NCBI GenBank assembly: GCA_964383635.1
Contig: CAYLIG010000003.1
Location: 32,097 to 96,096, forward strand
Source of the DNA: an uncultured Christensenella sp.
GTDB taxonomy: Bacteria; Bacillota; Clostridia; Christensenellales; CAG-138
DNA: 64,000 nt
Direction of reading: 5' to 3'
Shown: positions 1 to 64,000 of the stretch, one piece after another
Position numbering within the stretch: the stretch's first letter is position 1
Layout: each line of letters starts with the position of its first letter
Notes under the pieces: model-generated
Told to the model about the DNA's origin: nothing
The model's database searches: none
Seen by the model: only the letters and a program-made list of their open reading frames with translations
Translations under genes and position numbers: made by a program

Positions 1-402
1 GGAATCGACGAGCCACGGCGCGGAGAAGTCGATCTCCGCCTCGCGATCGAGGCGCATGTTCATGTTCGCCGCAATGAAGTCGACCTTGCCCGTGTTGACC
101 GCGGTCAGCATGGCGGACCATTCCAAGATTTCCCATTTCACCGTAACGCCCAGTTGTTCGGCAAAACCGTTGACCAAATCGGGAATGAATCCTGTCGGTG
201 CATCAGATCCTGCATCGGTAAAGCAGATGTTCTCGATTGTCGGGTCTACGCCAACCGTCATATATCCTCTTTCGAGAATACGGTCATATGACGTCTGCGT
301 CTGCGTCGCCTCTGTGGAGCTCGCTGCAGTCGAGCAGCCTGCGAGCAGTGCGGCCATCATTGCCACAATCAGCAATGCAGCGATGATCTTGTTCTTTTTC
401 AT
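1..402 (-). CDS. Amino-acid ABC transporter substrate-binding lipoprotein (5' part; continues beyond the window start; not in the ORF track)
   Basis: Manual translation from ATG at 402: MKKNKIIAALLIVAMMAALLAGCSTAASS...YDRILERGYMTVGVDPT...GFIPDLVNGFAEQLGVTVKWEILEWSAMLTAVNTGKVDFIAANM. Lipobox LAGC, SBP family 3 pattern, GGAGG upstream. Confidence 0.88.
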   Translation of the reverse strand, partial: MKKNKIIAALLIVAMMAALLAGCSTAASSTEATQTQTSYDRILERGYMTVGVDPTIENICFTDAGSDAPTGFIPDLVNGFAEQLGVTVKWEILEWSAMLTAVNTGKVDFIAANMNMRLDREAEIDFSAPWLVDS

Positions 403-428
403 TGTGCGTTCCTCCCATAAATTTCTAT

Positions 429-666
429 TTATTCGAAGCAGATGTTTGCCAACTGCTGGAATACAGATTCGTCTTTTTATTCGAAGCAACCGTTTGGTGA
501 CTGCTGAAATACAGATCTGTCTTTTATTCGAAGCAGATGTTTGCCAACTGCTGGAATACAAATCCGTCTTTTTATTCGAAGCAGCCGTTTGATGACTGCT
601 GGAATACAGATCCGTCTTTTATTCGAAGCAGCCGTTTGGCGACTGCTGGAATACAGATTCGTCTTT
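429..666. repeat. Tandem array of five 47-48 bp units (TTATTCGAAGCAg.cGTTTG..gACTGCTGGAATACAGAT.CGTCTTT)
   Basis: Units start at 429, 477, 524, 572 and 619. They are contiguous with no unique spacers. Units 1 and 3 share a variant centre (GATGTTTGCCA). Confidence 0.95.
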
Positions 667-729
667 CTATGTTCGGTTCTGCTGCAATTTCATCCAATGA
701 ACGGCATTCGCTTACCTGCCTTGGCTGTT

Positions 730-1884
730 TTATTTGGCATGCCGTGTGATAAAGGTGCACAGGCGTTCCACGCCGCCGCAAAGCATATCGTAGGGGGTTC
801 CATAGGAGATGCGAACCATCTGTTCGGCAGACTTTCCAAACGTTCCTCCGGGTGCGACCGCAACCTTTTCCTCCTCCAGCAACTTCAAGGCAAAATCCAG
901 TGAATCCATCTTGCAGGAGGATATGTCGAGCATGATATAAAACGCGCCTTTGGGAATGACGACGGGAATCTGCGCCTGCTGCAAAAGCGCAATCGCGGCA
1001 TCCCTGCGCCTGCGATACTCTTTTACGCTCTCCGTCACAAAATCCTGCGGCCCTCGAATCGCCGCCTCCGTAGCAACCTGTGCAAAGGAGACCGCGTTTC
1101 CAATCAGCATGACCATCACCTGATTGATCAACGACACGATCGGCTTTGACGCGATGGCATATCCGATTCGCCAGCCGGTCATTGCATATTTTTTGGATGC
1201 GCCGGAGATCAATATCACGCGTCCGTCCTTGTCCAGCGGATAAAAGGAAGTGTGTTCTCCTTCGTAAATCAGGAAATCATAAATCTCGTCCGCGATGATG
1301 TACAGATCGTACTCGACCGCGAGGTTCATAATCATCTCCACCGTCTCGCGGCTGAATACGCCGCCGGTCGGGTTGCCAGGCGTGTTCACCATGATCGCCT
1401 TTGTTTTCGGAGTAATGCAGCGCACGAGCTCCTCGCGCGTCGGCTCAAATCCGTTTTCCTGCTTCATCACGTAATATCGCGGTACAAGACGGTTGCTCAA
1501 CACGCACATGCTGTAAACAGGCCAGCTTGGATCCGGAACGAGCACTTCGTCCCCGGGATCGCAGATGGAACGCAACGTTGCCTCGATCGCCATCACCGCT
1601 CCTCCTGTGACGACAACCTGCTCATACTCCACCTTGCAGCCCAATTTGTTCGTAAAATCCTCCGCAATGGCCTCTCGAACGGATTTGATGCCCGGAACAG
1701 CGGTATATTTCGTAACGCCGTCCAGCATTGCCTGATACGCCGCGTCACAGATGTGTTTAGGTGTCTTGAAGCTCGGTTCTCCCGTTTCCAGGCGGAACGC
1801 GCCGGGAATATAACGCGCAGCTTCCTGAAGCTTTCGAATGCCCGATTCCGGAAGATTGCTGATCGTGCCGGATAATTGTTTCAT
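730..1884 (-). CDS. PLP-dependent aminotransferase class I/II (aspartate aminotransferase-like)
   Basis: Motifs GEPSF, NTPGNPTG, ADEIY, SGASKKYAMTGWRIG (PLP Lys). Start MKQLSG follows GGAGG. Confidence 0.93.
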   Translation of the reverse strand: MKQLSGTISNLPESGIRKLQEAARYIPGAFRLETGEPSFKTPKHICDAAYQAMLDGVTKYTAVPGIKSVREAIAEDFTNKLGCKVEYEQVVVTGGAVMAIEATLRSICDPGDEVLVPDPSWPVYSMCVLSNRLVPRYYVMKQENGFEPTREELVRCITPKTKAIMVNTPGNPTGGVFSRETVEMIMNLAVEYDLYIIADEIYDFLIYEGEHTSFYPLDKDGRVILISGASKKYAMTGWRIGYAIASKPIVSLINQVMVMLIGNAVSFAQVATEAAIRGPQDFVTESVKEYRRRRDAAIALLQQAQIPVVIPKGAFYIMLDISSCKMDSLDFALKLLEEEKVAVAPGGTFGKSAEQMVRISYGTPYDMLCGGVERLCTFITRHAK

Positions 1885-2000
1885 CTCTGGTTGCCTCCAA
1901 GTAGTATTACACTTCGTCTCTCTGTTGATCGGAACAGAGAGCATTAGAATTCTTTTTTCAGCGGGTCATCTGCAACTGCGCCGGCAGGCCGGGCATTCGT

Positions 2001-2768
2001 TTAATACAGCCTCTCCCGCATACGGAATGCGGCGTCCTGCAAGATTCCGGCAAATTCCTGTATCTTTTTCTCGGTAAAGTTTGCCATCGGGCCGGAAATG
2101 CTTGTACCCGCAATCAACTTCCCGTGTGAATTGTAAACGGGAACGCCTACGCACCGCAGACCCGGTTCGCGCCCGCCGTCATCAATCGCATATCCACGAT
2201 CCTTGCAAACTTGCAAGTCCGAGATGATCTGGTCATAATCCGTCACGGTCTGCGCAGTATACGGTTTGCGTTCCTTTGTAATCCGATCCGGCCATTCCTC
2301 CTCTGAAAAGGAGGAAAGCATCGCTTTTCCGATTCCGGTGCAGTACATCGGCGCGGTTTCACCCAGTATTTCACGATATGGCATAACGCTGAGCCTTGCT
2401 CTCGGGTGGATGACATACAGATACAGCACCATATCGCGGTACGGAATGCCAAAGTACACGATTTCACCGCACCGCCAGCTGATATCCTGCAAAACATCGT
2501 AAACCGCTCTCGGATAGCCAAGATGTTCGTTCACGATGAATGAATACTGCAGCATTTTCAGTCCAAGGCAGTATTTCCCGCTTTCTTTCTGCTCGATATA
2601 CCCCATCTGCATAAGTGTTGTTACAATATTGTGCACATTGCTTTTATTCAGTTCGAGCATTTCAGCGATGCGGGAAATGCCTAATTCAGGCTCGTCGACA
2701 GAGAAACACTCCAAAATGCGCATTGCCTTTGCAAGGGATTTCACTTTTAAGTCTTCCTGAATATCCAT
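2001..2768 (-). CDS. IclR-family transcriptional regulator
   Basis: N-terminal HTH (SLAKAMRILE...GISRIA...NKSNVHNIVTTL); C-terminal CTGIGKA and GYAID...GLRCVGVPV motifs. Confidence 0.93.
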   Translation of the reverse strand: MDIQEDLKVKSLAKAMRILECFSVDEPELGISRIAEMLELNKSNVHNIVTTLMQMGYIEQKESGKYCLGLKMLQYSFIVNEHLGYPRAVYDVLQDISWRCGEIVYFGIPYRDMVLYLYVIHPRARLSVMPYREILGETAPMYCTGIGKAMLSSFSEEEWPDRITKERKPYTAQTVTDYDQIISDLQVCKDRGYAIDDGGREPGLRCVGVPVYNSHGKLIAGTSISGPMANFTEKKIQEFAGILQDAAFRMRERLY

Positions 2769-2991
2769 AAATCCTCTCCGTTGCTATAAAATATTTATGA
2801 ATACAATGATCGCATTTTTATGTCTTCGGATCAAGTTGCCAAAGGTTTTGAAGGTTACCTTTGAGTTTTATTTTTTTGTTTGCGTTTATGACTTTTGATT
2901 AGTCCGTTGAGGTTTTTAAGAATTTTAGTCTTTTGTTTGTCGTTTTTGTTCTCTATTGTAGAACGCTGTTCTCTATGTACTTCACGCGTTT

Positions 2992-3021
2992 AATATATCA
3001 TTACTCAATTCCGAATGTCAA
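2992..3021 (-). promoter_or_regulatory. Probable sigma-A promoter for iclR-aminotransferase-SBP
   Basis: Minus strand TTGACA-N18-TATATT with TG at the extended -10 position. Confidence 0.55.
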
Positions 3022-3110
3022 TATGTTGAAAACTGTTTTTAGGTTGTTCCGTGATTGTATTTCGCGCCGTTTTCAGATCTGTCACCCAGCGTCATTCTAA
3101 GCAGCGAAAC

Positions 3111-3146
3111 GGAGAAGAAGCCATCCGTTTGGATGGCTTCTTCTCC
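3111..3146 (-). terminator. Intrinsic terminator/hairpin downstream of the cupin gene
   Basis: Perfect 16-bp inverted repeat GGAGAAGAAGCCATCC-gttt-GGATGGCTTCTTCTCC. Confidence 0.7.
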
Positions 3147-3227
3147 ATTCGCCTGTTTGCCGCCATATCGCAAGCGGCTTTGAGTCCGTAAGATTGGATC
3201 CGCCCGGCGGTTATAATCCGTGGTACT

Positions 3228-3986
3228 TCAGTCGATTTCCGGCTTGTCCTCCCAGTGCGGATTCGTTACGATATAGTCTTTTTCCTGCACATAGTGCTCA
3301 AACCAAATATAATGAACGACTTTCCCTGCGTCCGCGTAGAGCTGGTGCGCTTTGCCCGCCTCGACATAGCTGATATCACCGGGCTTTTGTGTAATTTCTT
3401 CGCCCTCTACATTCAGTTTCATATCCGCGCCGTCCAGAATGATATTCCACTGCGCAACGGCGGGATGTCCGTCTTCAAACGTTCCGCCGCCGACACTGGA
3501 CTTGCACACGCCCATCAGGCAGCGGTTCAGGCGCTTTGTTGCAAGAACCGTCCAGCTTTGTGTACCTTCCGTCTTGCAGGACTGGCAATATTCCTGCGCA
3601 AGGCTGATCGGCAGAAAGTATGGCAGGGCAATGTGGAATTTTCTATAGACTTCCATGTCGCTGTCCGTCAAATCGACAACCAGCTTCGTATAGACCAGGT
3701 CGGTCGTCGCATGAATCGAGAACGCCTCCCCCAGCTCAGCAATGAAGAAAGACAGCTCCGTGATATTGAACGCCTTTTTAGGCGTCGTAATATAACCGGC
3801 TCCGTTTGTAAAAGACAGAATCTGATGCGCCTTGTTATATGTCTCCGGTGTTATCGTCGTGCCCGCCTTAATCGCGCAGCGAAACACCCTTATCATTGGG
3901 TAAATATCCTCCAAGACCTGTGTTTCAGCATAACCGTCTTTAAAATTTAAAACGATATCGCCGTTCTTCACATTTGCAATTGCCAT
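3228..3986 (-). CDS. Cupin-fold (RmlC-like) protein, probably bicupin
   Basis: C-terminal cupin motif (HPAVAQWNIIL.G...GDISYVEAGKAH); last gene of a co-oriented run. Confidence 0.7.
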   Translation of the reverse strand: MAIANVKNGDIVLNFKDGYAETQVLEDIYPMIRVFRCAIKAGTTITPETYNKAHQILSFTNGAGYITTPKKAFNITELSFFIAELGEAFSIHATTDLVYTKLVVDLTDSDMEVYRKFHIALPYFLPISLAQEYCQSCKTEGTQSWTVLATKRLNRCLMGVCKSSVGGGTFEDGHPAVAQWNIILDGADMKLNVEGEEITQKPGDISYVEAGKAHQLYADAGKVVHYIWFEHYVQEKDYIVTNPHWEDKPEID

Positions 3987-4011
3987 TTTCTCTTCTCCCC
4001 AGTTCTATATT

Positions 4012-5166
4012 TTAGTAACGTCCATACGTTTGTACGGCATACATCGCAGCGCGCAGGCTGGTAAGTTTTGTGCCGAAATTCACCGATCCCGCCGCGTCTA
4101 TTTTCAAACCGCGGGTATTCAGCGCCTTTGCCATTTCGCAATCGCGTCTGGTTTCGGCTATGATCTTCTCTTCTTCATTATTCATCAGGTGCATCGGATC
4201 GAGACATCCGTCAACACGCGTATTCGGCATATATTTCCGAATCTGATCCAGTAAAACAGTCGGTCCAAACTGAACCGCCGTCAGATCAAGCCTCGACAGC
4301 ACGGGAATCAGATGTGCCATGGCCGAATCGGAGTGCTGATAGCGGCAGTACACGTCCCTATCGGGACAGGTCGCTTCGAAAATCCGCTTCAGCACGGGAA
4401 ACGCAAATTCTTCATATAATTCTTCCGTCAGCAGACTGCAGTTATCGTCATTGAAACGGAACGCATAATGATTCTTTCGAATCTTCTCTATCCCCGCTTC
4501 CTCTTCAAATATCCTGACATACCCCATGATCACATTCGATATGGCGTCAAAGAAGCGATGCGCAAGCTCCGGCTCGTCATACATTAAAAATATTGTGTTT
4601 TCAATTCCGAATATCGACATGGCAAGCGTTACAGGGCCGCGAACGCGGCGCCCATACCAATAAGGATCGGGCGTTTCGCCGGTCTCTTCGAAGATTCTCT
4701 TTTTTTCAGCATCCCAGTTAGCCGGCAAAATAAACCGCCGTAAATCCGGCAATAGCCGATCCACGCGATCAAGCGTTTGTTCCAGTTCTTCCGGCGTTTT
4801 GATGTCGCTGTGCAGCCATGTTACATGATCGCGTTCAGCATACACGCCGCCAAAAACTTCCCCGTGCAGCTTAACGGCAGGAAATTTCAGATGCGGCTTT
4901 TGCTCTTCCCGCATGATTCGCTTTCCAATAATCATTTCAGCTTTGTCGTTGTAGCGTTTGCGGTATTCCGTCATCTTGTCAGGCGCGATTTTGCTCCAGG
5001 GATGCAACCCCAGCTCAAGCTCGGTGATCACGCATTCATCCAGAACGTCGATGCCAAACGCCACCTGGGGCGCTCCTTCATAAAAGCAATTATCTCGCAT
5101 GGCAAGATCGTTATCTTTCCAGAATTGCTCGACGTCTAGTTCAGGATATCTCAGGCTTTCTCCCAT
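4012..5166 (-). CDS. Uroporphyrinogen decarboxylase / MtaA-like TIM-barrel family protein
   Basis: RGPVTLAMSIFGIEN..FLMYDEPELAH, FNDDNCSLL..ELYEEFAFP, HSDS, DGCLDP pattern typical of clostridial URO-D-family proteins. Confidence 0.75.
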   Translation of the reverse strand: MGESLRYPELDVEQFWKDNDLAMRDNCFYEGAPQVAFGIDVLDECVITELELGLHPWSKIAPDKMTEYRKRYNDKAEMIIGKRIMREEQKPHLKFPAVKLHGEVFGGVYAERDHVTWLHSDIKTPEELEQTLDRVDRLLPDLRRFILPANWDAEKKRIFEETGETPDPYWYGRRVRGPVTLAMSIFGIENTIFLMYDEPELAHRFFDAISNVIMGYVRIFEEEAGIEKIRKNHYAFRFNDDNCSLLTEELYEEFAFPVLKRIFEATCPDRDVYCRYQHSDSAMAHLIPVLSRLDLTAVQFGPTVLLDQIRKYMPNTRVDGCLDPMHLMNNEEEKIIAETRRDCEMAKALNTRGLKIDAAGSVNFGTKLTSLRAAMYAVQTYGRY

Positions 5167-5167
5167 A

Positions 5168-6007
5168 TCATTCCTCCGCATAATGCTCCAGCGCGCGAAA
5201 CGAGCGCTCGCTGGCAATTTGGGGTTCTTTAAAATATTGTTCGTGGGTTATCTCCAGACCCAGCGGTCCTTCATACCCGTGTTGATTGATGCAGCAAAGC
5301 ATGTCTTCAAGGGGAAGCACGCCGTCCCCCCACGCAAGATGGCCGGACGGCGCGGCGTCGACAAAATGCATGTTGCTGATATCTTTACCGAAAACATCAA
5401 ACCAGTCCCAAATCGTTTCATGGTTGACGGCCATGGCCGTCGTATCGATCATCGGTTTGCAGTTCGGCATATCGACCTCTTCAAGCAACCGTTTGACGTC
5501 GTATACGGTAACCCCGATCTTCGTTTCGGGAGGCCGAAGGCTTTCTACACACAGCGTAATTCCAAGCCTTTGGCACACGTTTGAAACCCTGAACAGCATG
5601 TCCTGAGACCTTGCCCAGGCTTCCTCGCGCGGTTCATTTATGTATCCGGTTCCGGAGCTTGCGCTCATCAGCGTAACGCCGAGATCCGCGCAGATTTGAG
5701 CGCCGTTTGTGAAATAGTTCAGCGTTTGCTTCCTGTGGTCTTCCCCACAAACGCCGAACTGGTATATCGGATGTCCGGCCGCGGCGGTAAACGACGTACA
5801 TTTCAAATGATGCGCGCGCAATTTTCGCGATAACGCCTGAACGTCCTGATATCCGTAACTGTCTATATGAAAATGCGGCGGGCCGGCCCAAAATGCCACG
5901 GCGCTATAACCGATACGTTCCACCGTGTCAAAAAAAAAGTCCAGTGAATATTGCTTATAATGCCAGTTCATCGCCGCAATTTGATCTCGCTTTATTGTCG
6001 GACTCAT
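5168..6007 (-). CDS. Sugar-phosphate isomerase/epimerase (AP-endonuclease-2 TIM barrel), FrlC-like
   Basis: WAGPPH, VESLRPPE, MIDT, HFVD, GHLAWGDG.LPL, GYEG.LGLE match the metal-binding pattern of the fructoselysine 3-epimerase family. Confidence 0.82.
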   Translation of the reverse strand: MSPTIKRDQIAAMNWHYKQYSLDFFFDTVERIGYSAVAFWAGPPHFHIDSYGYQDVQALSRKLRAHHLKCTSFTAAAGHPIYQFGVCGEDHRKQTLNYFTNGAQICADLGVTLMSASSGTGYINEPREEAWARSQDMLFRVSNVCQRLGITLCVESLRPPETKIGVTVYDVKRLLEEVDMPNCKPMIDTTAMAVNHETIWDWFDVFGKDISNMHFVDAAPSGHLAWGDGVLPLEDMLCCINQHGYEGPLGLEITHEQYFKEPQIASERSFRALEHYAEE

Positions 6008-6855
6008 CCCAACGCCTCCGACGCAAGACATTCCGAAATCGCCTTGTAATTCCTCCGGTCTGCTTCAAGCGGATCCTGAAGATATTTCGCAGCGTTCATA
6101 CGCAGCCCGAAAGGCCCGTGATACGCCGACTGTCTGATCTTTTTCATGCATTTTCCCAGCGGAAGAATCCCATCCCCCCATAGATATCGCGTTTTGCCGG
6201 TTCTCGCATCGCTGAGATATACCAATCCAATCCTGTCGCCAAATCCGTCCAGCCATTGCTCAATGGTTTCTCCGTTTTCGTTCAGTGCTACGGTATCCAG
6301 TGCGACAGTTAACAGCGGATGATTCACCTCCGCCACTAAATCTCCAACAGACTGCAAATCGTTCAAAATGGGGCCTTCGCTTTTGCAAAGGGCATTCACG
6401 CAGATCGTAACGCGATGCTGCTCAGCCTTTTGGCAGAGTTGTTTCAGGCGCTCGGCGGCACGCTTGCGGGAACGATTTTTGTCCTCGTCGCGCCAAGCGC
6501 CAGCAGGTGTGATTGAAAGCATGCTGGCACCGAGGATAGTTGCAGCGCAGAGACAATTTTCAAAATAACGCATCGCGTATTCCGCGCGAAAACTGTCTTC
6601 CGTGTTCAGCAGGAAACGGTTCGTCGTATATTCGGCGGTTATGACGGCGGCTTTCAGCTCGTTTTCGTCAAGATTTCTTTCCAGCAGATCGAGTCCTTCG
6701 CATCCATGATCGTTCATCCAAACGTGCGGCGGCGCCGCCCAAAGGTTGACCGAGCGATATCCAAGTTTTTTTTGCTGGTTCAGGAAAACCTGCAATGGAT
6801 AGTAGATATAGTGTTCGTTGCTCGGAAGACATTGCCGAATGAAATCCCGATCCAT
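6004..6855 (-). CDS. FrlC-like TIM-barrel paralogue with substituted metal ligands
   Basis: Same scaffold (WAAPPH, ALDT, WGDGILPL) but VNAL, VYLSD, RYLW, GLR at positions that are E, H, H, E in the neighbour. 4-nt overlap with the next gene. Confidence 0.78.
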   Translation of the reverse strand: MDRDFIRQCLPSNEHYIYYPLQVFLNQQKKLGYRSVNLWAAPPHVWMNDHGCEGLDLLERNLDENELKAAVITAEYTTNRFLLNTEDSFRAEYAMRYFENCLCAATILGASMLSITPAGAWRDEDKNRSRKRAAERLKQLCQKAEQHRVTICVNALCKSEGPILNDLQSVGDLVAEVNHPLLTVALDTVALNENGETIEQWLDGFGDRIGLVYLSDARTGKTRYLWGDGILPLGKCMKKIRQSAYHGPFGLRMNAAKYLQDPLEADRRNYKAISECLASEALG

Positions 6856-6888
6856 GTTACGCCTCTTGGTTTACTTTCTTTGGGCAGC

Positions 6889-6924
6889 GGGTTGGTTGAT
6901 CCGCATACGCGGATCAACCAACCC
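6889..6924 (-). other. Intra-operon hairpin downstream of the SBP gene
   Basis: Perfect 16-bp inverted repeat GGGTTGGTTGATCCGC-atac-GCGGATCAACCAACCC; no U-tract on the minus strand. Confidence 0.7.
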
Positions 6925-6943
6925 TTCCCCGTTCGTCCAGCGA

Positions 6944-7933
6944 TTAATTTGCGTTCTTCGCCATGTATGCTTCCAGAACCTCTGCGTTCTCGCACATAGC
7001 GATTGCTTTGTCTTCAAGTTCTTCAAACGTGCCGTCGCTGCGAATCTGCGTGAGCACTTCATCGATCAGAGCAACAAAGTCCTCGTTCCCTTTCGGTACG
7101 CAATACGCCGCGCCGGGGTCTTTTGTCAGGTCGACGTTATAGCTCAAAGCCAGGTCATACATCAACTCCGGGTTGGCTGCGACATAGAGAATCGCGGTTT
7201 TTTCATTCATCAGGAATGCATCGGCTTTGCCGGTCAGAACCGCAACCAGAACATCCGCCTGCTTCTCAAGCGAAAGAACGGTGCACTTGGGGTACTGAGC
7301 GATCAGTCCGCTCTCGTTGGTCGTCCCTTTTACAACGGCAACCGTAACGCCTTCCAGCCCGTTGGCCGGATCCCAGATGGCCTCACCCGCACGCGAGGTC
7401 AGATAACCGACCGTCTGCAGCGAACGGTGATACGCCTGCGAGAAATCGTAGTTTTCTTTGCGCTCCGGCGTCGGAGAAAGTGTCGGCATGCAGTCCAGCT
7501 GTCCGGCCTGCAGTGCAGCCAGGCCGCCCTGCACGGTAAAGATGTTGATCGTCTGTTCAACATCGATTCCAAGATACTGGCCGATACGCTGTGCAATCAA
7601 ATCGGTCATCCAAACTTCAAAACCGACGATCGTATCCTTTCCGTCCACGGTAAGGTGGAACTGTTGCGGCGGCTTCTGGGCTGTGTATCCAACCTGAAAC
7701 GTTCCGGTCTTAAGAATGTTCTTCATAATCGGGCCAAGAGAATTCTCGTTGCCATCCCAGACAAGACCGTCGGTCTGTTCCGGGGCGGCTGTTTCTTCAG
7801 CCACCGCGGTTGCTTCCGCAGCTACGGGTTCCTGCGTTACGACCGCTTCTTCTTCGGTGGTTGCGGGTGCTGCACAGCCAACGACGCAAAGCGCCATTGC
7901 CAGAACAAGGATGATGGATAGTACTCTTTTCAT
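6944..7933 (-). CDS. Amino-acid ABC transporter substrate-binding lipoprotein
   Basis: Lipobox VVGC, Ala/Glu/Thr-rich linker, SBP family 3 motifs (GFEV, LQAGQLD, TPERKENYDFSQAY, VAVVKGTT). Confidence 0.9.
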   Translation of the reverse strand: MKRVLSIILVLAMALCVVGCAAPATTEEEAVVTQEPVAAEATAVAEETAAPEQTDGLVWDGNENSLGPIMKNILKTGTFQVGYTAQKPPQQFHLTVDGKDTIVGFEVWMTDLIAQRIGQYLGIDVEQTINIFTVQGGLAALQAGQLDCMPTLSPTPERKENYDFSQAYHRSLQTVGYLTSRAGEAIWDPANGLEGVTVAVVKGTTNESGLIAQYPKCTVLSLEKQADVLVAVLTGKADAFLMNEKTAILYVAANPELMYDLALSYNVDLTKDPGAAYCVPKGNEDFVALIDEVLTQIRSDGTFEELEDKAIAMCENAEVLEAYMAKNAN

Positions 7934-7983
7934 TGTTATTCCTCCCTTTATTTTAAGCAGTGTTTATCACGACTGCTCCAGGT

Positions 7984-8907
7984 CTAGTTCGAAATTACCG
8001 ACATATAAGGCATCTTTGATACATAATTGCGGATAATCTCTTCCAGCAAGCGGATGACCGAGTCCTGCGCGTTGCCATTGATCAGCGTCACTTGAAACGT
8101 TGTGATCTGCGGCACATTGGAATTCGCAATTCGAAACACCTTGCATCTGTCCCTGCGCTCGCATTCCAGCGCTACGGAAGCGGGAACGATCGCCCAACTT
8201 CCCGGCGTGTACATCAATTGCGGCAGGGAGAATACGGCATTGCAGAACAAACGTATATTCAGTCCGCTGCCAAACGTCTGGTCGTGCCACCTTGCAAACT
8301 CGTTTCCCCATGTAAACGACATGAATATTTCATGGTCGCTGTCCAGCGCTTCGACTTCGATCGAATCGCCCGAATAGCATGTGTTCTCAGGCGCCACAAC
8401 CAAAAACTCTTCCGAAAAAATCGGCTTCATGGCTAAGTTTCGATTGCGCAATGGATTGCGCATATAGGCGACATTGAGATACCCGCTTTCCAGCAGCTGG
8501 TTGCATCGCTCCGAGTTGTGGCTTTCCCAGCGCAGAATGTTTTTACCGAACTTCTCCGCAATGCCGGTGATCGCCTCAAGGATAATCGGTCCAAACAAAA
8601 AGCTGTTCAGGCTGTCGTGAGAACCGACGCTGAAAGACTTTTTAAATCTTTCATGTGTAAAGTCTTCAATTTCTTTTAGGACGCTCTCCCAGTGATAGGC
8701 GATCGGAACAAACTTTTCGCCTTCGGAAGTCAGAACGATTTCCTTGTGTCCTCTTTTGCGAATCAGCAGTTGCGCACCCAGTTCTTCTTCGAGCGTATTG
8801 AGGCGATGGCTGACCGTCGATTGGCTGATAAACAGATTTTCAGCGGCGCGTGAAATACTCCTTAGTTTAACGACCTCAAGAAACGCGCTAATTTGTGCAT
8901 AAGTCAT
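7984..8907 (-). CDS. LysR-family transcriptional regulator
   Basis: SISRAAENLFISQSTVSHRLNTLEEELGAQLLIR...LTSEG LysR HTH. Confidence 0.93.
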   Translation of the reverse strand: MTYAQISAFLEVVKLRSISRAAENLFISQSTVSHRLNTLEEELGAQLLIRKRGHKEIVLTSEGEKFVPIAYHWESVLKEIEDFTHERFKKSFSVGSHDSLNSFLFGPIILEAITGIAEKFGKNILRWESHNSERCNQLLESGYLNVAYMRNPLRNRNLAMKPIFSEEFLVVAPENTCYSGDSIEVEALDSDHEIFMSFTWGNEFARWHDQTFGSGLNIRLFCNAVFSLPQLMYTPGSWAIVPASVALECERRDRCKVFRIANSNVPQITTFQVTLINGNAQDSVIRLLEEIIRNYVSKMPYMSVISN

Positions 8908-9381
8908 GATTACCACCTTCCGAAAAGTACAAGAAGATCAGAGTTGGAGCTTGCCCTCAGCTGCGTTGTTAAGTGCATTATAGTCGTGAATATTTGCTTT
9001 GTAAACGAAACTACATATGAAACGTTTTTGGTAATATATTAATTATTTTCATAATATGATTTTTAGGCGTTCTACGCATTCATGAATAAACTTCAGATAT
9101 GTCCGTCTGTAACATTCGAATTTTTTCCCATTTTATCAGGATAATTGAAAACAGTTTCATTGCGTTGAATATGCAATTCATTAATATATAAATCAATTTA
9201 ATTCGCTTTCATTATTCATTGTCTTTCTATATAATCGTAGAACGTGAGTAATTCACCGCAGTGTAATTCGTGAAGCTTTCCGTCGCTTTCTATCCTATAT
9301 TCAGTGTTTTATCTCACGCCGTTCACCTTTTAAAAAGACGTTCGAAAATCGATCTATTCATATAATTGGAGGTGCAATCAA

Positions 9382-10035
9382 TTGTTCAGCATCCTGAAGT
9401 TCACAACCATTTTTAAGTACATGAACTACTTCTGGATGGGCCTTGGATTAACGCTTAAGCTTTCCTTAGTCGTTGTTGTCTTTGGCCTGGTCTGCGGTTT
9501 GTTCATCGGCCTGATGCGTATGTCCAAGCTCAAGCCGCTCTCCCTCATCGCCGCCTTCTATATCAACTTTATCCGCGGCACGCCAATGTTGGTTCAAATC
9601 TATCTGGTTTATTACGGCCTTCCGCTTGGACTGAATAATTTCTGGTCGGGCGTGGTGGCAATGACCGTGCACAGCAGCGCCTATATCGCCGAAATCATCC
9701 GAAGCGGTATTCAGTCCGTCGACAAGGGGCAAATGGAAGCGGCTCGCAGCCTTGGTATGTCAAAGGCAATGGGCATGATTTTAACGGTCATTCCGCAGGC
9801 CATCAAAAACATTCTCCCGGCTCTTTGCAGCCAATTCGTCGTCATTATTAAAAACACTTCCCTGGTATCCGTCATCGGTATGCAGGAGTTGATGTATCAG
9901 ACGGACACGGTTCGCAGCATCACCTATCTTTCCTTTGAACCGCTCATCATTGCGGCTTTGCTGTACTTCGTACTTGGCTACGGCATTAACTTCCTGGTTG
10001 GCATTCTCGAAAGGAGATTGAAAAACAGTGATTAA
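9382..10035 (+). CDS. Polar amino-acid ABC transporter permease
   Basis: [38 protein letters not shown] (EAA motif), PQA. TTG start after GGAGG. Confidence 0.95.
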
Positions 10036-10750
10036 GGTAGAAAATCTGCATAAAAGCTTTGGCAAACTAAACGTATTAAAAGGAATCAGCGTAGAGATTG
10101 AAAAGGGCGAAGTCGTAGCCATCATCGGGCCCAGCGGTTCAGGCAAGAGCACCTTCATCCGTTGTTTAAACCTGCTGGAGGTACCAAACGGCGGCAATAT
10201 CTACTTCAAAGGCGTTTCCATTCTCGATAAACGCATGAATATCAACGAGTATCGGAAACACATCGGCATGGTGTTTCAGCACTTCAACCTGTTTGCCAAC
10301 ATGAGCGTTAAGCTAAACATCACCGCCGCTTTGATGCATGTGCGCCATATACCCAAAGCCGCTGCAGAAAAAAAAGCGCTGGAACTTTTACGTCTGGTTG
10401 GTCTTGAAGATAAGCTGGATGCTTATCCCGCTCAGCTCTCCGGCGGCCAGAAACAGCGTGTCGCCATTGCCAGGGCGCTCGCAATGGAACCCGAAGTGAT
10501 GTTGTTTGACGAACCGACGTCCGCGCTCGACCCCGAAATGGTTGGTGAAGTTTTAAGCGTTATGCGCAATCTTGCTCAAAGCGGCATGACCATGGTCATC
10601 GTCACCCACGAAATGGGGTTTGCGCGCGAAGTCAGCGACCGTATTCTGTTTATGGACGAAGGCGTTATTATGGAGCAGGGCAAGCCCTGCGATATTCTCA
10701 ATCATCCGCAGCATCCCCGCACACAGGACTTTCTCAGCAAGGTGCTGTAG
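10028..10750 (+). CDS. glnQ: Polar amino-acid ABC transporter ATP-binding protein (GlnQ-like)
   Basis: [43 protein letters not shown]. Confidence 0.95.
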
Positions 10751-10848
10751 TCGATTTGATAAGGGCGGCGGCATCACCTATAGAAGTCTTGGACAAAACA
10801 AATAGTCCGTCGTTCCGAACCGCCCCAACGAAAAACAACCGTTGAAAG

Positions 10849-10890
10849 AAAGAGCCTCCTGTCGCAGAATGAAGCGACAGGAGGCTCTTT
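10849..10890. terminator. Bidirectional intrinsic terminator between convergent operons
   Basis: 17-bp perfect inverted repeat AAAGAGCCTCCTGTCGC...GCGACAGGAGGCTCTTT. Confidence 0.8.
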
Positions 10891-11041
10891 GTGTCGGCAA
10901 CAGCTCTTGACTTTACCGCAGATCGCACAATTTTCCGGCAATTACGCTCGTATTGCCGCCCTGCTTTTTCAGCCACGCGCGGTAGTCATTGCGCATTGAT
11001 AGACGTATCGATCCCGGCATTGCCGCTCTTAATTGCAGCCG

Positions 11042-11893
11042 TTAAATATACGACGCGATCAGTCGGTTCATCAGAGCCGGGTCGGTCTTTCGTTCCAGCA
11101 GCGGAATTCCGTGCTTGAGCACTTCGTTCTTCTGGTGAAACGTGCATTTTTCTTCGCGGTACAGAACGCCGAGGGGAATCTTTTCGTCAAACTCCATCGA
11201 CTTTTGCATCGCGGCGGCTTTGTCGGACGCGTCATAACCGTCGTCCAGCTCGTAAACACGCGCGTTGTACCAGCCGAACGTGTTGGTTTTGTTAAAGCTG
11301 ACGCAGGGCTGCAGGATGTCGACCAGCGCATAGCCGTTGTACGAAATCGCCTGTTTCATGAGGGAGATCAGCTGCGCCTTGTGCCCCGTAAAGCCGCGCG
11401 CGACAAATCCCGCGCCGCACGCAATCGCCGTCAGCATCGGGTTCAGCGGCTCGTTCATGTTTCCGTCGGTCTGTACGCCGGTCACCATGCCCTCTATCGA
11501 GGTGGGCGACGCCTGCCCTTTGGTCAGGCCGTAGATCTGGTTGTCGTGCACAAAGTGCGTGATGTCGACATTTCTGCGGATATTGTGCAAAAAGTGGTTC
11601 CCGCCTTCGCCGTAGGAGTCGCCGTCGCCGGTATCCACAATCACAGTCAGCGCTTCGTTGGCAATCTTCGCCGCAACCGCGGCGGGAAGCGAGCGCCCGT
11701 GGAGCCCGCAAAACGAGTTGGCGGAGAGATACTGCGGCGTTTTTGCCGCCTGACCGATGCCCGCCGCCAGCAGAACGCCGGAGGGTTCTTTGCCCAGCTC
11801 TTCAAGCGCGGTCTTCAGGCAGTCGAGAATGACAAAGTTTCCGCAGCCCGGACACCAGGCTGTTTCATAGGTGCAAAAAGACTCCGTGCTCAT
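11042..11893 (-). CDS. 2-oxoacid:ferredoxin oxidoreductase beta subunit (TPP-binding)
   Basis: WCPGCGNF, GIGQ, HGR, GDGD..GEGGNH, DNQIYGLTKGQ.SPT, LQPCVSFN. Confidence 0.94.
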   Translation of the reverse strand: MSTESFCTYETAWCPGCGNFVILDCLKTALEELGKEPSGVLLAAGIGQAAKTPQYLSANSFCGLHGRSLPAAVAAKIANEALTVIVDTGDGDSYGEGGNHFLHNIRRNVDITHFVHDNQIYGLTKGQASPTSIEGMVTGVQTDGNMNEPLNPMLTAIACGAGFVARGFTGHKAQLISLMKQAISYNGYALVDILQPCVSFNKTNTFGWYNARVYELDDGYDASDKAAAMQKSMEFDEKIPLGVLYREEKCTFHQKNEVLKHGIPLLERKTDPALMNRLIASYI

Positions 11894-13566
11894 TTTGACT
11901 CCTCCTTACGCACGCGATCCACGATCTCCTGCGCGGAAATCTGCCTGCCGTCGTATTTTAGGATGCTGTTTGTGCAGGCAATCCCCGTCTGTTCGCGAAT
12001 CAAGCCCGCCAACTGTCCCGTCGCATTCTGTTCAACGTTGATCACGCGTCCGGCATTTGACGCTTTTTCCAGCAGCAGTTTTTGCGGAAGCGGATAAACG
12101 TCTCCAAACACGAGCGCGGCATAACGCCCCTTGCCGTCTGCGTTGAGCAGCGCAATCGCCTCCGTCATCGGGCCCCAAACGGACCCCCAGCCGATCAGCA
12201 GCGTTTCATAGCCGTCCGTGCCAATGAATTCCGGCTCCTGCAGCTCCTGTCGGATTCCATCCAGCTTCTTCATGCGCTTGTCCATCATTTTCGTGCGCAC
12301 TTCTGCGGATTCCGTGATCCAGCCGCGCTCGTCGTGCTCATCGCTGTCGGCCGAGACAAGATGCTTCGACAGCCCCGGAATCAGCCGCGGGGAGATTCCG
12401 TTTTCGGTGTAACGGTAGCGAAGGTATTCCCCGCCGTCGTATTGCCCGCCCTCCGAATCCGCCACGCTGATTCTGGTCGGGTCAAACGGCTCTACCGTAG
12501 CAGTGGCGTCGCCCAGATATTGATCGCTCAGCAAAATCACGGGAATTTGATACCGTTCCGCCAGATGAAAAGCGCGCATGGTCTGGTAAAACGCGTCCGC
12601 CGCGCTGCGCAGCGCGATCACCACTCTGGGAAATTCACCCTGCGAGGCGGAGATGACGAAGCGTAAATCGCTCTGCTCGGTCCGCGTCGGCAGCCCCGTC
12701 ACGGGGCCGGGGCGCTGCACGTCGATCACCACAAGCGGAATCTCCGCCATGCCGGAAAGCCCCAGCGCCTCTACCATCAGCGAAAATCCGCCGCCGGAGG
12801 TGCCCGTCATCGCGCGCGCCCCCGCGTAGGAGGCGCCGATTGCCATGTTGATTGCGGCGATTTCATCCTCCGCCTGCTCCACCACCAGCCCCGCCTCGTC
12901 GCCGAGCGCCGCAAGCGTCTCCATGATCGATGTTGAAGGCGACATCGGATAGGCCGAATAGAACCGGAGTCCCGCCGCAACGGCGCCCAGCGCCACGGCA
13001 TTGCTGCCGGAAACCAGCATCCAATCCTGATATTTCCCGTCGAGATGCTCATAGCGCTTTTCGGCGATTTGATATCCCTCCTGCAGCGCCCTGACGTTGA
13101 TTTCAATCAACTGCTGCTTGACAAACGCGCGGAGCACCTCCTCCGCGCCCTCCGGCGATTCTCCGAATAATTTCAAAAGGATGCCGACCGCAATGCTCCC
13201 CGCGACGCGCGGATTGCCGAGCTGCTTCGCCATCCCCTCCATGTCGAATTTCATCATGCGCGGATCGTCGGCGGAGAGTTTGCCGTCGCAAAGAATGAAC
13301 CCGTCTTCCTTTAATTGATTCCGGTGCTGCCGGATTGTCTCGTCGTCCATCGCGATGATGCCGTCCAGACGATCGCTGTGCGAATACACCGGCTTGGTAT
13401 CAAACCGAATCAGCGAAAAGTTATGTCCGCCGCGCACGCGGGACATGAAATCCCGTATGGTGAACACATAATAACCGGATCGCTTGAGCAGTCTTTCCAG
13501 TATGGCCGCCGTCGTTTCAATTCCCTGCCCCGCGGCGCCTCCTATCAGCAAATTATACATCGGCAT
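11890..13566 (-). CDS. 2-oxoacid:ferredoxin oxidoreductase alpha subunit (gamma-alpha fusion)
   Basis: GGAAGQGI, SRVRGGHN, AYPMSPST, EDEIAA, TSGGGFSLM.E, QRPGP.TGLPTRTEQSD. Confidence 0.94.
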   Translation of the reverse strand: MPMYNLLIGGAAGQGIETTAAILERLLKRSGYYVFTIRDFMSRVRGGHNFSLIRFDTKPVYSHSDRLDGIIAMDDETIRQHRNQLKEDGFILCDGKLSADDPRMMKFDMEGMAKQLGNPRVAGSIAVGILLKLFGESPEGAEEVLRAFVKQQLIEINVRALQEGYQIAEKRYEHLDGKYQDWMLVSGSNAVALGAVAAGLRFYSAYPMSPSTSIMETLAALGDEAGLVVEQAEDEIAAINMAIGASYAGARAMTGTSGGGFSLMVEALGLSGMAEIPLVVIDVQRPGPVTGLPTRTEQSDLRFVISASQGEFPRVVIALRSAADAFYQTMRAFHLAERYQIPVILLSDQYLGDATATVEPFDPTRISVADSEGGQYDGGEYLRYRYTENGISPRLIPGLSKHLVSADSDEHDERGWITESAEVRTKMMDKRMKKLDGIRQELQEPEFIGTDGYETLLIGWGSVWGPMTEAIALLNADGKGRYAALVFGDVYPLPQKLLLEKASNAGRVINVEQNATGQLAGLIREQTGIACTNSILKYDGRQISAQEIVDRVRKEESK

Positions 13567-13817
13567 TTTCCTTCCTCAATTAATAGCGGCATGCTTGCCA
13601 ATCCTATGATCTGTCCGTTCTGGTCGAATCGTTTTATTCTGTCAATTCAATTCTCATTACGACCGGCCACGCGGCTTTCGGTACTTGGCTTTCTCGTTTT
13701 ACAGTAATGAGTTTTGTTATTCTTATTTGAGTATAGCACATCCTTGAACAGAGCATCATATGTATTTCGCATAAGTTTTATATCGTCTTTGCACCGCAAA
13801 ATCACTATAAATATATA

Positions 13818-13854
13818 GAAAGAAGAGCTCCAGATGATCTGAAGCCCTTCTTTC
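13818..13854 (-). terminator. Terminator of the Liv-type operon
   Basis: On the minus strand a 17-bp stem with two G-U wobbles (GAAAGAAGGGCTTCAGA-tca-TCTGGAGCTCTTCTTTC), followed by an A/T-rich run. Confidence 0.72.
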
Positions 13855-13927
13855 GTCGTTTGGTTCGCGTTCCGGTTCGGTTCTGGAGCGAATTCCATCA
13901 ATCGTTGGAGCCGGTCGATGGATTCGC

Positions 13928-15235
13928 TCAGCTCACGCCGGCCAGAATGTCATCGATGCTCTTGATCGGGATGATGAGCGTCCAGCCGGAGGCTGCGGTG
14001 TCGTCCATCTTGGAGAGGTTCATCTCCGTGGTGCCCTTGCGCTGGCCGTTTGAGAAGTCCACGCTGCCGCCGAACGGGTTCTGAATCGGCGCGGATTCCA
14101 TCGCGTCCATAAAGCTCGCCCAGGTCAGGTCTTTCCCGGCGCGCTCCAGACCCTGACAGAATACGCTGCCCGCGATCCAGCCGGTCATGGCAAACGCGTT
14201 CATGTCCGCTTCGGTCGCGCCGACGAGCGGCATGTACTTATAGAAATTGACAAACTCTTCGGTGGTCAGGTCGGTGGTGTCCACCCAGCCGAGTCCATAG
14301 ATGCCCGCGCCTTCCGTCTTCATGAGCTTCTGCACATGCTCGGCGTTGGCGTCGGTGAGCGTCTTGGAGACGTTGACATAGGTGGTCAAAACGGGCTTCA
14401 TGATGTCCTGCTTCTCCATCTCCTTGATCAGCACGGGGAAGGTCGCCTGGATCATGGCCGCGATGACCATGTCGCAATCCTTCACCTTTGCAACCTGCGC
14501 GGAGGCGTCGGTCGCGCCCGCCTGGATGGTTTCGGAGACAAGCGTTACGCCGTATTTTTCCGCGGCGACCTGAATGCCTTCAAAGAGCGACTTGCCCGCA
14601 TCATCGTTGGTGTAGACAACGCCGACGGTCTTTGCATTGAAGTAGCCCTTTGCATAGGCAACCATAACCTGGCCTTCGGTGGTGTAGATGGGCTGAATCG
14701 GGAACGAGGAGCGGTCGTTGCCTTCGGCCTTATCCTGATAGAGCTGGCCGATGCCCGTTGCGTAGTAAACGGTCGGGATGCCGAGTTCCTTCATTTCGTC
14801 CAGCGTTGCTGCGACGACGGGCGTTCCGAAGTGGCCGACGATGGCGAACACTTTGTCGTCATAGAAGAACTTTTCAAAGGCCGCGATGCCTTTTTCTGGC
14901 GAGAATTCATCGTCCGTATGGATGTACTTGATGGTTCTGCCGGCGATGCCGCCGTTGTCGTTCACCATCTTGAAATAGGCTTCCATGCCGTACTTAAACG
15001 GTACGCCGACGGGCGCATACGCGCCGGAGACGGCGATGCTGTTTGCGATGAGAACTTCCGTATCCGTAACGCCCTGCGTCGGAGCCGGTTCTTCCGTTGC
15101 GACGGGTTCCGCGACGGCTTCCTGCGTTGCTTCGGCTGCCGCGGGTTCTGTGGTTGCGGGCTGTGTTTGCGGTGCGCAGGCGAAAACGGAGCCGAGCATC
15201 AGAAACACCAAAATCAATGATACGATCTTTTTCAT
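13928..15235 (-). CDS. Liv/branched-chain-type ABC transporter substrate-binding lipoprotein
   Basis: Lipobox VFAC, AxxG.YAP.G.P...G..AYF..VN.NGGIAGRTI...DDEF.P; type I periplasmic-binding fold. Confidence 0.9.
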   Translation of the reverse strand: MKKIVSLILVFLMLGSVFACAPQTQPATTEPAAAEATQEAVAEPVATEEPAPTQGVTDTEVLIANSIAVSGAYAPVGVPFKYGMEAYFKMVNDNGGIAGRTIKYIHTDDEFSPEKGIAAFEKFFYDDKVFAIVGHFGTPVVAATLDEMKELGIPTVYYATGIGQLYQDKAEGNDRSSFPIQPIYTTEGQVMVAYAKGYFNAKTVGVVYTNDDAGKSLFEGIQVAAEKYGVTLVSETIQAGATDASAQVAKVKDCDMVIAAMIQATFPVLIKEMEKQDIMKPVLTTYVNVSKTLTDANAEHVQKLMKTEGAGIYGLGWVDTTDLTTEEFVNFYKYMPLVGATEADMNAFAMTGWIAGSVFCQGLERAGKDLTWASFMDAMESAPIQNPFGGSVDFSNGQRKGTTEMNLSKMDDTAASGWTLIIPIKSIDDILAGVS

Positions 15236-15247
15236 GGTCTTCCTCCT

Positions 15248-15493
15248 TTTATTTGTTTCGTTTATGAATGGCAAAATTCGCCAAATCATTCCAATAGATT
15301 GCCTGAGACTGCTTATTATTTGTTTCGTTTATGAATGGCTAAATCGCCAAATCACCCCGATAGATTGCTCAAGACTGCTTATTATTTGTTTCGTTTATAA
15401 ATGGCTAGATTCGCCAAATCGCCCCGATAGATTGCCTGAGATTGCTTATTATTTGTTTCGTTTATGAATGGCAAGATTCGCCAAATCATTCCA
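15248..15493. repeat. Tandem array of about 3.7 units of 66-67 bp (ATTTGTTTCGTTTATGAATGGC.A.ATTCGCCAAATC..cC.ATAGATTGC.tgAGAcTGCTTATT)
   Basis: Anchor ATTTGTTTCGTTTAT at 15251, 15318, 15384 and 15451. Abuts the RBS of the SBP gene; no spacers. Confidence 0.95.
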
Positions 15494-15522
15494 AATAACG
15501 ACGTGCGATTAGCGATGCGCAA

Positions 15523-16257
15523 TCAGCCCTTGCCAAGATACGCGTCGATGATGCGTTCGTCGCGCAGCAGTTCGTCCGCCGGGCCCTCGATGGAAACGCT
15601 GCCAACCTCCAGCACATAGGCGTAATGCGCGATCTTGAGCGACTGCTTTGCGTTTTGCTCCACGAGCACGACCGTAACGCCCTGCGCGTTGAGCGACTGA
15701 ATGATCGAAAAAATGTCCCGGACGATTAACGGCGCAAGGCCGAGCGAAGGTTCGTCCAGCAATAGAATCTTCGGGTTCGCCATGAGCGCGCGCCCGATGG
15801 CAAGCATCTGCTGTTCCCCGCCGGAGAGCGTGCCCGCAATCTGCTTTGCGCGCTTGCCGAGAATCGGGAACCGCTCGTAAACCATCGCAAGATTCTTTTT
15901 GCGCTCCGCCGCGCTTACCGTAAAACCGCCCGCGATGAGGTTGTCCTCCACCGTGAGGTCAAAGAAGATCTGTCGGCCTTCGGGGGACTGCACAATGCCG
16001 CGGGAGACGAGCTTCTCCGCCGGAAGATTGCTGATCGTCTTGTCGTAGGACTGGATTTCGCCGCCGGACGGGGACACGAGCCCGGAGATTGCGCGCAGCA
16101 GGCTGGATTTACCCGCGCCGTTCGCGCCGAGTATGGCGACGATTTCGCCTTCGTTGATCTGCATGTTGACGTGCTTGAGCGCTTCGATCCGCCCGTAGGA
16201 AACGGACAGGTTTGAAATCAGAAGCGCAGACTTGGAGGCATCCGTTTGCTGTCTCAT
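15523..16257 (-). CDS. livF: Liv-type ABC transporter ATPase (LivF-like)
   Basis: GANGAGKS, PEGRQIF..LTVEDNL, LSGGEQQMLAIGRAL, LDEPSLGLAP. Confidence 0.93.
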   Translation of the reverse strand: MRQQTDASKSALLISNLSVSYGRIEALKHVNMQINEGEIVAILGANGAGKSSLLRAISGLVSPSGGEIQSYDKTISNLPAEKLVSRGIVQSPEGRQIFFDLTVEDNLIAGGFTVSAAERKKNLAMVYERFPILGKRAKQIAGTLSGGEQQMLAIGRALMANPKILLLDEPSLGLAPLIVRDIFSIIQSLNAQGVTVVLVEQNAKQSLKIAHYAYVLEVGSVSIEGPADELLRDERIIDAYLGKG

Positions 16258-17042
16258 GCTTCGTCCTCCTTGCCGAGATACGCGTCCTGCACAAGCGGGT
16301 TTTTCTGGATTTCCGCCGCGGTGCCCTCCGCCAGCTTTTTGCCGAACGAGATGGCGCATATCCGGTGGCAGAGCCCCATAACGAGCTTCATGTCGTGCTC
16401 CACCAGCAAGATTGCGCAGTGGTGATCCCGCGCGATGCCGCGGATGAGCTCGGTGAGCCGTTCGGTCTCGGTGTCGTTCAATCCGCCCGCCGGTTCGTCC
16501 AGAATGATCAGGCTCGGCTCGCACATGAGCGTTCGCGCCAGTTCGATGAGCTTGAGCACGCCATACGGCTGCGCGCCCGCATACTCGTTTGCAATGTGAT
16601 CGAGTCCGCAGTAGGCTAGGGCGTCCATCGCCTTTTTGCGCAGTTCCCGTTCCTGTTTTCTCGCCCACGGCATGGCAAACATATTCGCCAGCGCGCCCGC
16701 TTTGAATTCGGTATGCGCGCCCAGAAGAACGTTGTCTATAATGGGCAGTTCGCGGATGATCTCGGTGTTTTGAAATGTTCGCACCAGCCCGAGGCCGATG
16801 ATCTTGTGCGGCGGCATGCCGTTGAGCAGGTGCTCTTGTCCCTTCCGGTCGGTAAAGCGGATTTCGCCCGCGTCCGGCTTATAAAACTGCGTAATGCAGT
16901 TGAACACCGTCGTCTTGCCCGCGCCGTTCGGGCCAATAAGCCCGTAGATTTCATGGCGGTCGATGCTGAACGAAAGATCGTCCACCGCGCGAAGGCCGCC
17001 GAAGCTGATTGAGAGGTTTTTGACCGATAATACCTGAGCCAT
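16254..17042 (-). CDS. livG: Liv-type ABC transporter ATPase (LivG-like)
   Basis: FGGLRAVDD, GPNGAGKTT, RTFQN, LDEPAGG, VEHDMKLV, V.DAYLG. Confidence 0.93.
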   Translation of the reverse strand: MAQVLSVKNLSISFGGLRAVDDLSFSIDRHEIYGLIGPNGAGKTTVFNCITQFYKPDAGEIRFTDRKGQEHLLNGMPPHKIIGLGLVRTFQNTEIIRELPIIDNVLLGAHTEFKAGALANMFAMPWARKQERELRKKAMDALAYCGLDHIANEYAGAQPYGVLKLIELARTLMCEPSLIILDEPAGGLNDTETERLTELIRGIARDHHCAILLVEHDMKLVMGLCHRICAISFGKKLAEGTAAEIQKNPLVQDAYLGKEDEA

Positions 17043-17045
17043 ACC

Positions 17046-18035
17046 TTATGCCTCCCCCTTCTTCGCGCCGGCGCGCCGTTTTTGAACGGCGTCTATGATT
17101 CCCCGCGGAATGAAGATGAGTCCGCGCGGATAGAAGATCAGGATCACGATCATCAGAATGCCGACGATCAGCAGCGGCAGACCCGGCACCTCGCCGAAGA
17201 TCGGCATTTCTTTCATCAGTTCCGGCAGCCCGTGCATGACCACCGCGCCGACGACCGCGCCGCCGACGGTTGCCGCGCCGCCGATGACGACCAGAGCGAT
17301 GAGGTTGAGCGAAAGCCCCGCCGTCCAGACCGTCGGGTCGACATGGCGGAAAAAGTGCACATAGCAGACGCCCGCGAGGCCGGCAAAGACGGAGCTGATG
17401 GCAAAGCTGATGAGTTTGTATTGAAAGAGGTTGACGCCCATCGCCATCGCGGCCGAGCGGCTGCTCTTCATGGCAATCATGGCGCGTCCTGTCGACGAGT
17501 GCACGAGGTTATGCACCAGCATCATCAGCACCACGAGCAGGCAGACCATAAACGTATACATGCCGTTTTTCGTAAGCGTTTGTCCGAATATGGTGGGATA
17601 CGCCGCCGACGCGCCGGAAAACCCGCCGGTGAACCAGTCCATCTCGATGAAAAGCTGGCGCAGGATTTCGCCGAAGCCGAGCGTCGCAATCGCCAGATAA
17701 AACCCTTCCAGCCGCACGGCGATGGCGCCGAGGATGAGGCCGATGACGAGCGGAGCCGCCACCGCGATGAGCACGGAGAGCAAAAACGGCAGTTCCAGCT
17801 GCTTGGTCAAATACGCGCTCATGTAGGCGGAGAGCCCCATAAACGCCGCGTGTCCCAGCGAGATCTGGCCCGAGTAGCCGAGCAGCACGTTGATGCCAAG
17901 TCCCGCAATGGCGGTGTAAACCATGCTGGCGGCAAGGGTAACGGTCGCCGTCGGCACGCCGCGCAGGATCACCGGCAGCAAAAATGCCGCACCGACCAAC
18001 AGATATTGCAGATATTTATTACGAATCAGGCGCAT
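17046..18035 (-). CDS. livM: Liv-type ABC transporter permease (LivM-like)
   Basis: GYSGQISLGHAAF, RLEGFYLAIATLGFGE, multiple TM helices. Confidence 0.9.
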   Translation of the reverse strand: MRLIRNKYLQYLLVGAAFLLPVILRGVPTATVTLAASMVYTAIAGLGINVLLGYSGQISLGHAAFMGLSAYMSAYLTKQLELPFLLSVLIAVAAPLVIGLILGAIAVRLEGFYLAIATLGFGEILRQLFIEMDWFTGGFSGASAAYPTIFGQTLTKNGMYTFMVCLLVVLMMLVHNLVHSSTGRAMIAMKSSRSAAMAMGVNLFQYKLISFAISSVFAGLAGVCYVHFFRHVDPTVWTAGLSLNLIALVVIGGAATVGGAVVGAVVMHGLPELMKEMPIFGEVPGLPLLIVGILMIVILIFYPRGLIFIPRGIIDAVQKRRAGAKKGEA

Positions 18036-18045
18036 GCGTTTCTCC

Positions 18046-18921
18046 TTACACCTTTTTAACGATTTTCTTGCCAAACAGGCCGTTCGGGCGGAGCACAATA
18101 AACAGCAGAATCAGCGCATACAGCAGCGGCAGGGACCACTTTGTTGATACATAGTATCCCAGCAGGTTGTTTGCAATGCCGATTATGAAGCTGGCTACCA
18201 CCGGCCCGTAGAAGGTGGAGAAACCACCAAGAACCGCGGCGATAAACGAGTTGAGATGGATGCTGTCCATCATGGATACCGTGACGTTTTTCAGCGGGGC
18301 GACCATGACCGCCGCGAGGCAGCCGAGCGCGGTTGCAACCGCCCACGACCCGAGCGTGACGAGCTTGACCGGAATGCCCTGCAGGCGGGCGGTCTGCGGG
18401 TTGGACGCCGTTGCGCGCACCGCGACGCCCAGCGTCGTCTTCTCCAGTATGATGAAAAGCGCGGCCATGATGGCGCAGGTGATGCCGATGATCAGGAGCG
18501 AGTTCGGCAGGATCTTTACGCCGCCGATGTCCAGCGCGGACGCGGCGATAAACTTGCTGAACGGCGTTTCGTTTGCGCCAAAGAGCATCGGCGCCAGTCC
18601 CTGAAAGATCATGATCAGCGCAAGCGTAATCATTTCGCGACTCAGATTGGTGATGTTTTGCTTGCTGTTCATCAGGAAGTGATCGATCAGCGCGCCGAGC
18701 AGCATCGCAATGCCCATCGCCGCGGGAACGGCCGCCCACATCGGCATATGGAGCTCCAGAATCAGACCGGTGCAGACATAGGCCATAAACATGCCCAGCG
18801 TACCCTGCGAAAAGTTGATGATCTTCGCCGTCTGAAAAATGAGCACCAACCCCATCGATGCAAGAGCGTACATGCTGCCGGTTTCGATGCCGCCGACAAC
18901 CTGCTGGAAGAATTCGACCAT
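18046..18921 (-). CDS. livH: Liv-type ABC transporter permease (LivH-like)
   Basis: GSMYALAS.GLVLIF...IINFSQG, G.AVRATASN...ARLQGI, AAVLGG. Confidence 0.9.
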   Translation of the reverse strand: MVEFFQQVVGGIETGSMYALASMGLVLIFQTAKIINFSQGTLGMFMAYVCTGLILELHMPMWAAVPAAMGIAMLLGALIDHFLMNSKQNITNLSREMITLALIMIFQGLAPMLFGANETPFSKFIAASALDIGGVKILPNSLLIIGITCAIMAALFIILEKTTLGVAVRATASNPQTARLQGIPVKLVTLGSWAVATALGCLAAVMVAPLKNVTVSMMDSIHLNSFIAAVLGGFSTFYGPVVASFIIGIANNLLGYYVSTKWSLPLLYALILLFIVLRPNGLFGKKIVKKV

Positions 18922-18959
18922 AGACTGCAACTCCTTCTGGGTGGTTGTAATTTCGAATA

Positions 18960-18975
18960 ATGACATCAATGTCAT
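18960..18975. promoter_or_regulatory. Candidate operator ATGACATCAATGTCAT in the liv leader
   Basis: 7-bp-arm palindrome; TGAC-N6-GTCA recurs at 19180-19195. Confidence 0.5.
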
Positions 18976-19046
18976 AGCAAAGCGATTTTTGTAAATATTA
19001 ATAGAAGATTCGGTGATTTGGAGCCTGTTTTTTCGGGTTCACTTGC

Positions 19047-19076
19047 ATAATAACCCGCAGATAGTCCTGTTGTCAA
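19047..19076 (-). promoter_or_regulatory. Probable sigma-A promoter of the liv operon
   Basis: Minus strand TTGACA-N18-TATTAT. Confidence 0.5.
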
Positions 19077-19141
19077 TACCGATTCTGCGGATAAAAAAGA
19101 CACAATTCGGCGTAAAAAACTAAAAAAATCGAAATTCGGCA

Positions 19142-19195
19142 TTGAAATTCATTTTATCGTCTGCTATACTGGCAGCGAAATGACGATGTTGTCAC
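19142..19195 (+). promoter_or_regulatory. Probable sigma-A promoter of the fabH-like operon plus downstream operator
   Basis: TTGAAA-N17-TATACT with TG extension, then ATGACGATGTTGTCAC (19180-19195). Confidence 0.6.
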
Positions 19196-19299
19196 ATTTC
19201 CGTTTTTCAAAGTCTATCGAACGACAAAGCGTAATTGAATCATTCATTCAACAGAATCAAATAAACACTTGGGGATCCATTGGAAAGGGGAGTCATCGT

Positions 19300-20331
19300 A
19301 TGCCTGATCAAGGTATTGGCGTATGGAGCTATGGTCTCTATTTGCCACAGCGCGTCATGACGGCGCAGGAAATTTCGGAGGCGACAAAGGGCGTCTGGAG
19401 CGAGGATGCCGTGAAAAACAAGCTCGGCATTGTGCAAAAGCGAATTCCCGGAGAAGACGACGGAACGCAGGAGATGGCCGTTCGCGCGGCAAAGGACGCG
19501 CTTGAGCGCGGCGGAGTCGATCCGCGCAGCATCGATTTGATCCTTTGCGTCGGCGAAGAGTGGAAGGAATATCCGCTCACCACCTCCGCGCTCTACGTGC
19601 AGGGGCAGATAGGCGCGGACAACGCTTGGGGCATCGACGTGCAAAATCGCTGCTGCACCACCTGCTCCGCCATCAAAATTGCAAAAGATATGATGACCGC
19701 GGACGAAGAGATCAACACCGTCCTTGTCGTCGGCGGTTATCGCAACGGCGATTTTGTGGACTATACGGACAAGGATATGTCCATGATGTATAACCTCGGC
19801 GCCGGCGCCGGCGCGCTCATCCTCAAAAAGGGCATGGACCGCAACCTCGTTCTAGGCTCGCATATCATGGGAGACGGCAGCCTCGCGCGCGACGCTGGCG
19901 TCGAAATCGGCGGCATCTGCCGTCCGTTTACGCCGGACAACGTGGCGGAAGGATACCGCTCGCTCCGCCTGATGGACGCCGCGCACATGAAAGCGCGCCT
20001 CAACGAGGTTTCGGTTGCCAACTGGTATCGCTGCATCGACGAGTCCCTTCGCAAATCCGGCGGCCTGACGAGGGCGGACATCGGATATCTGGCGATTCTG
20101 CACTTCAAGCGCTCCCAGCACGATGCCATGGTCGCCGAGCTGGGTCTGACGCCGGAGCAGACCGTCTATCTGGAAGAATACGGCCATATCGGGCAGATCG
20201 ACCAGATCCTCTCCCTCGCGCTGGGTCTTGAGCAGGGCAAAATTCAAGACGGCACGCTCGTAACCATGATTGCGGCGGGAATCGGCTATGTCTGGGCGTC
20301 CACCTGCATTCGCTGGGGACAGGCAGAATAA
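19300..20331 (+). CDS. 3-oxoacyl-ACP synthase III (FabH/OleA-like thiolase-fold) family protein
   Basis: DVQNRCCTT (catalytic Cys), ILHFK, YGHIG, AAGIGYVW. Confidence 0.85.
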   Translation: MPDQGIGVWSYGLYLPQRVMTAQEISEATKGVWSEDAVKNKLGIVQKRIPGEDDGTQEMAVRAAKDALERGGVDPRSIDLILCVGEEWKEYPLTTSALYVQGQIGADNAWGIDVQNRCCTTCSAIKIAKDMMTADEEINTVLVVGGYRNGDFVDYTDKDMSMMYNLGAGAGALILKKGMDRNLVLGSHIMGDGSLARDAGVEIGGICRPFTPDNVAEGYRSLRLMDAAHMKARLNEVSVANWYRCIDESLRKSGGLTRADIGYLAILHFKRSQHDAMVAELGLTPEQTVYLEEYGHIGQIDQILSLALGLEQGKIQDGTLVTMIAAGIGYVWASTCIRWGQAE

Positions 20332-20370
20332 CCGCACCCGCTTCGACAGAAAAAGAAAGGAACTCCGTTC

Positions 20371-21696
20371 ATGTTTGATTTCCGCACCAAATATCCGGAA
20401 AAGTGTATCACCGCCGAGCAAGCGCTCGAGATGGTCAAGAGCAACGACGTCATCACCGTCGGCATGGCGAGCGCAGAGCCCAATGAGTTTCTCATGAAGC
20501 TGCACACCATTGCCGAGCGCGTGCGCGACGTGACCATCACCAGCAGTCTTGCCACCGTGCAGGCGCCGTATCTCACGGATTTTCTGCGCTATCAGAACGC
20601 CTTCCGCATCGACTCCTGGTTCTATTCGGGCCAGCTGCGCGCCCTGCAGCACACGGGGCGCATCTCGTTTATTCCAAACCACCTGCATCTGGCGGGCTTT
20701 AAGCGCAACACCGCGGTGAAAACCAACATTTTCGTCTGCTCCGCTTCCATGCCGACGGAGGAAGGCATCATGCTCTCCTGCTCCAACGTGTATGAAATGG
20801 AGATGGTCAAGTCCGCGGATATCGTGATTCTCGAAGTGAGTCCGAACATCCCGCATACGATGGGCGACCACCTCGTTTCCTATGAGGACGTGGATTATAT
20901 CATCGAGAGCGATTATTATCTGCCCGCGATTACGGACGTTACGCCAAACGAGAAAGACCGCGAAATCGGGCGGCATATCGCCGAGCTTGTCCACGACGGG
21001 GACTGCCTGCAGATCGGCATCGGCGGCATTCCGAACGCCGTATGCGAGTTTCTTTCGGACAAGAAAGACCTCGGCGTACACACCGAAATGATGACGACCG
21101 GCATCATGCGTCTCATGAAAAAAGGCGTTGTTACAAACCGGAGGAAGACCCTCTGCCCCGGCGTCTCCGTTTGCTGCTTTGGCATGGGCACGCAGGAACT
21201 GTACGAGTATATGCACAACAACCCGCAGATTTGCATCAAGGCGGGCTCCTGGGTCAACGATCCGCATGTAATCGGAAAAAACGACAACCAGGTGTCGATC
21301 AACACCTCCATCGAGGTGGATCTGACGGGACAGTGCTGCTCCGAAAGCCTCGGCCATATCCAGTTTTCCGGAACCGGCGGTCAGGCGGATACCGCCATCG
21401 GCGCGCAGAATGCGAAAAACGGACGCTCGTTCATCGCGCTCTACTCCACCGCTATGGTGAAAAACCCCAATACGGGAGAGCGCGAGGAAATCTCCAAGAT
21501 CGTTCCCCTGCTGAAAAACGGCGCCACCGTTTCGCTCAGCCGAAACGATGTGGACTATGTCGTAACAGAATACGGCGCGGTCTCTTTGCGCGGGCTGGCC
21601 GTTGAAGAACGCGCGAGGCGCCTGATCTCCATTGCGCATCCAAAGTTTCGCGCGGAGCTCTCCGTGCAGGCGCGCGAATACATGTTTATGCCGTAA
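20371..21696 (+). CDS. Acetyl-CoA hydrolase/transferase family (4-hydroxybutyrate CoA-transferase-like)
   Basis: LQIGIGGIPNAV, LGVHTEM (catalytic Glu), SINTSIEVDLTGQ, SGTGGQ.D, VVTEYG. Confidence 0.92.
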   Translation: MFDFRTKYPEKCITAEQALEMVKSNDVITVGMASAEPNEFLMKLHTIAERVRDVTITSSLATVQAPYLTDFLRYQNAFRIDSWFYSGQLRALQHTGRISFIPNHLHLAGFKRNTAVKTNIFVCSASMPTEEGIMLSCSNVYEMEMVKSADIVILEVSPNIPHTMGDHLVSYEDVDYIIESDYYLPAITDVTPNEKDREIGRHIAELVHDGDCLQIGIGGIPNAVCEFLSDKKDLGVHTEMMTTGIMRLMKKGVVTNRRKTLCPGVSVCCFGMGTQELYEYMHNNPQICIKAGSWVNDPHVIGKNDNQVSINTSIEVDLTGQCCSESLGHIQFSGTGGQADTAIGAQNAKNGRSFIALYSTAMVKNPNTGEREEISKIVPLLKNGATVSLSRNDVDYVVTEYGAVSLRGLAVEERARRLISIAHPKFRAELSVQAREYMFMP

Positions 21697-21721
21697 CCGC
21701 GGCAGTCGGGAGGCGATTCAT

Positions 21722-22537
21722 ATGGCAACCTTTACGTTTGAAGGCAAGGAAGTCTATTACGAGGATCACGGCGCGGGCGAGCCGCTGCTGGTGCTCAACG
21801 GCATCTTCATGAGCTGCGCCTCGTGGGACAAGTTTATCCCCGCGTTTTCCAAAAGATGCCGCCTGCTGCTGCTCGATTTCTTCGACCAGGGACGAACCGC
21901 AAAGATGGAGCACGACTATTCGCAGCAGATTCAGGTTGCGCTTGTCGAGGCGTTCATGCGCCATCTCGGGCTTGCGCGCTGGGACATCATCGGCATCTCC
22001 TATGGCGGGGAGGTCGCGCTGGCGTATGCCGCCGCCTACCCGGGCAAGGTGCGAAAGCTGATTCTGTCCAACACCGCGCCGAACACGTCCGAATGGCTGC
22101 GGGATATCGGACACAGCTGGGAATATGCCTGCAACAGCCACAGCGGCAGACAATTTTTCAAAACCTGCATTCCGATTGTGTATTCGCCGCAGTTCTATGT
22201 GAAAAACTATGCCTGGGCAAGCGCGCGAGAGGCGCTGTTTGAGCGGGTATTTACAAGCGAAATCTACGACGCGTTCAGCAGGCTCATCCGCTCCGCGGAA
22301 GGATACGACGTTCGAGCCCGGCTCAAGGACATCACGGCGCAGACGCTTGTCGTCTCTTCGGAGTTTGATTATGTGACCCCGCTGTATCAGCAGCAGGCGC
22401 TGGTGGCGGGCATCGGCGGCGCCGCGCACGCGATGATTCCGGACGCGGGGCACGCCGTCATGTATGAAAAACCGACGGAGTTTATCTCTCTCGTGCTGGG
22501 ATTTGTCGCGTCGGATACGGACGTTCAGATCATCTGA
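21722..22537 (+). CDS. Alpha/beta-fold hydrolase
   Basis: LNG, LDFFDQG, GISYGG nucleophile elbow, D.VTP, AGHA catalytic triad pattern. Confidence 0.88.
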   Translation: MATFTFEGKEVYYEDHGAGEPLLVLNGIFMSCASWDKFIPAFSKRCRLLLLDFFDQGRTAKMEHDYSQQIQVALVEAFMRHLGLARWDIIGISYGGEVALAYAAAYPGKVRKLILSNTAPNTSEWLRDIGHSWEYACNSHSGRQFFKTCIPIVYSPQFYVKNYAWASAREALFERVFTSEIYDAFSRLIRSAEGYDVRARLKDITAQTLVVSSEFDYVTPLYQQQALVAGIGGAAHAMIPDAGHAVMYEKPTEFISLVLGFVASDTDVQII

Positions 22538-22622
22538 TCCATGCGGTTTGTCGCGTCATATACGGACGTACAGATAAACGGATAACAACGATTGTATGAA
22601 AATTTGAAATGGAGGCTGAAAC

Positions 22623-23348
22623 ATGGCTAAGCGACTGGAAGGAAAGGTTGCGCTCGTAACAGGCGGCGCGGCGGGCATTGGCGCGGAGTGCGCAAAACGG
22701 TTTGCGCGGGAGGGCGCAATCGTCTACGCCGGAGATCTTCGCCCGCTTACATTTGAGCAGGAGGGCGTGCAGTTCATTTCGCTGAACGTAACAAACGTGG
22801 AAAGCTGCGACGCGGCGGCTGGCGAGATCATCGCAAAGCACGGCAAAATCGATATCCTCGTCAACAACGCGGGCATCACGCGCGACGCGCTGATTCAGAA
22901 GATGACGGACGATATGTGGGACGCGGTCATCTCCGTCAACCTCAAGGGCGTGTTTAACCTGACTCGCATCGTGGGTCCGGCCATGATGGAGTCCGGATAC
23001 GGTTCCATCATCAACATCTCCTCCGTTGTCGGCGTATACGGCAACATCGGGCAGACGAACTATGCCGCAACCAAGGCGGGCGTCATCGGCATGACAAAGA
23101 CCTGGGCAAAAGAATTCGCAAGAAAAGGCGCGAATGTGCGCTGTAACGCAATCGCGCCGGGATATTGCATGACGGATATTCTCAAGACGGTTCCGCAGGA
23201 TCTGCTGGACAAGTTCGCCAAGATGACCATGCTCGGCCGTCTCGGCCAGCCGGAGGAGATTGCCGACGCGGCGCTGTTTTTAGCGAGCGACGAATCGAGC
23301 TATGTAACCGGTCACGTGCTGGAAGTCAACGGCGGCATGCGGCTCTAA
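22623..23348 (+). CDS. fabG: SDR oxidoreductase, FabG / acetoacetyl-CoA reductase-like
   Basis: TGGAAGIG, NNAGITRD, SSVVG..GN.GQTNYAATK (YxxxK), NAIAPG. Confidence 0.88.
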   Translation: MAKRLEGKVALVTGGAAGIGAECAKRFAREGAIVYAGDLRPLTFEQEGVQFISLNVTNVESCDAAAGEIIAKHGKIDILVNNAGITRDALIQKMTDDMWDAVISVNLKGVFNLTRIVGPAMMESGYGSIINISSVVGVYGNIGQTNYAATKAGVIGMTKTWAKEFARKGANVRCNAIAPGYCMTDILKTVPQDLLDKFAKMTMLGRLGQPEEIADAALFLASDESSYVTGHVLEVNGGMRL

Positions 23349-23352
23349 GCCG

Positions 23353-23973
23353 TCACGCCCGGCGCGGTTTTGTGCCGTTTGCGAGTAAAAAGAGCGTCTG
23401 CTGGCAGTGAAGCCGTATGTTTTGCATGGTGAGCTGCGAGTAGACGCTCTGAAAAATAAAGATGTCGGTCACAAAATGCACGCAAAGGTCGGCGAGGATG
23501 GCGGATTCCACATTTTGATCGATCAGCCCGCGCTCCTTGTCGAATTCGATTCCGATGAGAAACATGTCCCGATAGCGGTTTTGCAGCTGGCGAATCAGTC
23601 CCTGCGAAACGGGATGCGAGCACCCGTAAAGCTGCTGGCCGAGATCGATATGATCCGGATGCATCAAAAGAAATTCACTGTCGCGCAGGTAAAACGCCTG
23701 AAAGAATTCCAGAAAAGGCGCTTTCTTGTAGAACTCATATGCGGGAGAAACATACTCCGCGCGCTCGGCGCGCAGCGTGTCAAACACGTAGATATACAAA
23801 TCCTCTTTGGAAGGAAAATACTGGTAGATACTTCCGCGGGCAATCTTTGCGTCTTTGACGATATTGGACAGATTTCCCTCGCGGACATTGCGAACGCGGA
23901 ACTCCTTGATCGCGGCGCTCAGGATTCGCTCCTTCTTTTCTTCCGAAAGGTTGTTGAACGTTGAATTTGGCAT
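23353..23973 (-). CDS. TetR-family transcriptional regulator
   Basis: TFNNLSEEKKERILSAA..EF...IVKDAKIARGSIYQYF.SKEDLY. Confidence 0.92.
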   Translation of the reverse strand: MPNSTFNNLSEEKKERILSAAIKEFRVRNVREGNLSNIVKDAKIARGSIYQYFPSKEDLYIYVFDTLRAERAEYVSPAYEFYKKAPFLEFFQAFYLRDSEFLLMHPDHIDLGQQLYGCSHPVSQGLIRQLQNRYRDMFLIGIEFDKERGLIDQNVESAILADLCVHFVTDIFIFQSVYSQLTMQNIRLHCQQTLFLLANGTKPRRA

Positions 23974-24092
23974 AACGGCCTCCATTTGGATTTTACAGGT
24001 ATTTAACGGTTATTATCAGAACACAGGTGTCACCCGAAGTCAAGCGATTTTTCTCGTTTGCGCTCCGGGTCGAACCGGAAACGGAGTATGAA

Positions 24093-25295
24093 ATGGAAAA
24101 GGTATACATTGTATCGGCAAAGCGCAGCGCCATCGGCGCGTTTAACGGCGGGCTCTCCACCGTATCCGCCGGTAAACTCGGCGCGGCAGTCGCCAAAGAC
24201 GTACTTGCTGCGGCCGGCGTCGCGCCAGAGCATCTGGACGAAGTCATCGTCGGAAACATTCTTCCCGCAGGCTGCGGACAGGGTGTTGCGCGGCAGGTTT
24301 CTATTCACGCGGGCGTACCGGTCGAAATCCCCGCCTGGGGCGTATCCATGGCCTGCGGTTCCGGCATGAAGGCCGCGATGTCGGCGGCGGCGGCAATCGC
24401 GTCCGGCATGGGAAATCTGTATCTCGCCGGCGGTACGGAAAACATGAGCCTCGCGCCATATCTCATTCCCGGCGCGCGCCAGGGTCTGCGCATGGGCGAG
24501 AAGACCATCGTCGACCATATGGTATTCGATGCGCTGACGGACGCGTTTGAGGGAATCCATATGGGCATCACCGCCGAAAACATTGCCCGTCAATATGGCA
24601 TCACGCGCGAGGAGCAGGACGCATTTGCGTATCAATCGCAGCTAAAAGCCATTTACGCCGTGGACAAGGGCGTGTTCGCCGGGGAGATTACGCCGATTAA
24701 GATCGTCAACCGCAAGGAAGAGACCGTATTCGACACGGACGAATACCCCAACCGCAAGACGACGCCCGAAAAACTTGCGTCCCTCAAACCCGCGTTTCTG
24801 CCCGGCGGCACCGTGACGGCGGGCAACGCCTCCGGCATCAACGACGGCGCGGCGTTCCTCGCACTGGCTTCCGAGCGGGCGCTTGCGGATTACGGTCTGA
24901 CGCCGCTTGCGGAAATCGTCGCCTGGGGACAGGGCGGCGTGGATCCGTCCGTCATGGGTCTCGGCCCGGTGCCCGCGGTGCGCGCGGCGCTGAAGATGGC
25001 GGGATTAAGCCTTGCGGATATGCAGCGCATCGAGCTCAACGAGGCCTTTGCCGCACAGTCGCTCGGCGTTGTGAAGCTGCTCAGCGAAGAACACGGCGTG
25101 CCCCGCGAAGCGATTCTTGAGCGCACCAATCCCAACGGCGGCGCAATCGCGCTCGGCCATCCGGTCGGCGCCTCGGGCGCGCGCATCATCGTTACGCTGC
25201 TTGCCGGCATGCGCGCGGCGAAAGAAGAGCTAGGCCTTGCCTCGCTCTGCATCGGCGGCGGCATGGGAACGGCGGTAATTTTAAAAAGCTGCTGA
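24093..25295 (+). CDS. thl: Acetyl-CoA C-acetyltransferase (thiolase)
   Basis: ACGSGMKA (Cys), TAGNASGINDGAA, ELNEAFAAQ, NGGAIALGHPVGASG, LCIGGGMG. Confidence 0.94.
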   Translation: MEKVYIVSAKRSAIGAFNGGLSTVSAGKLGAAVAKDVLAAAGVAPEHLDEVIVGNILPAGCGQGVARQVSIHAGVPVEIPAWGVSMACGSGMKAAMSAAAAIASGMGNLYLAGGTENMSLAPYLIPGARQGLRMGEKTIVDHMVFDALTDAFEGIHMGITAENIARQYGITREEQDAFAYQSQLKAIYAVDKGVFAGEITPIKIVNRKEETVFDTDEYPNRKTTPEKLASLKPAFLPGGTVTAGNASGINDGAAFLALASERALADYGLTPLAEIVAWGQGGVDPSVMGLGPVPAVRAALKMAGLSLADMQRIELNEAFAAQSLGVVKLLSEEHGVPREAILERTNPNGGAIALGHPVGASGARIIVTLLAGMRAAKEELGLASLCIGGGMGTAVILKSC

Positions 25296-25357
25296 GTCGG
25301 CGGCTGATTTTGTGTATACTGGTACTGCAGAACACCAAACCGGGAGGAAAACGAGTA

Positions 25358-26242
25358 ATGAAGCAATATGAAGTGAAAACGATTTCCATAGGCGACGAAA
25401 CTCTGGCATACCGCGCCTGCGGCGAAGGAGAGACCGTCGTTCTGATTCATGGCAACATGTCCTCGTCCGCGCATTGGCAAACGACGATGGAGCATCTCGA
25501 GGGCGGCTATCGCGTGTTTGCGCCGGATCTTCGCGGGTTTGGCGAGAGCACCTACCATCACGGCTTCGATTCCTTGCGCGAGCTGGCCATGGATTTGGAG
25601 CGGTTTCTCGACGTGGCGGGCATCGACACCTGCTCGCTCGTGGGCTGGTCCACCGGCGGAGGCGTGGCGCTGGAGTTGGCCGCGAGCCTGCCAAATCGCG
25701 TAAAAAAGGCGATTCTTGTAGAGAGCGTGCCGCCGACAGGGTATCCGATGTTTAAAAAGGACGCGGCTGGGCAGCCGATCGCCGGCGAGCTGCTGAAAAC
25801 CAAAGAGGAGATCGCCGCCGATGCCGTGCAGGTAGCGCCCGTGCTCGGCGCATATACAACGGGCAACCGGGAGCTGATGCGCATCATCTGGAACGCCGTC
25901 ATCTACAATCGGGTTCAGCCCCCGGCAGAGGATTACGAGCAGTATCTGGACGCCATGATGAAGCAGCGAAACCTCGTCGATATCGACTATTCGCTGTTGA
26001 CGTTCAACATGACAAGCGAGCCTACCGGCTCTGCCGCGGGCAGCGATCGCTTAAAGAACATCCAGTGTCCCGTAACGATGATTCACGGGCGGCTTGATCT
26101 CGTTGTGCCTTACGACTGGGCAGTTGCGGCGCAGAAGGCCGTCCCCGGCGCGACGCTGATTACGCTCGATTCGACGGGGCATTCCCCGATGACCGACGAC
26201 CCGCAGCTGTTTTTTGAAGCGCTCTCCGGCAGTCTGCGATAG
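25358..26242 (+). CDS. Alpha/beta hydrolase resembling Bacillus intracellular PHB depolymerase PhaZ
   Basis: LIHGNMSSS.HW, DLRGFGESTY, GWSTGGG, LVES....GYPMFKKD..GQPI...KTKEEIA.D.VQVAPVL, QRNLVD.DY.L.TFN match the Bacillus PhaZ pattern as I recall it (not aligned computationally). Confidence 0.75.
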   Translation: MKQYEVKTISIGDETLAYRACGEGETVVLIHGNMSSSAHWQTTMEHLEGGYRVFAPDLRGFGESTYHHGFDSLRELAMDLERFLDVAGIDTCSLVGWSTGGGVALELAASLPNRVKKAILVESVPPTGYPMFKKDAAGQPIAGELLKTKEEIAADAVQVAPVLGAYTTGNRELMRIIWNAVIYNRVQPPAEDYEQYLDAMMKQRNLVDIDYSLLTFNMTSEPTGSAAGSDRLKNIQCPVTMIHGRLDLVVPYDWAVAAQKAVPGATLITLDSTGHSPMTDDPQLFFEALSGSLR

Positions 26243-26282
26243 CCATTACGACCGATCGCTCCGATTTCCCCCTCGCTCCATT

Positions 26283-26307
26283 CCACCCGCAAAGCGGGTG
26301 GTTTTTT
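26283..26307 (+). terminator. Intrinsic terminator
   Basis: CCACCCGC-aaa-GCGGGTGG followed by TTTTTT. Confidence 0.85.
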
Positions 26308-26369
26308 ATGCCGTCCGCATTTTTTCGACTAAGACGAAATCAATCTGTCCGGGATTGCCGCCCCTTGCA

Positions 26370-29300
26370 TTACGATACGTCGCAGGGCTGCGAGAATGAG
26401 GATGTGTTGTTCAGCATATCCGTCGCCAGCAGTACAATCTGTTTGCCGGTAAGCGATTCGCCGCTTGTAAACGTAAAGCTGCCTTCCGCATCCGCGTCCG
26501 CAAATCCCAGCGAAACGATGTTCGTTTTTTCATATACATAGATCTCAACGCGCCCGAACGCGCAGGCGGTGCCGGATATGCTCTTATCCGCCGCGGTATT
26601 CACCGCCGGAGCGGCCAGATTCCCGTTGCCGCCCTCCAGAAGCAGGATTAAATCCCACGGCTTGTCTCCGGAAAACGCGTTCGCCCGGATGATATTGCCC
26701 GATCCATAGTCCACGCGCACGGCGTTGCTGTTGTTTTTGCCAAACGTGTTGTTTTGAACAAAGCAGTCCGACGCGCCGTCCTCCAGATAGATCATCAGAC
26801 TGCCGGGATTGATCACCGTATTCCCGGCGATATAACAGGCTTTTATCCCGCGGTTGGTGATCCGCATGGAGATCGACCCGCCGACAACAAGGTTCCCCTC
26901 CGCCGCCGTATAGCCGCCGATCGTACCGTGCCGCTGCCCGGTGTTTACGTCGATTCCCATCCCGTTCGGCAGCGGATTGCCGTTGACGTCCACGCCGATG
27001 CGGTTGCCGAGGATGAAATTGTCCGAGCAGCCGTAACCGCTGAGGCCCGTGCCGCCGTTTTCATTGCCGCTGATGAGATTGCCCTCGCCCTCCGCCGTTC
27101 CGCCGATGCGGTGGTGGCTGCAGGCCCAGACGCCTCCGCCGGAGCGGTTGCCGACCGCTTTCGTGCCCGTAATGTCCGTGCCGATGTAATTGCCGATCAC
27201 GGCGTTTTGATAGCTGGTCGTGTCGCTGAATACAACGCCGCTCTGCGCGCCGCTGATGATATTGCGCTCCTCAAGCGTCGCACCTCCGACAATTGTATTT
27301 TTCGCGGTGCATTCCAGTACAAGATTGTTGTAAGTATCGTATTTTATTATTTTTGTGCCCGTGACATCCAGTCCTATGATGTTGCCGATGATCCGCGTGT
27401 GATCGCCCCACGTATCCATATTGATGAAATCGTTCCCGCTTGCGATATTGCGCTCGTCCGGGTTCGTGCTCCCTACGGTGATATAGAATCCCCAGTCGGT
27501 AACGAAAATGCCGTCGTAGTTGGGATAGGGCTTTGTGCCGGAAACATCCGTGCCGGCGAGATTGCCCATAACGCTCGTATACCAGCCGCCGGTGACGATC
27601 CCGCACCGGCCGTTTCCGCTGGTCAGGTTGCCCTGCCCAAGCGGGCCTGCGCCGATTGCGCGGCTCCCACCGAGCTGGTTCCAGTTTCCCTCCGCCTGAA
27701 TGCCGTTGAGCGGGAAGTTGACAATCTGCAGCCCCATGATTTTACATTTGCTTGCGGACAAGGTAAGCCCGTTTCCGTCCGAAAGCCGGCTTCCGTCCAG
27801 AATGACGCCCGCGTTGCTTGCGTCCAGCGTCAGGTAGTTCGCCTCTATGCGCAAAAGCTCGGTCTCCAGCAGAATCGTCGCAGGTTTTTTCGGGGAAAAC
27901 ACCGTCGTGTCAAATGTAATCGTCGTGTTTGGCATTAGATGCTCCAGCGCGTACCGAAGCGTTCCCTCCCCGCTGTCCGCCGTGCTCGTAACGACGTATT
28001 CGTGCTGCTCACTCGGAACCGGAATCTCGTTCGGCGGCGAATAGGGCGTGGTTTGCCTGTCCTCGCCGGTCAGCAGCGTCAGCGCATATCCCCCGGTTGC
28101 CGCGGCGGTTGCTTTTGTCGGTTCCGTGCTGTCAGCGCGTTGATAAATCGTCATGCCCGCGATGCTGTCGGCTACGATGAGCCGGTCTCCTTCGAGACAG
28201 CAGGCGTTCGCGTCGCCGAGCGTATGGATCGTTTCAATCAATACCGGGTTGTTGATATCGGAGAAATCAAGCACCTGAATCCCGTTTCCCAGCGTGGAGA
28301 TATATGCGGTGGTTCCGTCCAGCGTGACCCCCATGGGACTGCCGGACATCGCAAATTCACCGGTCTTGTGCGGATTGGAAGGATCGCTGACGTCTACGAT
28401 CCATAGTCCCGGCTCGCCGGCGCAGAGCACCGTCGTGTCGTTGAGAAAAGCAACCGCCTCGCCGCTGGAGTTGTTGTCCATCGCCGCGAGCTGTTTGAAA
28501 TGGAACGGATCGGAAATATCGAATATCTGCAGTCTCGGGCCGGTGATAAACAGATTTCCGCGCACGGCGGCGCTGTTCGGCTCAATATCCAGATAGATCA
28601 AATCCGCAAGCGCGGGGTTTGAAGAATCGCTCAAATCAATCGACACAATTCCGTGTTCGCCGGATATAAACGCCATCCCGTTTTCCAGCGCAAACGAACG
28701 AAACGCGGTATTGAATACATCCGCGTCGTTCGGTATCGCGCCAAGTTTTTTTGGCGCGAGCGGGTTTTCCAGATCAAAGATTACAAGCGGTTCCCTTGTG
28801 TCGATATGCGTGGACATATACGCTTTGTCGTCCGATACGAGTATGTTATTCACATAACCGCCGTCGGAGTTATACCAGAACGCCTCCTGCGGATTGCCGT
28901 AGTCGCTCAGGTCGATCACGTGCATGCCGGACAGCCCGCCCGCGACGTACGCGGTCGTCCCGGACACCGTCAGGCGGCGCGCGCCCGTCAGCGGCATCCA
29001 GCGGCTGATCAGCGCGGGCGCAGACTTGTCCGAATAATCGACCGTCACCAGGCCGAATTCCTCGTCCAGCAAAAACGCCGTGCTGCCGTTCACCGTGCCG
29101 GAGCCGACAAAGCCGTACAGCGTAAACGTCGACACAAGCGCAGGTTCATCCGCCGAAATGTCGTATAGCATCGCGCCGTCCGCGCCGTCGAGCACGAGCA
29201 GATCGTTTCCCACACAATCCAGCCCCATCGCCCAGCCTGTCGTTTCCAGATTGCGCACAAGCGCCGGCGCAAGCGGTTGAGCGATATCAAACACGCTGAC

Positions 29301-30107
29301 GCCGCCCCACGCGCCGGCAAGGTACAGACGCCCGTCGATCATCTCCGCGTCGTACTGGCATCCGTTGAGCTGGATCAGCCCCGCTTCGACGGGCTGCTTT
29401 GGATCGCTCAAGTCGATCGTAAACAGTCCGCTTCCGCCGCCTGCGGCGTATGCCGTATTCCCTGCCATCGCAACGTCGTATACATACGCAAGCGGATACG
29501 CCTCCGAAACAAGAACAGGGTTTTGTATATCCGAAACGTCAACGATCTGCACGCCCTGCGGGCCGTCCGCAAGGATAACGTACTGACCGAACGGTATCGC
29601 GTTTTCCGTATACCCCATGGTGTCGAGATATCCCGAAATGGTCGGCGCCGCCGGGTTTGAAACGTTGAGGATCACCAGTCCGCCCGTACCGCAGGATACA
29701 AACAGATGCCCCGTTCCGTCTCCGGAGATGCTTTCAACAAATTGGGGCAGCATCGGGCTCGTTCCGATCATTTGGATATTTTTCGGATCCGCCGCGTTCA
29801 GCGCCAGAACATGCAGCCCCGAACCCAGATATACAACATCGTCCTCCTGAAACAACGCCTTGGTGGTTCCGCCGATCTGACCTATCATCTGCCAGTTGTC
29901 GGAGCCGGGATACAGCCAGTCCGGCTCAACGGGCGTTTCCCCGCTGTCCGCCAGAACAGGCGCCGCCGTGGTATCGCTCGAACCTGACAGGACGGGCGAC
30001 TCCATCGGTTCGTCTTGCGTTGGCGCGGGGGATTCCGCTCCTGTATTCGGAGAGCATCCCGACAAGGCAAGCAATAACACGAGCGCAAATACGGCAATAC
30101 GCTTCAT
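26370..30107 (-). CDS. Large surface lipoprotein: LVIVD-repeat beta-propellers plus right-handed beta-helix
   Basis: Lipobox LSGC; repeated LVILNVSNP.AP / IVDVSD..NP / IDLSD...P units; VVTSTADSGEGTLRYA; repeated GN.IG.D..G beta-helix turns. Confidence 0.85.
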   Translation of the reverse strand: MKRIAVFALVLLLALSGCSPNTGAESPAPTQDEPMESPVLSGSSDTTAAPVLADSGETPVEPDWLYPGSDNWQMIGQIGGTTKALFQEDDVVYLGSGLHVLALNAADPKNIQMIGTSPMLPQFVESISGDGTGHLFVSCGTGGLVILNVSNPAAPTISGYLDTMGYTENAIPFGQYVILADGPQGVQIVDVSDIQNPVLVSEAYPLAYVYDVAMAGNTAYAAGGGSGLFTIDLSDPKQPVEAGLIQLNGCQYDAEMIDGRLYLAGAWGGVSVFDIAQPLAPALVRNLETTGWAMGLDCVGNDLLVLDGADGAMLYDISADEPALVSTFTLYGFVGSGTVNGSTAFLLDEEFGLVTVDYSDKSAPALISRWMPLTGARRLTVSGTTAYVAGGLSGMHVIDLSDYGNPQEAFWYNSDGGYVNNILVSDDKAYMSTHIDTREPLVIFDLENPLAPKKLGAIPNDADVFNTAFRSFALENGMAFISGEHGIVSIDLSDSSNPALADLIYLDIEPNSAAVRGNLFITGPRLQIFDISDPFHFKQLAAMDNNSSGEAVAFLNDTTVLCAGEPGLWIVDVSDPSNPHKTGEFAMSGSPMGVTLDGTTAYISTLGNGIQVLDFSDINNPVLIETIHTLGDANACCLEGDRLIVADSIAGMTIYQRADSTEPTKATAAATGGYALTLLTGEDRQTTPYSPPNEIPVPSEQHEYVVTSTADSGEGTLRYALEHLMPNTTITFDTTVFSPKKPATILLETELLRIEANYLTLDASNAGVILDGSRLSDGNGLTLSASKCKIMGLQIVNFPLNGIQAEGNWNQLGGSRAIGAGPLGQGNLTSGNGRCGIVTGGWYTSVMGNLAGTDVSGTKPYPNYDGIFVTDWGFYITVGSTNPDERNIASGNDFINMDTWGDHTRIIGNIIGLDVTGTKIIKYDTYNNLVLECTAKNTIVGGATLEERNIISGAQSGVVFSDTTSYQNAVIGNYIGTDITGTKAVGNRSGGGVWACSHHRIGGTAEGEGNLISGNENGGTGLSGYGCSDNFILGNRIGVDVNGNPLPNGMGIDVNTGQRHGTIGGYTAAEGNLVVGGSISMRITNRGIKACYIAGNTVINPGSLMIYLEDGASDCFVQNNTFGKNNSNAVRVDYGSGNIIRANAFSGDKPWDLILLLEGGNGNLAAPAVNTAADKSISGTACAFGRVEIYVYEKTNIVSLGFADADAEGSFTFTSGESLTGKQIVLLATDMLNNTSSFSQPCDVS

Positions 30108-30217
30108 CGATCCATACCTCCGAACAACAGATATTCATTTGGAATTTCAGGTATTACTAGAATGGCACTTTTGCGAGTCGTCTATACAACAAGCTGTCAA
30201 ATCAGATTTCTCTTTTC

Positions 30218-30246
30218 ATTCTAGAAGCACAAAATTCCGAAGTCAA
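30218..30246 (-). promoter_or_regulatory. Probable sigma-A promoter of the LVIVD lipoprotein gene
   Basis: Minus strand TTGACT-N17-TAGAAT. Confidence 0.6.
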
Positions 30247-30274
30247 TTGCCTGAATCGAATTCTGTCTTTGGCG

Positions 30275-33200
30275 TCATTTTATGCCCGCCTGCAATAGAA
30301 TTTCAATCAGCGCAACGAGTAAAAAACCCAGCTCCCCAAGTATGGTTTGCTTTACGGCTTTGAAGTATGCGCCTCGAAGATCCAAAACAGAAACGTAGAC
30401 GGCGCCGAAATATTTGCGGTAAAAATACACCAATTCCCATATCGCCAGTAAAAGCGCTTGCAGAAACACCAGTATCAGCACGAACCCATGCGTGAAGGTA
30501 AACGCCGCCGCCGTTGCCAAAAAAGCCAGCGGCATCGAAACGAATGAATGCGCCATAAGAATGCCCGGGCGCATCCAAAGCAACAGCTCCCCCCTGTCGA
30601 TGCTGTCCGCCACCGTGCTGAACACCGCCGCGGCAAGCGGCAGCAGGCTGAGCAGCACGAATACGATTCCCCCGCCCGTCTTTGCGGCGATTGCAGCGAC
30701 AAACAGCGGAATCACGCACAGCAGGAAAAACAGCGCCGTAGGCATGAGAAACCAAACCATCTGCCAGAAGGAAAGGGCGTCCTTGTGCACCTTGGGCAGG
30801 CCTGCCTGCCTGGCCGCAGGCGTTTCTATGGATTGCTGTTTTTCGGCGTCCGGCCTGTCTTTGCTCAAATCGATCGGAGGCGCGTTGTCCTGAAGCACCC
30901 CTCTTTCTGCGCAGACCAGAAAATCGCTTCCGATCGTTCCGGCGCATACTATGCCGTTTTGAACATGAATTGCCGTAACCCTGGCGTCCGTATCAAAAAA
31001 GTAGACCGCCGGGCCGCCGCTGTCCGGGAATACGGCGATTCCCTGTTGCGTGCCTGCGTAGATGGTCCCTTTCTCGGCGGCAACGGCATACACAGGGCCT
31101 CCGCAGCGACAGGTTGCCGTCTGCTGCCAGGTGTTTAAATCCCAAACGGCGACCGTCCCGTCCAGAGACGCGCTGTAGAGCCTGTCCTCATTTCTGTACA
31201 GGCAGGAAATGGCCTCTTTATGCAGCGCAATCGTCCTGCCCTTCGGATTTGACGGATCGAACAAATCGACACTGCCGGAATATTTTTTCGCAAGTATCGG
31301 CGTATCGTTAAAAACAACCATCGAGCATATATCTTCCGGCGCTTTGAACTGCGCAATGCCCGTCGCGTCCGTCCGGTTCAACGCGCCGCCTTTCTCCGCA
31401 AACCATAATTGATCACCCGTGGCGACCATGGCGGTTACGGCGTAATCCGGCAATGTCTGAAGCCCCATGTAGACACGATCGTCTTTTCTGATGTACGACC
31501 GCTGCTGTGAAAGCGGCTCCATTGCTTCAACGATGTAATTGCTTGTTCCGAGATACAGGCGTTTGTCGTCCTTCGTCATAGACGTATAGGTGCGTATGCC
31601 GCAGGGGATGTCCGTTTCGATTCCGCCCTCCGGCTTGAGGCAAAAGACGCGCAGCGCATTCGGATCCAACAGGGCGCAGTAGCCGTCCCCCGCGGCCGCG
31701 CCGACCGCCGGGCCTTGAAAATAATCCGCGTTCAAAGTCGCGTTATCCACCGAATACATTCGAATTGCGCCGTCTGCGCAGCCCGCAAATAGTTGATCCG
31801 CTTTCCCGCACAGGCAGCGTGCCTGCGGGCAGGCGAAATACTGATCCGGCTGCCATGTGTCGTTCTCTTTGAGCCGCATGACGAAAACAGACGCCGGCGA
31901 AGCCATTGCAAAGCCGTTGCCAATCCCGGTCAGTCCTGTCAGATACGGACCCCTGTCAATGATTTGGTACACATCGGCAAGCTCGTCGCGAATCTCGATG
32001 TTTTCATAATCAAAAGAAGTCTGTTTCCCTGTTTTCAGGTTCCAAAACAGTATGCGCGGGTAAAACAGGCTGGCGGCGACCCAGTCCCCGGCTATTGCGA
32101 CACCGCCCACATATCCAAGCCGCGTTGGCTTTCGGGTATATCGAAAAAGGCCTCTCTTTCGGCGCGCCGTCAGATGTCCGCCCTTGCCGCCGTAGGAAAT
32201 ATACCCCTCCGAAGCGTCCATCCCATAGATTGGGCTGCCAAATCCGCGCACCCATGCAACCGGGCGCAGATCCGTTTTGTCGAAGCGGCGCACCGTTCCG
32301 TCCGCGGAGGAAGAGATCAGGTCTTTCCCGCGCAGCGCCAGTCCGTTAACCGCTTTTCGATGCGCCTTCCTTTCCGACACGCGAATCCGTGCCTCCGGAA
32401 TCCATATGATCAGACGTCCGGTATTTGTTCCAAGATATAGCCGCGTATCGTCGGACGTCATGCGGGAAACGCCGGGTTCGGAAAACAGATCCGTACATAC
32501 GCCGCCGTCGATATCCCATAGCCGGATGGTTCCGTCCGTATATGCCGCGGCAATCTTCTGGCCGTGCGGGCAGATTGCGCTTACCGAAGTATTTGCGGCG
32601 TGAAAAACCGTTGCTGTTTTCCATGGGCTGGCCAGACAGCATTTCAGGGGTTGGAGCCAATAGCGCGATGTTTCGCGCTCCGCCTGTATGAGCAGGGCTT
32701 GCAGCGCCGGTTCCCGCGCCTCCATCAGGCGGCCAAGCAGCTGCTCCGGCAGGCAGTTCGGATCTCTGCTCAGCGCGGCGGCCGACAGCCACAGCGCGCG
32801 CTGCAGGAGGATACAGGCGCGATTGTCCGGGTCGGCAAAGTAAAAATCATCCGCCGTATCTTCCGGCCCCGAGGCGATCAGCCTCTCCCGAAGCCAGCGA
32901 AAGTCCGTCAGCAGCTTTGCCGTATCCTCTCCACCCTCATGCATATGATAAACCAGCTCGGAAAAGCCTCTTTCGCGTGAAACGCCGCGGCTTTCGGAAG
33001 TTTCCGAAAAACGAAAACTTCCGTCCCCCGACGGATCCGCCGCGCCGCGAAAAACGGCCGAAAGCGCGGAATTCCCCTGCTTCATACGTTCCGCGTATCG
33101 CGCCCGCGCGGTTCTGCGGAGGCTGTCGAACCGGAAGTCCACCCGGTTGCTGCGGCGGGAAAGAAACGGCCGCAGTCTGCGGATTAAAACGTTCAGCGCG

Positions 33201-34810
33201 TCGGTTTCCCCGTCCGCAGACGTGCCCAGACATCTTCGCGCCTCAACCAGTTCTCGAATGGACAGCCCGGCCCTCGAAGCGGCGATCATCGTAAAGAAGT
33301 CCTTTGCAACCGATGTTTCGGCTTCCAGATGTGTCATGACGCATGAAAACGCCGACTCCGGCGTATCGCCGAACGCGGCGATTTGCTGTCCAAGCGCTTC
33401 GAAAGAACCGGATACGCGAAGCTCGCTGAGCAAAATGTTCAGAAACAGCGGATTGCCGGACGCGGGCGCGGCGCAGATCTGCCGGATCTCCGGTTCGTCC
33501 AGCTTTTTAAAATATCGGGAGAGGTAGCCGTTCACAAGCTGCCGCTTTGACAGATCGCCGGACAATCCGTCGAGAACGAGTTCCTGGCAGCCGCCGTTTT
33601 TCAGCCGCGCCAGTCGCTGTTCGTCAATGGCGGAGCGGCGTATGCCGATGATCATATTAAGCCCGGGAGGAATGGCCGACGGAATCCGGTCGAGCAGCTT
33701 CAATCCGCCCGGAATCTGGTCGAGTCCATCCAGAAGGATGATATGTTTCTCCAGCGCCGCAAACAGTTCCGGCAGCGCATCCAATATCGCGTCGTCGCCG
33801 GACGGCAGCAGCATGCCAGCCTCAAAAAACAGCTTTTCCAGCAAGCCTTTGATGCTGTCGGATCTGTCGGATGCGCCGCAAAACCGCGCGATGACAGACG
33901 CGCCATGCTGAATCAACTCGCGGGCAACGCCGCAAAGCAGCGTCGTTTTTCCTACGCCCGCCTCGCCGGTCAGCAGCAGCGGGCCGCCGGGTTGGTTTCT
34001 CTTTGCAAATTGAACCAGCAACCGCTCCTGCTCCGCTCTTGGCAGGTATTCCTTCATGCCGGACCAGAGAAACGTATCCTGCTGTTCCGCTTCTGTTTCG
34101 CGGTATTCGCCGGGCGTCCGATCCGGAAACTCCACCGCGATCATTTCCTGCAGCGCCGCCAGCAGCGTTTCGCGCAGCGGTTTCCCGTTTGCTTGGAAAT
34201 CCGTCAGTCCATGATCGCCATATCGGCAGGAATAGTTGATCGTCGGGCTTAGGATGTCGCTTACCGTTCGGCGCAGGTTCAATAGCGCGTCGTATTCCGC
34301 CGGGTCGTCGTCGTAATAAACGGCGCGCGCGTCTTGCGGCAGGTTTTTGACGCAACCTTCATCCCGCAGGCAAAACAGGGAACGCTGTGCAATTTCGGGT
34401 ATTGTCTCAAGGCCGTTTACAATGCGGTGCAGCGGGGCAAGCAGGGCGTGTTCGATTTCCATCTCCGTGATGGACATCCGTCCGACCCGGCGGCTCAGCG
34501 CGGGGTATTCTTCATAGGTTGCCGCCGCTATCTCCTCTTTTGTCGGCACCCAGCCGCGTCTTTGCCCAATGAGACAGAGGAAGAACGGCCGGCAGTCGTC
34601 TATATTATGCAGGCAGGCGGCAACCACGCTTCGCGCCCTGGCGTCTTCCGCCGTTACACCCCAGCGAAGATCGATATCCGTCAGGCGAAGCTGTCGCGCG
34701 GCGCACCAGTCCGACAGCTCGGGAAATATCTCTTTCACCAGATAATCGCGTTCCGCGTGCATGTCCCGAAACGTGCTGCTGATAAAAACCGTTACATCTC
34801 GCCATGCCAT
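30275..34810 (-). CDS. DUF4062-NACHT(STAND)-WD40 protein with C-terminal multi-pass membrane segment (NLR-like)
   Basis: N-terminal VFISSTFRDMHAERDYL...IDLRWGV...SITEMEI (DUF4062); Walker A GEAGVGKT; Walker B ILLDGLD; WD repeats (SSSADGTVRRF, SASLDGTVAVWD); about 160-aa hydrophobic tail. Confidence 0.85.
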   Translation of the reverse strand: MAWRDVTVFISSTFRDMHAERDYLVKEIFPELSDWCAARQLRLTDIDLRWGVTAEDARARSVVAACLHNIDDCRPFFLCLIGQRRGWVPTKEEIAAATYEEYPALSRRVGRMSITEMEIEHALLAPLHRIVNGLETIPEIAQRSLFCLRDEGCVKNLPQDARAVYYDDDPAEYDALLNLRRTVSDILSPTINYSCRYGDHGLTDFQANGKPLRETLLAALQEMIAVEFPDRTPGEYRETEAEQQDTFLWSGMKEYLPRAEQERLLVQFAKRNQPGGPLLLTGEAGVGKTTLLCGVARELIQHGASVIARFCGASDRSDSIKGLLEKLFFEAGMLLPSGDDAILDALPELFAALEKHIILLDGLDQIPGGLKLLDRIPSAIPPGLNMIIGIRRSAIDEQRLARLKNGGCQELVLDGLSGDLSKRQLVNGYLSRYFKKLDEPEIRQICAAPASGNPLFLNILLSELRVSGSFEALGQQIAAFGDTPESAFSCVMTHLEAETSVAKDFFTMIAASRAGLSIRELVEARRCLGTSADGETDALNVLIRRLRPFLSRRSNRVDFRFDSLRRTARARYAERMKQGNSALSAVFRGAADPSGDGSFRFSETSESRGVSRERGFSELVYHMHEGGEDTAKLLTDFRWLRERLIASGPEDTADDFYFADPDNRACILLQRALWLSAAALSRDPNCLPEQLLGRLMEAREPALQALLIQAERETSRYWLQPLKCCLASPWKTATVFHAANTSVSAICPHGQKIAAAYTDGTIRLWDIDGGVCTDLFSEPGVSRMTSDDTRLYLGTNTGRLIIWIPEARIRVSERKAHRKAVNGLALRGKDLISSSADGTVRRFDKTDLRPVAWVRGFGSPIYGMDASEGYISYGGKGGHLTARRKRGLFRYTRKPTRLGYVGGVAIAGDWVAASLFYPRILFWNLKTGKQTSFDYENIEIRDELADVYQIIDRGPYLTGLTGIGNGFAMASPASVFVMRLKENDTWQPDQYFACPQARCLCGKADQLFAGCADGAIRMYSVDNATLNADYFQGPAVGAAAGDGYCALLDPNALRVFCLKPEGGIETDIPCGIRTYTSMTKDDKRLYLGTSNYIVEAMEPLSQQRSYIRKDDRVYMGLQTLPDYAVTAMVATGDQLWFAEKGGALNRTDATGIAQFKAPEDICSMVVFNDTPILAKKYSGSVDLFDPSNPKGRTIALHKEAISCLYRNEDRLYSASLDGTVAVWDLNTWQQTATCRCGGPVYAVAAEKGTIYAGTQQGIAVFPDSGGPAVYFFDTDARVTAIHVQNGIVCAGTIGSDFLVCAERGVLQDNAPPIDLSKDRPDAEKQQSIETPAARQAGLPKVHKDALSFWQMVWFLMPTALFFLLCVIPLFVAAIAAKTGGGIVFVLLSLLPLAAAVFSTVADSIDRGELLLWMRPGILMAHSFVSMPLAFLATAAAFTFTHGFVLILVFLQALLLAIWELVYFYRKYFGAVYVSVLDLRGAYFKAVKQTILGELGFLLVALIEILLQAGIK

Positions 34811-34850
34811 ATCATCGCGCTCCCGTTTGTTTTTATACATATATTTTGAC

Positions 34851-34956
34851 TTTTATGCTTTTCTTATGAACTTTGCCCTTTTATAATTCAGGCGAATATA
34901 AGCGACACTATTCTGATTTTTTATGCTTTTTGTATCAACTTTGCTTTTTAATAATT
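34851..34956. repeat. Two 38-bp direct repeats upstream of the NACHT gene
   Basis: 34851-34888 and 34919-34956, 32/38 identical, period 68. Confidence 0.75.
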
Positions 34957-35211
34957 AGAACGATGCTATAGCAATAACAACACTATAGTTATATCAGAAA
35001 CGGCGCCCGATTTACAGCGTAAACATGTTAATTTAAAATTTCTCCGCAAAAACAATCCTCCCTCGTTGAAAATGGATGCCGCGGGGTTCGCTTTGCCGCA
35101 TCGCGCTTGCAGGCTATGGTATAATTTCCATCCAACCACATGAAAAAACACGAATATGAGTTAAAATTGTAGCAATTTCGAGCAGCATCACAATCACAAA
35201 CGCATCTGCGC

Positions 35212-35261
35212 TTGACATAGATAGAATGCCGATATATGATTGTATAGAATTCCGATATATG
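35212..35261 (+). promoter_or_regulatory. padR promoter with tandem 18-bp repeats
   Basis: TTGACA-N17-TATGAT; ATAGAAT(G/T)CCGATATATG at 35221-35238 and 35244-35261, overlapping the -10 and running into the RBS. Confidence 0.65.
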
Positions 35262-35273
35262 GAGGGCATCTCG

Positions 35274-35621
35274 ATGCGTATCGACAAGACGCTGGTCACG
35301 CGCAGCACATCCATGCTGCTGATGAAACTTCTGGAACAGGAGGACATGTACGGCTATCAGATGATTGCCGAGCTTGCCAGCCGCTCCGATAAAACTTTTT
35401 CCCTCAAGGCCGGCACGCTGTATCCCCTGCTGCACGATCTCGAGCGTCAGGGCATGATCTCCGCATATGAAAAAGCCGCGGAGACGGGACGCATGAGAAA
35501 GTATTACACCCTGACGAAGAGCGGGCGTCGGTCACTGGCTGAAAAGGAGGCGGAATGGGCCTGTTTTTCATCGGCGGTAAATCAGGTTCTGACAGGGGGT
35601 GCCAGCCTTGCCACAGTCTGA
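35274..35621 (+). CDS. PadR-family transcriptional regulator
   Basis: DMYGYQMIAEL...GTLYPLLH.LE..G.I...RKYY.LT..GR..L; starts after GGAGG. Confidence 0.93.
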   Translation: MRIDKTLVTRSTSMLLMKLLEQEDMYGYQMIAELASRSDKTFSLKAGTLYPLLHDLERQGMISAYEKAAETGRMRKYYTLTKSGRRSLAEKEAEWACFSSAVNQVLTGGASLATV

Positions 35622-36972
35622 ACGGGCGTGTGCCTTTCTGGAAGCCGTTTGCGAGCAGGTTCGCTGGCGGCAAGCGCACGAAACGATTCGAAGCGATCTT
35701 TCCGCACATATCGAGGATCAGGAGGACGCCCTGCTTCAAAGCGGGTTCTCTCAAAGCGAGGCGCAGAGCCGTGCGGTCGCGGAGATGGGCGATCCCGTGG
35801 AAATAGGGTTGCAGCTGGATGCAAGCTATCGTCCCGGCATCGCGACTGCGGTTGTGCTCCCCCTTGGCTTGCTTGCGCTGCTGGGCGTGCTGCTGCGGCT
35901 GTTTGTCTATGCGCTCACGCCCGGTCAGTGGGGGTTGTTCGGCATTGCGTTGGTCGTCGGAAGCGCCGGATTTTACGCTCTGCTGCGGTTGAATCTGTAC
36001 CGGGCGCTGCGATACGCATGGTGGCTCGCGGGCGCTTTCATCCTGCTGGCATTGATTCTGCCTGCCATTGCGGAGCGAATGATCGCCTATCACAATCAAT
36101 CCGGCTACTGGCGTGTCTACTACATTGCAAAATATCTTTGGCTGCTGCTGCCGCCGGTATACGCGTTTCTCGTCTATCGCATGCGCGGCACGGGGTTTGG
36201 CGGCGTGCTGCTTTGCTGCCTGCTGTTTGCAATCCCCGTCGGGCTGTATATGCGTCTTGTGTTTTCATCCTATCTTTGGGAGGCAATCGGCGCGCTGGGC
36301 TGTTTCGCCGTTCTGATTACGGCGATCCTGCGGGGCTCTTTCGGCTGCAATCGCTGGGTTGCGTTTTCCGTCGTCGCGCTGGGCGCCGCAATTTGCGTCT
36401 TTCTGTTCGGCATCGCGGAGCCTTATCGCGCAAGCCGCATTCTGTCCGTTTTGAATCCGCAGCGCGATCCGAACGGCGACGGGTTTCTCGTTTTACGGGT
36501 GCGTGAGATCGTCTCGAGCTGCGTCTGGTTTGGTCGCGGTGGAACGCTTCCGCAGCAGGCCGCGCAGGCCATGGAGTTCTTCCAGAGCAATACGGAGAGC
36601 CGGAATTATGTTTTGACCATGCTCATGTATCGATATGGCATCGCATGGATGGTTCTGCCGGTCGGCGCCGTCGCGGTGTTTGTCGTTTTCAGCGTCCGGC
36701 GCATCCGGCGGGTTGGCAGCACGCTTGGAAAAATGCTCGCGACGGGAATCGTTACGGTGCTTGTTTCGCAGGCCGTGCTATCCATTATCGCTTGTCTGGG
36801 ATACCCGCTCTGGGACAACGCGTTCTTTCCGTTTCTCTCCTTCGACAGCGCGGCTTTTTGCGTCGACCTGCTGCTTGCGGGCGGGCTGGCGTCTCTGCTG
36901 CAATCGGACACCCTGTTTCACGACAGGGCGTACAACAGAAGAAAGCTGCGAATCCGGTTCGATCTGGTTTAA
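35608..36972 (+). CDS. FtsW/RodA/SpoVE (SEDS)-like membrane protein with N-terminal HAAS-type helical domain
   Basis: N-terminal EAVCEQVRW...DLSAHIEDQ....G.S..EA..RAV.EMGDP.EIG..L; C-terminal PY...RI...LNP..DP.G.GF and FPFLSF. TTG start spaced from GGGGG. Confidence 0.8.
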   Translation: MPQSERACAFLEAVCEQVRWRQAHETIRSDLSAHIEDQEDALLQSGFSQSEAQSRAVAEMGDPVEIGLQLDASYRPGIATAVVLPLGLLALLGVLLRLFVYALTPGQWGLFGIALVVGSAGFYALLRLNLYRALRYAWWLAGAFILLALILPAIAERMIAYHNQSGYWRVYYIAKYLWLLLPPVYAFLVYRMRGTGFGGVLLCCLLFAIPVGLYMRLVFSSYLWEAIGALGCFAVLITAILRGSFGCNRWVAFSVVALGAAICVFLFGIAEPYRASRILSVLNPQRDPNGDGFLVLRVREIVSSCVWFGRGGTLPQQAAQAMEFFQSNTESRNYVLTMLMYRYGIAWMVLPVGAVAVFVVFSVRRIRRVGSTLGKMLATGIVTVLVSQAVLSIIACLGYPLWDNAFFPFLSFDSAAFCVDLLLAGGLASLLQSDTLFHDRAYNRRKLRIRFDLV

Positions 36973-37009
36973 CGAACCGTTCGGTTTTAGGCGCGCAGCA
37001 GCATAAGCA

Positions 37010-38248
37010 TTACGCAAACTCCATATGCGCCTGACGAAAAAACGTCTCATCCTCTCTCGTAAAGTGCAGACCATAGTCGCATATACGCGTCATCACCCGG
37101 TTGATCAGTTGTTCATCGGCAAAGTTTTCACAGATGTTGAGATTGAATTTGCCATTGCAATCAACCATATTCAAGTTGCAGTACCCGACATCCGGCCACA
37201 TATAAAACCAGCAATCGCGCACTTTTTTCAGCACATCCGGGTGAAACGGAAGCTGTCCAAGATAGGATAGCTGCGCGTTTGTGTCGTGTTCCTTCAGCCA
37301 CCACACGACGGCTTTCATGATGGCCTTACTCACATTCTTTGCGGGCATGCGATATAACGCGTCGGTGTCGTCGATTAACGCGGTGCATCTTGAAACAATG
37401 TAGTCCGGTTGGCGGTAAGAATCCAGCAGCCGCTTATAGACGCCGCAAAGGGAGCGAAGATCCAGATCGTCGTACGACGGCAAATAGGAAACAGGCTCAA
37501 AAATAGCCGCATTGTGCATCGTACCAAATCCCATCGGTATGCGGGTGTCAATGTTGATGCTGAATCGAACATTCGCCTTTTTCAGCTGCTCGGGGAGGCA
37601 TTCGTGCAGAGCGCGCGAAAACAGCGGCGCGATCAGCGCTGTCGGTGTCGCGCCAAGGCTGCGAGCGATGGACACGAGTTCGCCGCTTTCGATTGCGTAC
37701 CGATGCGACAGGCAGCCCGCCCCCCTGCCGTTTGCTTTCACACGCCGGTTTGCATAGCCCAATGGCTGGTTTGGAATGGCAGGCGCATGTGCCGTTTTAT
37801 CATAGTATCGCGCAAAAGGCGGCTCAGTCCCGGAATGATCCGTGTTTGCCGGAACGTCGAAGTAATCTGCCAGCAGCGCGGATAGAAAAGCCATCGCGCC
37901 GCGCCCGTCGGTAACGGCATGACACCATTCGAAGCTGATTTTGTTTTCATCATGGCAGAGCCGCCAGGGGAATCCGTTTGTATCGTGCCCGAAGCTGTCC
38001 GGCCGGTTTTCGATGGAGCAATGATGCAGAATAATCGGCTCGTCGTTCTCTTCCAGATAATACTCGCGGTCGAATACGATCCTTGTTTTCAGCAGCGAGT
38101 AATTGCAAAGGGTGTGTTCTGCCGCGCGGCGCAATCGATCGGGATCGACAGAATCGGAAAGGTAAACTTGAATGAGCGGCACGCTCTCCGCGCGTGTGCC
38201 GATTGCCATCATATGATAGTAATCCATGTTATCCAGCCGATATCTCAT
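37010..38248 (-). CDS. CoA-dependent acyltransferase (condensation / alcohol acetyltransferase-like)
   Basis: HAVTDG (HxxxDG) motif, IDTR, SYLG. Confidence 0.7.
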   Translation of the reverse strand: MRYRLDNMDYYHMMAIGTRAESVPLIQVYLSDSVDPDRLRRAAEHTLCNYSLLKTRIVFDREYYLEENDEPIILHHCSIENRPDSFGHDTNGFPWRLCHDENKISFEWCHAVTDGRGAMAFLSALLADYFDVPANTDHSGTEPPFARYYDKTAHAPAIPNQPLGYANRRVKANGRGAGCLSHRYAIESGELVSIARSLGATPTALIAPLFSRALHECLPEQLKKANVRFSINIDTRIPMGFGTMHNAAIFEPVSYLPSYDDLDLRSLCGVYKRLLDSYRQPDYIVSRCTALIDDTDALYRMPAKNVSKAIMKAVVWWLKEHDTNAQLSYLGQLPFHPDVLKKVRDCWFYMWPDVGYCNLNMVDCNGKFNLNICENFADEQLINRVMTRICDYGLHFTREDETFFRQAHMEFA

Positions 38249-38429
38249 CGCAAAACTCCTGACTTCGTATCAAATTTAGGCGCGGCGGGCGCATAAAAAG
38301 CGCAACAAACACGGCTCTTGTCTGCATGTTACCAATTATACCCCAGCAGCATCTATCAAATCCATGCAAACACCTCGTCCGCATCCACAACACCTTTTGG
38401 TTGATAGATGCTTATACCGTTACGCATGA

Positions 38430-39566
38430 TCAAAACCTTTGCTGAAAATTATGTTGGCGGTATTCCTCCAGAATTTGCTGCGCATTTGCCACATGCGACG
38501 AATTCACCCGCGTGATCGTTTGAATGTCCGCCACTGCCTGCCAAACCTGATCGGGAGTGGTTCTTTCTTTCAGGCGATAATCGGCTGTAAATTCGATCTC
38601 TGTATCGTATCTGCCGGCGGTCTTCACCCGATCCTGCAAGGCTGCTTCCCACACGGCGCGAGCGGAGCTGCCTGCCCGTATCTCCTCTTCACGCGTGCTT
38701 CTTCCATATTTTTCCATCATCAGGTAGTACCACGTCGCGACGATGTCCCGTAAATAGATCAAAGCGCTTCGCTCGGACATGTTTTCAAGGCTCACCGGGT
38801 CATCCACAACCGTATGAATCAGGTTGTCCGGCGCGCGCTTGATCGGATCCTTGATATAGTGCGCCATCGGGACGACCTTTGCCCCCGTTGCCCGGCTGAT
38901 ACGATATACGCCGGGCCAGAAATCCATCACAAGCCTTTCAGGTGTCTTATTCCAACCACCTTCCGGAAACACGATCAGATCCGTCCCGTTTTCCAGAACC
39001 GCAATGGCCTTTTTGACCGATTGCTTCCTGTTTGCAGGCACCTTGCGGTTCACCAGCACGAGACCGTTCAAATAGGCGGCGAGGCCTTCAATGGAGTTGT
39101 AAAACTGGGGCAGACTCCCGAACAGGACATATGCGTGCCGTCTTGCCGCCACGATGGACGCCGCGATATCGTCTTTAAACGCATGGTTGGCGATCCATAT
39201 GACCGGTTCTTTCGGTAATATGACGCCGGAATCCGGGGCAGGCGCGTCTTGATAAAGCGTATTAAACGTATTGCGGTTTTCGAATATTTGCCTGTGCTCC
39301 ATAAATAGCCCGGCAAGCGATTTGATCAGCGGACTCAATCGTCTTCTGAAATTGATCTCCTTCAGCAGCTGCGAGCCCTCTGCTTCGCCGCTTAATGCGC
39401 GGCCATATCTCTTGCCCAGCAGATAAAATACCCAGGACGGGTCGTTGCCTGCCGTTAAATCCTGAAGACCCGTTATGCTGTTCCCATGGGAAATCAGGAT
39501 ATCGTTCATTCGTCGTTGCTTCAGATTTTGAGTCCGTTCCGCCACGGCAATCCCCTTCGTCTCCAA
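38430..39566 (-). CDS. Lysophospholipid/glycerol acyltransferase (PlsC-like); start uncertain (39566 or 39509)
   Basis: NHAFKDD (NHxxxxD), VNRK, FPEGGWN, FWPG...VVPM. Confidence 0.8.
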   Translation of the reverse strand: METKGIAVAERTQNLKQRRMNDILISHGNSITGLQDLTAGNDPSWVFYLLGKRYGRALSGEAEGSQLLKEINFRRRLSPLIKSLAGLFMEHRQIFENRNTFNTLYQDAPAPDSGVILPKEPVIWIANHAFKDDIAASIVAARRHAYVLFGSLPQFYNSIEGLAAYLNGLVLVNRKVPANRKQSVKKAIAVLENGTDLIVFPEGGWNKTPERLVMDFWPGVYRISRATGAKVVPMAHYIKDPIKRAPDNLIHTVVDDPVSLENMSERSALIYLRDIVATWYYLMMEKYGRSTREEEIRAGSSARAVWEAALQDRVKTAGRYDTEIEFTADYRLKERTTPDQVWQAVADIQTITRVNSSHVANAQQILEEYRQHNFQQRF

Positions 39567-39646
39567 ACGATGAATTTTGGTTGCAGCCGAATCGCCGGTC
39601 TATCCGCGCGAAAAGCCGCTTTGAATTACACCTGGTTGATCCGTGT

Positions 39647-41422
39647 TCAATCCGGCAGCAAAACGCTCATCCCGGCTGCATCCACAAATCCCGTGCGCTC
39701 CGACTTCAGCGCCTCCGTGTCTCTTTTTCCGAAGCGCTTAATCGCGAACCCGTCCCTTGTCTTGTAAAAAACCGGCACGGCATCTTGCGGCAGGCTGCTT
39801 TGACACAGCTTGTCGATCCGTCGGATGACCGCTCTCGCGTCGTCCATATTTTCTTTTCGTAAAACAATATGCGCAACGGCTATCGTTCGGCCACCGGATT
39901 GCGTCTCCACCACCTCGCACATCTCAACCGCCCGATCCTGCAGGATCACGTTTTCAACATCGAACAAATAGATCCGTTTCCCGTTCGTTGTCAGAAACGA
40001 ATCGCTCGTTCTGCCCAGAATATAAACAAATCCGTCCTCATCCATATATCCTATGTCGCCGGTGCAGCCCCATAGATTGCCATCCATTCCTTCGCGGAAA
40101 AATTCACCGGTTGCAACGGGATTGTTGTAATATCCCAGCATTCTGCATGGTGTGAGAACGCGCAGCTCCCCATGCTGGCCGCAGGGCAGCTCCCGGTCGT
40201 CCTCCATGTCGAAAACGCCGATTGTCACCTGCGGAAGCGGCAGCCCCGCCGAGCCGATTCTGTTGCGCGCCCCGGCTTGTGACGGCGAAGCGGACGATGC
40301 GACGGCAGTCGCTCCCAGTTCGCACAAGCCCCACCCCTTCTGCAGGCTGTCTATGCACCCATGCGCTTCCAGAAAGCGGTTGATGGCTTGCTCCGCCGAT
40401 GGAAGAAGCGGTTCTCCGCCGGTCATCGGGCAGAGGAAATGCGAAAGTTTATGGTGCGGCCCGATATGATCCAGCAAATACAACCAAAAACTTGTCGTTG
40501 CAAATGCGTAACTGGGTTTATAGATTTTCACGTCCCGTACGAACGACTTGAAATCAAATATCGGCTCCATAATGCAGGTAACGCCAAGGCAAAGCGGCAT
40601 TAAAAGCGAAATAGATACCCCGCTGGAAAACCAAATCGGAATGATGTGCAGAAAACTGCGCTGCCGTTGCACTTCCGAAAACCCGTACTCATATTGTGCG
40701 ATGGTCGCGTTGATCCCGTCGTTGGTCAGCTGAATTCCTTTTGAGGCGCCTGTTGTTCCCGAGGAGTATACCATCACCACGGGGGTATTCGCGCGGTATG
40801 TTTCCGTCGGCGCGCCGGTATATTCCTTTCCCGCTTTGATCCACGCCCGCCAGGTTTTGCAGTTTTCTGCGCGCATCGCCTGCCCGAGCCGTTTGTCCGG
40901 TTTTCGAAACAGCTTTGCGCCCGCGCGTTTGGTATTGGGCAGCGACTCCAGCGCGGACAGAATTACGATTTCCTGAATGCAGGTGCCGTCAATCGCATCC
41001 GCGATATATTCATACATCACGTCCAGTACAAAAAGAGTTCTTGACCCGGTTTCGTTGATACGATCAATCATCTGGCTCGTCGTGAAGATTGGGTTAATGA
41101 AATTCGCAGTCGCTCCGATTTTACTGCAAGCAAGCACCAGATACGCAGCCTCCGGAACGCCGGACGTGCAGAGTGTAATGCGCTCTCCCGCTTGAACGCC
41201 TGCCTGCCTGAGCGCGCTAACGCATGTTTCCGTTTTCAGAAACATATCCCGATACGTGATTTTTCGCCCGAAATAGACCAGCGCGATATCGTCGGGCCGC
41301 TCTTTGTTGTGCTGCCGGATGTTTTCATAGACCGTGCATTCGGGAATGACGGCGTTGATCGCATCCTCGCTGTAATACTTCAACCAGGGCTTTTCTGTCG
41401 ACGGCAGTCCCACAGATGTCAT
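39647..41422 (-). CDS. Adenylate-forming enzyme (acyl-CoA synthetase family), copy 1
   Basis: YSSGTTGASKG, GWGLCE, TGDIG, GR. Confidence 0.9.
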   Translation of the reverse strand: MTSVGLPSTEKPWLKYYSEDAINAVIPECTVYENIRQHNKERPDDIALVYFGRKITYRDMFLKTETCVSALRQAGVQAGERITLCTSGVPEAAYLVLACSKIGATANFINPIFTTSQMIDRINETGSRTLFVLDVMYEYIADAIDGTCIQEIVILSALESLPNTKRAGAKLFRKPDKRLGQAMRAENCKTWRAWIKAGKEYTGAPTETYRANTPVVMVYSSGTTGASKGIQLTNDGINATIAQYEYGFSEVQRQRSFLHIIPIWFSSGVSISLLMPLCLGVTCIMEPIFDFKSFVRDVKIYKPSYAFATTSFWLYLLDHIGPHHKLSHFLCPMTGGEPLLPSAEQAINRFLEAHGCIDSLQKGWGLCELGATAVASSASPSQAGARNRIGSAGLPLPQVTIGVFDMEDDRELPCGQHGELRVLTPCRMLGYYNNPVATGEFFREGMDGNLWGCTGDIGYMDEDGFVYILGRTSDSFLTTNGKRIYLFDVENVILQDRAVEMCEVVETQSGGRTIAVAHIVLRKENMDDARAVIRRIDKLCQSSLPQDAVPVFYKTRDGFAIKRFGKRDTEALKSERTGFVDAAGMSVLLPD

Positions 41423-41437
41423 TGAACCCTTCCCGCG

Positions 41438-42823
41438 TTATGCCGCTTTATGCGGAATATCATTCTCGACCGCATAGTTCCAAACATAGCTTCCCTCCGT
41501 GCAGATGATGGTCAGAGCGTCACAGTATGCAAACGCAGAATTGCCGATGCTGGTCACGCTGTCAGGGATCGTGATGCTTTCCAATGCAGAACACATCATA
41601 AACGCTCCCTGGCCTATGCTTGTTACGCTGTTTGGAATAGTGATTGATTTTAAAGCAGATCCCTGAAACATCCCGTCGCTGATGCTTGTAACACCATCGA
41701 GTATCGTGATGCTCTCCAGCGCACTGCACAGTGAAAAAGCTCCATCGCCAATGCTCGTTACACTTCCCGGTATTGTAATAGTCTCCAAGGCAGAACAGTT
41801 GCAAAATGCTTCTCTTCCTATACTGGTTACACTGGCGGGAATTGAAACACTTTGAAGGTTACGGCATTGATAGAACGCTCCACCGAGTATGTTTGTAAAG
41901 CCCTCAGGGATCGTAACACTCTTTACGTAATTGTTGCTACTAAAATCGAATAAAATCTTGTCCGCAGGAACGGTAATCTCCGCTTCCTTGCCTATATATA
42001 CAAATTGTGCGCCTTTCCCGATTTCAATCCAGTCACCTTGCATCTGTGCTTCCAGCCAGGGCGTATAACCAAAAGCGCCACCGCCGATGCTCGTTACGCT
42101 GTCGGGTATCGAAACATCACTCAAAGCTCCGCAGCTGTTAAAAGCCAACGCACCTATTGTTTTTACGCCATCAGGAATGACAATACTTGCTAGCGAATTG
42201 CACATGAAAAATGCTCGATCGCCTACGCTCGTCACACTTGCAGGTATTTCGAAGCTCGAAAATGCACAGTTGAAAAAGGTTAAATCGCCGATGGTTGTTA
42301 CGCCTTCAGGAATCGAAATGTTTGTCAATCTTTGGCACAGGCTAAAAGCTCCATCTCCGATGACTGTTACTGTGCTCGGAATTGTAACGCTGATGAGGGA
42401 GCTGCACCAATAAAATGCATCATTGCCGATACATGTAACTCCCTCCGGTATCGTAACACTTGTCAAATAGGCAAGTTGGCTAAACGCCTCTGCCCCAATT
42501 TCCGTTATGGCTAAACCGTCCAGTTCCGCAGGAATGATTATGTCAAGCTTGCTTAAATCATTTCCGTAATAATAATGCGTGACGGTAGCCGTACCGTCTG
42601 AATATGCTGCATACTCGAAATTATCGATCACGTTTTTTTCCGAAACCAGCGTCCGCTCCGGAATTGGAGTCGTCGTCGGTTCCGGCGTAACCGCCTGCTC
42701 CTGCGTCGCGGTGATTGAAGCATTCGCGGCCGTGCTTTCCTGCGGCGATGTCGCAGAATTCGCGCAGGCAGCAAGGAAAAGCAGCAGAACGCAGCTAAGC
42801 GACAAGGATACTACACGTTTCAT
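41438..42823 (-). CDS. BspA-type leucine-rich-repeat (LRR_5) surface lipoprotein
   Basis: Lipobox LAAC; about 12 copies of L.S(I/V)TIP..VTSIG..AF..C. Confidence 0.93.
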   Translation of the reverse strand: MKRVVSLSLSCVLLLFLAACANSATSPQESTAANASITATQEQAVTPEPTTTPIPERTLVSEKNVIDNFEYAAYSDGTATVTHYYYGNDLSKLDIIIPAELDGLAITEIGAEAFSQLAYLTSVTIPEGVTCIGNDAFYWCSSLISVTIPSTVTVIGDGAFSLCQRLTNISIPEGVTTIGDLTFFNCAFSSFEIPASVTSVGDRAFFMCNSLASIVIPDGVKTIGALAFNSCGALSDVSIPDSVTSIGGGAFGYTPWLEAQMQGDWIEIGKGAQFVYIGKEAEITVPADKILFDFSSNNYVKSVTIPEGFTNILGGAFYQCRNLQSVSIPASVTSIGREAFCNCSALETITIPGSVTSIGDGAFSLCSALESITILDGVTSISDGMFQGSALKSITIPNSVTSIGQGAFMMCSALESITIPDSVTSIGNSAFAYCDALTIICTEGSYVWNYAVENDIPHKAA

Positions 42824-42840
42824 AATTCTTTCCTTTCATT

Positions 42841-42907
42841 TCAGGGATTCTCCGAACCCCCGCCTTGATCTTCATCAGGGGTTCTCCGAAACCCCGCCTT
42901 GATCTTC
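42841..42907. repeat. Tandem duplication (33 bp, period 34) of the ligase gene 3' end including its stop codon
   Basis: TCAGGGATTCTCCGAACCCCCGCCTTGATCTTC vs TCAGGGGTTCTCCGAAACCCCGCCTTGATCTTC. Confidence 0.9.
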
Positions 42908-44614
42908 CAGCGCGCGATAATCAATTTTTCCAACCGGCGTTAAGGGCAGTTGTTTGACCAAAATATACTCTTGCGGCAGCATGTATTCGGCAAGCGCTTT
43001 CCTGCAAAGCGAGGCGATTTCATCCAGTATCCGCTTGCTGTCGCGCTGCAGATCCTGTTTTAACACCAAAAACGCTTTGGGAATCATCCCCTGGCTGAAC
43101 CCCTCCGGTTTTGTGCCGATCACCGCGCAGGATTCAACAGCGTCGTGCCGGCAAACGATACTCTCTATCACGGAGGGATAGACCTTGAACCCGTCTGCGC
43201 GAATCATCATCCGCTTGATTCGATCCACAATGAATACCAGCCCGTCTTCCGTGAGATACCCGATGTCTCCGCTGTGTACCCAGATTCGTCCGTCTGCATG
43301 CCTTTTGAGAACTTTTTCTGTCTCTTCCGGATTATTGTAATACTCCAGCATCACCGATGGACTTGATACGCAGATTTCTCCAAATTCGTTATACTTCAGC
43401 TCCTCCTGCGTTCCCGGTTTAAACGCGGAGATCAGTGTGTGTACAAACGGAATTCCGACCGAACCGACTTGGTTGATATCGTCCCGGCAGGCACACGCCG
43501 CCGAATTCAGTTCGGTCATTCCATAGCCTTTCGTCACCTTGCGCGCGCAGTTGTGCTCCGCAAGAAACGCATTGATTCGTTCCTCCGTGTTCGTATTCAG
43601 CCCATCCCCGCCAACGCCGGCGCAGACAAGAAACGAAAGATCGAATCCCCTCAGCTTCCTGCTTTCCAGCAGACTGTCAAAATGCGTCGGCACGCCCCAG
43701 AAGTGATTCGGCTTGTACTTCTTAATGAGCACGTCAAATTTCTTCGGATCAAATTTGGGGACTAAGATTAACTGCGCGCCGCTGCACAGCGGCGTATGGA
43801 TACCGCAGGCCAGTCCATAAGCGATGAACGGCGGCATGATATTCAAAAACCGCTGGCGGCGTTCCGGCATAACGCTCGAATACCGAAGCTGTGATATCAA
43901 GTGATTGTAGCTCTCGTCCGAAAACAGCACGCCTTTGGGAGTGCCTGTCGTACCGCCTGTATGCAATATCGCCGCGGGCGCGTTCTTTCTGTCGCGAAGA
44001 ATAGCGGGCTGCGCGTTTTTGCCGTTTGAAATAAAGCGCGGCCAGCGAATCGTTTTTTCGCCGCGCGGTATCGCCCCCGTTTTCCCCGTCGACGCAAGTT
44101 GATAGCCAAGATTCAAAGCAGGCGGCATGGAGTCCCCGGCAGAAACAATCACCGTATGCTCCACGTCCGATTGTTTCAGAATCTCCGCAATTTTCGAAAA
44201 AACAACGTCCAGAACAACGAGTACTCTCGTGTGTGTTTCTGTTAGATACTGCTTGATTCCCTCAGGGCTTGTGCGCGGATCGATCAAGTTGGAAATGGCG
44301 CCGAGTTTATTCAGCGCGTAAAAAGCATATATCGTTTCCGGCGTCGTTACGCTGCAGAGGCTGACAACGTCGCCCGGCTCTACCCGAAGAAATGCAAATG
44401 CTTTTGCGGCTGCTTCTATTTGTCGAAATAGTTTGCCATAGGTGATTTTTTTATGAAAATAAATCAGTGCGGTGCCGTTTTGATGTTCCTCGTTGCACTG
44501 ATATAATCGCTCGTAGATCGTGCCGCCGTTTAGCTCGCTTGAGATTGCCTCCTGAGTGTAATACTTCAGCCATGGTTTATCCTCGGATGGGTATCCCGTC
44601 ATTTTTTCAGCCAT
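42875..44614 (-). CDS. Adenylate-forming enzyme (acyl-CoA synthetase family), copy 2
   Basis: HTGGTTGTPKG, GYGMTE, SGDIG, DRIKRM, GKIDYRAL. Confidence 0.92.
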   Translation of the reverse strand: MAEKMTGYPSEDKPWLKYYTQEAISSELNGGTIYERLYQCNEEHQNGTALIYFHKKITYGKLFRQIEAAAKAFAFLRVEPGDVVSLCSVTTPETIYAFYALNKLGAISNLIDPRTSPEGIKQYLTETHTRVLVVLDVVFSKIAEILKQSDVEHTVIVSAGDSMPPALNLGYQLASTGKTGAIPRGEKTIRWPRFISNGKNAQPAILRDRKNAPAAILHTGGTTGTPKGVLFSDESYNHLISQLRYSSVMPERRQRFLNIMPPFIAYGLACGIHTPLCSGAQLILVPKFDPKKFDVLIKKYKPNHFWGVPTHFDSLLESRKLRGFDLSFLVCAGVGGDGLNTNTEERINAFLAEHNCARKVTKGYGMTELNSAACACRDDINQVGSVGIPFVHTLISAFKPGTQEELKYNEFGEICVSSPSVMLEYYNNPEETEKVLKRHADGRIWVHSGDIGYLTEDGLVFIVDRIKRMMIRADGFKVYPSVIESIVCRHDAVESCAVIGTKPEGFSQGMIPKAFLVLKQDLQRDSKRILDEIASLCRKALAEYMLPQEYILVKQLPLTPVGKIDYRALEDQGGVSENP

Positions 44615-44801
44615 ATTTCGTTCCTTCATATTTGTTGACCATTATGGTTCCATCTATCAAACGCTATAATTATTTTATTCAACCACGCCGCCGCATGGTT
44701 TTTTTGACAGTGTGTAAATTTGGTCAAAAATCGCGCATTTTCTGCTCCAAAATATACGGGAACAATTGAACGGCGAACGGAGGGTATGTTAGAATACAAC
44801 C

Positions 44802-46109
44802 ATGGGTAATGATGTTGAATCGTTTCGTTGGCTGATCAGTATTATTGTTTTTGTACTGTTTGTTATATTTCTTCTTTCGGTGCTGAAACCAAGATGGAAT
44901 TTATTGGTTTCCGTTCTGTTGCTTTCAGGCGGGATTGTCGGCGTTGCGTTGATCGGGCTTCAAATCCCATATGAACTGTACGTCTATCGGATGCTTTTTA
45001 TATTCGCCGCGCTGACAGGTTACACGTTTGTGGTTTTCAAGGATAAGCCGGGTAAAATCGTTTTAGCCGCCGGCATGATGTACTTGGATAATATTATTTG
45101 TGAGATTATCCTGCTTGCCGCCTTTCCGGGCGTGGCTTCGTCCACAGACTGGATCAAAACGCTCTCTGGGCCGGAACGCATCCAGATGCTCTTTTTTTAC
45201 ACCACCATATTGGGTATCCTTCTTTTTTTAACTGCGCGTCTTTTTTCCAGAAAATCCAGTCGTCTTTCTACGAAGGAGTGGCTTCTGTTTGCCCTGTTTC
45301 CCCTCAGTCAGGCCATGCTGCTTTGCCTGTGGCTTTTGTCGGCGCAACGTGTGTCGCCGACAATGCTGGTGGTTTGGCAGATCGTTTCCGGCGTAATCTG
45401 TATCGCAGTAGACGTTTCCCTCTATTTGATCATGCGCGGGGTTTCTCAGCGTGCGGAGTTAAAGGCGCAAAACGAGATGCTGGAAAAGCAAATCGCCATG
45501 CAGAAGCTCCATTATGTCGAACTTTCGGAGCAGTACCAGCGCATGCAGATGCTGCGGCATGATATTGCCCACCATATGCACACCATTCAGGTCCTGCTGA
45601 AAACAGAAGAGTTGAACGAAGCGCGATCCTATTCTTCCGAAATCATAAAAGAACACACGTTTCATTCCACCTTGGGTCAATGCAAAAATCCCGTTGTGGA
45701 TGCCTTTATCGCCAGCCGAATCGAGGATGCGCAGGCGCAGAATATTCCCATGGAAGCGGATATCCGCCTTCCATATCAGTTAAGCGTCAGCGATCCCGGA
45801 CTCATCGCAGTGTTTGGCAATCTTCTGGACAACGCGATAGAAGCGTGCCTGTCGATGCCTGTCGACCGGCGTTTCATCCATTTAAAAGCCGCCGCACAGG
45901 ATGGTTTTCTGGCCATTCGAATGGAAAACAGCCTGCCGGAAGAAAACAATGCAAAAAAAGAGACCCGCATCGAAGGCCTCCAGCGCGGATTCGGCTTTCA
46001 TATCCTGAAAAACCTTGCCGCGCAATATCACGGCAGCTTTTTAAGCTATTCGGAAAGCGACCGGTTTGTATCCACCATAACGCTGAAACTGGATGGTGAA
46101 TCACAATAA
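44802..46109 (+). CDS. GHKL-domain membrane sensor histidine kinase (AgrC/VirS-like)
   Basis: Multi-TM N-terminus; LRHDIAHH (phospho-His); FGNLLDNAIEAC; GFGFHILK. Confidence 0.9.
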   Translation: MGNDVESFRWLISIIVFVLFVIFLLSVLKPRWNLLVSVLLLSGGIVGVALIGLQIPYELYVYRMLFIFAALTGYTFVVFKDKPGKIVLAAGMMYLDNIICEIILLAAFPGVASSTDWIKTLSGPERIQMLFFYTTILGILLFLTARLFSRKSSRLSTKEWLLFALFPLSQAMLLCLWLLSAQRVSPTMLVVWQIVSGVICIAVDVSLYLIMRGVSQRAELKAQNEMLEKQIAMQKLHYVELSEQYQRMQMLRHDIAHHMHTIQVLLKTEELNEARSYSSEIIKEHTFHSTLGQCKNPVVDAFIASRIEDAQAQNIPMEADIRLPYQLSVSDPGLIAVFGNLLDNAIEACLSMPVDRRFIHLKAAAQDGFLAIRMENSLPEENNAKKETRIEGLQRGFGFHILKNLAAQYHGSFLSYSESDRFVSTITLKLDGESQ

Positions 46110-46843
46110 TACACTTCGTGCTTTGCGACGATAACGCGCAACATCTTTCCAATACAACCATGGTATTGCAGCGGCAGGCGCGTCAGGCCGGGCAGCCCGT
46201 TACAATTGAAGCGTTTCAAAATGCCGACGGCCTGCTGCTCGCCGTTTTGAATCATGAAATCACCGCCGAAATCGCCATACTGGATATCCATATGCGCGAA
46301 ACCGACGGTATCTCGCTTGCAAAGCGCATCAATCAAGTGTTGCCCAACTGTCAGATCATCTTTTTAACAAGCTATATTTCCTATGCCATGGATGTATACG
46401 AAGCGGATCATGTATACCTTGTCCTGAAAGAACGGCAGGACGAGCGCTTGTGGCTCGCTGTTGAACATGCATACAGCAGGTATTGCAATTCGGTAAACGA
46501 TGCGATCCTTTTCAACACCGCTCTGGGTATGAAAGTGCTCCGACGATCTGAAATTCGTTTCTTTGAACACGTCGGCCGCAAGACCTGCGTATACTCTCTG
46601 ACGGAGAATATTTGGATCAAGGATTCCATAGACAGCATTGTAGCAAGCGGGCTGCCGAAGCAGTTTTATAAGTGTCATCAGGGATACATTGTCAATTTCG
46701 ACTTCGCAGCCGGCATCGATGACGATGGTTTCGTGCTAAAAGATGCGACGCATATCCCCGTCAGCCGCGCCCGGAAAAAAGAGGCGCAGCAAAAATTTTT
46801 CGATCATATGAACGCAATCATACTCCACAGGGATGCGGATTAG
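46106..46843 (+). CDS. LytTR-family response regulator (probable non-canonical ATA start)
   Basis: (M)IHFVLCDD, ILDIHM...DGI.LA, IIFLTS, LK; C-terminal FYKCHQGYIVN and IPVSRAR. Confidence 0.88.
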   Translation: MIHFVLCDDNAQHLSNTTMVLQRQARQAGQPVTIEAFQNADGLLLAVLNHEITAEIAILDIHMRETDGISLAKRINQVLPNCQIIFLTSYISYAMDVYEADHVYLVLKERQDERLWLAVEHAYSRYCNSVNDAILFNTALGMKVLRRSEIRFFEHVGRKTCVYSLTENIWIKDSIDSIVASGLPKQFYKCHQGYIVNFDFAAGIDDDGFVLKDATHIPVSRARKKEAQQKFFDHMNAIILHRDAD

Positions 46844-46845
46844 GC

Positions 46846-46865
46846 TCTTCGGCGAATGCCGAAGA
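46846..46865 (+). terminator. Short hairpin after the response regulator
   Basis: TCTTCGGC-gaat-GCCGAAGA; weak U-tract. Confidence 0.4.
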
Positions 46866-47019
46866 TAAAACAATGCGCCGGCGGAGGAACTGTCATGCGT
46901 TCTGTCCGCACAGCGCTTTTTTGATGCCTTGCACAGAATTCGCACGAAGCCCGGTCGCGCAAGAGCCCGATTCATGTTCGTGCGGATTGTCTCGCGCTTT
47001 ATAATCCGCTTCAAGCGCG

Positions 47020-47850
47020 CTACGATGAGACAATCTTCCGGTATTTTGCGGGAGACACGCCTGTTTTTTGAATAAATTGCTTTGTAAAGTGATTGCGATC
47101 CGCAAAATTCAGCCGTTCGGCGATTGCGTCGATCGGCAGGTTGCTGTCCTTCAGCATCGCGGTGGCAAGTTCGATTTTTTTCATCAGATAGTAAGCATAC
47201 GGCGTACAGCCGTGTTTTTTTTGAAAGATCGACGCAAGCTGGCGGTCGGATAGATGAAACGTGTCGCTCAAATTCCGAATGGAGAATTTTTCCTGAATGT
47301 GACTGCTGATATAGCTTTCAATCTGATCCTCCATCGGCGAAAGATTCGTTGCTGTATGCGATTCCGATTTTTGCTGCGCGCCTTTTAAGTCGATCAGAAT
47401 CTTGTGCAGCAGCAGCGCGACTTCGTCGTTCGCCCGTTCCTGTCCCTGCGCCTGAATCAAAGCGGCGATCTTATGAAACTCCGTCTCTATACTGTGCATT
47501 GCGACAATCGGAACAGACGTGTCAAAATAAAACCCGACCATGCTGTCCAGCAGGCGGCCCCTGCAATTGATCCAGAGCATGGAGTGCGGATTGATCTGGT
47601 TGGTCTCGATCTTGTTTTTTGTATTGGAAGGAAACAGATAGCAGTCGCCTTTCTTCAGTTTTACCAGCTGACGGTTATACTCGATATAGGCTTCTCCGCT
47701 GAGCATATACGCAAATGCGGTCGTTTTGCTGTTTTCCCGCGCAATCACGTAATTGGGATCCGGCAGCAGCAGCCCGCAGGAGCTGACGTAGATCAGCTCA
47801 TCCTTCATTTTGTTACAGTTATAGTAGATGGTTTCGTTAAATATCTTCAA
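47020..47850 (-). CDS. AraC-family transcriptional regulator
   Basis: N-terminal cupin-like sensor; C-terminal dual HTH with IAERLNFADRNHFTKQF....GVSP..YR. Confidence 0.92.
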   Translation of the reverse strand: MKIFNETIYYNCNKMKDELIYVSSCGLLLPDPNYVIARENSKTTAFAYMLSGEAYIEYNRQLVKLKKGDCYLFPSNTKNKIETNQINPHSMLWINCRGRLLDSMVGFYFDTSVPIVAMHSIETEFHKIAALIQAQGQERANDEVALLLHKILIDLKGAQQKSESHTATNLSPMEDQIESYISSHIQEKFSIRNLSDTFHLSDRQLASIFQKKHGCTPYAYYLMKKIELATAMLKDSNLPIDAIAERLNFADRNHFTKQFIQKTGVSPAKYRKIVSS

Positions 47851-47982
47851 GCCGGCACCTGCGTTTCGATGACAAGATTTCGGTTTTATACATAATTCTA
47901 TGTGTTTTATATGTATGATGTCTAATTATAAGCGGATAAACTAGTGTTGTAAATCAATATTACATCCTTTGCGGAGGAAACT

Positions 47983-49722
47983 ATGCACAGAGAAGAATAT
48001 CCGCGTCCGGCATTTGCCCGCGCATCCTGGCAAAATCTGAACGGAGAATGGGAGTTCGAAATCGAGCAGAGCGGCAGGGACTACCTTGCCGATGCAAAAT
48101 ATCTCTCCCGCATCGAAGTCCCGTTTTGCCCCGAAAGCATACTCTCCGGTATTGCCAACACGGAGCCGATGTTTTCCGTCTGGTACCGCCGCTCGTTTAC
48201 GCTGACGCCGCAAGCGCTCGCGGGCAGTGTACTGCTGCACTTCGGCGCGGTGGATTTTTCCGCCGCCGTATTCGTCAACGGCACAAGAGTCGGCGCGCAC
48301 AACGGCGGTTACACGCCCTTTTCGTTCGATGTCAGCGCCTTTGTCCGCGCGGGCGAAAACACGCTGGTCGTCAACGCGAAGGACGATTATCGGGACGGTA
48401 CCATCCCCTCCGGCAAACAGTCCGAAAAGCCGCTGAGCGAAGGATGCATGTATACCCGAACGACCGGAATCTGGCAGACCGTTTGGCTGGAGTTCACCGG
48501 AAAAACCTATTTTCAAAATGCGAAGATCACCGCTAATCCGGCCGATCGATCCATCTGTATCCAAGCCGAACTCAACAAGAGCACATCCGGCGTATGCACC
48601 GCCTCCATTGATTATCGCGGGACGTTTTTATCCAGTCATAGCTGTCTGGTTGACGGCGCGGCGTTCACGTTTACGCTGAATCTCGACTGTGATATCGAAC
48701 TCTGGGATGTGCTTCAGCCGAATCTTTACGACATTCTGCTGCAGCTGGAGAAGGACGGCCAAACGGCCGACGAAGTAAAGACCTACTGCGGGTTTAGAAC
48801 CCTTGAAATCCGGGGCAAACAGCTCCTGCTCAACGGAAAGCCGCTGTTTTTAAAGCAGGTGCTGGATCAGGGATATTATCCGGACGGCGTCTACACCGCG
48901 CCGCGCGTACAGGATATCGAGCGCGATATCGACACCGCGATCGCGCTTGGATTCAACGGCGCACGCCCGCATGAAAAGGTATTTGAAGAGCGGTATCTGT
49001 ATTACGCCGACCGAAAAGGGTTCCTGCTTTGGGGAGAGTACCCCAATTGGAACTGCAAGATGAAGCCGAGCAACCCCGCCGGAATGCGGAATATTCTCAG
49101 CGAATGGCAAGCCGTGCTGGAGCGCGATTACAACCATCCTTCCGTCATCGGTTGGTGCCCGCTGAACGAGGCTCGCTTCGGCTGGAACGGCGAGACGGAT
49201 TATGCGGGTCAGAAATCGCTTTATGATCTGACAAAGGCATATGACAAGACCCGCCCGGTCATCGGCAGCAGCGGCGGCGACCTATACGTAACCGATATCC
49301 ACGATGTGCATTTTTATACGCACGATGGTGAAACGCTGAAAAAACTTGTGCGCAGCGGTCGCTACAGCGAAATACCCGAATTCGTCTATTTCATCTTGCG
49401 AATCTTCCAAAAGAAGCTGCTTAAAAAAAAGAACTTGCTGAAATTGCCCTGCTTTGTCTCTGAATATGGCGGCCTGTCATACCTGGTCGAGGGGAAGTCC
49501 TGGGGCTACCACGGAAAATATGCCTTGGAAGAAGAGTTCGTTGAGAAGTACTGCGAGCTGACAAACGCGCTCTTTGATCTCGACTGTATCGGGTTTTGCT
49601 ATACGCAGTTATACGACGTGGAGCAGGAACAAAACGGGATTCTCAAATACGACCGTTCGCCAAAGCTCTCCGCCGAAGGAATGGAAAAAATACGAATCTG
49701 TAACATGCAACAAAAGAAATAA
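47983..49722 (+). CDS. Glycoside hydrolase family 2 (beta-galactosidase/glucuronidase-like)
   Basis: NLNGEW.F, LHFGAVD, GIWQTVWLE, LDQGYYPDG, WCPLNE (acid/base), SEYGG (nucleophile). Confidence 0.92.
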   Translation: MHREEYPRPAFARASWQNLNGEWEFEIEQSGRDYLADAKYLSRIEVPFCPESILSGIANTEPMFSVWYRRSFTLTPQALAGSVLLHFGAVDFSAAVFVNGTRVGAHNGGYTPFSFDVSAFVRAGENTLVVNAKDDYRDGTIPSGKQSEKPLSEGCMYTRTTGIWQTVWLEFTGKTYFQNAKITANPADRSICIQAELNKSTSGVCTASIDYRGTFLSSHSCLVDGAAFTFTLNLDCDIELWDVLQPNLYDILLQLEKDGQTADEVKTYCGFRTLEIRGKQLLLNGKPLFLKQVLDQGYYPDGVYTAPRVQDIERDIDTAIALGFNGARPHEKVFEERYLYYADRKGFLLWGEYPNWNCKMKPSNPAGMRNILSEWQAVLERDYNHPSVIGWCPLNEARFGWNGETDYAGQKSLYDLTKAYDKTRPVIGSSGGDLYVTDIHDVHFYTHDGETLKKLVRSGRYSEIPEFVYFILRIFQKKLLKKKNLLKLPCFVSEYGGLSYLVEGKSWGYHGKYALEEEFVEKYCELTNALFDLDCIGFCYTQLYDVEQEQNGILKYDRSPKLSAEGMEKIRICNMQQKK

Positions 49723-49751
49723 CGCCAAAAAACAGAAATCGGGAGGCAGTC

Positions 49752-51149
49752 ATGGAGAAGGGAAACAAACTCAGTCCCAGAAACTGGACCAGTATTGCAA
49801 TGTTTGCAGGTCTCGGCAGCGTTGCATGGTGTATGGAAAACGATTTTTTGAATCTGTTTATCGACCGGACGATATCGACCAATCCTCTTGTGATCTCCTT
49901 GATCGTCGCCGCAAGCGCGATCACCGCGGCGCTCACCACGATGCTGGTCGGCATTTTGCTGGATAAGCTCGGCAAGCGCGTCCCGTTCATAAGCTGGGGT
50001 TATATCATCTGGGGTTTCGTGATTATGGCCTTCGCACTCATCAACGTCAAAGGCATATCGTCCGTGTTTGGCATTTCGGAAAGCGCCGCCGTCGCCGTCT
50101 GTATCGTTCTGGTAACGCTGATGGACTGCGTCATGACGTTTTTCGGATCCACCGCCAACGACGCGGCATTCAACGCCTGGGTAACAGATATCACAAATCC
50201 GTTCAATCGCGGCAGAGTGGAAGGCGTGCTTGGCATATTCGGCTTTGTGGGGACTGCCATTGTATTCCTGTTCGATTTCATCGGCGGGATCACGTATAAC
50301 CACTATTTTGACGCGGCAGGCAACGAGGTGTCCAACTATGTAGAAGGCGGCACGGTCGTACACGGCAACTGGACGCTGTTCTTTGTCGTCATCGGCGTGC
50401 TTGTGCTCATAGCCGGCATCTTCGGAAAATTTGTAACGCGGGACGCACCGGATCTGAAGCCAAATGCGGACAGCCGCTTTCGAAATATTCTGTATGGGTT
50501 TAAGCCGAGCGTTATCAAGGAGAATAAAAAGCTGTATACAACGTTGATGGGCAGCTCTCTGCTTGGCATCGCCGGAATGACGTATGTGCCTTATATGCTC
50601 ATCTATATGGAGCGGACAATCGGGTTTAAAGACTATATTCTCCCCTATGGTTTTCTGAATATTGTCAGCGTAATGTTTGGATTTGCATTCGGCATCTATG
50701 CGGATCGAAAAGGAAGAAAGCTTCGGTACATCCTTCCTGGTATTGTCGTATACATCATTGGCTGCATCATCATGTTCTATGGAACAACCGCCAACTTTGC
50801 CGGCAACGCGATCTTCGTGCTATGCGCGGGTTCTATGATCGGCGGCTTCGGCGGGGCGATGATCGCCAACGTATTCAACGCCAAGACCCGCGACTACACG
50901 CCAAAGGACCGGGTCGGACTATTTCAGGGCGTTCGAATGGTCTTTAACATCATGATTCCCATGTGTATCGGTCCCGTGATTACCGCCTGCATTAACAACA
51001 TCAATAAACAGAACATCATCGGATATGATAGCTTAGGCAATGAAATTTTCAACTATTCTTCCACGATGTTCCTCTTCGGCGCCGCCTTGGTGCTTCTCGT
51101 ATTGATCCCGCTGAAGATGCTGCGCCGATTCGAGCGGGAGGAAGCGTAA
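49752..51149 (+). CDS. MFS sugar transporter
   Basis: About 12 TM helices; DKLGKR motif A. Confidence 0.9.
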   Translation: MEKGNKLSPRNWTSIAMFAGLGSVAWCMENDFLNLFIDRTISTNPLVISLIVAASAITAALTTMLVGILLDKLGKRVPFISWGYIIWGFVIMAFALINVKGISSVFGISESAAVAVCIVLVTLMDCVMTFFGSTANDAAFNAWVTDITNPFNRGRVEGVLGIFGFVGTAIVFLFDFIGGITYNHYFDAAGNEVSNYVEGGTVVHGNWTLFFVVIGVLVLIAGIFGKFVTRDAPDLKPNADSRFRNILYGFKPSVIKENKKLYTTLMGSSLLGIAGMTYVPYMLIYMERTIGFKDYILPYGFLNIVSVMFGFAFGIYADRKGRKLRYILPGIVVYIIGCIIMFYGTTANFAGNAIFVLCAGSMIGGFGGAMIANVFNAKTRDYTPKDRVGLFQGVRMVFNIMIPMCIGPVITACINNINKQNIIGYDSLGNEIFNYSSTMFLFGAALVLLVLIPLKMLRRFEREEA

Positions 51150-51168
51150 TTCCCCTGATTGTCTCGCC

Positions 51169-51203
51169 GGACGGCGCGCAGAAAATCCCCCGGCGCGCCG
51201 TCC
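51169..51203. terminator. Hairpin between convergent MFS and tetR genes
   Basis: GGACGGCGCGC...GCGCGCCGTCC 11-bp perfect stem. Confidence 0.55.
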
Positions 51204-51257
51204 GCATCTTGTGCGCTGGCGATTGCCGAGAGGAAAAATGCGTTCAATATACCCACA

Positions 51258-51324
51258 GCCGGTTCGTGTCCGGATAACAAGGGAAAATATGTTCGATATA
51301 TCCTCGGCCGGTTCGTGTCCGGAT
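51258..51324. repeat. Exact 18-bp direct repeat GCCGGTTCGTGTCCGGAT (period 49)
   Basis: Copies at 51258-51275 and 51307-51324, with weakly similar upstream flanks. Confidence 0.85.
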
Positions 51325-51333
51325 GTCAGTCGT

Positions 51334-51960
51334 TCATCTCTTATCCCGCGCGTCCGCGCCAATTGCCTGAATCATCAGCGTGCGAAACATTTCCTCAAAG
51401 TCGACATCTGCGCAGTATTCCTCCCTGAGATGGTTCCGCCGAAGGATCAGGCGCTGAAACAATGCAAAGAAGCTCTGGGCAATGAAATGATACAATTCGT
51501 TTGCAGAAAACGCCGTATGAATCGATCCGTCCGCAATGCCTTCTACCATATACCGGTAAAGCGGATCGTTTTTCGGGTGAATGTTGTCGATGAATGTTCG
51601 TGTTAACCCGCTGTTCGGATACTCGTTTTGAAAATAGCGGTCAAACTCCGCCGTAAAACGAATCCAGTCTTGAATTTTATCCAGCTCCACGCGCGAAAAA
51701 TACGCGCGGATGTGCTCCGCGCCCGTACCCGGTTCGTCCGGCGCAACCAGCGCGCTCATATAGCGCTGAATCCGCTCCATGACGATCATCTCAACTTCAA
51801 ACGCAAGCAGGTCTTTGGTCGGAAAATAGCGATACAGCGTTCGGCGGTTGATTTCGCAGTCTTTGGCGATATCGGTCATCTGCGTTCTTTCAATGCCGTC
51901 CGCAATAAACCTGCGCTCCGCAATCTCCAGAATTCGTTCCCGTGTGCTCTTTTCCCCCAC
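51334..51960 (-). CDS. TetR-family transcriptional regulator
   Basis: TRERILEIAERRF...G...T.MTDIA..CEINRRTLYRYFPTKD; GTG start after GAGGGG. Confidence 0.92.
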   Translation of the reverse strand: MGEKSTRERILEIAERRFIADGIERTQMTDIAKDCEINRRTLYRYFPTKDLLAFEVEMIVMERIQRYMSALVAPDEPGTGAEHIRAYFSRVELDKIQDWIRFTAEFDRYFQNEYPNSGLTRTFIDNIHPKNDPLYRYMVEGIADGSIHTAFSANELYHFIAQSFFALFQRLILRRNHLREEYCADVDFEEMFRTLMIQAIGADARDKR

Positions 51961-52375
51961 GTGTCTTCCCCCTCGCCGCGCTACCATACTCATCAATATA
52001 GCATGCTTTTTTCAGTGTGGCAATCGCTTCACAGCCGGAGCGGGTGTCCTCTTTGTTATGCCGCGGCGAGTCGTCCCCTCGCGCGCCGGAACACGGCAGA
52101 AAGCAAAATCTTCCGTGATCGGGGCGAACCGCCTTCACCTCCCGCCGGTCCGCGCTTCCAACGAAGAATGCATGCCGACGTATAGACTTCGCCTCGGATC
52201 GACTGTACAATAGAAACGATACGGGAACACCGATACAAGAAACGATACGCGCTCGGGACGTGCGGAATGTGTCCGGCAGCCGACGTCCGGCGATCCGCCG
52301 GAACGCGCCGCCCGAATACGGTTGCATCCGGTTTGTGGCCGGGCCACGACAACTGTGTGAAATTGTAAAACCGCC

Positions 52376-52404
52376 TTGCGCATCGTGCCAAATCAAGGTA
52401 TTCT
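52376..52404 (+). promoter_or_regulatory. Candidate sigma-A promoter of the five-gene TIR/kinase operon
   Basis: TTGCGC-N17-TATTCT, about 110 nt upstream of the AAGGAG RBS at 52504. Confidence 0.45.
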
Positions 52405-52516
52405 GATGATAATCGAGTCTTATGTAAGCATTTCGGTCAGTGATATCGAGCGGACTTGCTCCGTATTCCGAATCACAAACGCGTTCGATTCATCCAGACA
52501 TAAAGGAGTATAAGAC

Positions 52517-54541
52517 ATGGGATACACCGCTTTACTCAACATGAAGGAACGAAACCGCGCCGATTACGGGGTGCAAGATTCCGTGCGCATCCCAGAGCTT
52601 CCGAAGTCTAAACGGCGCTATGGAGCAGAAGCCCTGTCCTTTCTGCGCGAGAGCTGCGAGGATCTGAAATTTGACACAAGCCCCGAGCGGAACAGCCTTT
52701 CCGATTCCGACGGTAGAAGCTCCGGGAAAAACCTGATTCCGTTCAACATGGAGCGCGACCTTGACCGTCTCAGCTTCGAGACGGCAGTCGGCAGGTTTCT
52801 CGCCTCCGGTTCGAAGGAGGATGCCTTCGATATCTACTACTGTTACTGCGAGATATTTAAGCCTTTCGGCTCGGGTTATGATTCCACAGGGCTGCTGCTT
52901 GAGCTTTTGAGCGAACACGAGTCCAACGCCAGTTCGCTTTTAATGAAGCACCGCGACCACTATTCTCACAGCGTCTATGTGTTTCTGATCGGGCTGGCAA
53001 TCTATAAAAACCACGCGGGGTTCCGAACCGCATACAACACCAAATACGGCTTTGCGGAAGGCAAGGAAGCCGCCTGTCATTTCCTCGAGTTCTGGGGGCT
53101 GACGTCCTTGTTTCACGACGTCGGCTATCCGTTTGAGATTGCGCACCAGCAGATGAAAGCGTATGTCTGCAAGCTGGACAAGAGCAATAACGACGCGTAT
53201 GGCTTTGCGCCCTATGTGTCCTATCGAAACATGGACGAGTTCGCCATTTCAAGGCTGGGCGACCTGAACGATCTCTACGCAAAAGCGATTACCGAACGAC
53301 TGAGCGGGCGCTATCTGACCCGCACGGAGGTCGAGCCTTATTATGCCGAGCACAGCCTGCGAAAATCTCTGAAAGACCGCGCCATCCATGAAAACCCCGC
53401 GGAAAAGGACTATCTCTACATGGATCACGCCTATTTCAGCGGGCTGATCATGGCAAAGACGTTTCTGTGCAGTCATAAGGAAATCGGACGCTATGAACAG
53501 CTGCCGGCTCCGGCGCTAGATGCCTTTTGCGCCATCATCCTGCACAACAGCCTCTTTAAATTCACAATGCGCTCCTTCCTGCACACGTCAGAACCGCTCC
53601 GCCTATCGGACGGTCAGCCGCTTGCGTATCTTTTGATGCTCTGCGACGAGATGCAGTGCTGGGACAGGACTTCCTACGGGCAGAACAGCCGCAGCGGCAT
53701 CTATGCCTTTGATTTTGACATCGACTTCACCAGGGATGGAATACGCTGGATTTACTATTACGACAAGACCTATCAAAGCAAGGTCTGCGCAGCAAAATCC
53801 TATCAGGATATGCTGCACGACGGATACACAAAAAAGTCCGGCGCGATCCGGGAAAACCGCAGTAAATTCGCAGACGACATCGACGAGATTATCAGCGTAA
53901 AGGATATCGTTCCCTCGTTCGAGCCAAACGTCAAACTGCCGGATCCCAGCGATATCATCGAAGTTTGCATCGAGGACAAGCAAAAAAAGACCGGCCTGTA
54001 TCTCTCCGACAGCAATTACCTGAACCTCTATCGATTTGCGCTCGCGCTCAACGGGCGTTACGCCGGCGCAAAGACCGACGACGAGATGAGAAAGGCGTTC
54101 GAGGAATGCCTGTCCCTGGAATACAAGCTCTCCAACATCGCGCAGGCAAAGGGATTTGCCGCGCAGTTGGAGTCCATCGGCTGCTTCTACACCGATCGGG
54201 CGGTGGATTATACCCCCGTGACAGATTTCAAGGCGCTGACCAAAGAAGCGGGACACGAGGATGATCTGACGAATATCGCCATTGCCGAGCACGAACGCTG
54301 GTGCGTCGAAAAGCGCGCGATGGGATGGGATTACGGCGTCGGTCATGTCGGCGCGATCACGCTGGAGAGCGGCAAAAAGAAGAACGACGCCGTGATGCGG
54401 GAGCATCTGCGGCTGCATCACGACCTCGTAGACTACTCCGGGTTGGAGGCGGAAGAGCGCTTTAAGGATTCCGATCCAATGGAGCAGATGCTGGAGCTGA
54501 TACGCGAATACGACGGACTGACGATCTACAGAATGCACTGA
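52517..54541 (+). CDS. HD-superfamily phosphohydrolase fused to a C-terminal RyR (ryanodine-receptor repeat) domain
   Basis: HRDHYSHS..V...G, LFHDVGYP, DHAYFS, IILHN, LCDEMQCWDR; C-terminal AEHERW...K...GW.YG...H.DLV.Y..L...E..KD. Confidence 0.72.
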   Translation: MGYTALLNMKERNRADYGVQDSVRIPELPKSKRRYGAEALSFLRESCEDLKFDTSPERNSLSDSDGRSSGKNLIPFNMERDLDRLSFETAVGRFLASGSKEDAFDIYYCYCEIFKPFGSGYDSTGLLLELLSEHESNASSLLMKHRDHYSHSVYVFLIGLAIYKNHAGFRTAYNTKYGFAEGKEAACHFLEFWGLTSLFHDVGYPFEIAHQQMKAYVCKLDKSNNDAYGFAPYVSYRNMDEFAISRLGDLNDLYAKAITERLSGRYLTRTEVEPYYAEHSLRKSLKDRAIHENPAEKDYLYMDHAYFSGLIMAKTFLCSHKEIGRYEQLPAPALDAFCAIILHNSLFKFTMRSFLHTSEPLRLSDGQPLAYLLMLCDEMQCWDRTSYGQNSRSGIYAFDFDIDFTRDGIRWIYYYDKTYQSKVCAAKSYQDMLHDGYTKKSGAIRENRSKFADDIDEIISVKDIVPSFEPNVKLPDPSDIIEVCIEDKQKKTGLYLSDSNYLNLYRFALALNGRYAGAKTDDEMRKAFEECLSLEYKLSNIAQAKGFAAQLESIGCFYTDRAVDYTPVTDFKALTKEAGHEDDLTNIAIAEHERWCVEKRAMGWDYGVGHVGAITLESGKKKNDAVMREHLRLHHDLVDYSGLEAEERFKDSDPMEQMLELIREYDGLTIYRMH

Positions 54542-54620
54542 CGTGCCGGTCGCATTCCGTCTGGAGCTGATATGAAACATACGATGACGACATGATCGCA
54601 ATCATTCCAAGGAGATAGCA

Positions 54621-56477
54621 ATGGGAATTCTTGACAAGATCAAAAGCAAAAAACCGCAGCAAACGAATGCCGCGGCCGCCGATTCCCCGGAAAATCTGCT
54701 CGTCCCCGGGATAGGCCGCATCCCCTTTCCGGCATACCGCGGAAAAGAGCCGTATATCTTCATCAGCTATGCGCACAGGGATTCCGACATTGTGTTCCCT
54801 GAGATCAAGCGTTTCAACGAACAAGGATACCGGGTTTGGTACGACGAAGGAATCTCTCCCGGAAACGAATGGACGGACGAAATTGCGGACGCGCTTTCGG
54901 GCTGCTTTCTCTTCATTGTGATGATGACCCCGAACGCCGTCGACTCCCACAACGTACAAAACGAGATTAATTACGCAATCGACGAGCGGAAACCATTCGT
55001 CGCCATCCATCTGGTTGAAACCAACCTACGGGGCGGGCTGAAGCTGCAAATTGGAACCAAGCAGGCAATTCTCAAATATAACATGACGCAAAACGAGTAT
55101 ATTTACAAATATACTTCCGCCTTTGAGCGGCTCGGCATGCGCTGCAATAACGCCGGTCAGGCCGCGGCTCCCGCTTCGCCTGTCAAGGCGCCGCCCGTCG
55201 ACGCGGCTTCGGCGGCGGAGCGTGAAGCGGCGCAAAAAAGAGTCGAACGGTTCGAGATCGAGCGGATCCAGAATTCGGAGGCAACGCTGATTGATTTCGA
55301 GTGGGCCGGGTCAGCCGTGAAAGTCTATCACGGAATTAAAAAGCGGTTTACCGTGCCCGACAAAGCGACGGGCATCCTATCGTTTGCTTTCAAGAGCCGT
55401 GATTATATCGAGCGGGTTACCCTGCCGAAAACCGTGACGCGGCTAGGCGCCGACTCTTTTTTCGATTGCCCGAATTTCGAACTCGCCGTAATCGAAAACG
55501 AAGCCGTCACGTTTGACGATCCCGGCGCGTTTTCCCTTTGCCCGAAGCTGACGGTGCAGTGCAAAAAAGACTCCGTGACGCACCAAAACCTGCAAAAAAC
55601 GTTTTCCGGGACGATTTCGTTCTTCGATGAGCCGGCAAAGGGACCGACGGCCGCGCCGAGCCCCGTCCAGAGCACGCCGCAAGCGCCTTCCGCCGCTATG
55701 GCCGCAGACGAAAAGAAGCATCCCTGGGGCGATTATGTTCCTATGGGCACGGCCTACATCACGCTGCTGGACGGCACGGTTCACGAAGCCATCGCAAACT
55801 CTCTGCTATGCTGCGCCACGGGCATAGAGGCCAGCGCGGGCAATTATCAGCGGCTGTACTCCGGGCTGGACAACCCATCCAGCGACTTCGCGTACAAACT
55901 TGAAAAAATGGTTTTGTTTGCGGACATGCAGTCTCTTTTTCGACGGGAAGACACGCTGATTGCGCGCGATTTCGACGACGAGGAGACGGTGATCCATCCG
56001 GTGAAAGGGATGACGCTCCGGTTTATCGACGGAACCGACGGCAAGAAATTCAACAGCATCGCAATCGACGATTTGCGGGAAATTACCTTCGAGCGTTTTA
56101 TCACGCCCGCGTTCGAGATCAGCAGCTGTCTGCTGACGTTTGACGAGGGCGCTTTGTCGGTTCCCTTTCCCTATTTGATCTTCAACGTCGATCTGAGCAG
56201 CAACGGAATACCGGAGATGACGCTTACCACCGATCTTTCGCCGGTCGCCGGTTTTCCGCTGACGCTGAAACGCATCCGTAAACTGACAATCGCTAAGCTG
56301 ATGAAGGCTGCCGTCATGTACAGCCCGCTTACCGAAGCGGAGATTGAAGTCGAGCTGAAAAACGGCGATACAAACCGCTTTACCATCAACCGCCGGATCA
56401 TGATACTGGCGCTCACCGGAAAGGGCGTGCTCAAAAGCTTCGGACTCGAAAAGCTCAAACGCATCGATATGCCATAA
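54621..56477 (+). CDS. TIR-domain protein with short BspA-like LRR block and an unrecognised C-terminal domain
   Basis: YIFISYAHRD...VWYDEGI..G.EW...IA.AL......MTPNA..S.NVQNEI.YA (TIR_2, Glu at 54962-54964); central VTLPKTVTRLG..SF..C; no signal peptide. Confidence 0.82.
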   Translation: MGILDKIKSKKPQQTNAAAADSPENLLVPGIGRIPFPAYRGKEPYIFISYAHRDSDIVFPEIKRFNEQGYRVWYDEGISPGNEWTDEIADALSGCFLFIVMMTPNAVDSHNVQNEINYAIDERKPFVAIHLVETNLRGGLKLQIGTKQAILKYNMTQNEYIYKYTSAFERLGMRCNNAGQAAAPASPVKAPPVDAASAAEREAAQKRVERFEIERIQNSEATLIDFEWAGSAVKVYHGIKKRFTVPDKATGILSFAFKSRDYIERVTLPKTVTRLGADSFFDCPNFELAVIENEAVTFDDPGAFSLCPKLTVQCKKDSVTHQNLQKTFSGTISFFDEPAKGPTAAPSPVQSTPQAPSAAMAADEKKHPWGDYVPMGTAYITLLDGTVHEAIANSLLCCATGIEASAGNYQRLYSGLDNPSSDFAYKLEKMVLFADMQSLFRREDTLIARDFDDEETVIHPVKGMTLRFIDGTDGKKFNSIAIDDLREITFERFITPAFEISSCLLTFDEGALSVPFPYLIFNVDLSSNGIPEMTLTTDLSPVAGFPLTLKRIRKLTIAKLMKAAVMYSPLTEAEIEVELKNGDTNRFTINRRIMILALTGKGVLKSFGLEKLKRIDMP

Positions 56478-56529
56478 TAGCGCCCGGTGATTTGCGGAAC
56501 GGATTACGGTTGTCGCAGGAGGTAAATCT

Positions 56530-58263
56530 ATGAACTCTTCGGATCAATCCTATTTGAGCCGCAGGCCTTTCCCAGCATATCGCGGGGATGGAGCGTATGT
56601 ATTTGTCAGCTATTCCCATATGGACTCCAAAGAAGTCTTTCAAGAGCTCATCGAATTTCATCGTCAGGGATATCCCGTCTGGTACGACGAAGGCATCGAG
56701 GCGGGCAGTAAATGGAGCGACGAAATTGCAGCCGCAATTTCCAACTGCGCTCTGTTTATCGTGTTTTTAACGCCGAACTCCGCCGGTTCGGAAAACGTTC
56801 AGGACGAAATAGATTTCGCCATTTCCGAAAACAGAAAGTTGATTGCAATCCTGCTTGAAGAAACCGAACTCACCGGTGGGATGAAAATGAAGCTGCAGCG
56901 GCGGCAGGCGATTTTAAAATACGCCGTCCCTGAAGACGAGTACCGATATAAATATTTAGCCGCGTTTGTTTCCTGCGATATTCCTGCGTTAAATGAGATC
57001 AAAAACGAGCAATTTACGAGTCTCGCTTCCCCTATGCGCGCGTCTTCGGGCTCGCCCGCCGCGGGTGATTCGGTCACGCTGGAGTTCGTCAGCGGCCCGC
57101 TCTGCTCACAGCGTTTTTCGTATGACACGAAGACGGAGGTTACGCTCGGTCACGGCGCGAACTGCGACATCATCATTCCGGAAAGCACGGTGTCCGGCCG
57201 TCACTGCCTGTTTCGGATTTCTCCGCCTTCGGTTACGGTTCAGGACTGCGGAAGCAAAAACGGAACTTCCGTAAACGGTACGCTGATCGGCAGCCGCACG
57301 CTTTGCCAAGACGGCGGCTCTCCGGCAAAAGATCTTGCGAGCGGCGATACCGTCAAGCTAAGCAGCAAATGCTCCCTGATCGTCCACATACAGTCCGAAC
57401 AGACCATGACCGACGAGGGTGACGAAGCCACATTCACCGACGTATCCGCCAGCGGATCGGCGCAAGGAAGCGGGCGCACGACGTCCCGATGTTTTGATTC
57501 CGATCTGTTTGAATATGGGTTTTGCTTTGGAGGCAGAAGCGATGCCGGCCCGGTGCGCAGCGAAAATCAGGACGCGCTCGCTCCGTGCCCGGACTGCGCT
57601 TTCTTTGCCGTACTGGACGGCGTGGGCGGCGTTGCCCACGGTAAGGAAGCCGCCCGCTATCTTTCAGAACAGCTCCCGAAGGAGATACGCTCGCTCGCAG
57701 AGCGGCTTGCGGGCGACGCCTCCGCTTCGAAAGCCGCGCTGCTGCTAAGAAGAGCAATCATCGAGCTGAGCGGCACTCTCTACGCAGAATACAACGCCAG
57801 CGGTGAAACCGACTACTCCGCCGCCCTTGCCTGCCTCTGGCTCGTCGGCGGCAGCGCAGTCGTGCTCCACATGGGCGATTGCCGGGCATATATCCTGCCC
57901 AAGGACTCCGGCCATCTGCTCTGCCTGACGAAAGATCACAACCGCGCTTACGAGGCGATCGCATCGGGCGCCATGACGGCGGATGAAGCGCACGCCGCGG
58001 GTCTTTCCTCCCGGCTCACCCGATTTGTCGGCATGACTCCCCCGGCTCTGCCGGACGTGGACGTCTATCCCGTCACGCCCGGCGATCAATTCCTGCTTTG
58101 CTCCGACGGACTGTATTCCGCCGTCGCCGAAAGCGAGCTTGCCAGAATGATGCGCGAGGGCATGCACGAGGAGGAGATTCCCAACCGAATGGTGCAAACC
58201 GCCTGCGACGCAGGCGCGCGGGACAATGTAACGGCCCAATATGTCATGATACTGGGAAAGTAA
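56530..58263 (+). CDS. TIR-FHA-PP2C phosphatase fusion
   Basis: TIR (YVFVSYSH...VWYDEGI...NVQDEI); FHA (LGHG..CD...VSGRH...DCGSKNGT.VNG); PP2C (SD.G.VR.ENQD, LDGVGG, HMGDCRAY, LTKDH, LLCSDGL, GARDNVT). Confidence 0.88.
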   Translation: MNSSDQSYLSRRPFPAYRGDGAYVFVSYSHMDSKEVFQELIEFHRQGYPVWYDEGIEAGSKWSDEIAAAISNCALFIVFLTPNSAGSENVQDEIDFAISENRKLIAILLEETELTGGMKMKLQRRQAILKYAVPEDEYRYKYLAAFVSCDIPALNEIKNEQFTSLASPMRASSGSPAAGDSVTLEFVSGPLCSQRFSYDTKTEVTLGHGANCDIIIPESTVSGRHCLFRISPPSVTVQDCGSKNGTSVNGTLIGSRTLCQDGGSPAKDLASGDTVKLSSKCSLIVHIQSEQTMTDEGDEATFTDVSASGSAQGSGRTTSRCFDSDLFEYGFCFGGRSDAGPVRSENQDALAPCPDCAFFAVLDGVGGVAHGKEAARYLSEQLPKEIRSLAERLAGDASASKAALLLRRAIIELSGTLYAEYNASGETDYSAALACLWLVGGSAVVLHMGDCRAYILPKDSGHLLCLTKDHNRAYEAIASGAMTADEAHAAGLSSRLTRFVGMTPPALPDVDVYPVTPGDQFLLCSDGLYSAVAESELARMMREGMHEEEIPNRMVQTACDAGARDNVTAQYVMILGK

Positions 58264-58294
58264 CCCGGTCACGCCAAACGCGGGAGGCATTGCG

Positions 58295-61200
58295 ATGAAA
58301 GACGATAAAAATAATATTGACCGCACGCTCACCGATATCGAGCGGACAGCCACCGACACGCCGACAAACACCGATATCGAACCGACGCTGACCGACGCGA
58401 CGCAGGCGGACGCCGCGCGCCGCCAGAGTGCCGCGCCGGCAGGCGCGCCGGACAAGCAATCGTTTGACAAGGGCAGCGTGCTGCTTGGCACCTATGAAGT
58501 TCTCTCCGATCCGATTCAGGGCGGCATGGGCGTTGTGTACAGGGTTCACCACAGCGGCTGGAATGTGGATCTTGCGGTAAAGCGCCCCAAGGAGAGCTAC
58601 TTTCAATCGGACCGGCAGAAGGAAAACTTCGTCATGGAGTGCGAGCGCTGGATCAATCTCGGCCTCCACCCCAACATCGTGTCCTGCTATTATGTCCGCG
58701 AACTGGACGGGGTTCCGAGCGTCTTCTCGGAGTGGATGGACGGCGGCAGCCTGGCCGACCAGATCAAAAGCGGAGCGCTGTATGAAGGAACGGATCAGGA
58801 CGTGCGCAAGCGTCTGCTGGATATCGCCATCCAGTTTGCCCGCGGCTTACAGTATTCCCATAAAAACGGGCTCATCCATCAGGACGTTAAGCCCGGAAAC
58901 CTGATGCTGACCAGAGCGGGCGATGCGAAGGTGACGGATTTCGGCATCGCGGGCGGCGGCAACGCGGAACGCGCGCAAACATGGAGCAACGCGTTTACGC
59001 GCGAATATGCCAGCGCAGAGCAGCAGTCAAAGGGCGTGTTTACCCCGAAAACGGACATCTACAGCTGGGCGGTTTCCATACTGATGCTGTATTACGGCAG
59101 GCGTCTGTGGCAAAACGGCATCGACGCGGGACTGGCGTTTCAGCAGCACGCACAGCAGGCAAGGGTGCCCCTGTCCGATGATCTCTCCTCGCTGCTCGGC
59201 AGCTGCCTTGAGCAGGATCCGGCCAATCGTCCGGACGGCTTTGACGCGGTTCTGGTCAGGCTGCTCGGCGAATACGCGGCGCAGACCGGAGCGCCCTATT
59301 TTCGCGAGGAACCGACTGCTGCGGCTGATACGGCGGACAGTCTCAACAACCGCGCGCTCAGCTTTCTGGATCTTGGCAAACCGGAACAGGCGCAGCGGCT
59401 CTGGGACAAAGCGCTGCGGATGGAAACCAATCAGATCGCCTGCACCTGCAACCAGCAGCTTTGGCTCTGGCGCAACGCGAAGATCACCGACGCGGCGGCA
59501 GCGCAGACACTCCGCGCGCTATATGATAAAAGCGGCGCGCCGGAGGCCGCAAAGGCGCTGCTCTCGCTCTACATGGAAGCCGGTCAATATGAAGAAGCGA
59601 GAGAATTTTCAAAAATCCCCGCCGTGCGGCCGCTCATCACCACCGATCGAAATTGGCAGGACGAACTTTTAAAGACATCCCGGTTTACGCTGAATTTTTC
59701 CGATACGCTAAAACACGAGGTCACATCCGCCGCGCTGCTTTCAGATAATACGCTTCTTGTGGCGGATGGTTCGAACTATCTGCGCAGATTTCATCCTGAA
59801 AGCGGCTCTTTCATCGAAGCCATCGACACCAAGAGCATACTCGGCATCGACGCGGATCGGCTCATGGCCGATCCTGTTCGCGGCGGATGCTATGTCTTTG
59901 CCTCCAACAGCGACCGCGCAAACGGAGCACAGCCGACGTTCCTTTCGAGAATGATCGGGGACACAATCGCGGCCCGGTTTAACGTGCCGAAGCGTCCCGT
60001 CTCCTATCAGGTCTCCGCGGGAAACCCAAGGAGTGTAGATATGCCGTTTTATCGTCTTGCCGAGGTCTGGCTGTCGGAAGACGGAACGACCCTGTTCGCT
60101 CTTGCGGATCATCAATATAACTGCAGCTATGACGATACGAACTGGAACGACTGGTATACACACGCCTGGAACGCGGATACCGGCGAATACAAAGGCTCGG
60201 AGCATTATGACGACTTCTATGACGCATGGGCCCCCTACGAAACGCTGTCCGTATTCGGAAAATACAAGATGCGCTGCGAACGATCCACCTACCTGCTGTT
60301 TGAACAAGAAAGCGGAAGATGTCTCAGAACGCTGAACGTGTATACAGGCGCGGGTTCTTCGCGCGGCTTTTCTCAAGGGAAGTGCAGCTTCTCGGCGGAC
60401 GAGCGGTTTTGGGTGGTTCCCCAGGCCGAAGGGCCTCTGGACGTGGGATTGTATTCTTTGTCCGCTTCCCGCGCCGCGTCCCAGCTGTTCCTTTCAAAAA
60501 TCACCTCCACCGCGGAAGCAGCGCGACTGAAACAAGAAAAAATCGCGCTGAAGAGCGCTTTTGAAAGCGCCGTTGAAAAGCAGGATATGGAACGGGCAAT
60601 CGAGATATTCAGCCGCTTTCGTGATCAACCGGGAAACGGAAACGCCGAAGAAACCGTCGCGATGGAGCGACGGCTGTCAAAATTTTGTATCCGTGCGGGC
60701 GTTCATCACGCCGCCAGAGAGTCTGCCGGGGATGTCGCGCTTGCCGGGGAGCCTTATCGTCGTCTGGACACAAAGTCCGCCTTATACCGCAAGGCAGAAA
60801 AATATTTCAGCAAAGATTCCGTTGCGCGTATTCGCACCGAATACGACACCTGGCTGCACAAGCAAAAATATGACGCCTATCTGAGTCGGGACGACGGCCG
60901 GTTTGTGATTGCGCACTACGGCGCAGCAACCGCAAAATCCACAGATGTAAATTTTACGCTGGTGCGCTTTGACACGAAGAATATGGCGCACGAGACGCTT
61001 GGCTGGGGCTGCGCTCTGACGCCGGACGGGAGAATTGTTGCCGGTTTGATCGATCACTCCATTACCTTCCAGTCGGCGGGACAGGCGGCAAAAACGAAAA
61101 TCCCGACGGGCATAGAGGTTTTTCCAAAGGAAATTACCTTTTCGCCCGACTCGCGCTTTGCCTGCTGCAAAGGCAGCGTCGGAAACGCCAAAATGATTTG

Positions 61201-61579
61201 TCTGATGTCGGTTCCGCCCGAATCATCCGTTTTTCGCATTCCCGTCGAATCCTATATCCTCAGCCCGCTCTCCTTTTCCGAGGACGGGTTCTATCTGCTC
61301 GATGAAAACCGCGAAGTCTCGTATCGGCTCAGCTATACCTACTCTTTCCCCGGCTGGGCGGACTGGGACGACGGCGCCGCCCCGTATCTGGATTCGTTCG
61401 TTTTCTTCCATCCGAATGAAAGTCCATCGGATGTTCAGGATCTGACGCGTGAGCTGCAAAGCCGCGGCTTTGGGTGGCTTCGCCCGGACGCGGTAAACGA
61501 GCGCCTCCGTCTGGCGCGGCGGGAAACGAGCAAACAGCTCTTTGGGCTTTCATTCAAAAAACCGACCTCGACCAGATAA
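58295..61579 (+). CDS. Hanks-type Ser/Thr protein kinase with TPR-like segment and C-terminal beta-propeller-like region
   Basis: GGMGVVY, AVK, HPNIV, HQDVKPGN, DFG, TREYASAEQ, TDIYSW; LNNRALSFLDLG..EQA..LW (TPR); FS.D / LTPDG blade repeats. Confidence 0.9.
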   Translation: MKDDKNNIDRTLTDIERTATDTPTNTDIEPTLTDATQADAARRQSAAPAGAPDKQSFDKGSVLLGTYEVLSDPIQGGMGVVYRVHHSGWNVDLAVKRPKESYFQSDRQKENFVMECERWINLGLHPNIVSCYYVRELDGVPSVFSEWMDGGSLADQIKSGALYEGTDQDVRKRLLDIAIQFARGLQYSHKNGLIHQDVKPGNLMLTRAGDAKVTDFGIAGGGNAERAQTWSNAFTREYASAEQQSKGVFTPKTDIYSWAVSILMLYYGRRLWQNGIDAGLAFQQHAQQARVPLSDDLSSLLGSCLEQDPANRPDGFDAVLVRLLGEYAAQTGAPYFREEPTAAADTADSLNNRALSFLDLGKPEQAQRLWDKALRMETNQIACTCNQQLWLWRNAKITDAAAAQTLRALYDKSGAPEAAKALLSLYMEAGQYEEAREFSKIPAVRPLITTDRNWQDELLKTSRFTLNFSDTLKHEVTSAALLSDNTLLVADGSNYLRRFHPESGSFIEAIDTKSILGIDADRLMADPVRGGCYVFASNSDRANGAQPTFLSRMIGDTIAARFNVPKRPVSYQVSAGNPRSVDMPFYRLAEVWLSEDGTTLFALADHQYNCSYDDTNWNDWYTHAWNADTGEYKGSEHYDDFYDAWAPYETLSVFGKYKMRCERSTYLLFEQESGRCLRTLNVYTGAGSSRGFSQGKCSFSADERFWVVPQAEGPLDVGLYSLSASRAASQLFLSKITSTAEAARLKQEKIALKSAFESAVEKQDMERAIEIFSRFRDQPGNGNAEETVAMERRLSKFCIRAGVHHAARESAGDVALAGEPYRRLDTKSALYRKAEKYFSKDSVARIRTEYDTWLHKQKYDAYLSRDDGRFVIAHYGAATAKSTDVNFTLVRFDTKNMAHETLGWGCALTPDGRIVAGLIDHSITFQSAGQAAKTKIPTGIEVFPKEITFSPDSRFACCKGSVGNAKMICLMSVPPESSVFRIPVESYILSPLSFSEDGFYLLDENREVSYRLSYTYSFPGWADWDDGAAPYLDSFVFFHPNESPSDVQDLTRELQSRGFGWLRPDAVNERLRLARRETSKQLFGLSFKKPTSTR

Positions 61580-61590
61580 GGAGCTGCGCT

Positions 61591-62259
61591 TTGGGCATTC
61601 CCATCATCGTCGGCGTCACCGGCCATCGCGACCTGCGTCGGCAGGACGTTCCCCTTCTTCGCGAACTGGTGACCGGGGAACTGAAAAAGTTCATCGAACG
61701 GTATCCAAATTCGAAATTCACGCTGCTGGATTCCATTGCGTCCGGCGCGGATTCACTTTGCGCCGAAGCTGCTCTGGCGCTTGACATGGAGCTTGTCTGT
61801 CCGCTGCCGATGCCGGTTTTTGAATACCGAAAGGACTTTTCAAAGGTCGAAGCGGCAGCGTTCGACGCTTTCATTCAAAGCGCATCGGACGTATTTGTCG
61901 TTCCGAATTCGGAACCGCTGCCAAACAGGCCGACGCGCGATTTCTATTATCGTCAGGCGGGAATCTATGTGGCGCAGCAAAGCCATTTCCTTCTTGCATT
62001 ATGGGACGGAACGCCCGCAAAGCAGGACGGCTGCGGCACCGCGGAAGCGGTCGAATTTGCGCTTCGGAAAATCAATCAGAATGAATCCGATTGCCCCGGG
62101 GCCGCGGACTGCGGCGCGGTGCTCCATGTGATAACTTCAAGACGCGGCGCAAAGGACGCGCCGCCTGCCTGCGTGCGGCTCATCGAACGCGAACCGGGCC
62201 TTCTAAACGAAACTCTGCGCAAAATCGACGCTTTGAATTCGGCAAACCGGAGCTGCTGA
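61591..62259 (+). CDS. Stand-alone SLOG-superfamily (YpsA/DprA-like Rossmannoid) nucleotide-binding protein
   Basis: TTG start after AGGAG; VGVTGHR, SIASGAD, PLP, YRQAG.YVA, LLALWDG, GCGTAEAV. Confidence 0.72.
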   Translation: MGIPIIVGVTGHRDLRRQDVPLLRELVTGELKKFIERYPNSKFTLLDSIASGADSLCAEAALALDMELVCPLPMPVFEYRKDFSKVEAAAFDAFIQSASDVFVVPNSEPLPNRPTRDFYYRQAGIYVAQQSHFLLALWDGTPAKQDGCGTAEAVEFALRKINQNESDCPGAADCGAVLHVITSRRGAKDAPPACVRLIEREPGLLNETLRKIDALNSANRSC

Positions 62260-62291
62260 TCATACCGTCCGGAACTGCCTGTCTTCTTTCG

Positions 62292-62816
62292 TTATTGATG
62301 GAATATACGCGCCCCGGGGCCGAGAAATCCGCTTCTCTTTGCGTCCACCACCGCGGGATACTGATTCTCATAATTCCTTCTATGCGTATGCTTTGGAAAC
62401 GTAATGTGATATAACAGCGTCCCAAGCAGCGCTACAATCAACCCGCTTTTCATGAGATATTCCATCGCCGTGACAAACCAGGGATACCGATCCGTCGGTA
62501 CGATATCCAGAATCATCAGCACAATCGGCGCGAAGATCGCAATCAGTACGTAACGAATGACCCATGTCATTCGTTTGTGGATGCGATAGCAGCTTTCACA
62601 GCGCGGAACCGGTACGTCCAGCACCTTTGATACGCGTCTGCTTGCGCTTTGGCTAACCACTTTTTCGAGATGAACGCCGGCCCAGTGTTTTTTTTCGGCA
62701 GGCGGTTGCGCATTACAAAACCAACACACCTGCTCCAGTTTCGCTTGTTTTTCGGACTGCTCGGCCGCGGCTTTTAAAAAGGCCTCCCTCGCTTTATCCG
62801 TCCAAAACTCATCCAT
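62292..62816 (-). CDS. Hypothetical membrane protein with CxxC...CxxC zinc-ribbon and two TM helices
   Basis: CWFC and CESC, then two hydrophobic stretches; GGAGG RBS. Confidence 0.7.
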   Translation of the reverse strand: MDEFWTDKAREAFLKAAAEQSEKQAKLEQVCWFCNAQPPAEKKHWAGVHLEKVVSQSASRRVSKVLDVPVPRCESCYRIHKRMTWVIRYVLIAIFAPIVLMILDIVPTDRYPWFVTAMEYLMKSGLIVALLGTLLYHITFPKHTHRRNYENQYPAVVDAKRSGFLGPGARIFHQ

Positions 62817-62956
62817 CCTGAATCCTCCTGTCTTACACGATCTCTATTGATCCGGGCGTTCCCCGAAATCAGCCGGTTCGTTTAACCATTGCGTTTCTAC
62901 CGGTTTGTATTCCGCCTGTTCAGCCTGAAATTGGACATGTGAAATGCCTGCCGCCT

Positions 62957-63487
62957 TCAAGCATCGTTTAGCGCCGCTTGAATCCAATCGATCACATCGT
63001 TTGTAAATATGCTTCCGGTATATAAGGTTGCAGCATCGTTAAGGGTTGTGCCTCCTGTCGCAAGGCCGTTTGACCACTCCGAAAAGCTCTGCACGCTAAC
63101 GGCGTTGCTCTTTTCCATCCGGAGCGATATCAGCCAGAATCCTTCTATTACGCCGTCTTTCTCCGACTGATCAATAAAAAAAACAACCCCCTGTTCCGCT
63201 GGCGTTAGATAGAGTTTGTCCAGATCAAAATCTTCCTTGGAGTATACTTGCGGGTTGTACAAAACAACCGAGCCGTCCGTATAAAAATACGCACACGAAA
63301 CGGTATCCGTAATAAACTCTCTTGCGTAAGTAACATCGCATGTTCCGTCTTCGTAAAACAACATACCGACCAGTCTGTTTGAATCCTGCCATGCGCCGAC
63401 AATCGCGCCTTCATACGGGTCCTTACATCCTGTTAAGCTCGCCAGAACGAGCAGAATGACGATGAGAAGGTTGAGTTTTCGTTTCAT
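62957..63487 (-). CDS. Hypothetical lipoprotein
   Basis: MKRK plus hydrophobic core and lipobox LTGC; lipocalin-like IVGAW..S..G..FYEDGT start; GGAG RBS. Confidence 0.75.
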   Translation of the reverse strand: MKRKLNLLIVILLVLASLTGCKDPYEGAIVGAWQDSNRLVGMLFYEDGTCDVTYAREFITDTVSCAYFYTDGSVVLYNPQVYSKEDFDLDKLYLTPAEQGVVFFIDQSEKDGVIEGFWLISLRMEKSNAVSVQSFSEWSNGLATGGTTLNDAATLYTGSIFTNDVIDWIQAALNDA

Positions 63488-63563
63488 CGCGCGTCTCTCC
63501 TTTTGTTCAAGACGTTTTGCGCCTTTTTTAAGAGTTTATCGCTTTCGTTTGTGATATGACAGA

Positions 63564-63580
63564 GTGAGCGTTACGCTCAC
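63564..63580. promoter_or_regulatory. Perfect palindrome GTGAGCGT-T-ACGCTCAC between divergent genes
   Basis: 8-bp arms directly downstream of a TGTGATATGA extended -10-like element. Confidence 0.45.
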
Positions 63581-63678
63581 CCGCGCCGGTATATTTTGTT
63601 CAAAGTAAAAAACCGCTTGCCGCTGTCCGGTTTGGCTGTGATATGATAAGAGAAATGCATGAAACGGGTGATGAAATC

Positions 63679-64000
63679 GTGCCTCCCCCAACTTCATCTT
63701 TCGGGGTAACCACAAGTACGCTTCTTGAGCGGCTTCGCGCCGGACAGTCGATCACCGAGTTCTTTCAGGAAAACCGGAACGACATCTGCGAATTTCCTCT
63801 GGACGAATGCCTGAAGGAATACATCCTGCAGAAGCATGTTTCAAACGCGAAGCTCATTCGGGAAAGCGGAATGAACCGCAGATATTTCTACGACATCCTT
63901 TCCGGCAAGCGCCGTCCCGATGAGAACTATGTGCTGCGGCTTCTTCTTGCGCTGCACGCGTCGATTGAGGACGTGCAATGGCTTTTACGCTGCGCGCGCT
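63679..64000 (+). CDS. XRE/Cro-like HTH protein (3' end beyond the window; not in the ORF track)
   Basis: Manual translation: MPPPTSSFGVTTSTLLERL...LDECLKEYI.QK.VSNAKLIRESGMNRRYFYDILSGKRRPD.NYVLRLLLAL. Alternative in-frame ATG at 63655. Confidence 0.75.
   Translation, partial: MPPPTSSFGVTTSTLLERLRAGQSITEFFQENRNDICEFPLDECLKEYILQKHVSNAKLIRESGMNRRYFYDILSGKRRPDENYVLRLLLALHASIEDVQWLLRCAR

Follow-up and report, generated by a model that had tools for sequence, protein, structure and literature searches.

Background

Anaerobic fermentation of PHB and 3-hydroxybutyrate (3HB) is known from Ilyobacter delafieldii and I. polytropus (Stieb and Schink 1984; Janssen and Harfoot 1990; Janssen and Schink 1993; all as cited in PMC10096456), and no genes assigned to this physiology were found in the literature. 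Other described systems are the atoDAEB operon of E. coli for short-chain acids and acetoacetate, the Bacillus-type PhaZ and, among enzymes, CerJ and ChlB3, which are KAS III-like and form esters (PMC9573744). Here we describe a conserved and hitherto uncharacterised gene set in an anaerobe from gut or sludge; no paper characterising such an operon was found in the literature. Our leading reading, to which we give an even chance, is that the locus serves the uptake of 3HB esters or oligomers, their hydrolysis in the cytoplasm, CoA transfer, oxidation and cleavage to acetyl-CoA, with H2 as electron sink.

Results

Within the window, the whole 64-kb stretch of DNA that was analysed, all genes expected at 13928-26242 are present, with families assigned by Pfam and NCBIfam and gene starts refined by homologue N-termini and Shine-Dalgarno context. 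The layout given in the original prediction was a Liv-type importer divergent from FabH-like, CoA-transferase, hydrolase and FabG genes, and this is what we find. On the minus strand lie the genes of a Liv/HAAT-type ABC importer: a livH-like permease (18046-18921; BPD_transp_2, E 2.4e-32), a livM-like permease (17046-18035; BPD_transp_2, E 3.7e-43), a livG-like ATPase (16254-17042; ABC_tran and BCA_ABC_TP_C), a livF-like ATPase (15523-16260; ABC_tran) and the lipoprotein substrate-binding protein, SBP (13928-15238; Peripla_BP_6, E 1.1e-48), whose longest ORF extends to 15289 and whose likely start is MKK at 15238. The intergenic leader between livF and SBP holds a tandem array at 15249-15488 (67-bp units, 3.6 copies, 89% matches, TRF score 375) with no match to an Rfam family. 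On the plus strand follow the FabH-like enzyme of 343 aa (19300-20331; PRK06840/NF005308, KAS III fold), a family I CoA-transferase (20371-21696; AcetylCoA_hyd_C, E 8.2e-58), the carboxylesterase-type alpha/beta-hydrolase Hyd1 (21722-22537; Abhydrolase_1) and a FabG/PhaB-like 3-oxoacyl reductase of the SDR type (22623-23348; adh_short_C2, E 4.6e-62). After the FabG gene come, again as predicted, a TetR-family regulator on the minus strand (23353-23973; TetR_N, E 7.1e-11), an acetoacetyl-CoA-type thiolase (24093-25295, plus; Thiolase_N and Thiolase_C) and a homologue of Bacillus-type PHB depolymerase, the PhaZ-like esterase (25358-26242, plus; NF050089). An intrinsic terminator at 26283-26307 on the plus strand, with an 8-bp GC-rich stem and then a T-run, closes the thl-phaZ unit.

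Is this arrangement peculiar to one genome? Linkage was counted in 39 related loci whose FabH-like gene is flanked on each side by 9 kb or more. Of these, 37-38 carry Liv genes, 36 the CoA-transferase, 35 Hyd1, 34 PhaZ, 34 FabG and 30 the thiolase, and at least five gene orders occur among related loci. The carriers, as named in their records, include Clostridia, Acholeplasmatales/Izemoplasmatales, Erysipelotrichaceae, Synergistaceae, Treponema, Sphaerochaeta, Flexilinea and Propionibacteriaceae, and many are gut MAGs. Soehngenia longivitae, Clostridium bovifaecis, Peloplasma aerotolerans and relatives of Christensenella are among the carriers in culture. The survey thus upholds the view of importer and enzymes as one locus, and the synteny across phyla, together with a shared operator, argues for a single conserved functional unit. 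At its core stands the FabH-like enzyme, the most conserved member of the set. The additional genes that recur across 80 loci are regulators, MaoC (an (R)-specific hydratase, in 15 loci) and Bcd with EtfBA (in 9-10).

The operator lies in the divergent control region (18961-19194). Predicted promoters on the minus strand (TTGACA-18-TATTAT, 19076 to 19047) and the plus strand (TTGAAA-17-TATACT, 19142-19170) rank above all other promoter-like sites in a scan of 12.8 kb. Behind each stands a palindrome of the form TGACA-N4-TGTCA, TGACATCAATGTCA at 18961-18974 and TGACGATGTTGTCA at 19181-19194, and these two are the only matches to TGAC-N6-GTCA in the window. The pair recurs in the same intergenic region of loci L002-L008 and L010-L022, where a TetR homologue is 49-94% identical; L001 retains one palindrome, the short L009 none, and loci without this TetR have practically no such palindromes. 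Such co-occurrence makes the TetR protein a candidate repressor acting on the paired palindromes. The locus would then be one unit under its control, made up of four transcription units, namely livHMGF-SBP, fabH-like-CoAT-hyd1-fabG, tetR and thl-phaZ.

What does the importer carry? The SBP has a lipobox N-terminus that is conserved among its homologues, and its AF2 model has a pLDDT of 95. It scores 39.6 bits with the LivJ model NF011933, against a cut-off of 477. Its top PDB match, in sequence and in fold alike, is 4n03 from Thermomonospora curvata, a "fatty acid ABC transporter substrate-binding protein", and the aromatic-acid binder RPA0668 (4EVQ, with 4-hydroxybenzoate) also outranks LivJ/LivK. 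Identity to these two HAAT carboxylic-acid binders is only about 20%. By these comparisons the SBP is not of LivJ type, and the closest of its relatives with a solved structure is a binder of fatty acids. The original prediction had the transporter importing 3HB oligomers or related esters rather than amino acids; the failure against LivJ and the proximity to 4n03 speak against an amino-acid system, and the proposed ligand is a 3HB oligomer or ester.

The same evidence bears on the idea that the genes are chance neighbours, in which the Liv system would bring branched-chain amino acids to an adjacent 2-oxoacid:ferredoxin oxidoreductase (OFOR) and the enzyme genes would be unrelated. The permease and ATPase families are indeed Liv-type, and the SBP gene is followed immediately on the same strand by genes for OFOR alpha and beta (11042-13566). 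However, a strong terminator with a 17-bp stem (13854-13818) parts them from the SBP gene, and OFOR genes occur in none of the 39 related loci, in contrast to the Liv-enzyme linkage. With the operator shared and the LivJ model failed as well, we regard this idea as hardly credible; synteny has already largely refuted it.

The link to esters comes from the two hydrolases. The PhaZ-like protein scores 328 bits with NF050089 (cut-off 300) and aligns with PDB 8ynv over residues 25-303 (E 4.5e-80), including the GWSxGG and GHSP motifs. On both counts the last hydrolase belongs to the Bacillus-type intracellular scl-PHA depolymerase family, which confirms the earlier guess. Hyd1 matches the metagenomic esterase MGS-M2 (PDB 4q3l, E 1e-67). 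None of 51 PhaZ-like and none of 61 Hyd1 homologues has a signal peptide, so both enzymes are predicted to be cytoplasmic. Since the own genome also has no PF10503 extracellular depolymerase, the esters would be imported before hydrolysis.

From where would such esters come? The original prediction remarked that phaC is missing from the window; this holds, and no PHA synthase (TIGR01836, PF07167) was found in the whole 3.02-Mb, 94.6%-complete genome, nor PhaC in 39 of the 40 other carrier genomes. This argues for scavenging and not for the mobilisation of a store. The place of the PhaZ-like gene within the uptake operon implies likewise that its substrate must be extracellular in origin, and with a strong PF10503 esterase in only three of the 40 carriers, oligomers must come from other organisms. 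To our knowledge, PHB is not known to be abundant in the gut. Many carriers dwell there, and their true substrates may be other small esters or free 3HB.

It is therefore to be asked whether free short 3-hydroxy or 3-oxo acids are imported instead, for example (R)-3-hydroxybutyrate or acetoacetate supplied by fermentation or as ketone bodies of the host. The hydrolases would then be, for example, thioesterases, proof-readers or hydrolases of minor esters, and would not act on imported oligomers. In C. homopropionicum (L060), genes for an AtoE-type short-chain fatty acid transporter and an AtoDA-type CoA-transferase replace the Liv system, which supports a C4-acid-type substrate and suits monomers at least as well as oligomers, if not better. 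The abundance of gut MAGs and the rarity of strong extracellular PHB depolymerase matches among carriers point the same way, and I. polytropus ferments the 3HB monomer but not PHB, according to PMC3035301. A monomer pathway, however, requires no esterase. These hosts have no endogenous polyester, yet two cytoplasmic esterases are kept in 34-35 of the 39 loci, one of them above the cut-off of a PHB depolymerase family. We consider uptake of free acids unlikely, though deserving of serious attention.

The remaining enzymes suggest the chemistry after hydrolysis. The CoA-transferase matches 4-hydroxybutyrate CoA-transferases in the PDB (E 8e-90) and reaches 272.8 with TIGR03948 (cut-off 674.8), and by sequence it is of the 4-hydroxybutyrate/butyryl-CoA:acetate type. 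The FabG-like reductase passes NF009466 (234.9, cut-off 222) and scores 251 with the acetoacetyl-CoA reductase model TIGR01829 (cut-off 302). The thiolase, the sole strong one in the genome, reaches 433.9 with TIGR01930 (cut-off 240.55). Reductase, transferase and thiolase are all under the specific PhaB, butyryl-CoA:acetate transferase and PhaA equivalog cut-offs. These shortfalls, the resemblance to 4-hydroxybutyrate CoA-transferases and that of Hyd1 to a generic carboxylesterase would also fit the degradation of another small ester or lactone of a C4-C6 hydroxy or oxo acid (fragments of 4-hydroxybutyrate or other polyesters, alkyl acetoacetates, lactones), the PhaZ similarity reflecting ester chemistry only. 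But the 80 loci show no recurrent 4-hydroxybutyryl-CoA dehydratase or other gene specific to a pathway, and the thiolase, the (R)-type reductase and MaoC point to a 3-hydroxyacyl-CoA intermediate, so that we find such a substrate decidedly doubtful.

The most puzzling member is the FabH-like enzyme. It passes NF005308 (458 bits, cut-off 315) and fails the fabH model TIGR00747 (114.5, cut-off 292.1). Its AF2 model (pLDDT 87.7) superposes on KAS III with Z 36-38 and rmsd 2.2-2.5 A over 306-325 residues, and no KAS III structure stands out, all being 19-26% identical to it. Cys118, His268, His296 and Asp301 are among the residues invariant in the family. When mapped onto E. coli FabH, the nucleophilic Cys takes the Cys112 position, His stands in place of Asn274 and Asp in place of Ser279, the ACP-docking Lys214, Arg249, Lys256 and Lys257 become Glu, Ser, Ala and Glu, and Trp32 becomes Ala. 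The alignment thus indicates loss of the ACP-docking residues together with an invariant Cys-His-His site and Asp. A housekeeping FabH is encoded elsewhere in the genome, between accA and fabK, from which this enzyme is distinct. It is neither a FabH nor an enzyme of fatty-acid condensation.

Might the locus then synthesise rather than degrade? Thiolase and reductase would make (R)-3HB-CoA, and the FabH-like enzyme would condense or esterify it onto an imported acceptor, giving an oligomer or small ester without PhaC. The family is unstudied and keeps the nucleophilic Cys and two His, and the ester-forming CerJ and ChlB3 (PMC9573744) offer a precedent. Yet ABC systems that depend on an SBP import, catabolism is what two esterases and a divergent promoter under repressor control suggest, variants with Bcd/Etf and MaoC are typical of fermentation, and the cluster holds no ACP, malonyl-CoA source or exporter. 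Biosynthesis is therefore very improbable.

Discussion

We return to the catabolic reading with 3HB esters or oligomers. The substrate is suggested by family membership and gene context: the PhaZ-like protein above its cut-off, the thiolase, FabG/PhaB-like and C4-type CoA-transferase families, and the MaoC, Bcd/Etf and AtoE-type variants together make the link to 3HB and PHB. The TetR-controlled unit would let an anaerobe that makes no PHA use small (R)-3-hydroxybutyrate-type compounds that other organisms release; the likeliest are short esters or oligomers of 3HB derived from degraded PHB. The gene families of each step are as found above, and the chemistry would run as follows. Import of the acid or ester would fall to the lipoprotein SBP with the LivHMGF-like ABC system; PhaZ-like and Hyd1, as cytoplasmic serine esterases, would cleave the ester bonds to 3HB; the 4HB-type CoA-transferase would form 3HB-CoA with acetyl-CoA; the FabG/PhaB-like reductase, in reverse, would give acetoacetyl-CoA; the thiolase would yield two acetyl-CoA; and acetate kinase, of which the genome has two, would provide ATP. 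Neither Bcd nor MaoC was found in the own genome, so reducing equivalents are probably disposed of as H2 by [FeFe]-hydrogenases, for which there are five matches. In related loci MaoC and Bcd/EtfAB would supply a butyrate branch. If the scheme is true, small PHB fragments freed by other microbes are imported and fermented to acetate.

Then what is the FabH-like enzyme for? The pathway works without it, yet it is the best-conserved member, so something central is missing from the model. Our best guess is that Cys118 would accept 3-hydroxybutyryl from an oxygen ester and hand it on to CoA, or work in the opposite direction.

Comparison with known systems

Among KAS III-like acyltransferases, the FabH-like enzyme was compared with CerJ, ChlB3 and DpsC. 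The catalytic Asn is missing from it, as from CerJ and ChlB3 (PMC9573744), and its H296 and D301 stand five apart as in the reported His296-Asp301 of ChlB3 (PMC9573744), a likeness of spacing alone. Its context is catabolic, in contrast to the polyketide or fatty-acid synthesis served by KAS III, CerJ, ChlB3 and DpsC. The PhaZ-like esterase resembles Bacillus-type PhaZ (NF050089; PDB 8YNV/8YNW) in passing the family cut-off, in the nucleophile-elbow GWSxGG and the His motif GHSP, and in its predicted cytoplasmic location; unlike the Bacillus-type setting, its host has no PHA synthase and presumably no granules.

With E. coli atoDAEB the locus has in common the logic of transporter, CoA-transferase and thiolase, and L060 carries AtoDA-type and AtoE-type genes next to its FabH-like gene. 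The two differ in transporter class and in transferase family, and the locus adds a reductase, two esterases, the FabH-like enzyme and control by a TetR or sigma-54 regulator. The closest physiology is that of Ilyobacter. The predicted chemistry is the same, in that 3HB receives CoA, is oxidised to acetoacetyl-CoA and is split by thiolysis to acetyl-CoA, and the related loci with MaoC and Bcd/Etf would share the butyrate branch as well. Unlike Ilyobacter, the present locus is without that branch and without a detected extracellular depolymerase, and it has instead an ABC importer, two cytoplasmic esterases and an extra FabH-like enzyme.

Gene organization and conservation of the locus

Is the gene set around the FabH-like gene a functional unit or a chance neighbourhood? 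Starts of the called genes were refined by the N-termini of homologues and the Shine-Dalgarno context, and every gene of the set originally named, a Liv importer divergent from enzyme genes and then TetR, thiolase and a PhaZ-like hydrolase, was confirmed by the ORF listing, Pfam and NCBIfam. On the minus strand lie the genes of a HAAT/Liv-type importer, livH (18921-18046), livM (18035-17046), livG (17042-16254) and livF (16260-15523), followed after a spacer of 284 bp by the gene of a lipoprotein substrate-binding protein (SBP, 15238-13928), with an intrinsic terminator past it at 13854-13818. The plus strand carries the FabH-like gene (19300-20331), a 4-hydroxybutyrate-type CoA-transferase (20371-21696), an alpha/beta hydrolase, Hyd1 (21722-22537), and a FabG-like SDR (22623-23348). 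The tetR gene (23973-23353, minus strand) is convergent with these, and the thiolase (24093-25295) and the PhaZ-like hydrolase (25358-26242) follow on the plus strand, with an intrinsic terminator past phaZ at 26283-26301. The SBP leader, which is the livF-SBP spacer, contains a tandem array of 67-bp units (15249-15488; 3.6 copies, 89% matches), and a search of the region against Rfam, the array included, matched zero families. The end of the hyd1 gene, 42 nt with the stop codon, recurs after a gap of 45 nt downstream (22497-22538 and 22542-22583; 81% identity).

For comparison, one genome per species was scanned with the FabH-like protein, which gave 234 relatives, and 80 loci were kept. Gene presence was scored by tblastn with the window's proteins as queries, and the counts refer to the 39 loci in which the FabH-like gene has 9 kb or more of flank on each side; as the loci were picked through the FabH-like gene, they are conditional frequencies. 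The synteny survey bore out the predicted grouping: the locus genes recur beside the FabH-like gene in 30 to 38 of the 39 loci, with the Liv genes present in 37-38, the CoA-transferase in 36, Hyd1 in 35, the PhaZ-like and FabG-like genes in 34 each, and the thiolase in 30. The most frequent arrangement is one co-directional operon, thl-fabG-fabH-like-livHMGF-SBP-CoAT-hyd1-phaZ. The divergent order of the window is common to its close relatives and to MAGs labelled Synergistaceae, Lachnospiraceae, Flexilinea and Propionibacteriaceae, and the closest loci, labelled Christensenellaceae, have 90-97% protein identity to the window. The gene set has survived five or more rearrangements and is kept across several phyla, which points to functional coupling and argues for one functional unit.

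Directly downstream of the SBP gene, past the strong terminator, are the alpha/gamma and beta genes of a 2-oxoacid:ferredoxin oxidoreductase (11042-13566). Their linkage to the cluster was rejected, because none of the 39 related loci has them and the terminator intervenes.

How widely is the operon distributed? It is rare: when 300 genomes were drawn evenly from the class, 5 had a member of the FabH-like family above its cut-off. Relatives nevertheless occur in several phyla at 62-90% identity. Such a patchy distribution is the pattern of a mobile accessory trait, and the operon is probably mobile.

Regulation

The divergent promoters, at 19076-19047 on the minus strand and 19142-19170 on the plus strand, are the two strongest sigma-70-like sites in the 12.8 kb scanned. 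The motif TGAC-N6-GTCA has exactly two matches in the 64-kb window, both inside this divergent control region: one in the liv leader (18961-18974) and the other ten bases past the plus-strand -10 element (19181-19194). A pair of TGACA-N4-TGTCA sites stands at the same position in the related loci L002-L008 and L010-L022, which have a homologue of the window TetR; there is one site in L001 and none in the short locus L009. The sites are essentially absent from loci of other gene orders, among which a different TetR was found in 30 loci and a PAS-sigma-54 activator in 11. We infer that the window TetR binds the TGACA-N4-TGTCA sites. No conserved operator was found in the tetR-thl gap, and a third operator there was rejected: the gap holds only a degenerate half-palindrome, GAACACAGGTGTCA (24019-24032), with two mismatches to the consensus, which is weakly kept in L001 and L002 and not conserved in relatives.

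Esterases and CoA-level enzymes

The PhaZ-like protein scores 328 bits against NF050089, the model for Bacillus-type intracellular scl-PHA depolymerases (cut-off 300), and is the sole member of that family in its own genome. It matches PDB 8ynv, named poly(3-hydroxybutyrate) depolymerase, at E 4.5e-80, and its nucleophile elbow GWSTGG aligns with GWSMGG of 8ynv and its catalytic-His motif GHSP with GHSP. The kinship to Bacillus PhaZ expected for this gene thus holds; the protein is by sequence a member of the Bacillus-type intracellular scl-PHA depolymerase family, for which hydrolysis of PHB or 3-hydroxybutyrate (3HB) oligomers is predicted. The nearest relative of Hyd1 is the metagenomic esterase MGS-M2 (4q3l, E 1e-67). 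An N-terminal signal sequence was found in none of 51 PhaZ-like homologues and none of 61 Hyd1 homologues.

For the remaining enzymes, assignment goes to the level of the family. The CoA-transferase belongs to PF13336 and matches 4-hydroxybutyrate CoA-transferases in the PDB (E 8e-90), and its score against the butyryl-CoA:acetate CoA-transferase equivalog TIGR03948 is 272.8 bits, below the cut-off of 674.8. The FabG-like protein passes the FabG subfamily model NF009466 (234.9 against 222) and falls short of two models of the acetoacetyl-CoA reductase PhaB, TIGR01829 (251.1 against 302.1) and NF042966 (205.9 against 436). Likewise, the thiolase passes the acetyl-CoA C-acyltransferase model TIGR01930 (433.9 bits against 240.55) and stays below the PhaA equivalog NF042967 (342.8 against 740).

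The imported substrate

What does the importer carry? Its architecture is of the HAAT type (TC 3.A.1.4), with a Peripla_BP_6 SBP, two BPD_transp_2 permeases and two ATPases, one with a BCA_ABC_TP_C tail. Against the LivJ/LivK model NF011933, the SBP scores 39.6 bits, far below the cut-off of 477. Its AF2 model (pLDDT 95) and its sequence both give the fatty-acid binding protein 4n03 as top solved relative, and in the fold ranking an aromatic-acid binder comes ahead of LivJ, whose structures stand at about the 29th place. Since the SBP has only 15-20% identity to these solved relatives, the resemblance to 4n03 is a lead, not an assignment.

A variant locus gives further indication. In Clostridium homopropionicum (L060:7450-16163) the order is hyd1, PAS-sigma-54 activator, fabH-like, CoA-transferase, MaoC, an AtoD/AtoA-type CoA-transferase and an AtoE-type short-chain fatty acid transporter (PF02667, 603 bits), and the stretch contains neither Liv genes nor a PhaZ-like gene. 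That an AtoE-type transporter has displaced Liv here speaks for a short-chain acid, and against an amino acid, as the substrate.

Is the substrate then a free acid or an ester, and could it come from the cell's own store? The lack of a PHA synthase, noticed at first within the window, extends to the whole own genome (3.02 Mb, 94.6% complete), where the PhaC models TIGR01836 and PF07167 have no match; among 40 other carrier genomes, PhaC was found in one, that of C. homopropionicum, whose cluster is without Liv genes. The extracellular PHB esterase family PF10503 was also sought in the own genome and not found, and among the 40 carriers only 3 give strong matches to it. An importer linked to cytoplasmic esterases, in hosts that have no polyester of their own, suggests that the substrate enters the cell as an ester. 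Uptake of the free monomer, the main rival, would agree with a short-chain acid as substrate and leaves the linked esterases aside; we consider it unlikely. The best explanation, to which we give about an even chance of being right, is that 3HB esters or oligomers are taken up and catabolized, through cytoplasmic hydrolysis, CoA transfer, oxidation and thiolysis to acetyl-CoA. The original prediction of a 3HB-ester utilization locus is supported in part, by the conserved unit, the PhaZ-family membership, the genome-wide absence of PhaC and the failure of the SBP against the LivJ model.

Variant loci and host metabolism

Extra genes recur beside the cluster, namely a MaoC-type (R)-specific hydratase, present in 15 loci, and Bcd accompanied by EtfB and EtfA, present in 9-10 loci. 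Taken with the reductase of FabG/PhaB type, these genes point towards an (R)-3-hydroxyacyl-CoA as intermediate and towards a branch to butyrate, a scheme that resembles the 3HB dismutation of Ilyobacter (2 3HB to 2 acetate and butyrate; PMC10096456). A minimal module was found in a Tissierellales MAG (L036:5757-13104), with a sigma-54 activator, MaoC, the PhaZ-like gene, a short MCP-signalling protein, the FabH-like gene and a full-length chemoreceptor, and with no importer or CoA-transferase nearby; its chemoreceptor genes may serve chemotaxis toward the same substrate.

The own genome has a different inventory. Neither acyl-CoA dehydrogenase nor MaoC was found in it; there is one weak ECH_1-family match, outside the window, the locus thiolase is the sole strong thiolase, and there are five [FeFe]-hydrogenase-type genes and two acetate kinases. 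From this inventory the route here would be purely oxidative, from 3HB to two acetate and H2, for which we calculate about -35 kJ/mol from standard formation energies. The oxidative route becomes more favourable at low H2, which would fit an organism that produces hydrogen in partnership with methanogens.

The FabH-like enzyme

There is a further question of what the FabH-like protein does. It scores 458 bits against PRK06840/NF005308 (cut-off 315) and 114.5 against the fabH model TIGR00747 (cut-off 292.1), while the true FabH of the genome is encoded elsewhere, on contig C8 between accA and fabK (TIGR00747, 295.2 bits). Mean column identity over 34 homologues is 77%. When E. coli FabH (K-12 record) was aligned to these homologues, Cys112 fell on Cys118 (34/34), His244 on Leu267/His268, the register being uncertain by one (34/34), Asn274 on His296 (34/34), Ser279 on Asp301 (34/34) and Trp32 on Ala37 (33/34). 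The Cys-His-Asn triad of FabH is therefore altered by the invariant His296 at the Asn274 position, and five independent HMMER alignments to FabH structures likewise place His296 on the GN asparagine of FabH. Lys214, Arg249, Lys256 and Lys257 of FabH, which form its basic ACP-docking patch, are replaced by Glu236 (26/34), Ser272 (34/34), Ala279 (variable) and Glu280 (20/34). With the altered triad, the lost docking residues and the failed fabH model, the protein is not a FabH, and these replacements suggest that it probably works without ACP.

The AF2 model (pLDDT 87.7) has the KAS III fold and matches every KAS III structure about equally well, with Z 36-38 (Foldseek, VIA-align), so that fold ranking cannot assign a subfamily; matches in the ESM Atlas carry only automatic '3-oxoacyl-ACP synthase' names. 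CerJ and ChlB3 are KAS III-like O-acyltransferases with a Cys-His-Asp site, in which a His-Asp pair replaces the Asn region, and the pair in ChlB3 is His296-Asp301 (PMC9573744). The FabH-like family has the same H-x4-D spacing, with H296 and D301 invariant, and it also keeps His268. A site of the CerJ/ChlB3 kind is thus possible: the ranges over which the protein aligns to 3s3l and 7eqi would allow it, and PDB segment searches gave FabH alignments only, or no matches.

One tentative and rather doubtful possibility is that the protein is a CoA-dependent ester-cleaving acyltransferase of a new kind, whose cysteine would accept the 3-hydroxybutyryl group of an imported oxygen ester before the group is released as 3HB-CoA. 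Such a reaction would spare the acetyl-CoA spent in CoA transfer, and a fermenting anaerobe would gain about twice the ATP from each ester-bound unit. The reaction would also account for the FabH-like gene being the most conserved of the operon, and for the minimal module, in which PhaZ, FabH-like and MaoC occur with no CoA-transferase.

In two genomes of one genus of the same class, 1.1-1.2 Mb in size, the FabH-like matches (G250:C7:22093-23103 and G196:C24:4732-5739) have one in-frame stop each, TAG in one and TAA in the other. The stops could reflect pseudogenes, recoding or overhang of the match.

Significance and relation to known pathways

In sludge, sediments and bioplastic waste, major stores of carbon take the form of PHB and related polyesters. 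To our knowledge, the genes by which strict anaerobes use polyester breakdown products are essentially unassigned, and a full-text literature search found no paper characterising the operon or the PRK06840 family. If the operon is that route, it would provide a marker for scavengers of PHA fragments in digesters and guts as well as a candidate ABC importer for 3HB or its oligomers, and would open an unstudied class of KAS III-fold enzymes, now mis-annotated everywhere as '3-oxoacyl-ACP synthase'. Catabolism of PHB fragments or ketone bodies is a pathway of a known kind, and what the operon adds to it here is an uncharacterised enzyme family.

Follow-up and report, generated by a model that had tools for sequence, protein, structure and literature searches.

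The gene and its predicted cytoplasmic domains

An uninterrupted open frame of 1521 aa was found on the minus strand of the 64-kb window (the whole stretch of DNA that was analysed), at 30275..34840. The true start is most likely the ATG at 34810, giving a coding sequence at 30275..34810 (minus strand) of about 1511 aa plus stop. This start, also chosen in the original prediction, is preferred because GGGAG is located 9 nt 5' of it, because a 97%-identical relative (P0002) begins at the same place with MAWRD, and because the sole ATG of an 81%-identical copy (L001) is at the equivalent position. Residues are numbered here in the 1521-aa frame from the upstream ATG at 34840; numbers in the likely protein are obtained by subtracting 10. 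Upstream lies a 5' leader (34811..34957, minus strand) that moves together with the gene, its outer limit being set by homology with the 97%-identical copy on L084, and that contains the promoter-like motif TTGATA-17-CAGAAT at 34938-34910 (minus strand). Downstream, a short 3' untranslated stretch (30239..30274, minus strand) is common to the 97%-identical copy on L083. The gene is intact and bacterial and, judged from its sequence, encodes an NLR-like immune-type protein.

An NIR (DUF4062) TIR-like NADase domain was predicted at residues 12 to approximately 235 (34136..34807, minus strand) from Pfam, a PDB match and a structural model, its end being an estimate from the length of the TEP1 construct and the model. 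The DUF4062 model (PF13271) matched residues 18-112 with 44.7 bits (cut-off 24.7), and with 47.7 bits when the N-terminal fragment was searched alone. PDB chain 11gz_A, the TIR-like domain of TEP1, aligned with residues 12-133 (E 7.7e-21), which places TEP1 E1008, R908 and R976 on E128, R25 and R94, respectively; the numbering offset of the chain was checked, TEP1 R908, R954 and R976 all falling on arginines. The predicted catalytic glutamate, E128 (codon 34457..34459, minus strand), corresponds to TEP1 E1008, KpSwz E97 and PsAvs2 E108 within the family and lies in the motif S-I-T-E-M-E. It was unchanged in all 30 aligned relatives, and S-x-T-E-M-E was kept in every tailed member of the clade that was checked (P0002 and P0004-P0010). 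Strands alternate with helices over the first ~230 residues of a high-confidence AlphaFold model; in a Foldseek search with the whole 730-aa model the STAND part dominated, and no TIR chain was among the matches listed. Cleavage of NAD by DUF4062, an idea already raised in the original prediction, has now been published for other proteins, three preprints of 2026 describing the domain as an NADase defence effector. PsAvs2, Vulcan, Vesta and Swarozyc are reported to need it for phage defence (10.64898/2026.09.04.749371; 10.64898/2026.05.01.722283), and the NADase activity of TEP1 is reported to increase with concentration (10.64898/2026.05.01.722283). For the present protein we infer a predicted NAD-cleaving head which has kept its catalytic glutamate.

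The NACHT/STAND nucleotide-binding domain follows at residues 269-431 (33548..34036, minus strand), based on Pfam, motifs and the model. The NACHT match itself (residues 288-431) passed the cut-off of 26.7 by a narrow margin (27.2 bits), and the AAA_16, AAA_22 and NPHP3_N models matched the same stretch. Walker A was identified as GEAGVGKT at residue 292 (33944-33967, minus strand) and a Walker B-like motif as IILLDGLDQ at residue 367 (33716-33742, minus strand). The motifs quoted for NACHT proteins are GxxxxGK[ST] and hhhhD[GAS]hDE (Kibby et al., 10.1101/2022.07.19.500537); the two glycines and the lysine of Walker A and D371 of Walker B were unchanged in 30 of 30 relatives, while DGLDQ (DGLNQ in relatives) does not keep the final acidic pair. 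Within the STAND module, residues 432-740 (32621..33547, minus strand) form the helical and winged-helix domains, which were assigned an Apaf-1-like arrangement from the model and Foldseek. From 30 sequences AlphaFold produced a model of residues 11-740 with a pLDDT of 87.9 and a pTM of 0.85, and its best Foldseek match was Apaf-1 (1z6t_B; E 3.7e-12, TM-score 0.47 by query and 0.56 by target), further matches being Avs3, the TPR-STAND protein 6mfv, NLRP3 and NLRC4. In the model the fold is thus that of a nucleotide-binding, helical and winged-helix STAND protein.

Residues 741-1320 (30881..32620, minus strand) form the putative WD40 beta-propeller sensor region, assigned by Pfam; WD40 and TEP1-type propeller models matched from residue 744 to approximately 1260, and the ~580 aa would leave room for two propellers. 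The Pfam matches and the match to 11gz_A agree with the earlier description of a TEP1/NWD-like order with the effector at the N-terminus. None of the PADLOC models covered the protein, the matches being at the level of the P-loop and at most 24 bits; no full-length match to Avs1-5 was found, the sole Avs match being to Avs2 (13.9 bits, residues 288-315, the P-loop).

The predicted C-terminal membrane tail

The WD40 region is followed by a polar, basic juxtamembrane linker (residues 1321-1357; 30770..30880, minus strand; assigned from hydropathy and sequence) and by a tail of 164 aa with five hydrophobic helices, in agreement with the roughly 160 aa and five helices predicted earlier, whose coordinates (30278-30770) were exact to the base. 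In a Kyte-Doolittle analysis (19-residue window, threshold 1.6) hydrophobic stretches were confined to residues 1356-1521, with five peaks of 1.65 to 2.64, and residues 1-1355 contained none. Based on hydropathy, the model and topology, the predicted transmembrane (TM) helices are, all on the minus strand, helix 1 (residues 1358-1386; 30683..30769), helix 2 (1391-1412; 30605..30670), helix 3 (1425-1447; 30500..30568), which has the weakest hydropathy peak (1.65), helix 4 (1452-1474; 30419..30487) and helix 5 (1499-1520; 30281..30346), which carries two glutamates and may be either a fifth TM helix or an interfacial amphipathic one. A single-sequence AlphaFold model, from which secondary structure alone was used (pLDDT 54), placed helices in the tail at 1358-1385, 1391-1415, 1423-1448, 1452-1478 and 1489-1519. 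By the positive-inside count, 10 lysines and arginines lie inside versus 2 outside. Hydropathy, the positive-inside rule and this low-confidence model together point to a bundle of four to five predicted TM helices, with the soluble part placed in the cytoplasm by the charge distribution. The predicted outside loops are of 5, 7 and 3 residues and the inside loops of 16 and 28 aa; with outside loops of 3-7 aa there would therefore be no ectodomain sensor, and any sensing would be intramembrane or at the cytoplasmic face. The suggestion in the original prediction that the receptor watches the envelope or phage entry is weakened to that extent.

An ending of this kind might arise by read-through, by a frameshift or by a mis-assembly fusing two genes. 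It is true that the tail belongs to no family and is an orphan in sequence, with a single match among 1.84 billion representatives, and that one clade member (P0003) ends without it. Yet the tail was found in the same continuous frame in P0002, in L083 and in contigs of the runs X4, X5 and X10, and independent contigs from three further studies cover it, with no indel among the differences listed for 30150-34810. Compared with L083, it showed 8 synonymous and 3 non-synonymous differences (pN/pS 0.13), similar to the adjoining end of the WD40 region (pN/pS 0.12). Moreover, a multi-TM tail occurs at the same place in 9 of the 11 members of a well-supported clade; seven sister members, at ~30% identity, carry equivalents, as do two named MAGs. 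Since it is in frame in independent assemblies, is under purifying selection and has equivalents in the nearest clade, the tail is regarded as genuine coding sequence, and an artefact, which absence from homologues would have suggested, is extremely improbable.

The tail is conserved in kind and place only, not in sequence, as far as the alignments indicate. Five helices were resolved in three of the seven sisters (P0004, P0007 and P0010), in the same orientation as here and with inside loops of 15-23 and 29-34 aa; the other four had four helices above threshold or no Lys/Arg bias. What appears to be conserved is position, helix number, inside-loop lengths and orientation, the topology match being resolved in those three. 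The three tail types were not detectably homologous (no match of the tail-B HMM at E <=10; hhalign probability 1%), and a few positions align between types A and B (W1422, P1367, P1437 and Y1482).

These features bear on whether the tail is chiefly a tether or an active module, either an intramembrane sensor, responding for example to membrane potential, to the insertion of holins or to phage DNA-entry proteins, or a second effector that would perturb the membrane once NACHT oligomerisation had brought many tails together. Other defence systems commonly employ TM modules as effectors, and an active role would suit the four positions shared by types A and B and the ionisable residues within predicted helices (a histidine in helix 3, a glutamate in helix 4 and the two in helix 5). 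For the TM regions of bacterial NACHT proteins, Kibby et al. (10.1101/2022.07.19.500537) propose a role in sensing signals from within the membrane or from the periplasm. Against this, the tail types share no sequence conservation, as would hardly be expected of a specific binding site or channel, and no relative of the tail standing alone or in another architecture was found among the 1.84 billion representatives. A second effector is not needed either, because the NADase motif is intact in all tailed clade members checked. An active module is consequently judged rather improbable, and the tail would be chiefly a tether.

Genomic context and distribution

The downstream gene for a giant surface lipoprotein, with which the original prediction had paired the receptor, is real and on the same strand (26370..30107, minus strand); its product of 1245 aa contains LVIVD repeats and carries a lipoprotein signal. 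The lipoprotein gene has a promoter-like site of its own, and the 97%-identical copy and those on L002 and L003 have other neighbours, so that the pairing stands as an arrangement but a functional tie is not supported. The 97%-identical copy (L083/L084) has 30239-34957, and no more, in common with the window, homology with L084 beginning at approximately 34957 and that with L083 stopping at approximately 30239-30245. One contig of run X10 departs from the window at 30247, and the 81%-identical copy L001 likewise departs from it where the gene starts.

The gene is present in the genome as a single copy. It was not found in any of three genomes of the same genus, and among 100 of the same family one gave a WD40-only match and nothing more. 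By these comparisons the gene behaves as an accessory, self-contained and horizontally moving cassette.

The gene lies outside any defence island in its own genome, an island being taken as known defence genes at a distance of up to about ten genes. The neighbours in the window are metabolic, and a PADLOC scan of 25 flanking proteins yielded no specific defence match (two proteins gave generic ones, to an ABC-ATPase and a glycosidase). Of five contexts (the window, L001, L002, L003 and L083/L084), one has a defence-type neighbour, a TIR_2/ThsB-like gene adjacent to the copy on L084.

Proposed function and known relatives

The protein would be a single-polypeptide, NLR-like abortive-infection NADase at the inner face of the cytoplasmic membrane, a reading that we hold to be somewhat better than an even choice, with the role in defence and the tether's purpose both inferred from sequence. 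In the resting state the tail would keep a closed monomer at the membrane's inner face. The WD40 propellers would bind a phage protein, or a host protein altered by phage, near the membrane; nucleotide exchange in the NACHT domain would then lead to oligomerisation, favoured by confinement to two dimensions, and the clustered NIR domains would become active NADases. Depletion of NAD+ would stop growth of the infected cell before phage release. No experiment on this or any bacterial NIR-NACHT-WD40 protein was found in the literature, the NIR systems tested carrying sensors other than WD40 (10.64898/2026.09.04.749371; 10.64898/2026.05.01.722283).

The same protein at the same site could instead be a STAND signalling or regulated cell-death switch for an endogenous or envelope cue, with an NIR domain that is weakly active or an adaptor. 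This may be so for NWD1, NWD2 and NPHP3, which in full-length form were reported inactive on NAD+ in vitro (10.64898/2026.05.01.722283), and it would fit the lack of surrounding defence genes in the genome, the cell-envelope glycosyltransferases that are the upstream neighbours in L001 and L003, and the recurrence of the window's arrangement, beside the surface lipoprotein gene, in contigs of two other studies. It fits less well with the retained catalytic glutamate and equivalents of two active-site arginines, with the very patchy distribution and single-gene mobility between contexts, and with the TIR gene neighbour in the alternative context. The NIR class is, in addition, reported to lie near defence genes more often than expected, at 20.0% versus 3.9% (10.64898/2026.09.04.749371). 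Such a switch is therefore considered unlikely, though it deserves more weight than an active tail.

On sequence grounds, the protein belongs to a type of anti-phage protein described recently, of which it is a membrane-bound variant with an unusual ending of five helices. PsAvs2 of Pseudomonas chlororaphis (Le Mouellic et al., 10.64898/2026.09.04.749371) likewise joins an N-terminal NIR NADase with its catalytic glutamate, a central STAND NTPase and a C-terminal repeat sensor in one polypeptide, but differs in its TPR sensor and Avs2-type NTPase, where the present protein has WD40 and a NACHT/TEP1-like NTPase; the main text of that preprint makes no mention of a transmembrane region. Bacterial NACHT proteins with C-termini of the "TM regions" and "hybrid" types are included in the general classification of Kibby et al. 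(10.1101/2022.07.19.500537), in which we came upon no description of an NIR-NACHT-WD40-5TM protein; in the TM type the TM region is the presumed sensor, whereas in the present protein the tail comes after a full WD40 sensor. That the clade represents the first prokaryotic integral-membrane NLR-type receptor with a full repeat sensor and a functional, not incidental, tether is a doubtful proposition. If it were true, the tether would station the WD40 region at the site of first appearance of phage genomes and of ejection, pilot or holin proteins, or would tie activation to the state of the membrane. NAD+ depletion would then start at phage entry and not at late protein synthesis, and the 5-TM tail, fixed in topology but diverging fast, would provide the part of this interface that can evolve.

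Human TEP1, NWD1 and NWD2 share the order DUF4062-NACHT-helical-WD40 (Osinski et al., 10.64898/2026.05.01.722283), the propeller models of TEP1 match the WD40 region, and TEP1 falls in NACHT clade 16 (Kibby et al., 10.1101/2022.07.19.500537). These eukaryotic proteins differ in being soluble or vault-bound, none being reported with a TM tail, and TEP1 carries additional TROVE and vWA domains. Swarozyc, Evangelion, Vulcan and Vesta have in common with the present protein an NIR/DUF4062 NADase effector and the logic of abortive infection, but are without a STAND NTPase, WD40 or TM region, sensing being by auxiliary or HEAT domains or by a partner gene. Apaf-1 (PDB 1z6t, 3sfz) is the best structural match of the NTPase-helical part, over ~560 aligned columns, and also uses WD40 propellers as sensor and autoinhibitor, oligomerisation being the activating step; it is unlike the present protein in that a CARD adaptor replaces the enzymatic NIR head, in its NB-ARC and not NACHT lineage, in being soluble and in its low identity (~15%).

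Gene organization and the NIR-NACHT-WD40 core

The open frame at 30275..34840 on the reverse strand encodes 1521 aa, and residue numbers follow this frame (minus 10 for the likely protein). The natural start is most likely the ATG at 34810, since GGGAG lies 9 nt upstream, the database protein P0002 (97% identical, 1511 aa) starts with the same MAWRD, and an 81% identical copy on contig L001 has its sole ATG at the matching position. Based on Pfam, the product carries DUF4062 (residues 18-112; 44.7 bits, cut-off 24.7), NACHT (residues 288-431; 27.2 bits, cut-off 26.7) and, from residue 744 to about 1260, matches to WD40/propeller models, TEP1 propellers among them. A Walker A motif (GEAGVGKT) was found at residue 292 and a Walker B-like motif (IILLDGLDQ) at residue 367. 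Hydropathy peaks at or above the classical transmembrane threshold were confined to residues 1356-1521, with none in the preceding 1355 residues. At these peaks, AlphaFold gave five helices when run on the last 241 residues as a single sequence; the model is of low confidence (pLDDT 54), and the helices alone were used. The NACHT-WD40 gene with a membrane-type tail put forward in the original prediction was thus confirmed by Pfam, motifs, hydropathy and model helices, tail coordinates included.

Among solved structures, residues 1-260 had a single significant relative, the human TEP1 TIR-like domain in chain 11gz_A (E 7.7e-21). According to the available text of Osinski et al. (10.64898/2026.05.01.722283), E1008 of TEP1 is catalytic and R908, R954 and R976 are active-site arginines. 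With chain residue i taken as TEP1 residue 893+i, the three arginines all land on Arg, which fixes the offset and places E1008 on E128 (S-I-T-E-M-E) of the window protein; R908 aligns with R25 and R976 with R94. When the first 730 residues were aligned with 29 relatives from named genome contigs, E128, the G/G/K of Walker A and the Walker B Asp were invariant, and AlphaFold produced a confident model from this alignment (pLDDT 87.9, pTM 0.85). The top solved-structure match of the NTPase model was ADP-bound Apaf-1 (1z6t_B, E 3.7e-12, about 560 columns), with full-length Apaf-1, Avs3, a TPR-STAND protein and NLRs of animals and plants among the further top matches.

DUF4062 has been renamed NIR by Le Mouellic et al. 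(10.64898/2026.09.04.749371), whose available text reports NAD+ depletion and Glu-dependent phage defence for an Avs2 protein and two new systems. NAD+ depletion and Glu-dependent activity are likewise reported, in the part available, for Swarozyc and TEP1 (Osinski et al., 10.64898/2026.05.01.722283). The accessible portion of Ibarra-Chavez et al. (10.64898/2026.06.25.731849) describes Evangelion and mentions bacterial TEP1-like proteins with NACHT and WD40, and that of Kibby et al. (10.1101/2022.07.19.500537) assigns TEP1 to NACHT clade 16. As far as the available text of the three 2026 preprints goes, NIR has thus recently been shown to be a NADase common to bacterial defence and human TEP1. 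Because of the likeness to TEP1 and Apaf-1 and this DUF4062 literature, the NIR-NACHT-WD40 core is of an already known type. In looks the window protein resembles TEP1/NWD and Apaf-1, and by PADLOC models it is not a member of Avs1-5. Among prokaryotic proteins, those of the NIR-NACHT-WD40 architecture look most like TEP1 and NWD1/2. No experimental test of a bacterial NIR-NACHT-WD40 protein was found in the literature.

The hydrophobic C-terminal tail

The same unbroken frame runs through the tail in P0002 and in metagenome contig L083, the latter with 98% protein identity to the window over the last 268 residues. In the tail, 8 synonymous and 3 non-synonymous differences separate the window from L083, giving a pN/pS of 0.13 that stems from small counts and is clear in direction; the value for the adjoining WD40 end is 0.12. 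Contigs of three further studies span the WD40-tail junction or the tail, and the indels listed for them are all intergenic (26255-26319 or 30131-30149), with two more indels beyond those listed. A tail created by read-through or frameshift, the weak point named in the original prediction, is very improbable given the frame kept in P0002 and L083 and the low pN/pS; judged from these sequences, the tail is real coding sequence.

Lacking a signal sequence and requiring ATP, the soluble part must be cytoplasmic. With this part placed inside, the tail has 10 Lys+Arg inside versus 2 outside, and outside loops of 5, 7 and 3 residues. The tail is accordingly described here as a predicted membrane-type, multi-pass segment which would leave everything else in the cytoplasm.

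A phmmer search with the 193-residue tail against 1.84 billion representatives returned one match, P0002. For this tail, designated type A and found in the window protein and P0002, Pfam at E values up to 10 gave nothing but a zf-LITAF-like match at E 0.6, NCBIfam gave no match and the ESM Atlas no usable match. A second type, B, occurs in P0004-P0010 and at the genome loci L002 and L003; its ESM Atlas scores were 0.84 at most, to unnamed clusters only, and Pfam found nothing meaningful in the tails of L002 and L003. As no family model covers the tails, annotation may wrongly take genes of this kind for fusion errors.

At least three C-terminal hydrophobic segments were found in 12 of 121 proteins (the query and the best 120 of 984 matches): P0001, P0002 and P0004-P0010, and separately P0064, P0094 and P0113. 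In a tree of the NIR-NACHT part, built by FastTree only, P0001, P0002, P0003, P0004-P0010 and P0011 formed one clade (local support 100), the long branch of P0003 being flagged by the tool. Nine of these 11 members are tailed. P0003 (1409 aa) ends just past the basic linker with no hydrophobic tail, which could reflect tail loss or a frameshift; P0011 comprises 1119 aa only, on a 4.2-kb contig.

The type B tails are alike among themselves. Homology between the tail types was considered and rejected: an HMM of seven type B sequences had no match to tail A or to the third type, C, of the distant lineage at E <= 10, and hhalign gave probabilities of 1.2%, 0.1% and 0.5%. Across types, a faint likeness was seen in the juxtamembrane linker only. 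The three type B proteins in which five helices were resolved (P0004, P0007, P0010) have the same N-in plan as tail A, with inside loops of 15-23 and 29-34 residues versus 16 and 28 in tail A, and with 14-18 Lys+Arg inside versus 3-5 outside. Their first outside loop (25-34 residues) is the sole longer loop compared with tail A. The other four type B proteins showed four helices at the threshold used, or no Lys/Arg bias. The tail can thus be regarded as an orphan in sequence that is kept in kind.

P0064, P0094 and P0113 fall in a distant clade of the same tree and are DUF4062-NACHT-WD40 proteins whose C-termini bear a tail of another, unrelated kind with three or more transmembrane helices. 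An independent second origin of membrane tails behind the sensor is thereby suggested. Such a multi-pass tail would then be a recurrent solution, present in the 11-protein clade and, separately, in another lineage. Across the family at large it is rare: of the 66 genome loci whose 3' end is complete, two carried it, L002 in a Blautia MAG and L003 in a Coriobacteriaceae MAG, and both belong to the window protein's clade.

Proposed function and relation to described systems

If Apaf-1, Swarozyc, TEP1 and Avs proteins are taken as guides, the NTPase would be released once the propellers bind a ligand, oligomerisation would cluster the NIR domains, and hydrolysis of NAD+ would arrest the infected cell. 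The window protein is therefore proposed to work like NIR-Avs proteins. The complete reading, with a NIR head that is enzyme-competent by sequence, a STAND switch, a propeller sensor, a tail acting as tether and arrest of the infected cell, is favoured with a confidence slightly above even. The tail is taken as a tether because selection has preserved its position and plan but not its sequence, because there is no ectodomain, and because the effector was retained in every tailed relative checked. An active tail, which would itself sense or damage membranes, is quite improbable beside these same features. The putative tether might bring the sensor near entering phage components, might lower the oligomerisation threshold through two-dimensional confinement, or might restrain the protein.

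Among bacterial NACHT C-termini, the available text of Kibby et al. (10.1101/2022.07.19.500537) already counts transmembrane regions, "hybrids" in which a domain that may serve for tethering follows the repeats, and combinations, so membrane association of a bacterial NACHT protein is not a new idea. For a NIR-NACHT-WD40 protein with a multi-pass tail, the literature searched yielded no description; figures or supplements of the preprints may contain such architectures. Term searches of Kaur et al. 2020 and the 2026 Nature STAND survey gave none, and the word "transmembrane" does not occur in the available main text of the three DUF4062 preprints (10.64898/2026.09.04.749371, 10.64898/2026.05.01.722283, 10.64898/2026.06.25.731849). 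A literature search on membrane-anchored STAND NTPases found nothing, and one on NACHT, WD40 and transmembrane helices in bacteria listed no such protein among titles and abstract openings. What would be new is the multi-pass tail on a NIR-NACHT-WD40 protein, the core and the idea of membrane association being known already. A naturally membrane-tethered version offers a handle on the cellular site at which receptors of this kind encounter their trigger, and on whether membrane confinement alters the oligomerisation threshold of NLRs.

Genomic context, mobility and habitat

The neighbours in the window are metabolic or regulatory, and no specific PADLOC match was found among 25 flanking proteins. 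A role outside defence, to which such surroundings might be fitted, is unlikely for a protein with this invariant NIR glutamate. The preferred defence reading has a further neighbour to consider at L084, a metagenome contig with a 97% copy. A co-oriented 404-aa protein (L084:911-2125, forward strand) lies directly upstream of that copy and just beyond the common cassette; it contains TIR_2 (E 7.5e-10), a weak ThsB match and about 200 N-terminal residues without assignment.

Downstream in the window, at 26370-30107 on the reverse strand, lies a lipoprotein gene whose 1245-aa product has LVIVD repeats and a beta-propeller match. This gene is preceded by a promoter-like site of its own (30246-30218) and by a ribosome-binding site (GGAGG before the ATG). 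The link between the two genes drawn in the original prediction was not supported, the pairing being missing in other contexts, and an operon of the two was rejected. The order lipoprotein-NLR-PadR also occurs beyond this assembly, in metagenome runs of other studies (window 29291-30781 in X4, 29058-30355 in X10 and 34523-35533 in X5). At L001 (81% identity) similarity ends at the gene start, with glycosyltransferase genes upstream, and at L003 the neighbours are a GT2 gene and unknowns.

The genome itself (3.0 Mb, 45 contigs) has one copy of the gene. It was not found in any of three same-genus genomes, and 100 same-family genomes yielded one WD40-only match and nothing more. The matches of L083 and L084 (one metagenome, 97% nucleotide identity) are restricted to 30239-34957, an interval comprising the gene, 36 nt behind it and about 147 nt in front of it; outside this interval neither flank is related. 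No direct or inverted repeats of at least 9 nt flank the cassette ends, and no tRNA or Rfam families were found in the window. Viral contigs gave no relative, and the five matching plasmid records all had less than 60% identity and covered less than 80% of the protein.

A single X10 contig matches the lipoprotein side up to 30247 and continues with 184 nt absent from the window. Since this coincides exactly with the point where L083 homology stops from the opposite side, 30247 is weakly suggested by this one contig to be a recombination or insertion boundary. A simple empty site was rejected for this loose end, as its 184 nt were not found elsewhere in the window.

The gene was carried in 20 runs of 11 studies, labelled as anaerobic digester, wastewater, bioreactor, sludge, biogas, groundwater and sediment metagenomes, and four of these runs were compared with the window; among the 23 runs listed, no carrier was an RNA run.

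Delimiting an island by synteny was abandoned, the same-genus genomes being too diverged. In the same-genus genome G061, the only part of the 20-kb surroundings in common was a PadR-family regulator overlapping the start of a 457-aa membrane protein (window 35226-36972, forward strand; 69% and 43% protein identity). The membrane protein has a "permease prefix domain 1" and a C-terminal half that is weakly FtsW/RodA-like.

In the Blautia MAG, a MoxR AAA_3 ATPase, a DUF58 protein and a 430-aa unknown (L002:3-3354, forward strand) are tightly packed or overlapping directly before the tailed homologue, with MatE downstream. The MoxR also matches the bpMoxR model of MoxR-vWA-beta-propeller ternary systems, and the trio, which the window lacks, may form an operon of the ternary type of Kaur et al. 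2020 or be a chance adjacency. Further along the window, a 412-aa protein (37010-38248, reverse strand) without a match in Pfam, NCBIfam or PADLOC adjoins an acyltransferase and a pair of AMP-binding enzymes, which flank a BspA-type LRR protein (41438-42823).

Follow-up and report, generated by a model that had tools for sequence, protein, structure and literature searches.

The on/off control of bacterial TIR enzymes is, to our knowledge, understood for only a few systems. SPARTA is controlled through its Argonaute, TIR-SAVED and Cat1 respond to cyclic oligonucleotides, and ThsB responds to some phage cue. Activation in the group formed by SARM1/TIR-1, SPARTA and AbTir proceeds through the sensing of NMN or NAD, target binding by Argonaute, or the formation of filaments. 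We know of no TIR of SARM1/TIR-1, SPARTA or AbTir that is recruited through an FHA domain or carries an attached phosphatase. In the Pseudomonas T6SS, the sensor Ser/Thr kinase PpkA generates phosphothreonines, which are read by Fha1 and lead to assembly of the active machine, and the PP2C phosphatase PppA reverses the process. The kinase-associated protein phosphatase (KAPP) of Arabidopsis docks on phosphorylated receptor kinases and then dephosphorylates them. Among the Thoeris systems, type III combines several TIRs with a SLOG effector, and type VII combines a TIR with a SLATT effector and uses cADPR as the signal (bioRxiv 10.64898/2026.01.22.701046, 10.64898/2025.12.03.692087). Kinase, phosphatase and FHA are not mentioned once in the published survey of Thoeris types.

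Here we describe a protein in which TIR, FHA and PP2C domains are joined in one chain (hereafter the fusion protein). It is encoded in the window, that is, the whole 64,000-nucleotide stretch of DNA that was analysed. The literature that we searched contained no description of the TIR-FHA-PP2C architecture. The fusion protein is probably a rare, undescribed device through which phosphorylation turns TIR immune signalling on and off.

Architecture of the TIR-FHA-PP2C protein

The fusion gene (P0001, 56530–58263, + strand) encodes 577 amino acids from an ATG start, and direct reading of the sequence places a Shine-Dalgarno motif, AGGAGG, 7 nt 5' of the ATG (56517–56522, + strand). The open reading frame contains three Pfam domains, TIR_2, FHA and PP2C_2, the matches of which all far exceed threshold. 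The combination of a TIR with a conserved glutamate, an FHA domain and a complete PP2C site, which the first-pass annotation had reported, was confirmed by Pfam and motif alignments alike. Orthologues share 67–69% identity, and TIR-FHA-PP2C is a conserved three-domain protein.

The TIR domain comprises residues 9–150 (56554–56979, + strand), including an N-terminal PFPAYxG extension characteristic of the subfamily, and was delimited by Pfam TIR_2, an AF2 model and Foldseek. The Pfam TIR_2 match covers residues 24–113 (E 1.9e-17, 64.3 bits against a cut-off of 28), and the Pfam ThsB_TIR match is just above its cut-off (22.2 against 21.2). PADLOC ThsB models match the fusion protein weakly (E 3e-3, below the family threshold), and NCBIfam ThcB4 reaches 20.6 bits (E 1.6e-4), below its cut-off of 220. 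The AF2 model (pLDDT 91.8) has five beta-alpha units in a flavodoxin-like TIR fold. Its best Foldseek matches are the TIRs of SPARTA TIR-APAZ, TIR-1 and SARM1 (probability 1.00, TM-score 0.6–0.72), and the closest solved folds are those of NADase TIRs activated by oligomerisation. The putative catalytic glutamate, E93 (56806–56808, + strand), was assigned from subfamily conservation and profile-to-PDB alignment. It is conserved in 97% of 266 TIR segments of the subfamily and falls on the glutamate of the C. elegans TIR-1 motif WVHKELKCA, which we take to be equivalent to SARM1 E642, and on that of Cat1 and of the BtTir-like chain 7uxr. Together, the glutamate and the WYDEG loop are 94–97% conserved in the subfamily, except for E54 at 76%, and the WYDE part of the loop is common to the fusion TIR and chain 7uxr. 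By sequence and predicted fold, the fusion TIR is of the NAD-cleaving type.

The FHA domain comprises residues 181–292 (57070–57405, + strand), as delimited by Pfam FHA and by alignment to the FHA domains of GarA, OdhI and KAPP. The Pfam match covers residues 204–260 (E 1.3e-13, 51.6 bits against a cut-off of 20.7). Of the phosphothreonine-binding positions, S222, H225 and N244 are retained, and R224 is kept as well. The domain is not fully canonical, because the arginine of the 'GR' motif is replaced across the clade by histidine (H207; 36 of the 36 members examined), and this substitution could weaken or alter the binding of phosphopeptides. The linker between FHA and PP2C (57403–57441, + strand) contains two TxxD motifs, at T292 and T301, both conserved in a motif scan of four orthologues.

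The PP2C (PPM) phosphatase domain, residues 336–571 (57535–58242, + strand), was delimited by Pfam PP2C_2 and PP2C, by NCBIfam Stp1_PP2C (E 8e-37) and by alignment to tPphA. The PP2C_2 match covers residues 344–544 (E 6e-15, 55.8 bits against a cut-off of 24), the Pfam PP2C match reaches residue 567, and the alignment with tPphA (2j82, E 7e-20) extends over the full length. The metal-binding motifs NQD, DGVGG, GDCR, SDG and DN are present as a full set, which is also conserved in orthologues; as judged from these residues, the active site is complete. The identity of the domain as housekeeping Stp1/IreP (NF033484) was rejected, since it scored 127 bits against the equivalog cut-off of 230. Several alleles of the fusion gene have the PP2C cut in half, and therefore the phosphatase may not be essential.

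The partner kinase

A gene for a Ser/Thr kinase of 1094 amino acids (58295–61579, + strand) starts 31 nt downstream of the fusion gene. The kinase consists of a TxxD-rich tail, a non-RD (HQD) kinase domain, TPR and a 640-amino-acid C-terminal region. Pfam detects Pkinase (8.8e-35) and weak TPR matches, and the catalytic K, D and DFG are intact. The C-terminal 640 amino acids gave no match in a Pfam search even at E 5. This repeat or sensor region diverges fast: the N-terminal 454 amino acids are 66% identical among orthologous loci, and the C-terminus is not alignable.

The N-terminal tail carries an array of TxxD motifs (58325–58411, + strand), which is conserved in four lineages and is a candidate docking strip for FHA. 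The pattern RTLTD..T.TD..T.TDIE.TLTD is kept in all four lineages, with four to five TxxD motifs in each, and the TxxD motifs of tail and linker persist across lineages that are 66–69% identical. The kinases of related clusters with a separate FHA protein have a different tail. An orthologous kinase adjoins the fusion gene at every locus with readable downstream DNA (window, L001, L002-5, L025, L034); locus L026 stops at the fusion gene and so provides no downstream DNA for this comparison. The fusion gene is always paired with a non-RD Ser/Thr kinase that is, by its residues, catalytically intact. The earlier suggestion that phosphorylation controls the TIR is plausible, because this constant partner is an intact kinase with a conserved TxxD tail.

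Neighbouring genes and the second TIR

Upstream of the fusion gene lies a gene for a TIR-LRR_5 protein (P0002, 54621–56477, + strand), recognised by Pfam TIR_2 (3.8e-17) and LRR_5. Its TIR belongs to the same subfamily and keeps the glutamate, and its C-terminal 278 amino acids have no match in Pfam even at E 5. The two TIRs are 55% identical over 138 amino acids (E 1e-50). In the TIR tree, the fusion TIRs form a clade of their own, and the TIR of the TIR-LRR protein nests in a different, 27-member clade. The first-pass annotation had called the two TIRs paralogues; they do belong to one subfamily, but they are not sister lineages and, being in separate clades, are not recent duplicates. The N-terminal signature PFPAYxG..Y.F.SY.H, which had been taken as the mark of the pair, recurs throughout the TIR_2 subfamily (P13 90%, Y17 93%, G19 94%) and was rejected as a sign of a special two-gene pair.

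These observations bear on the idea that the fusion TIR and the TIR-LRR protein form a composite NADase by heterotypic TIR pairing, in which the LRR would recognise the trigger and phosphorylation would control assembly. We consider such pairing very unlikely. It is favoured by the membership of both glutamate-bearing TIRs in one subfamily and by the gene order, with the two genes adjacent and co-oriented at the window locus and at L025/L026. Loci with several TIRs, and tandem-TIR proteins with three to five TIRs per chain, are also common among members of this subfamily and suggest that cooperation between TIRs is usual there. The separate clades and the subfamily-wide signature argue against it, as does the fate of the TIR-LRR gene at loci where the fusion persists. 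This gene is on the opposite strand and of another LRR type in L002-type loci, divided between two ORFs in L025/L026, and reduced by decay to a remnant of 53–54 amino acids in L001 and L034. The case for an obligate composite enzyme is thereby weakened.

A gene for an RyR-domain protein of 674 amino acids is located further upstream (52517–54541, + strand). Its RyR domain is at the C-terminus (profile against PDB: RyR repeats, 6.5e-22), and its N-terminal region has invariant H/HD/H/H/D residues that hint at a putative HD fold; searches of Pfam, NCBIfam and PDB sequences gave no match to the N-terminal 480 amino acids. Homologues of this protein adjoin SLOG-SLATT in L002, L031, L029 and L024. 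A gene for a stand-alone SLOG protein of 222 amino acids (61591–62259, + strand) begins 11 nt after the kinase gene. Sequence-profile searches against PDB found nothing for this domain, and the assignment was decided by fold search: the AF2 model (pLDDT 90.8) matches YpsA, ShosA, DprA, LOG and ThsA-SLOG in Foldseek. The SLOG-SLATT family comprises proteins of about 545 amino acids with four TM helices, and 18 of 22 members match SLATT models. The copy in the window is truncated, because it equals the N-terminal domain of this family alone; no SLATT part was found anywhere in the source genome. The orthologous locus L002 contains the full SLOG-SLATT membrane effector gene.

Distribution and locus types

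The fusion corresponds to one 50%-identity cluster of about 200 sequences among 1.84 billion representative proteins. Of 40 species of the genus, one has the fusion and the other 39 lack it, which indicates a patchy, accessory distribution. A search of genome contigs with a single fusion protein gave distant PP2C matches and no new loci. The fusion forms a single narrow clade and is very rare, which agrees with the earlier statement that the architecture is not known from characterised systems. Its TIR, FHA and PP2C domains are under purifying selection (dN/dS 0.07–0.25), with higher values in the linkers. The congeners that have an orthologue of the flanking MFS gene are not those that have one of the flanking GGDEF-HD gene, and therefore no syntenic empty site can be defined.

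The fusion gene is usually part of a Thoeris-like set with an RyR protein, a TIR-LRR protein and a SLOG-SLATT effector. The RyR gene is co-oriented and tightly spaced with the fusion-kinase pair in three of the five locus types, and the SLOG gene directly follows the kinase gene in both RyR-retaining loci with readable downstream sequence (window and L002). The link to SLOG-SLATT is facultative, because L001 and L034, which are two-gene loci, have no SLOG. These loci, the latter on a 2.64-Mb contig, also lack the RyR gene; their fusion and kinase genes are both intact, and purifying selection, including that on the TIR, persists. The two-gene loci raise the alternative of a self-contained abortive-infection pair, with the kinase as the sensor and the fusion TIR as an executioner that depletes NAD+ as SPARTA and SARM1 do, beside a separate Thoeris-like system of RyR, TIR-LRR and SLOG. 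The resemblance of the TIR to NAD-depleting enzymes and the missing effector half of SLOG in the window also fit such a pair. Nevertheless, we regard it as unlikely, given the tight spacing of the RyR gene, the position of SLOG directly after the kinase, and the fact that the fusion TIR is of the same subfamily as the TIRs adjoining SLOG-SLATT genes.

The same TIR subfamily also occurs in a TIR-FHA-kinase fusion (P0178), and an FHA-kinase-PP2C protein (P0131) contains the same PP2C/FHA type. Congeners contain clusters of FHA-kinase, PP2C and STK-TPR-WD40 without a TIR, in some genomes beside GGDEF-HD proteins. Other Clostridia contain TIR-WD40 or TIR-LRR together with an RyR protein and SLOG-SLATT without kinases, once beside AbiEii. 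Since the kinase/FHA/PP2C and TIR/RyR/SLOG-SLATT modules exist separately, the locus looks like a merger of the two, with the fusion protein as the link.

The kinase-PP2C-FHA clusters, which are present in many congeners and have no known defence role, may be ordinary signalling, and this speaks against an immune function gated by phosphorylation. Accordingly, the locus could be an ordinary, non-immune Ser/Thr phospho-signalling module, in which the TIR is an interaction scaffold and PP2C-FHA dephosphorylates the kinase like KAPP or Stp. The flanks of the window locus contain metabolic and regulatory genes (sugar utilisation, TetR, MFS, c-di-GMP) and no recognisable defence island, and databases label the fusion protein PrpC. 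A non-immune role nevertheless appears very unlikely to us. The TIR retains the catalytic glutamate and the WYDEG loop and is under purifying selection, the spread of the fusion is that of an accessory gene, and the associated SLOG-SLATT and TIR-LRR genes are typical of conflict systems. Furthermore, a separate housekeeping-type PP2C of 272 amino acids is encoded elsewhere in the same genome.

Proposed mechanism

Based on the domains of the fusion protein, its kinase partner and the locus types, a mechanism can be proposed, to which we assign, as a whole, slightly less than an even chance. The fusion gene would encode both the adaptor and the enzyme subunit of a phosphorylation-gated TIR system. 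The kinase would sense a trigger through TPR and its C-terminal region and then autophosphorylate the threonines of its tail; the two TxxD sites of the FHA-PP2C linker may be further substrates. FHA domains of several fusion molecules would dock on the multivalent phosphorylated tail. The docking would gather the TIRs, and their oligomerisation would switch on NAD+ cleavage, as in SARM1, SPARTA and AbTir. The fused PP2C would strip the phosphates and reset the system, which would make the assembly self-limiting and dependent on sustained kinase activity. In complete loci of the L002 type, the product of the TIR is probably an ADP-ribose-derived signal read by the SLOG-SLATT membrane effector, and the RyR-domain and TIR-LRR proteins may be further parts of the Thoeris-like module. 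Because the SLOG of the window lacks the SLATT half, the output in the source genome would be NAD+ consumption alone or that of a crippled pathway. The specific bacterial immune pathway in which a receptor-like non-RD Ser/Thr kinase switches on a TIR NADase through FHA docking on the phosphothreonines of its multivalent TxxD tail, with the fused PP2C as a timer, and feeds a Thoeris-type SLOG-SLATT effector is possible, but we put it forward with considerable reserve.

If the proposal is true, TIR assembly that a kinase sets up and a phosphatase undoes would be a new control principle in TIR immunity, and it would join two large bacterial toolkits that have so far been separate, that of eukaryote-like Ser/Thr signalling and that of immune signalling by NAD-derived molecules. 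It would be the first phosphorylation-gated production of a TIR signal that feeds a Thoeris-type SLOG-SLATT effector, and a prokaryotic counterpart of signalling from a receptor kinase through an adaptor to a TIR. Such a system would also serve as a compact model in which the setting of thresholds in abortive infection can be tested. The sensor repeats would be on the kinase and the TIR on the adaptor, whereas related loci have a single-chain TIR-WD40, which suggests that such pathways are built from modules.

Comparison with known systems

The fusion TIR has its best profile and fold matches to the group of SARM1/TIR-1, SPARTA TIR-APAZ and AbTir, and its catalytic glutamate aligns with theirs. 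The logic of kinase, FHA and PP2C proposed for the fusion protein is the same as that of the PpkA/PppA/Fha1 pathway. There, however, kinase, FHA and PP2C are separate proteins that act on a secretion apparatus rather than on a TIR enzyme; the likeness drawn here is one of logic.

In KAPP and in bacterial FHA-PP2C proteins, the FHA domain is likewise N-terminal to PP2C in one chain. The fusion protein has this KAPP-like arrangement, with FHA directly before PP2C in one polypeptide that is encoded together with a partner kinase, and its FHA domain matches the structure of the KAPP FHA domain (1mzk, E 4e-6). A KAPP-like role, docking on the kinase and dephosphorylating it, is proposed for the FHA-PP2C part. 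Unlike FHA domains of the KAPP type, that of the fusion protein has histidine in place of the canonical arginine. KAPP has a membrane anchor where the fusion protein has its TIR, and no enzyme domain is co-recruited with it.

Similarly to Thoeris types III and VII, the loci described here combine one or more TIRs bearing the catalytic glutamate with SLOG, or with SLOG-SLATT in the L002 type. The described Thoeris types are without kinase, FHA or PP2C, unlike the fusion locus. The effector here is a SLOG-SLATT fusion, truncated in the source genome, and the RyR-domain protein is an additional component.

Architecture and conservation of the TIR-FHA-PP2C protein

The open reading frame at positions 56530–58263 of the forward strand starts with ATG, encodes 577 residues, and is preceded by an AGGAGG box 7 nucleotides upstream of the start. 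The first-pass annotation had placed TIR, FHA, and PP2C domains, in this order, within a single chain at exactly these coordinates, and Pfam identified all three: TIR_2 at residues 24–113 (E = 1.9e-17), FHA at residues 204–260 (E = 1.3e-13), and PP2C_2/PP2C at residues 344–567 (E = 6e-15). All scores exceed the curated cut-offs by a wide margin, which rules out chance matches. Across its full length, the phosphatase is alignable to cyanobacterial tPphA and to PP2Cs of mycobacteria and staphylococci (E = 1e-20 to 1e-14). Its active site is complete, as previously annotated, with the metal-binding motifs NQD, DGVGG, GDCR, SDG, and DN all present in the fusion protein and in all orthologues. At least seven alleles of 449–450 residues (P0400, P0402, P0404, P0406, P0407, P0411, and P0409) have a PP2C that ends after approximately residue 438, which would leave the TIR-FHA part without a working phosphatase. 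One of these alleles is located on a 283-kb contig, so an assembly artefact is an unlikely cause of the short form.

The FHA domain retains Ser222, Arg224, His225, and Asn244. The arginine of the Gly-Arg motif, which contacts phosphate in known FHA domains, is replaced by H207 (57148–57150). Histidine occupies this position in all 36 clade members examined, whereas the related TIR-FHA-kinase and FHA-kinase-PP2C proteins, permutations that appeared once each among the search hits, contain arginine. Two TxxD motifs in the linker between FHA and PP2C are conserved.

Among 5.8 billion proteins searched through a word index, just three further clusters at 90% identity combine the three domains (67–69% identity). 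HMMER, run exhaustively against 1.84 billion representatives clustered at 50% identity, yielded one full-length representative. The TIR, FHA, and PP2C domains were then run as three separate queries against the proteins retrieved, comprising the top 150 representatives from the HMMER search, the top 120 hits from the word search, and the cluster members listed. All TIR-FHA-PP2C proteins among those checked belong to one clade of approximately 200 sequences, publicly named 'PrpC' or 'TIR domain-containing protein'. The fusion was not found in any of 39 further species of the genus. Full-text literature searches returned no paper describing a bacterial TIR with FHA and PP2C, in line with the initial impression that the arrangement is unfamiliar from characterised systems. 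Pairwise dN/dS values among orthologues are 0.07–0.25 in each of the three domains and 0.15–0.55 in the two linkers; therefore, the whole chain is kept by selection.

Enzymatic features and relationships of the TIR domain

By every available computational criterion, the TIR of the fusion is classified as enzymatic. Codon 56806–56808, annotated earlier as the conserved TIR glutamate, encodes Glu93, which is kept in 97% of 266 excised TIR segments of the subfamily. The same alignment shows conservation of S87, A97, and the WYD.G loop (W51, Y52, D53, and G55 each 94–96%; E54 76%). The subfamily profile matches the solved TIRs of C. elegans TIR-1 (3e-10), a BtTir-like chain (3e-9), and Cat1 (2e-8), and more weakly AbTir (4e-7) and SARM1 (1e-5). 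Glu93 falls on the glutamate of TIR-1 WVHKELKCA, which we take to be the position of SARM1 E642. The AlphaFold2 model of residues 9–160 is confident (pLDDT 91.8), and its nearest neighbours among solved structures are the SPARTA, TIR-1, and SARM1 TIRs, which are NAD-consuming enzymes switched on by oligomerisation.

The TIR-LRR_5 gene immediately upstream (54621–56477, forward strand) encodes the only other TIR_2 domain of this genome. From the signature PFPAYxG..Y.F.SY.H, the two TIRs had been regarded as paralogues that might pair with each other. They do share the signature, belong to one subfamily, and are 55% identical, but they do not branch as sister lineages: fusion-protein TIRs form a separate clade (support 0.96–0.99), and that of the TIR-LRR protein sits within another, 27-member clade. 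Nor is the signature specific to the pair, since P13, Y17, and G19 are conserved subfamily-wide (90%, 93%, and 94%), and it recurs in tandem proteins with three to five TIRs and in fusions of TIR with TPR, LRR, or kinase domains. It was rejected as a mark of the two neighbouring genes and is a hallmark of the whole subfamily. Heterotypic pairing of the neighbouring TIRs is thus a less likely reading. The closest orthologous loci, L025 (1529–3753) and L026 (1187–3448), have a TIR-LRR gene broken into two reading frames with a duplicated LRR stretch, which suggests that this gene is decaying or rearranged; the fusion there is intact. P0125, P0127, P0130, and other subfamily proteins carry three to five tandem TIRs in a single chain and would thereby hold TIR oligomers in a pre-assembled state.

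Partner kinase and neighbouring genes

An orthologous Ser/Thr kinase gene (58295–61579, forward strand, in the window) lies within approximately 30 nucleotides 3′ of the fusion gene in every locus with readable downstream DNA. The catalytic Lys, Asp, and DFG are intact, and HQD replaces HRD, which makes the protein a non-RD kinase, a class typical of innate immune receptors in plants and animals. The motif reads HQDVKPGN (58877–58900, kinase residues 195–202); orthologues are also non-RD, while FHA-kinases from related clusters belong to the RD class. The N-terminal 454 residues (tail, kinase, and TPR) are 66% identical between lineages, and the C-terminal approximately 640 residues are not alignable. 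The C-terminus is a WD40 propeller in the orthologous loci L001, L002, and L034; Pfam assigned no domain to it in the window. The disordered tail contains the conserved array RTLTD..T.TD..T.TDIE.TLTD. Related kinases of congeners have a different tail and work with a separate FHA-kinase protein.

Also upstream of the fusion is a gene for a 674-residue protein (52517–54541, forward strand) whose RyR domain was confirmed by profile (E = 6.5e-22) and in which an HD fold was not confirmed. Downstream of the kinase, the gene at 61591–62259 (forward strand) encodes a 222-residue protein whose AlphaFold model (pLDDT 90.8) matches YpsA, ShosA, DprA, LOG proteins, and the SLOG domain of ThsA, and which therefore has a SLOG fold. 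It is the counterpart of the N-terminal domain of an approximately 545-residue family, comprising at least 368 clusters and lacking Pfam annotation, which has four transmembrane helices and matches SLATT models in 18 of 22 sampled members. The window gene ends where the SLATT half would start. Neither a SLATT remnant downstream nor a second SLOG-SLATT copy elsewhere in the genome (94.6% complete) was found, so the effector half appears to have been lost by deletion.

Approximately 1.4 kb downstream of the operon are genes for a small HTH_31 protein and a 665-residue Ser/Thr kinase-LRR_4 fusion with a predicted receptor-kinase-like architecture (window 63643–63999 and beyond; G000:C3:95739–98215 in the genome; L028:2240–4716). 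These genes may be part of one accessory region together with the operon.

The locus combines two modules

The complete form of the locus, L002, contains genes for HTH, RyR, TIR-FHA-PP2C, kinase-WD40, and SLOG-SLATT proteins, with the TIR-LRR gene on the opposite strand. L001 and L034 keep the fusion and kinase only, preceded by a 53–54-residue relic of the TIR-LRR gene. The fusion-kinase pair is therefore the stable core, and the Thoeris-like parts are common but facultative.

SLOG-SLATT genes occur beside a TIR-WD40 gene in Alkalibacter mobilis, beside genes for a TIR-propeller protein and an RyR-protein homologue in a Lachnospiraceae MAG, and, in a Bacillota MAG (L031/L032), with several TIR or TIR-like genes, two of them with LRRs, and a 69%-identical RyR protein, adjoining AbiEii. 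The congener locus L024 (G020:C1:2688000–2704000) is a large multi-TIR Thoeris-like array, with SLOG-SLATT, an RyR-protein homologue, a TIR-Nudix gene, and five arrayed TIR or TIR-like genes, including internalin-type LRRs in the two scanned and degenerate TIR motifs in four. No kinase was found in these four Clostridia loci. Proteins encoded at 913–9605 of L031/L032, next to an AbiEii toxin-antitoxin pair, have a layout resembling that of Toll-like receptors: the N-terminus is TIR-like and is followed by a hydrophobic segment that probably spans the membrane and by C-terminal LRRs.

Many congeners contain clusters of an FHA-kinase, a 260-residue PP2C (35–40% identical to that of the window), and one to three STK-TPR-WD40 kinases (46–50% identical to the window kinase), in which no TIR was found. 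In L020 and L021 (G036:C13 and G003:C1), two or three paralogous STK-TPR-WD40 kinases accompany the FHA-kinase and PP2C, with proteins of 400–550 residues upstream; a GGDEF-HD protein adjoins such clusters in several congener genomes. The window locus combines the TIR/SLOG-SLATT and kinase/PP2C/FHA modules, and TIR-FHA-PP2C is its sole protein with parts from both.

Proposed mechanism and comparison with known systems

TIR-FHA-PP2C is a real, rare architecture. Starting from the anatomy, conservation, and gene linkage of the locus, which were observed directly, we infer the whole of an attractive mechanism. With its variable C-terminal region, the kinase would detect a trigger, whereupon it would phosphorylate its own TxxD tail. 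Several FHA domains could then dock onto the phosphorylated strip, and the TIRs, brought into close proximity, would become active and cleave NAD+, until the fused PP2C removes the phosphate marks. In loci with SLOG-SLATT, an ADPR-derived product may open the membrane effector; in the window genome, the system would do no more than consume NAD+, or the pathway may be crippled. The main rival explanation is that the two genes suffice by themselves to deplete NAD, a reading with which the bare pairs of L001 and L034 are consistent. The proposed mechanism calls for caution chiefly because the FHA domain has histidine in place of arginine and because the surrounding genomic region is neutral. Such surroundings would suit a non-immune signalling role with the TIR as a scaffold, which is less likely given the conserved Glu93.

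Neither kinases, phosphatases, nor FHA come up in a systematic survey of TIR signalling from 2025. The TIR/SLOG/SLATT half of the locus is similar to Thoeris, at scores below the curated ThsB/ThcB model thresholds. The kinase-less SLOG-SLATT/TIR module resembles published Thoeris type III, with several TIRs and a SLOG effector, and type VII, with a TIR, a SLATT effector, and a cADPR signal (bioRxiv 10.64898/2026.01.22.701046 and 10.64898/2025.12.03.692087). The FHA-PP2C half would be similar in its working to plant KAPP, the FHA domain of which was matched directly. The proposed overall logic of the fusion-kinase system is similar to the established PpkA/PppA/Fha1 switch of type VI secretion.
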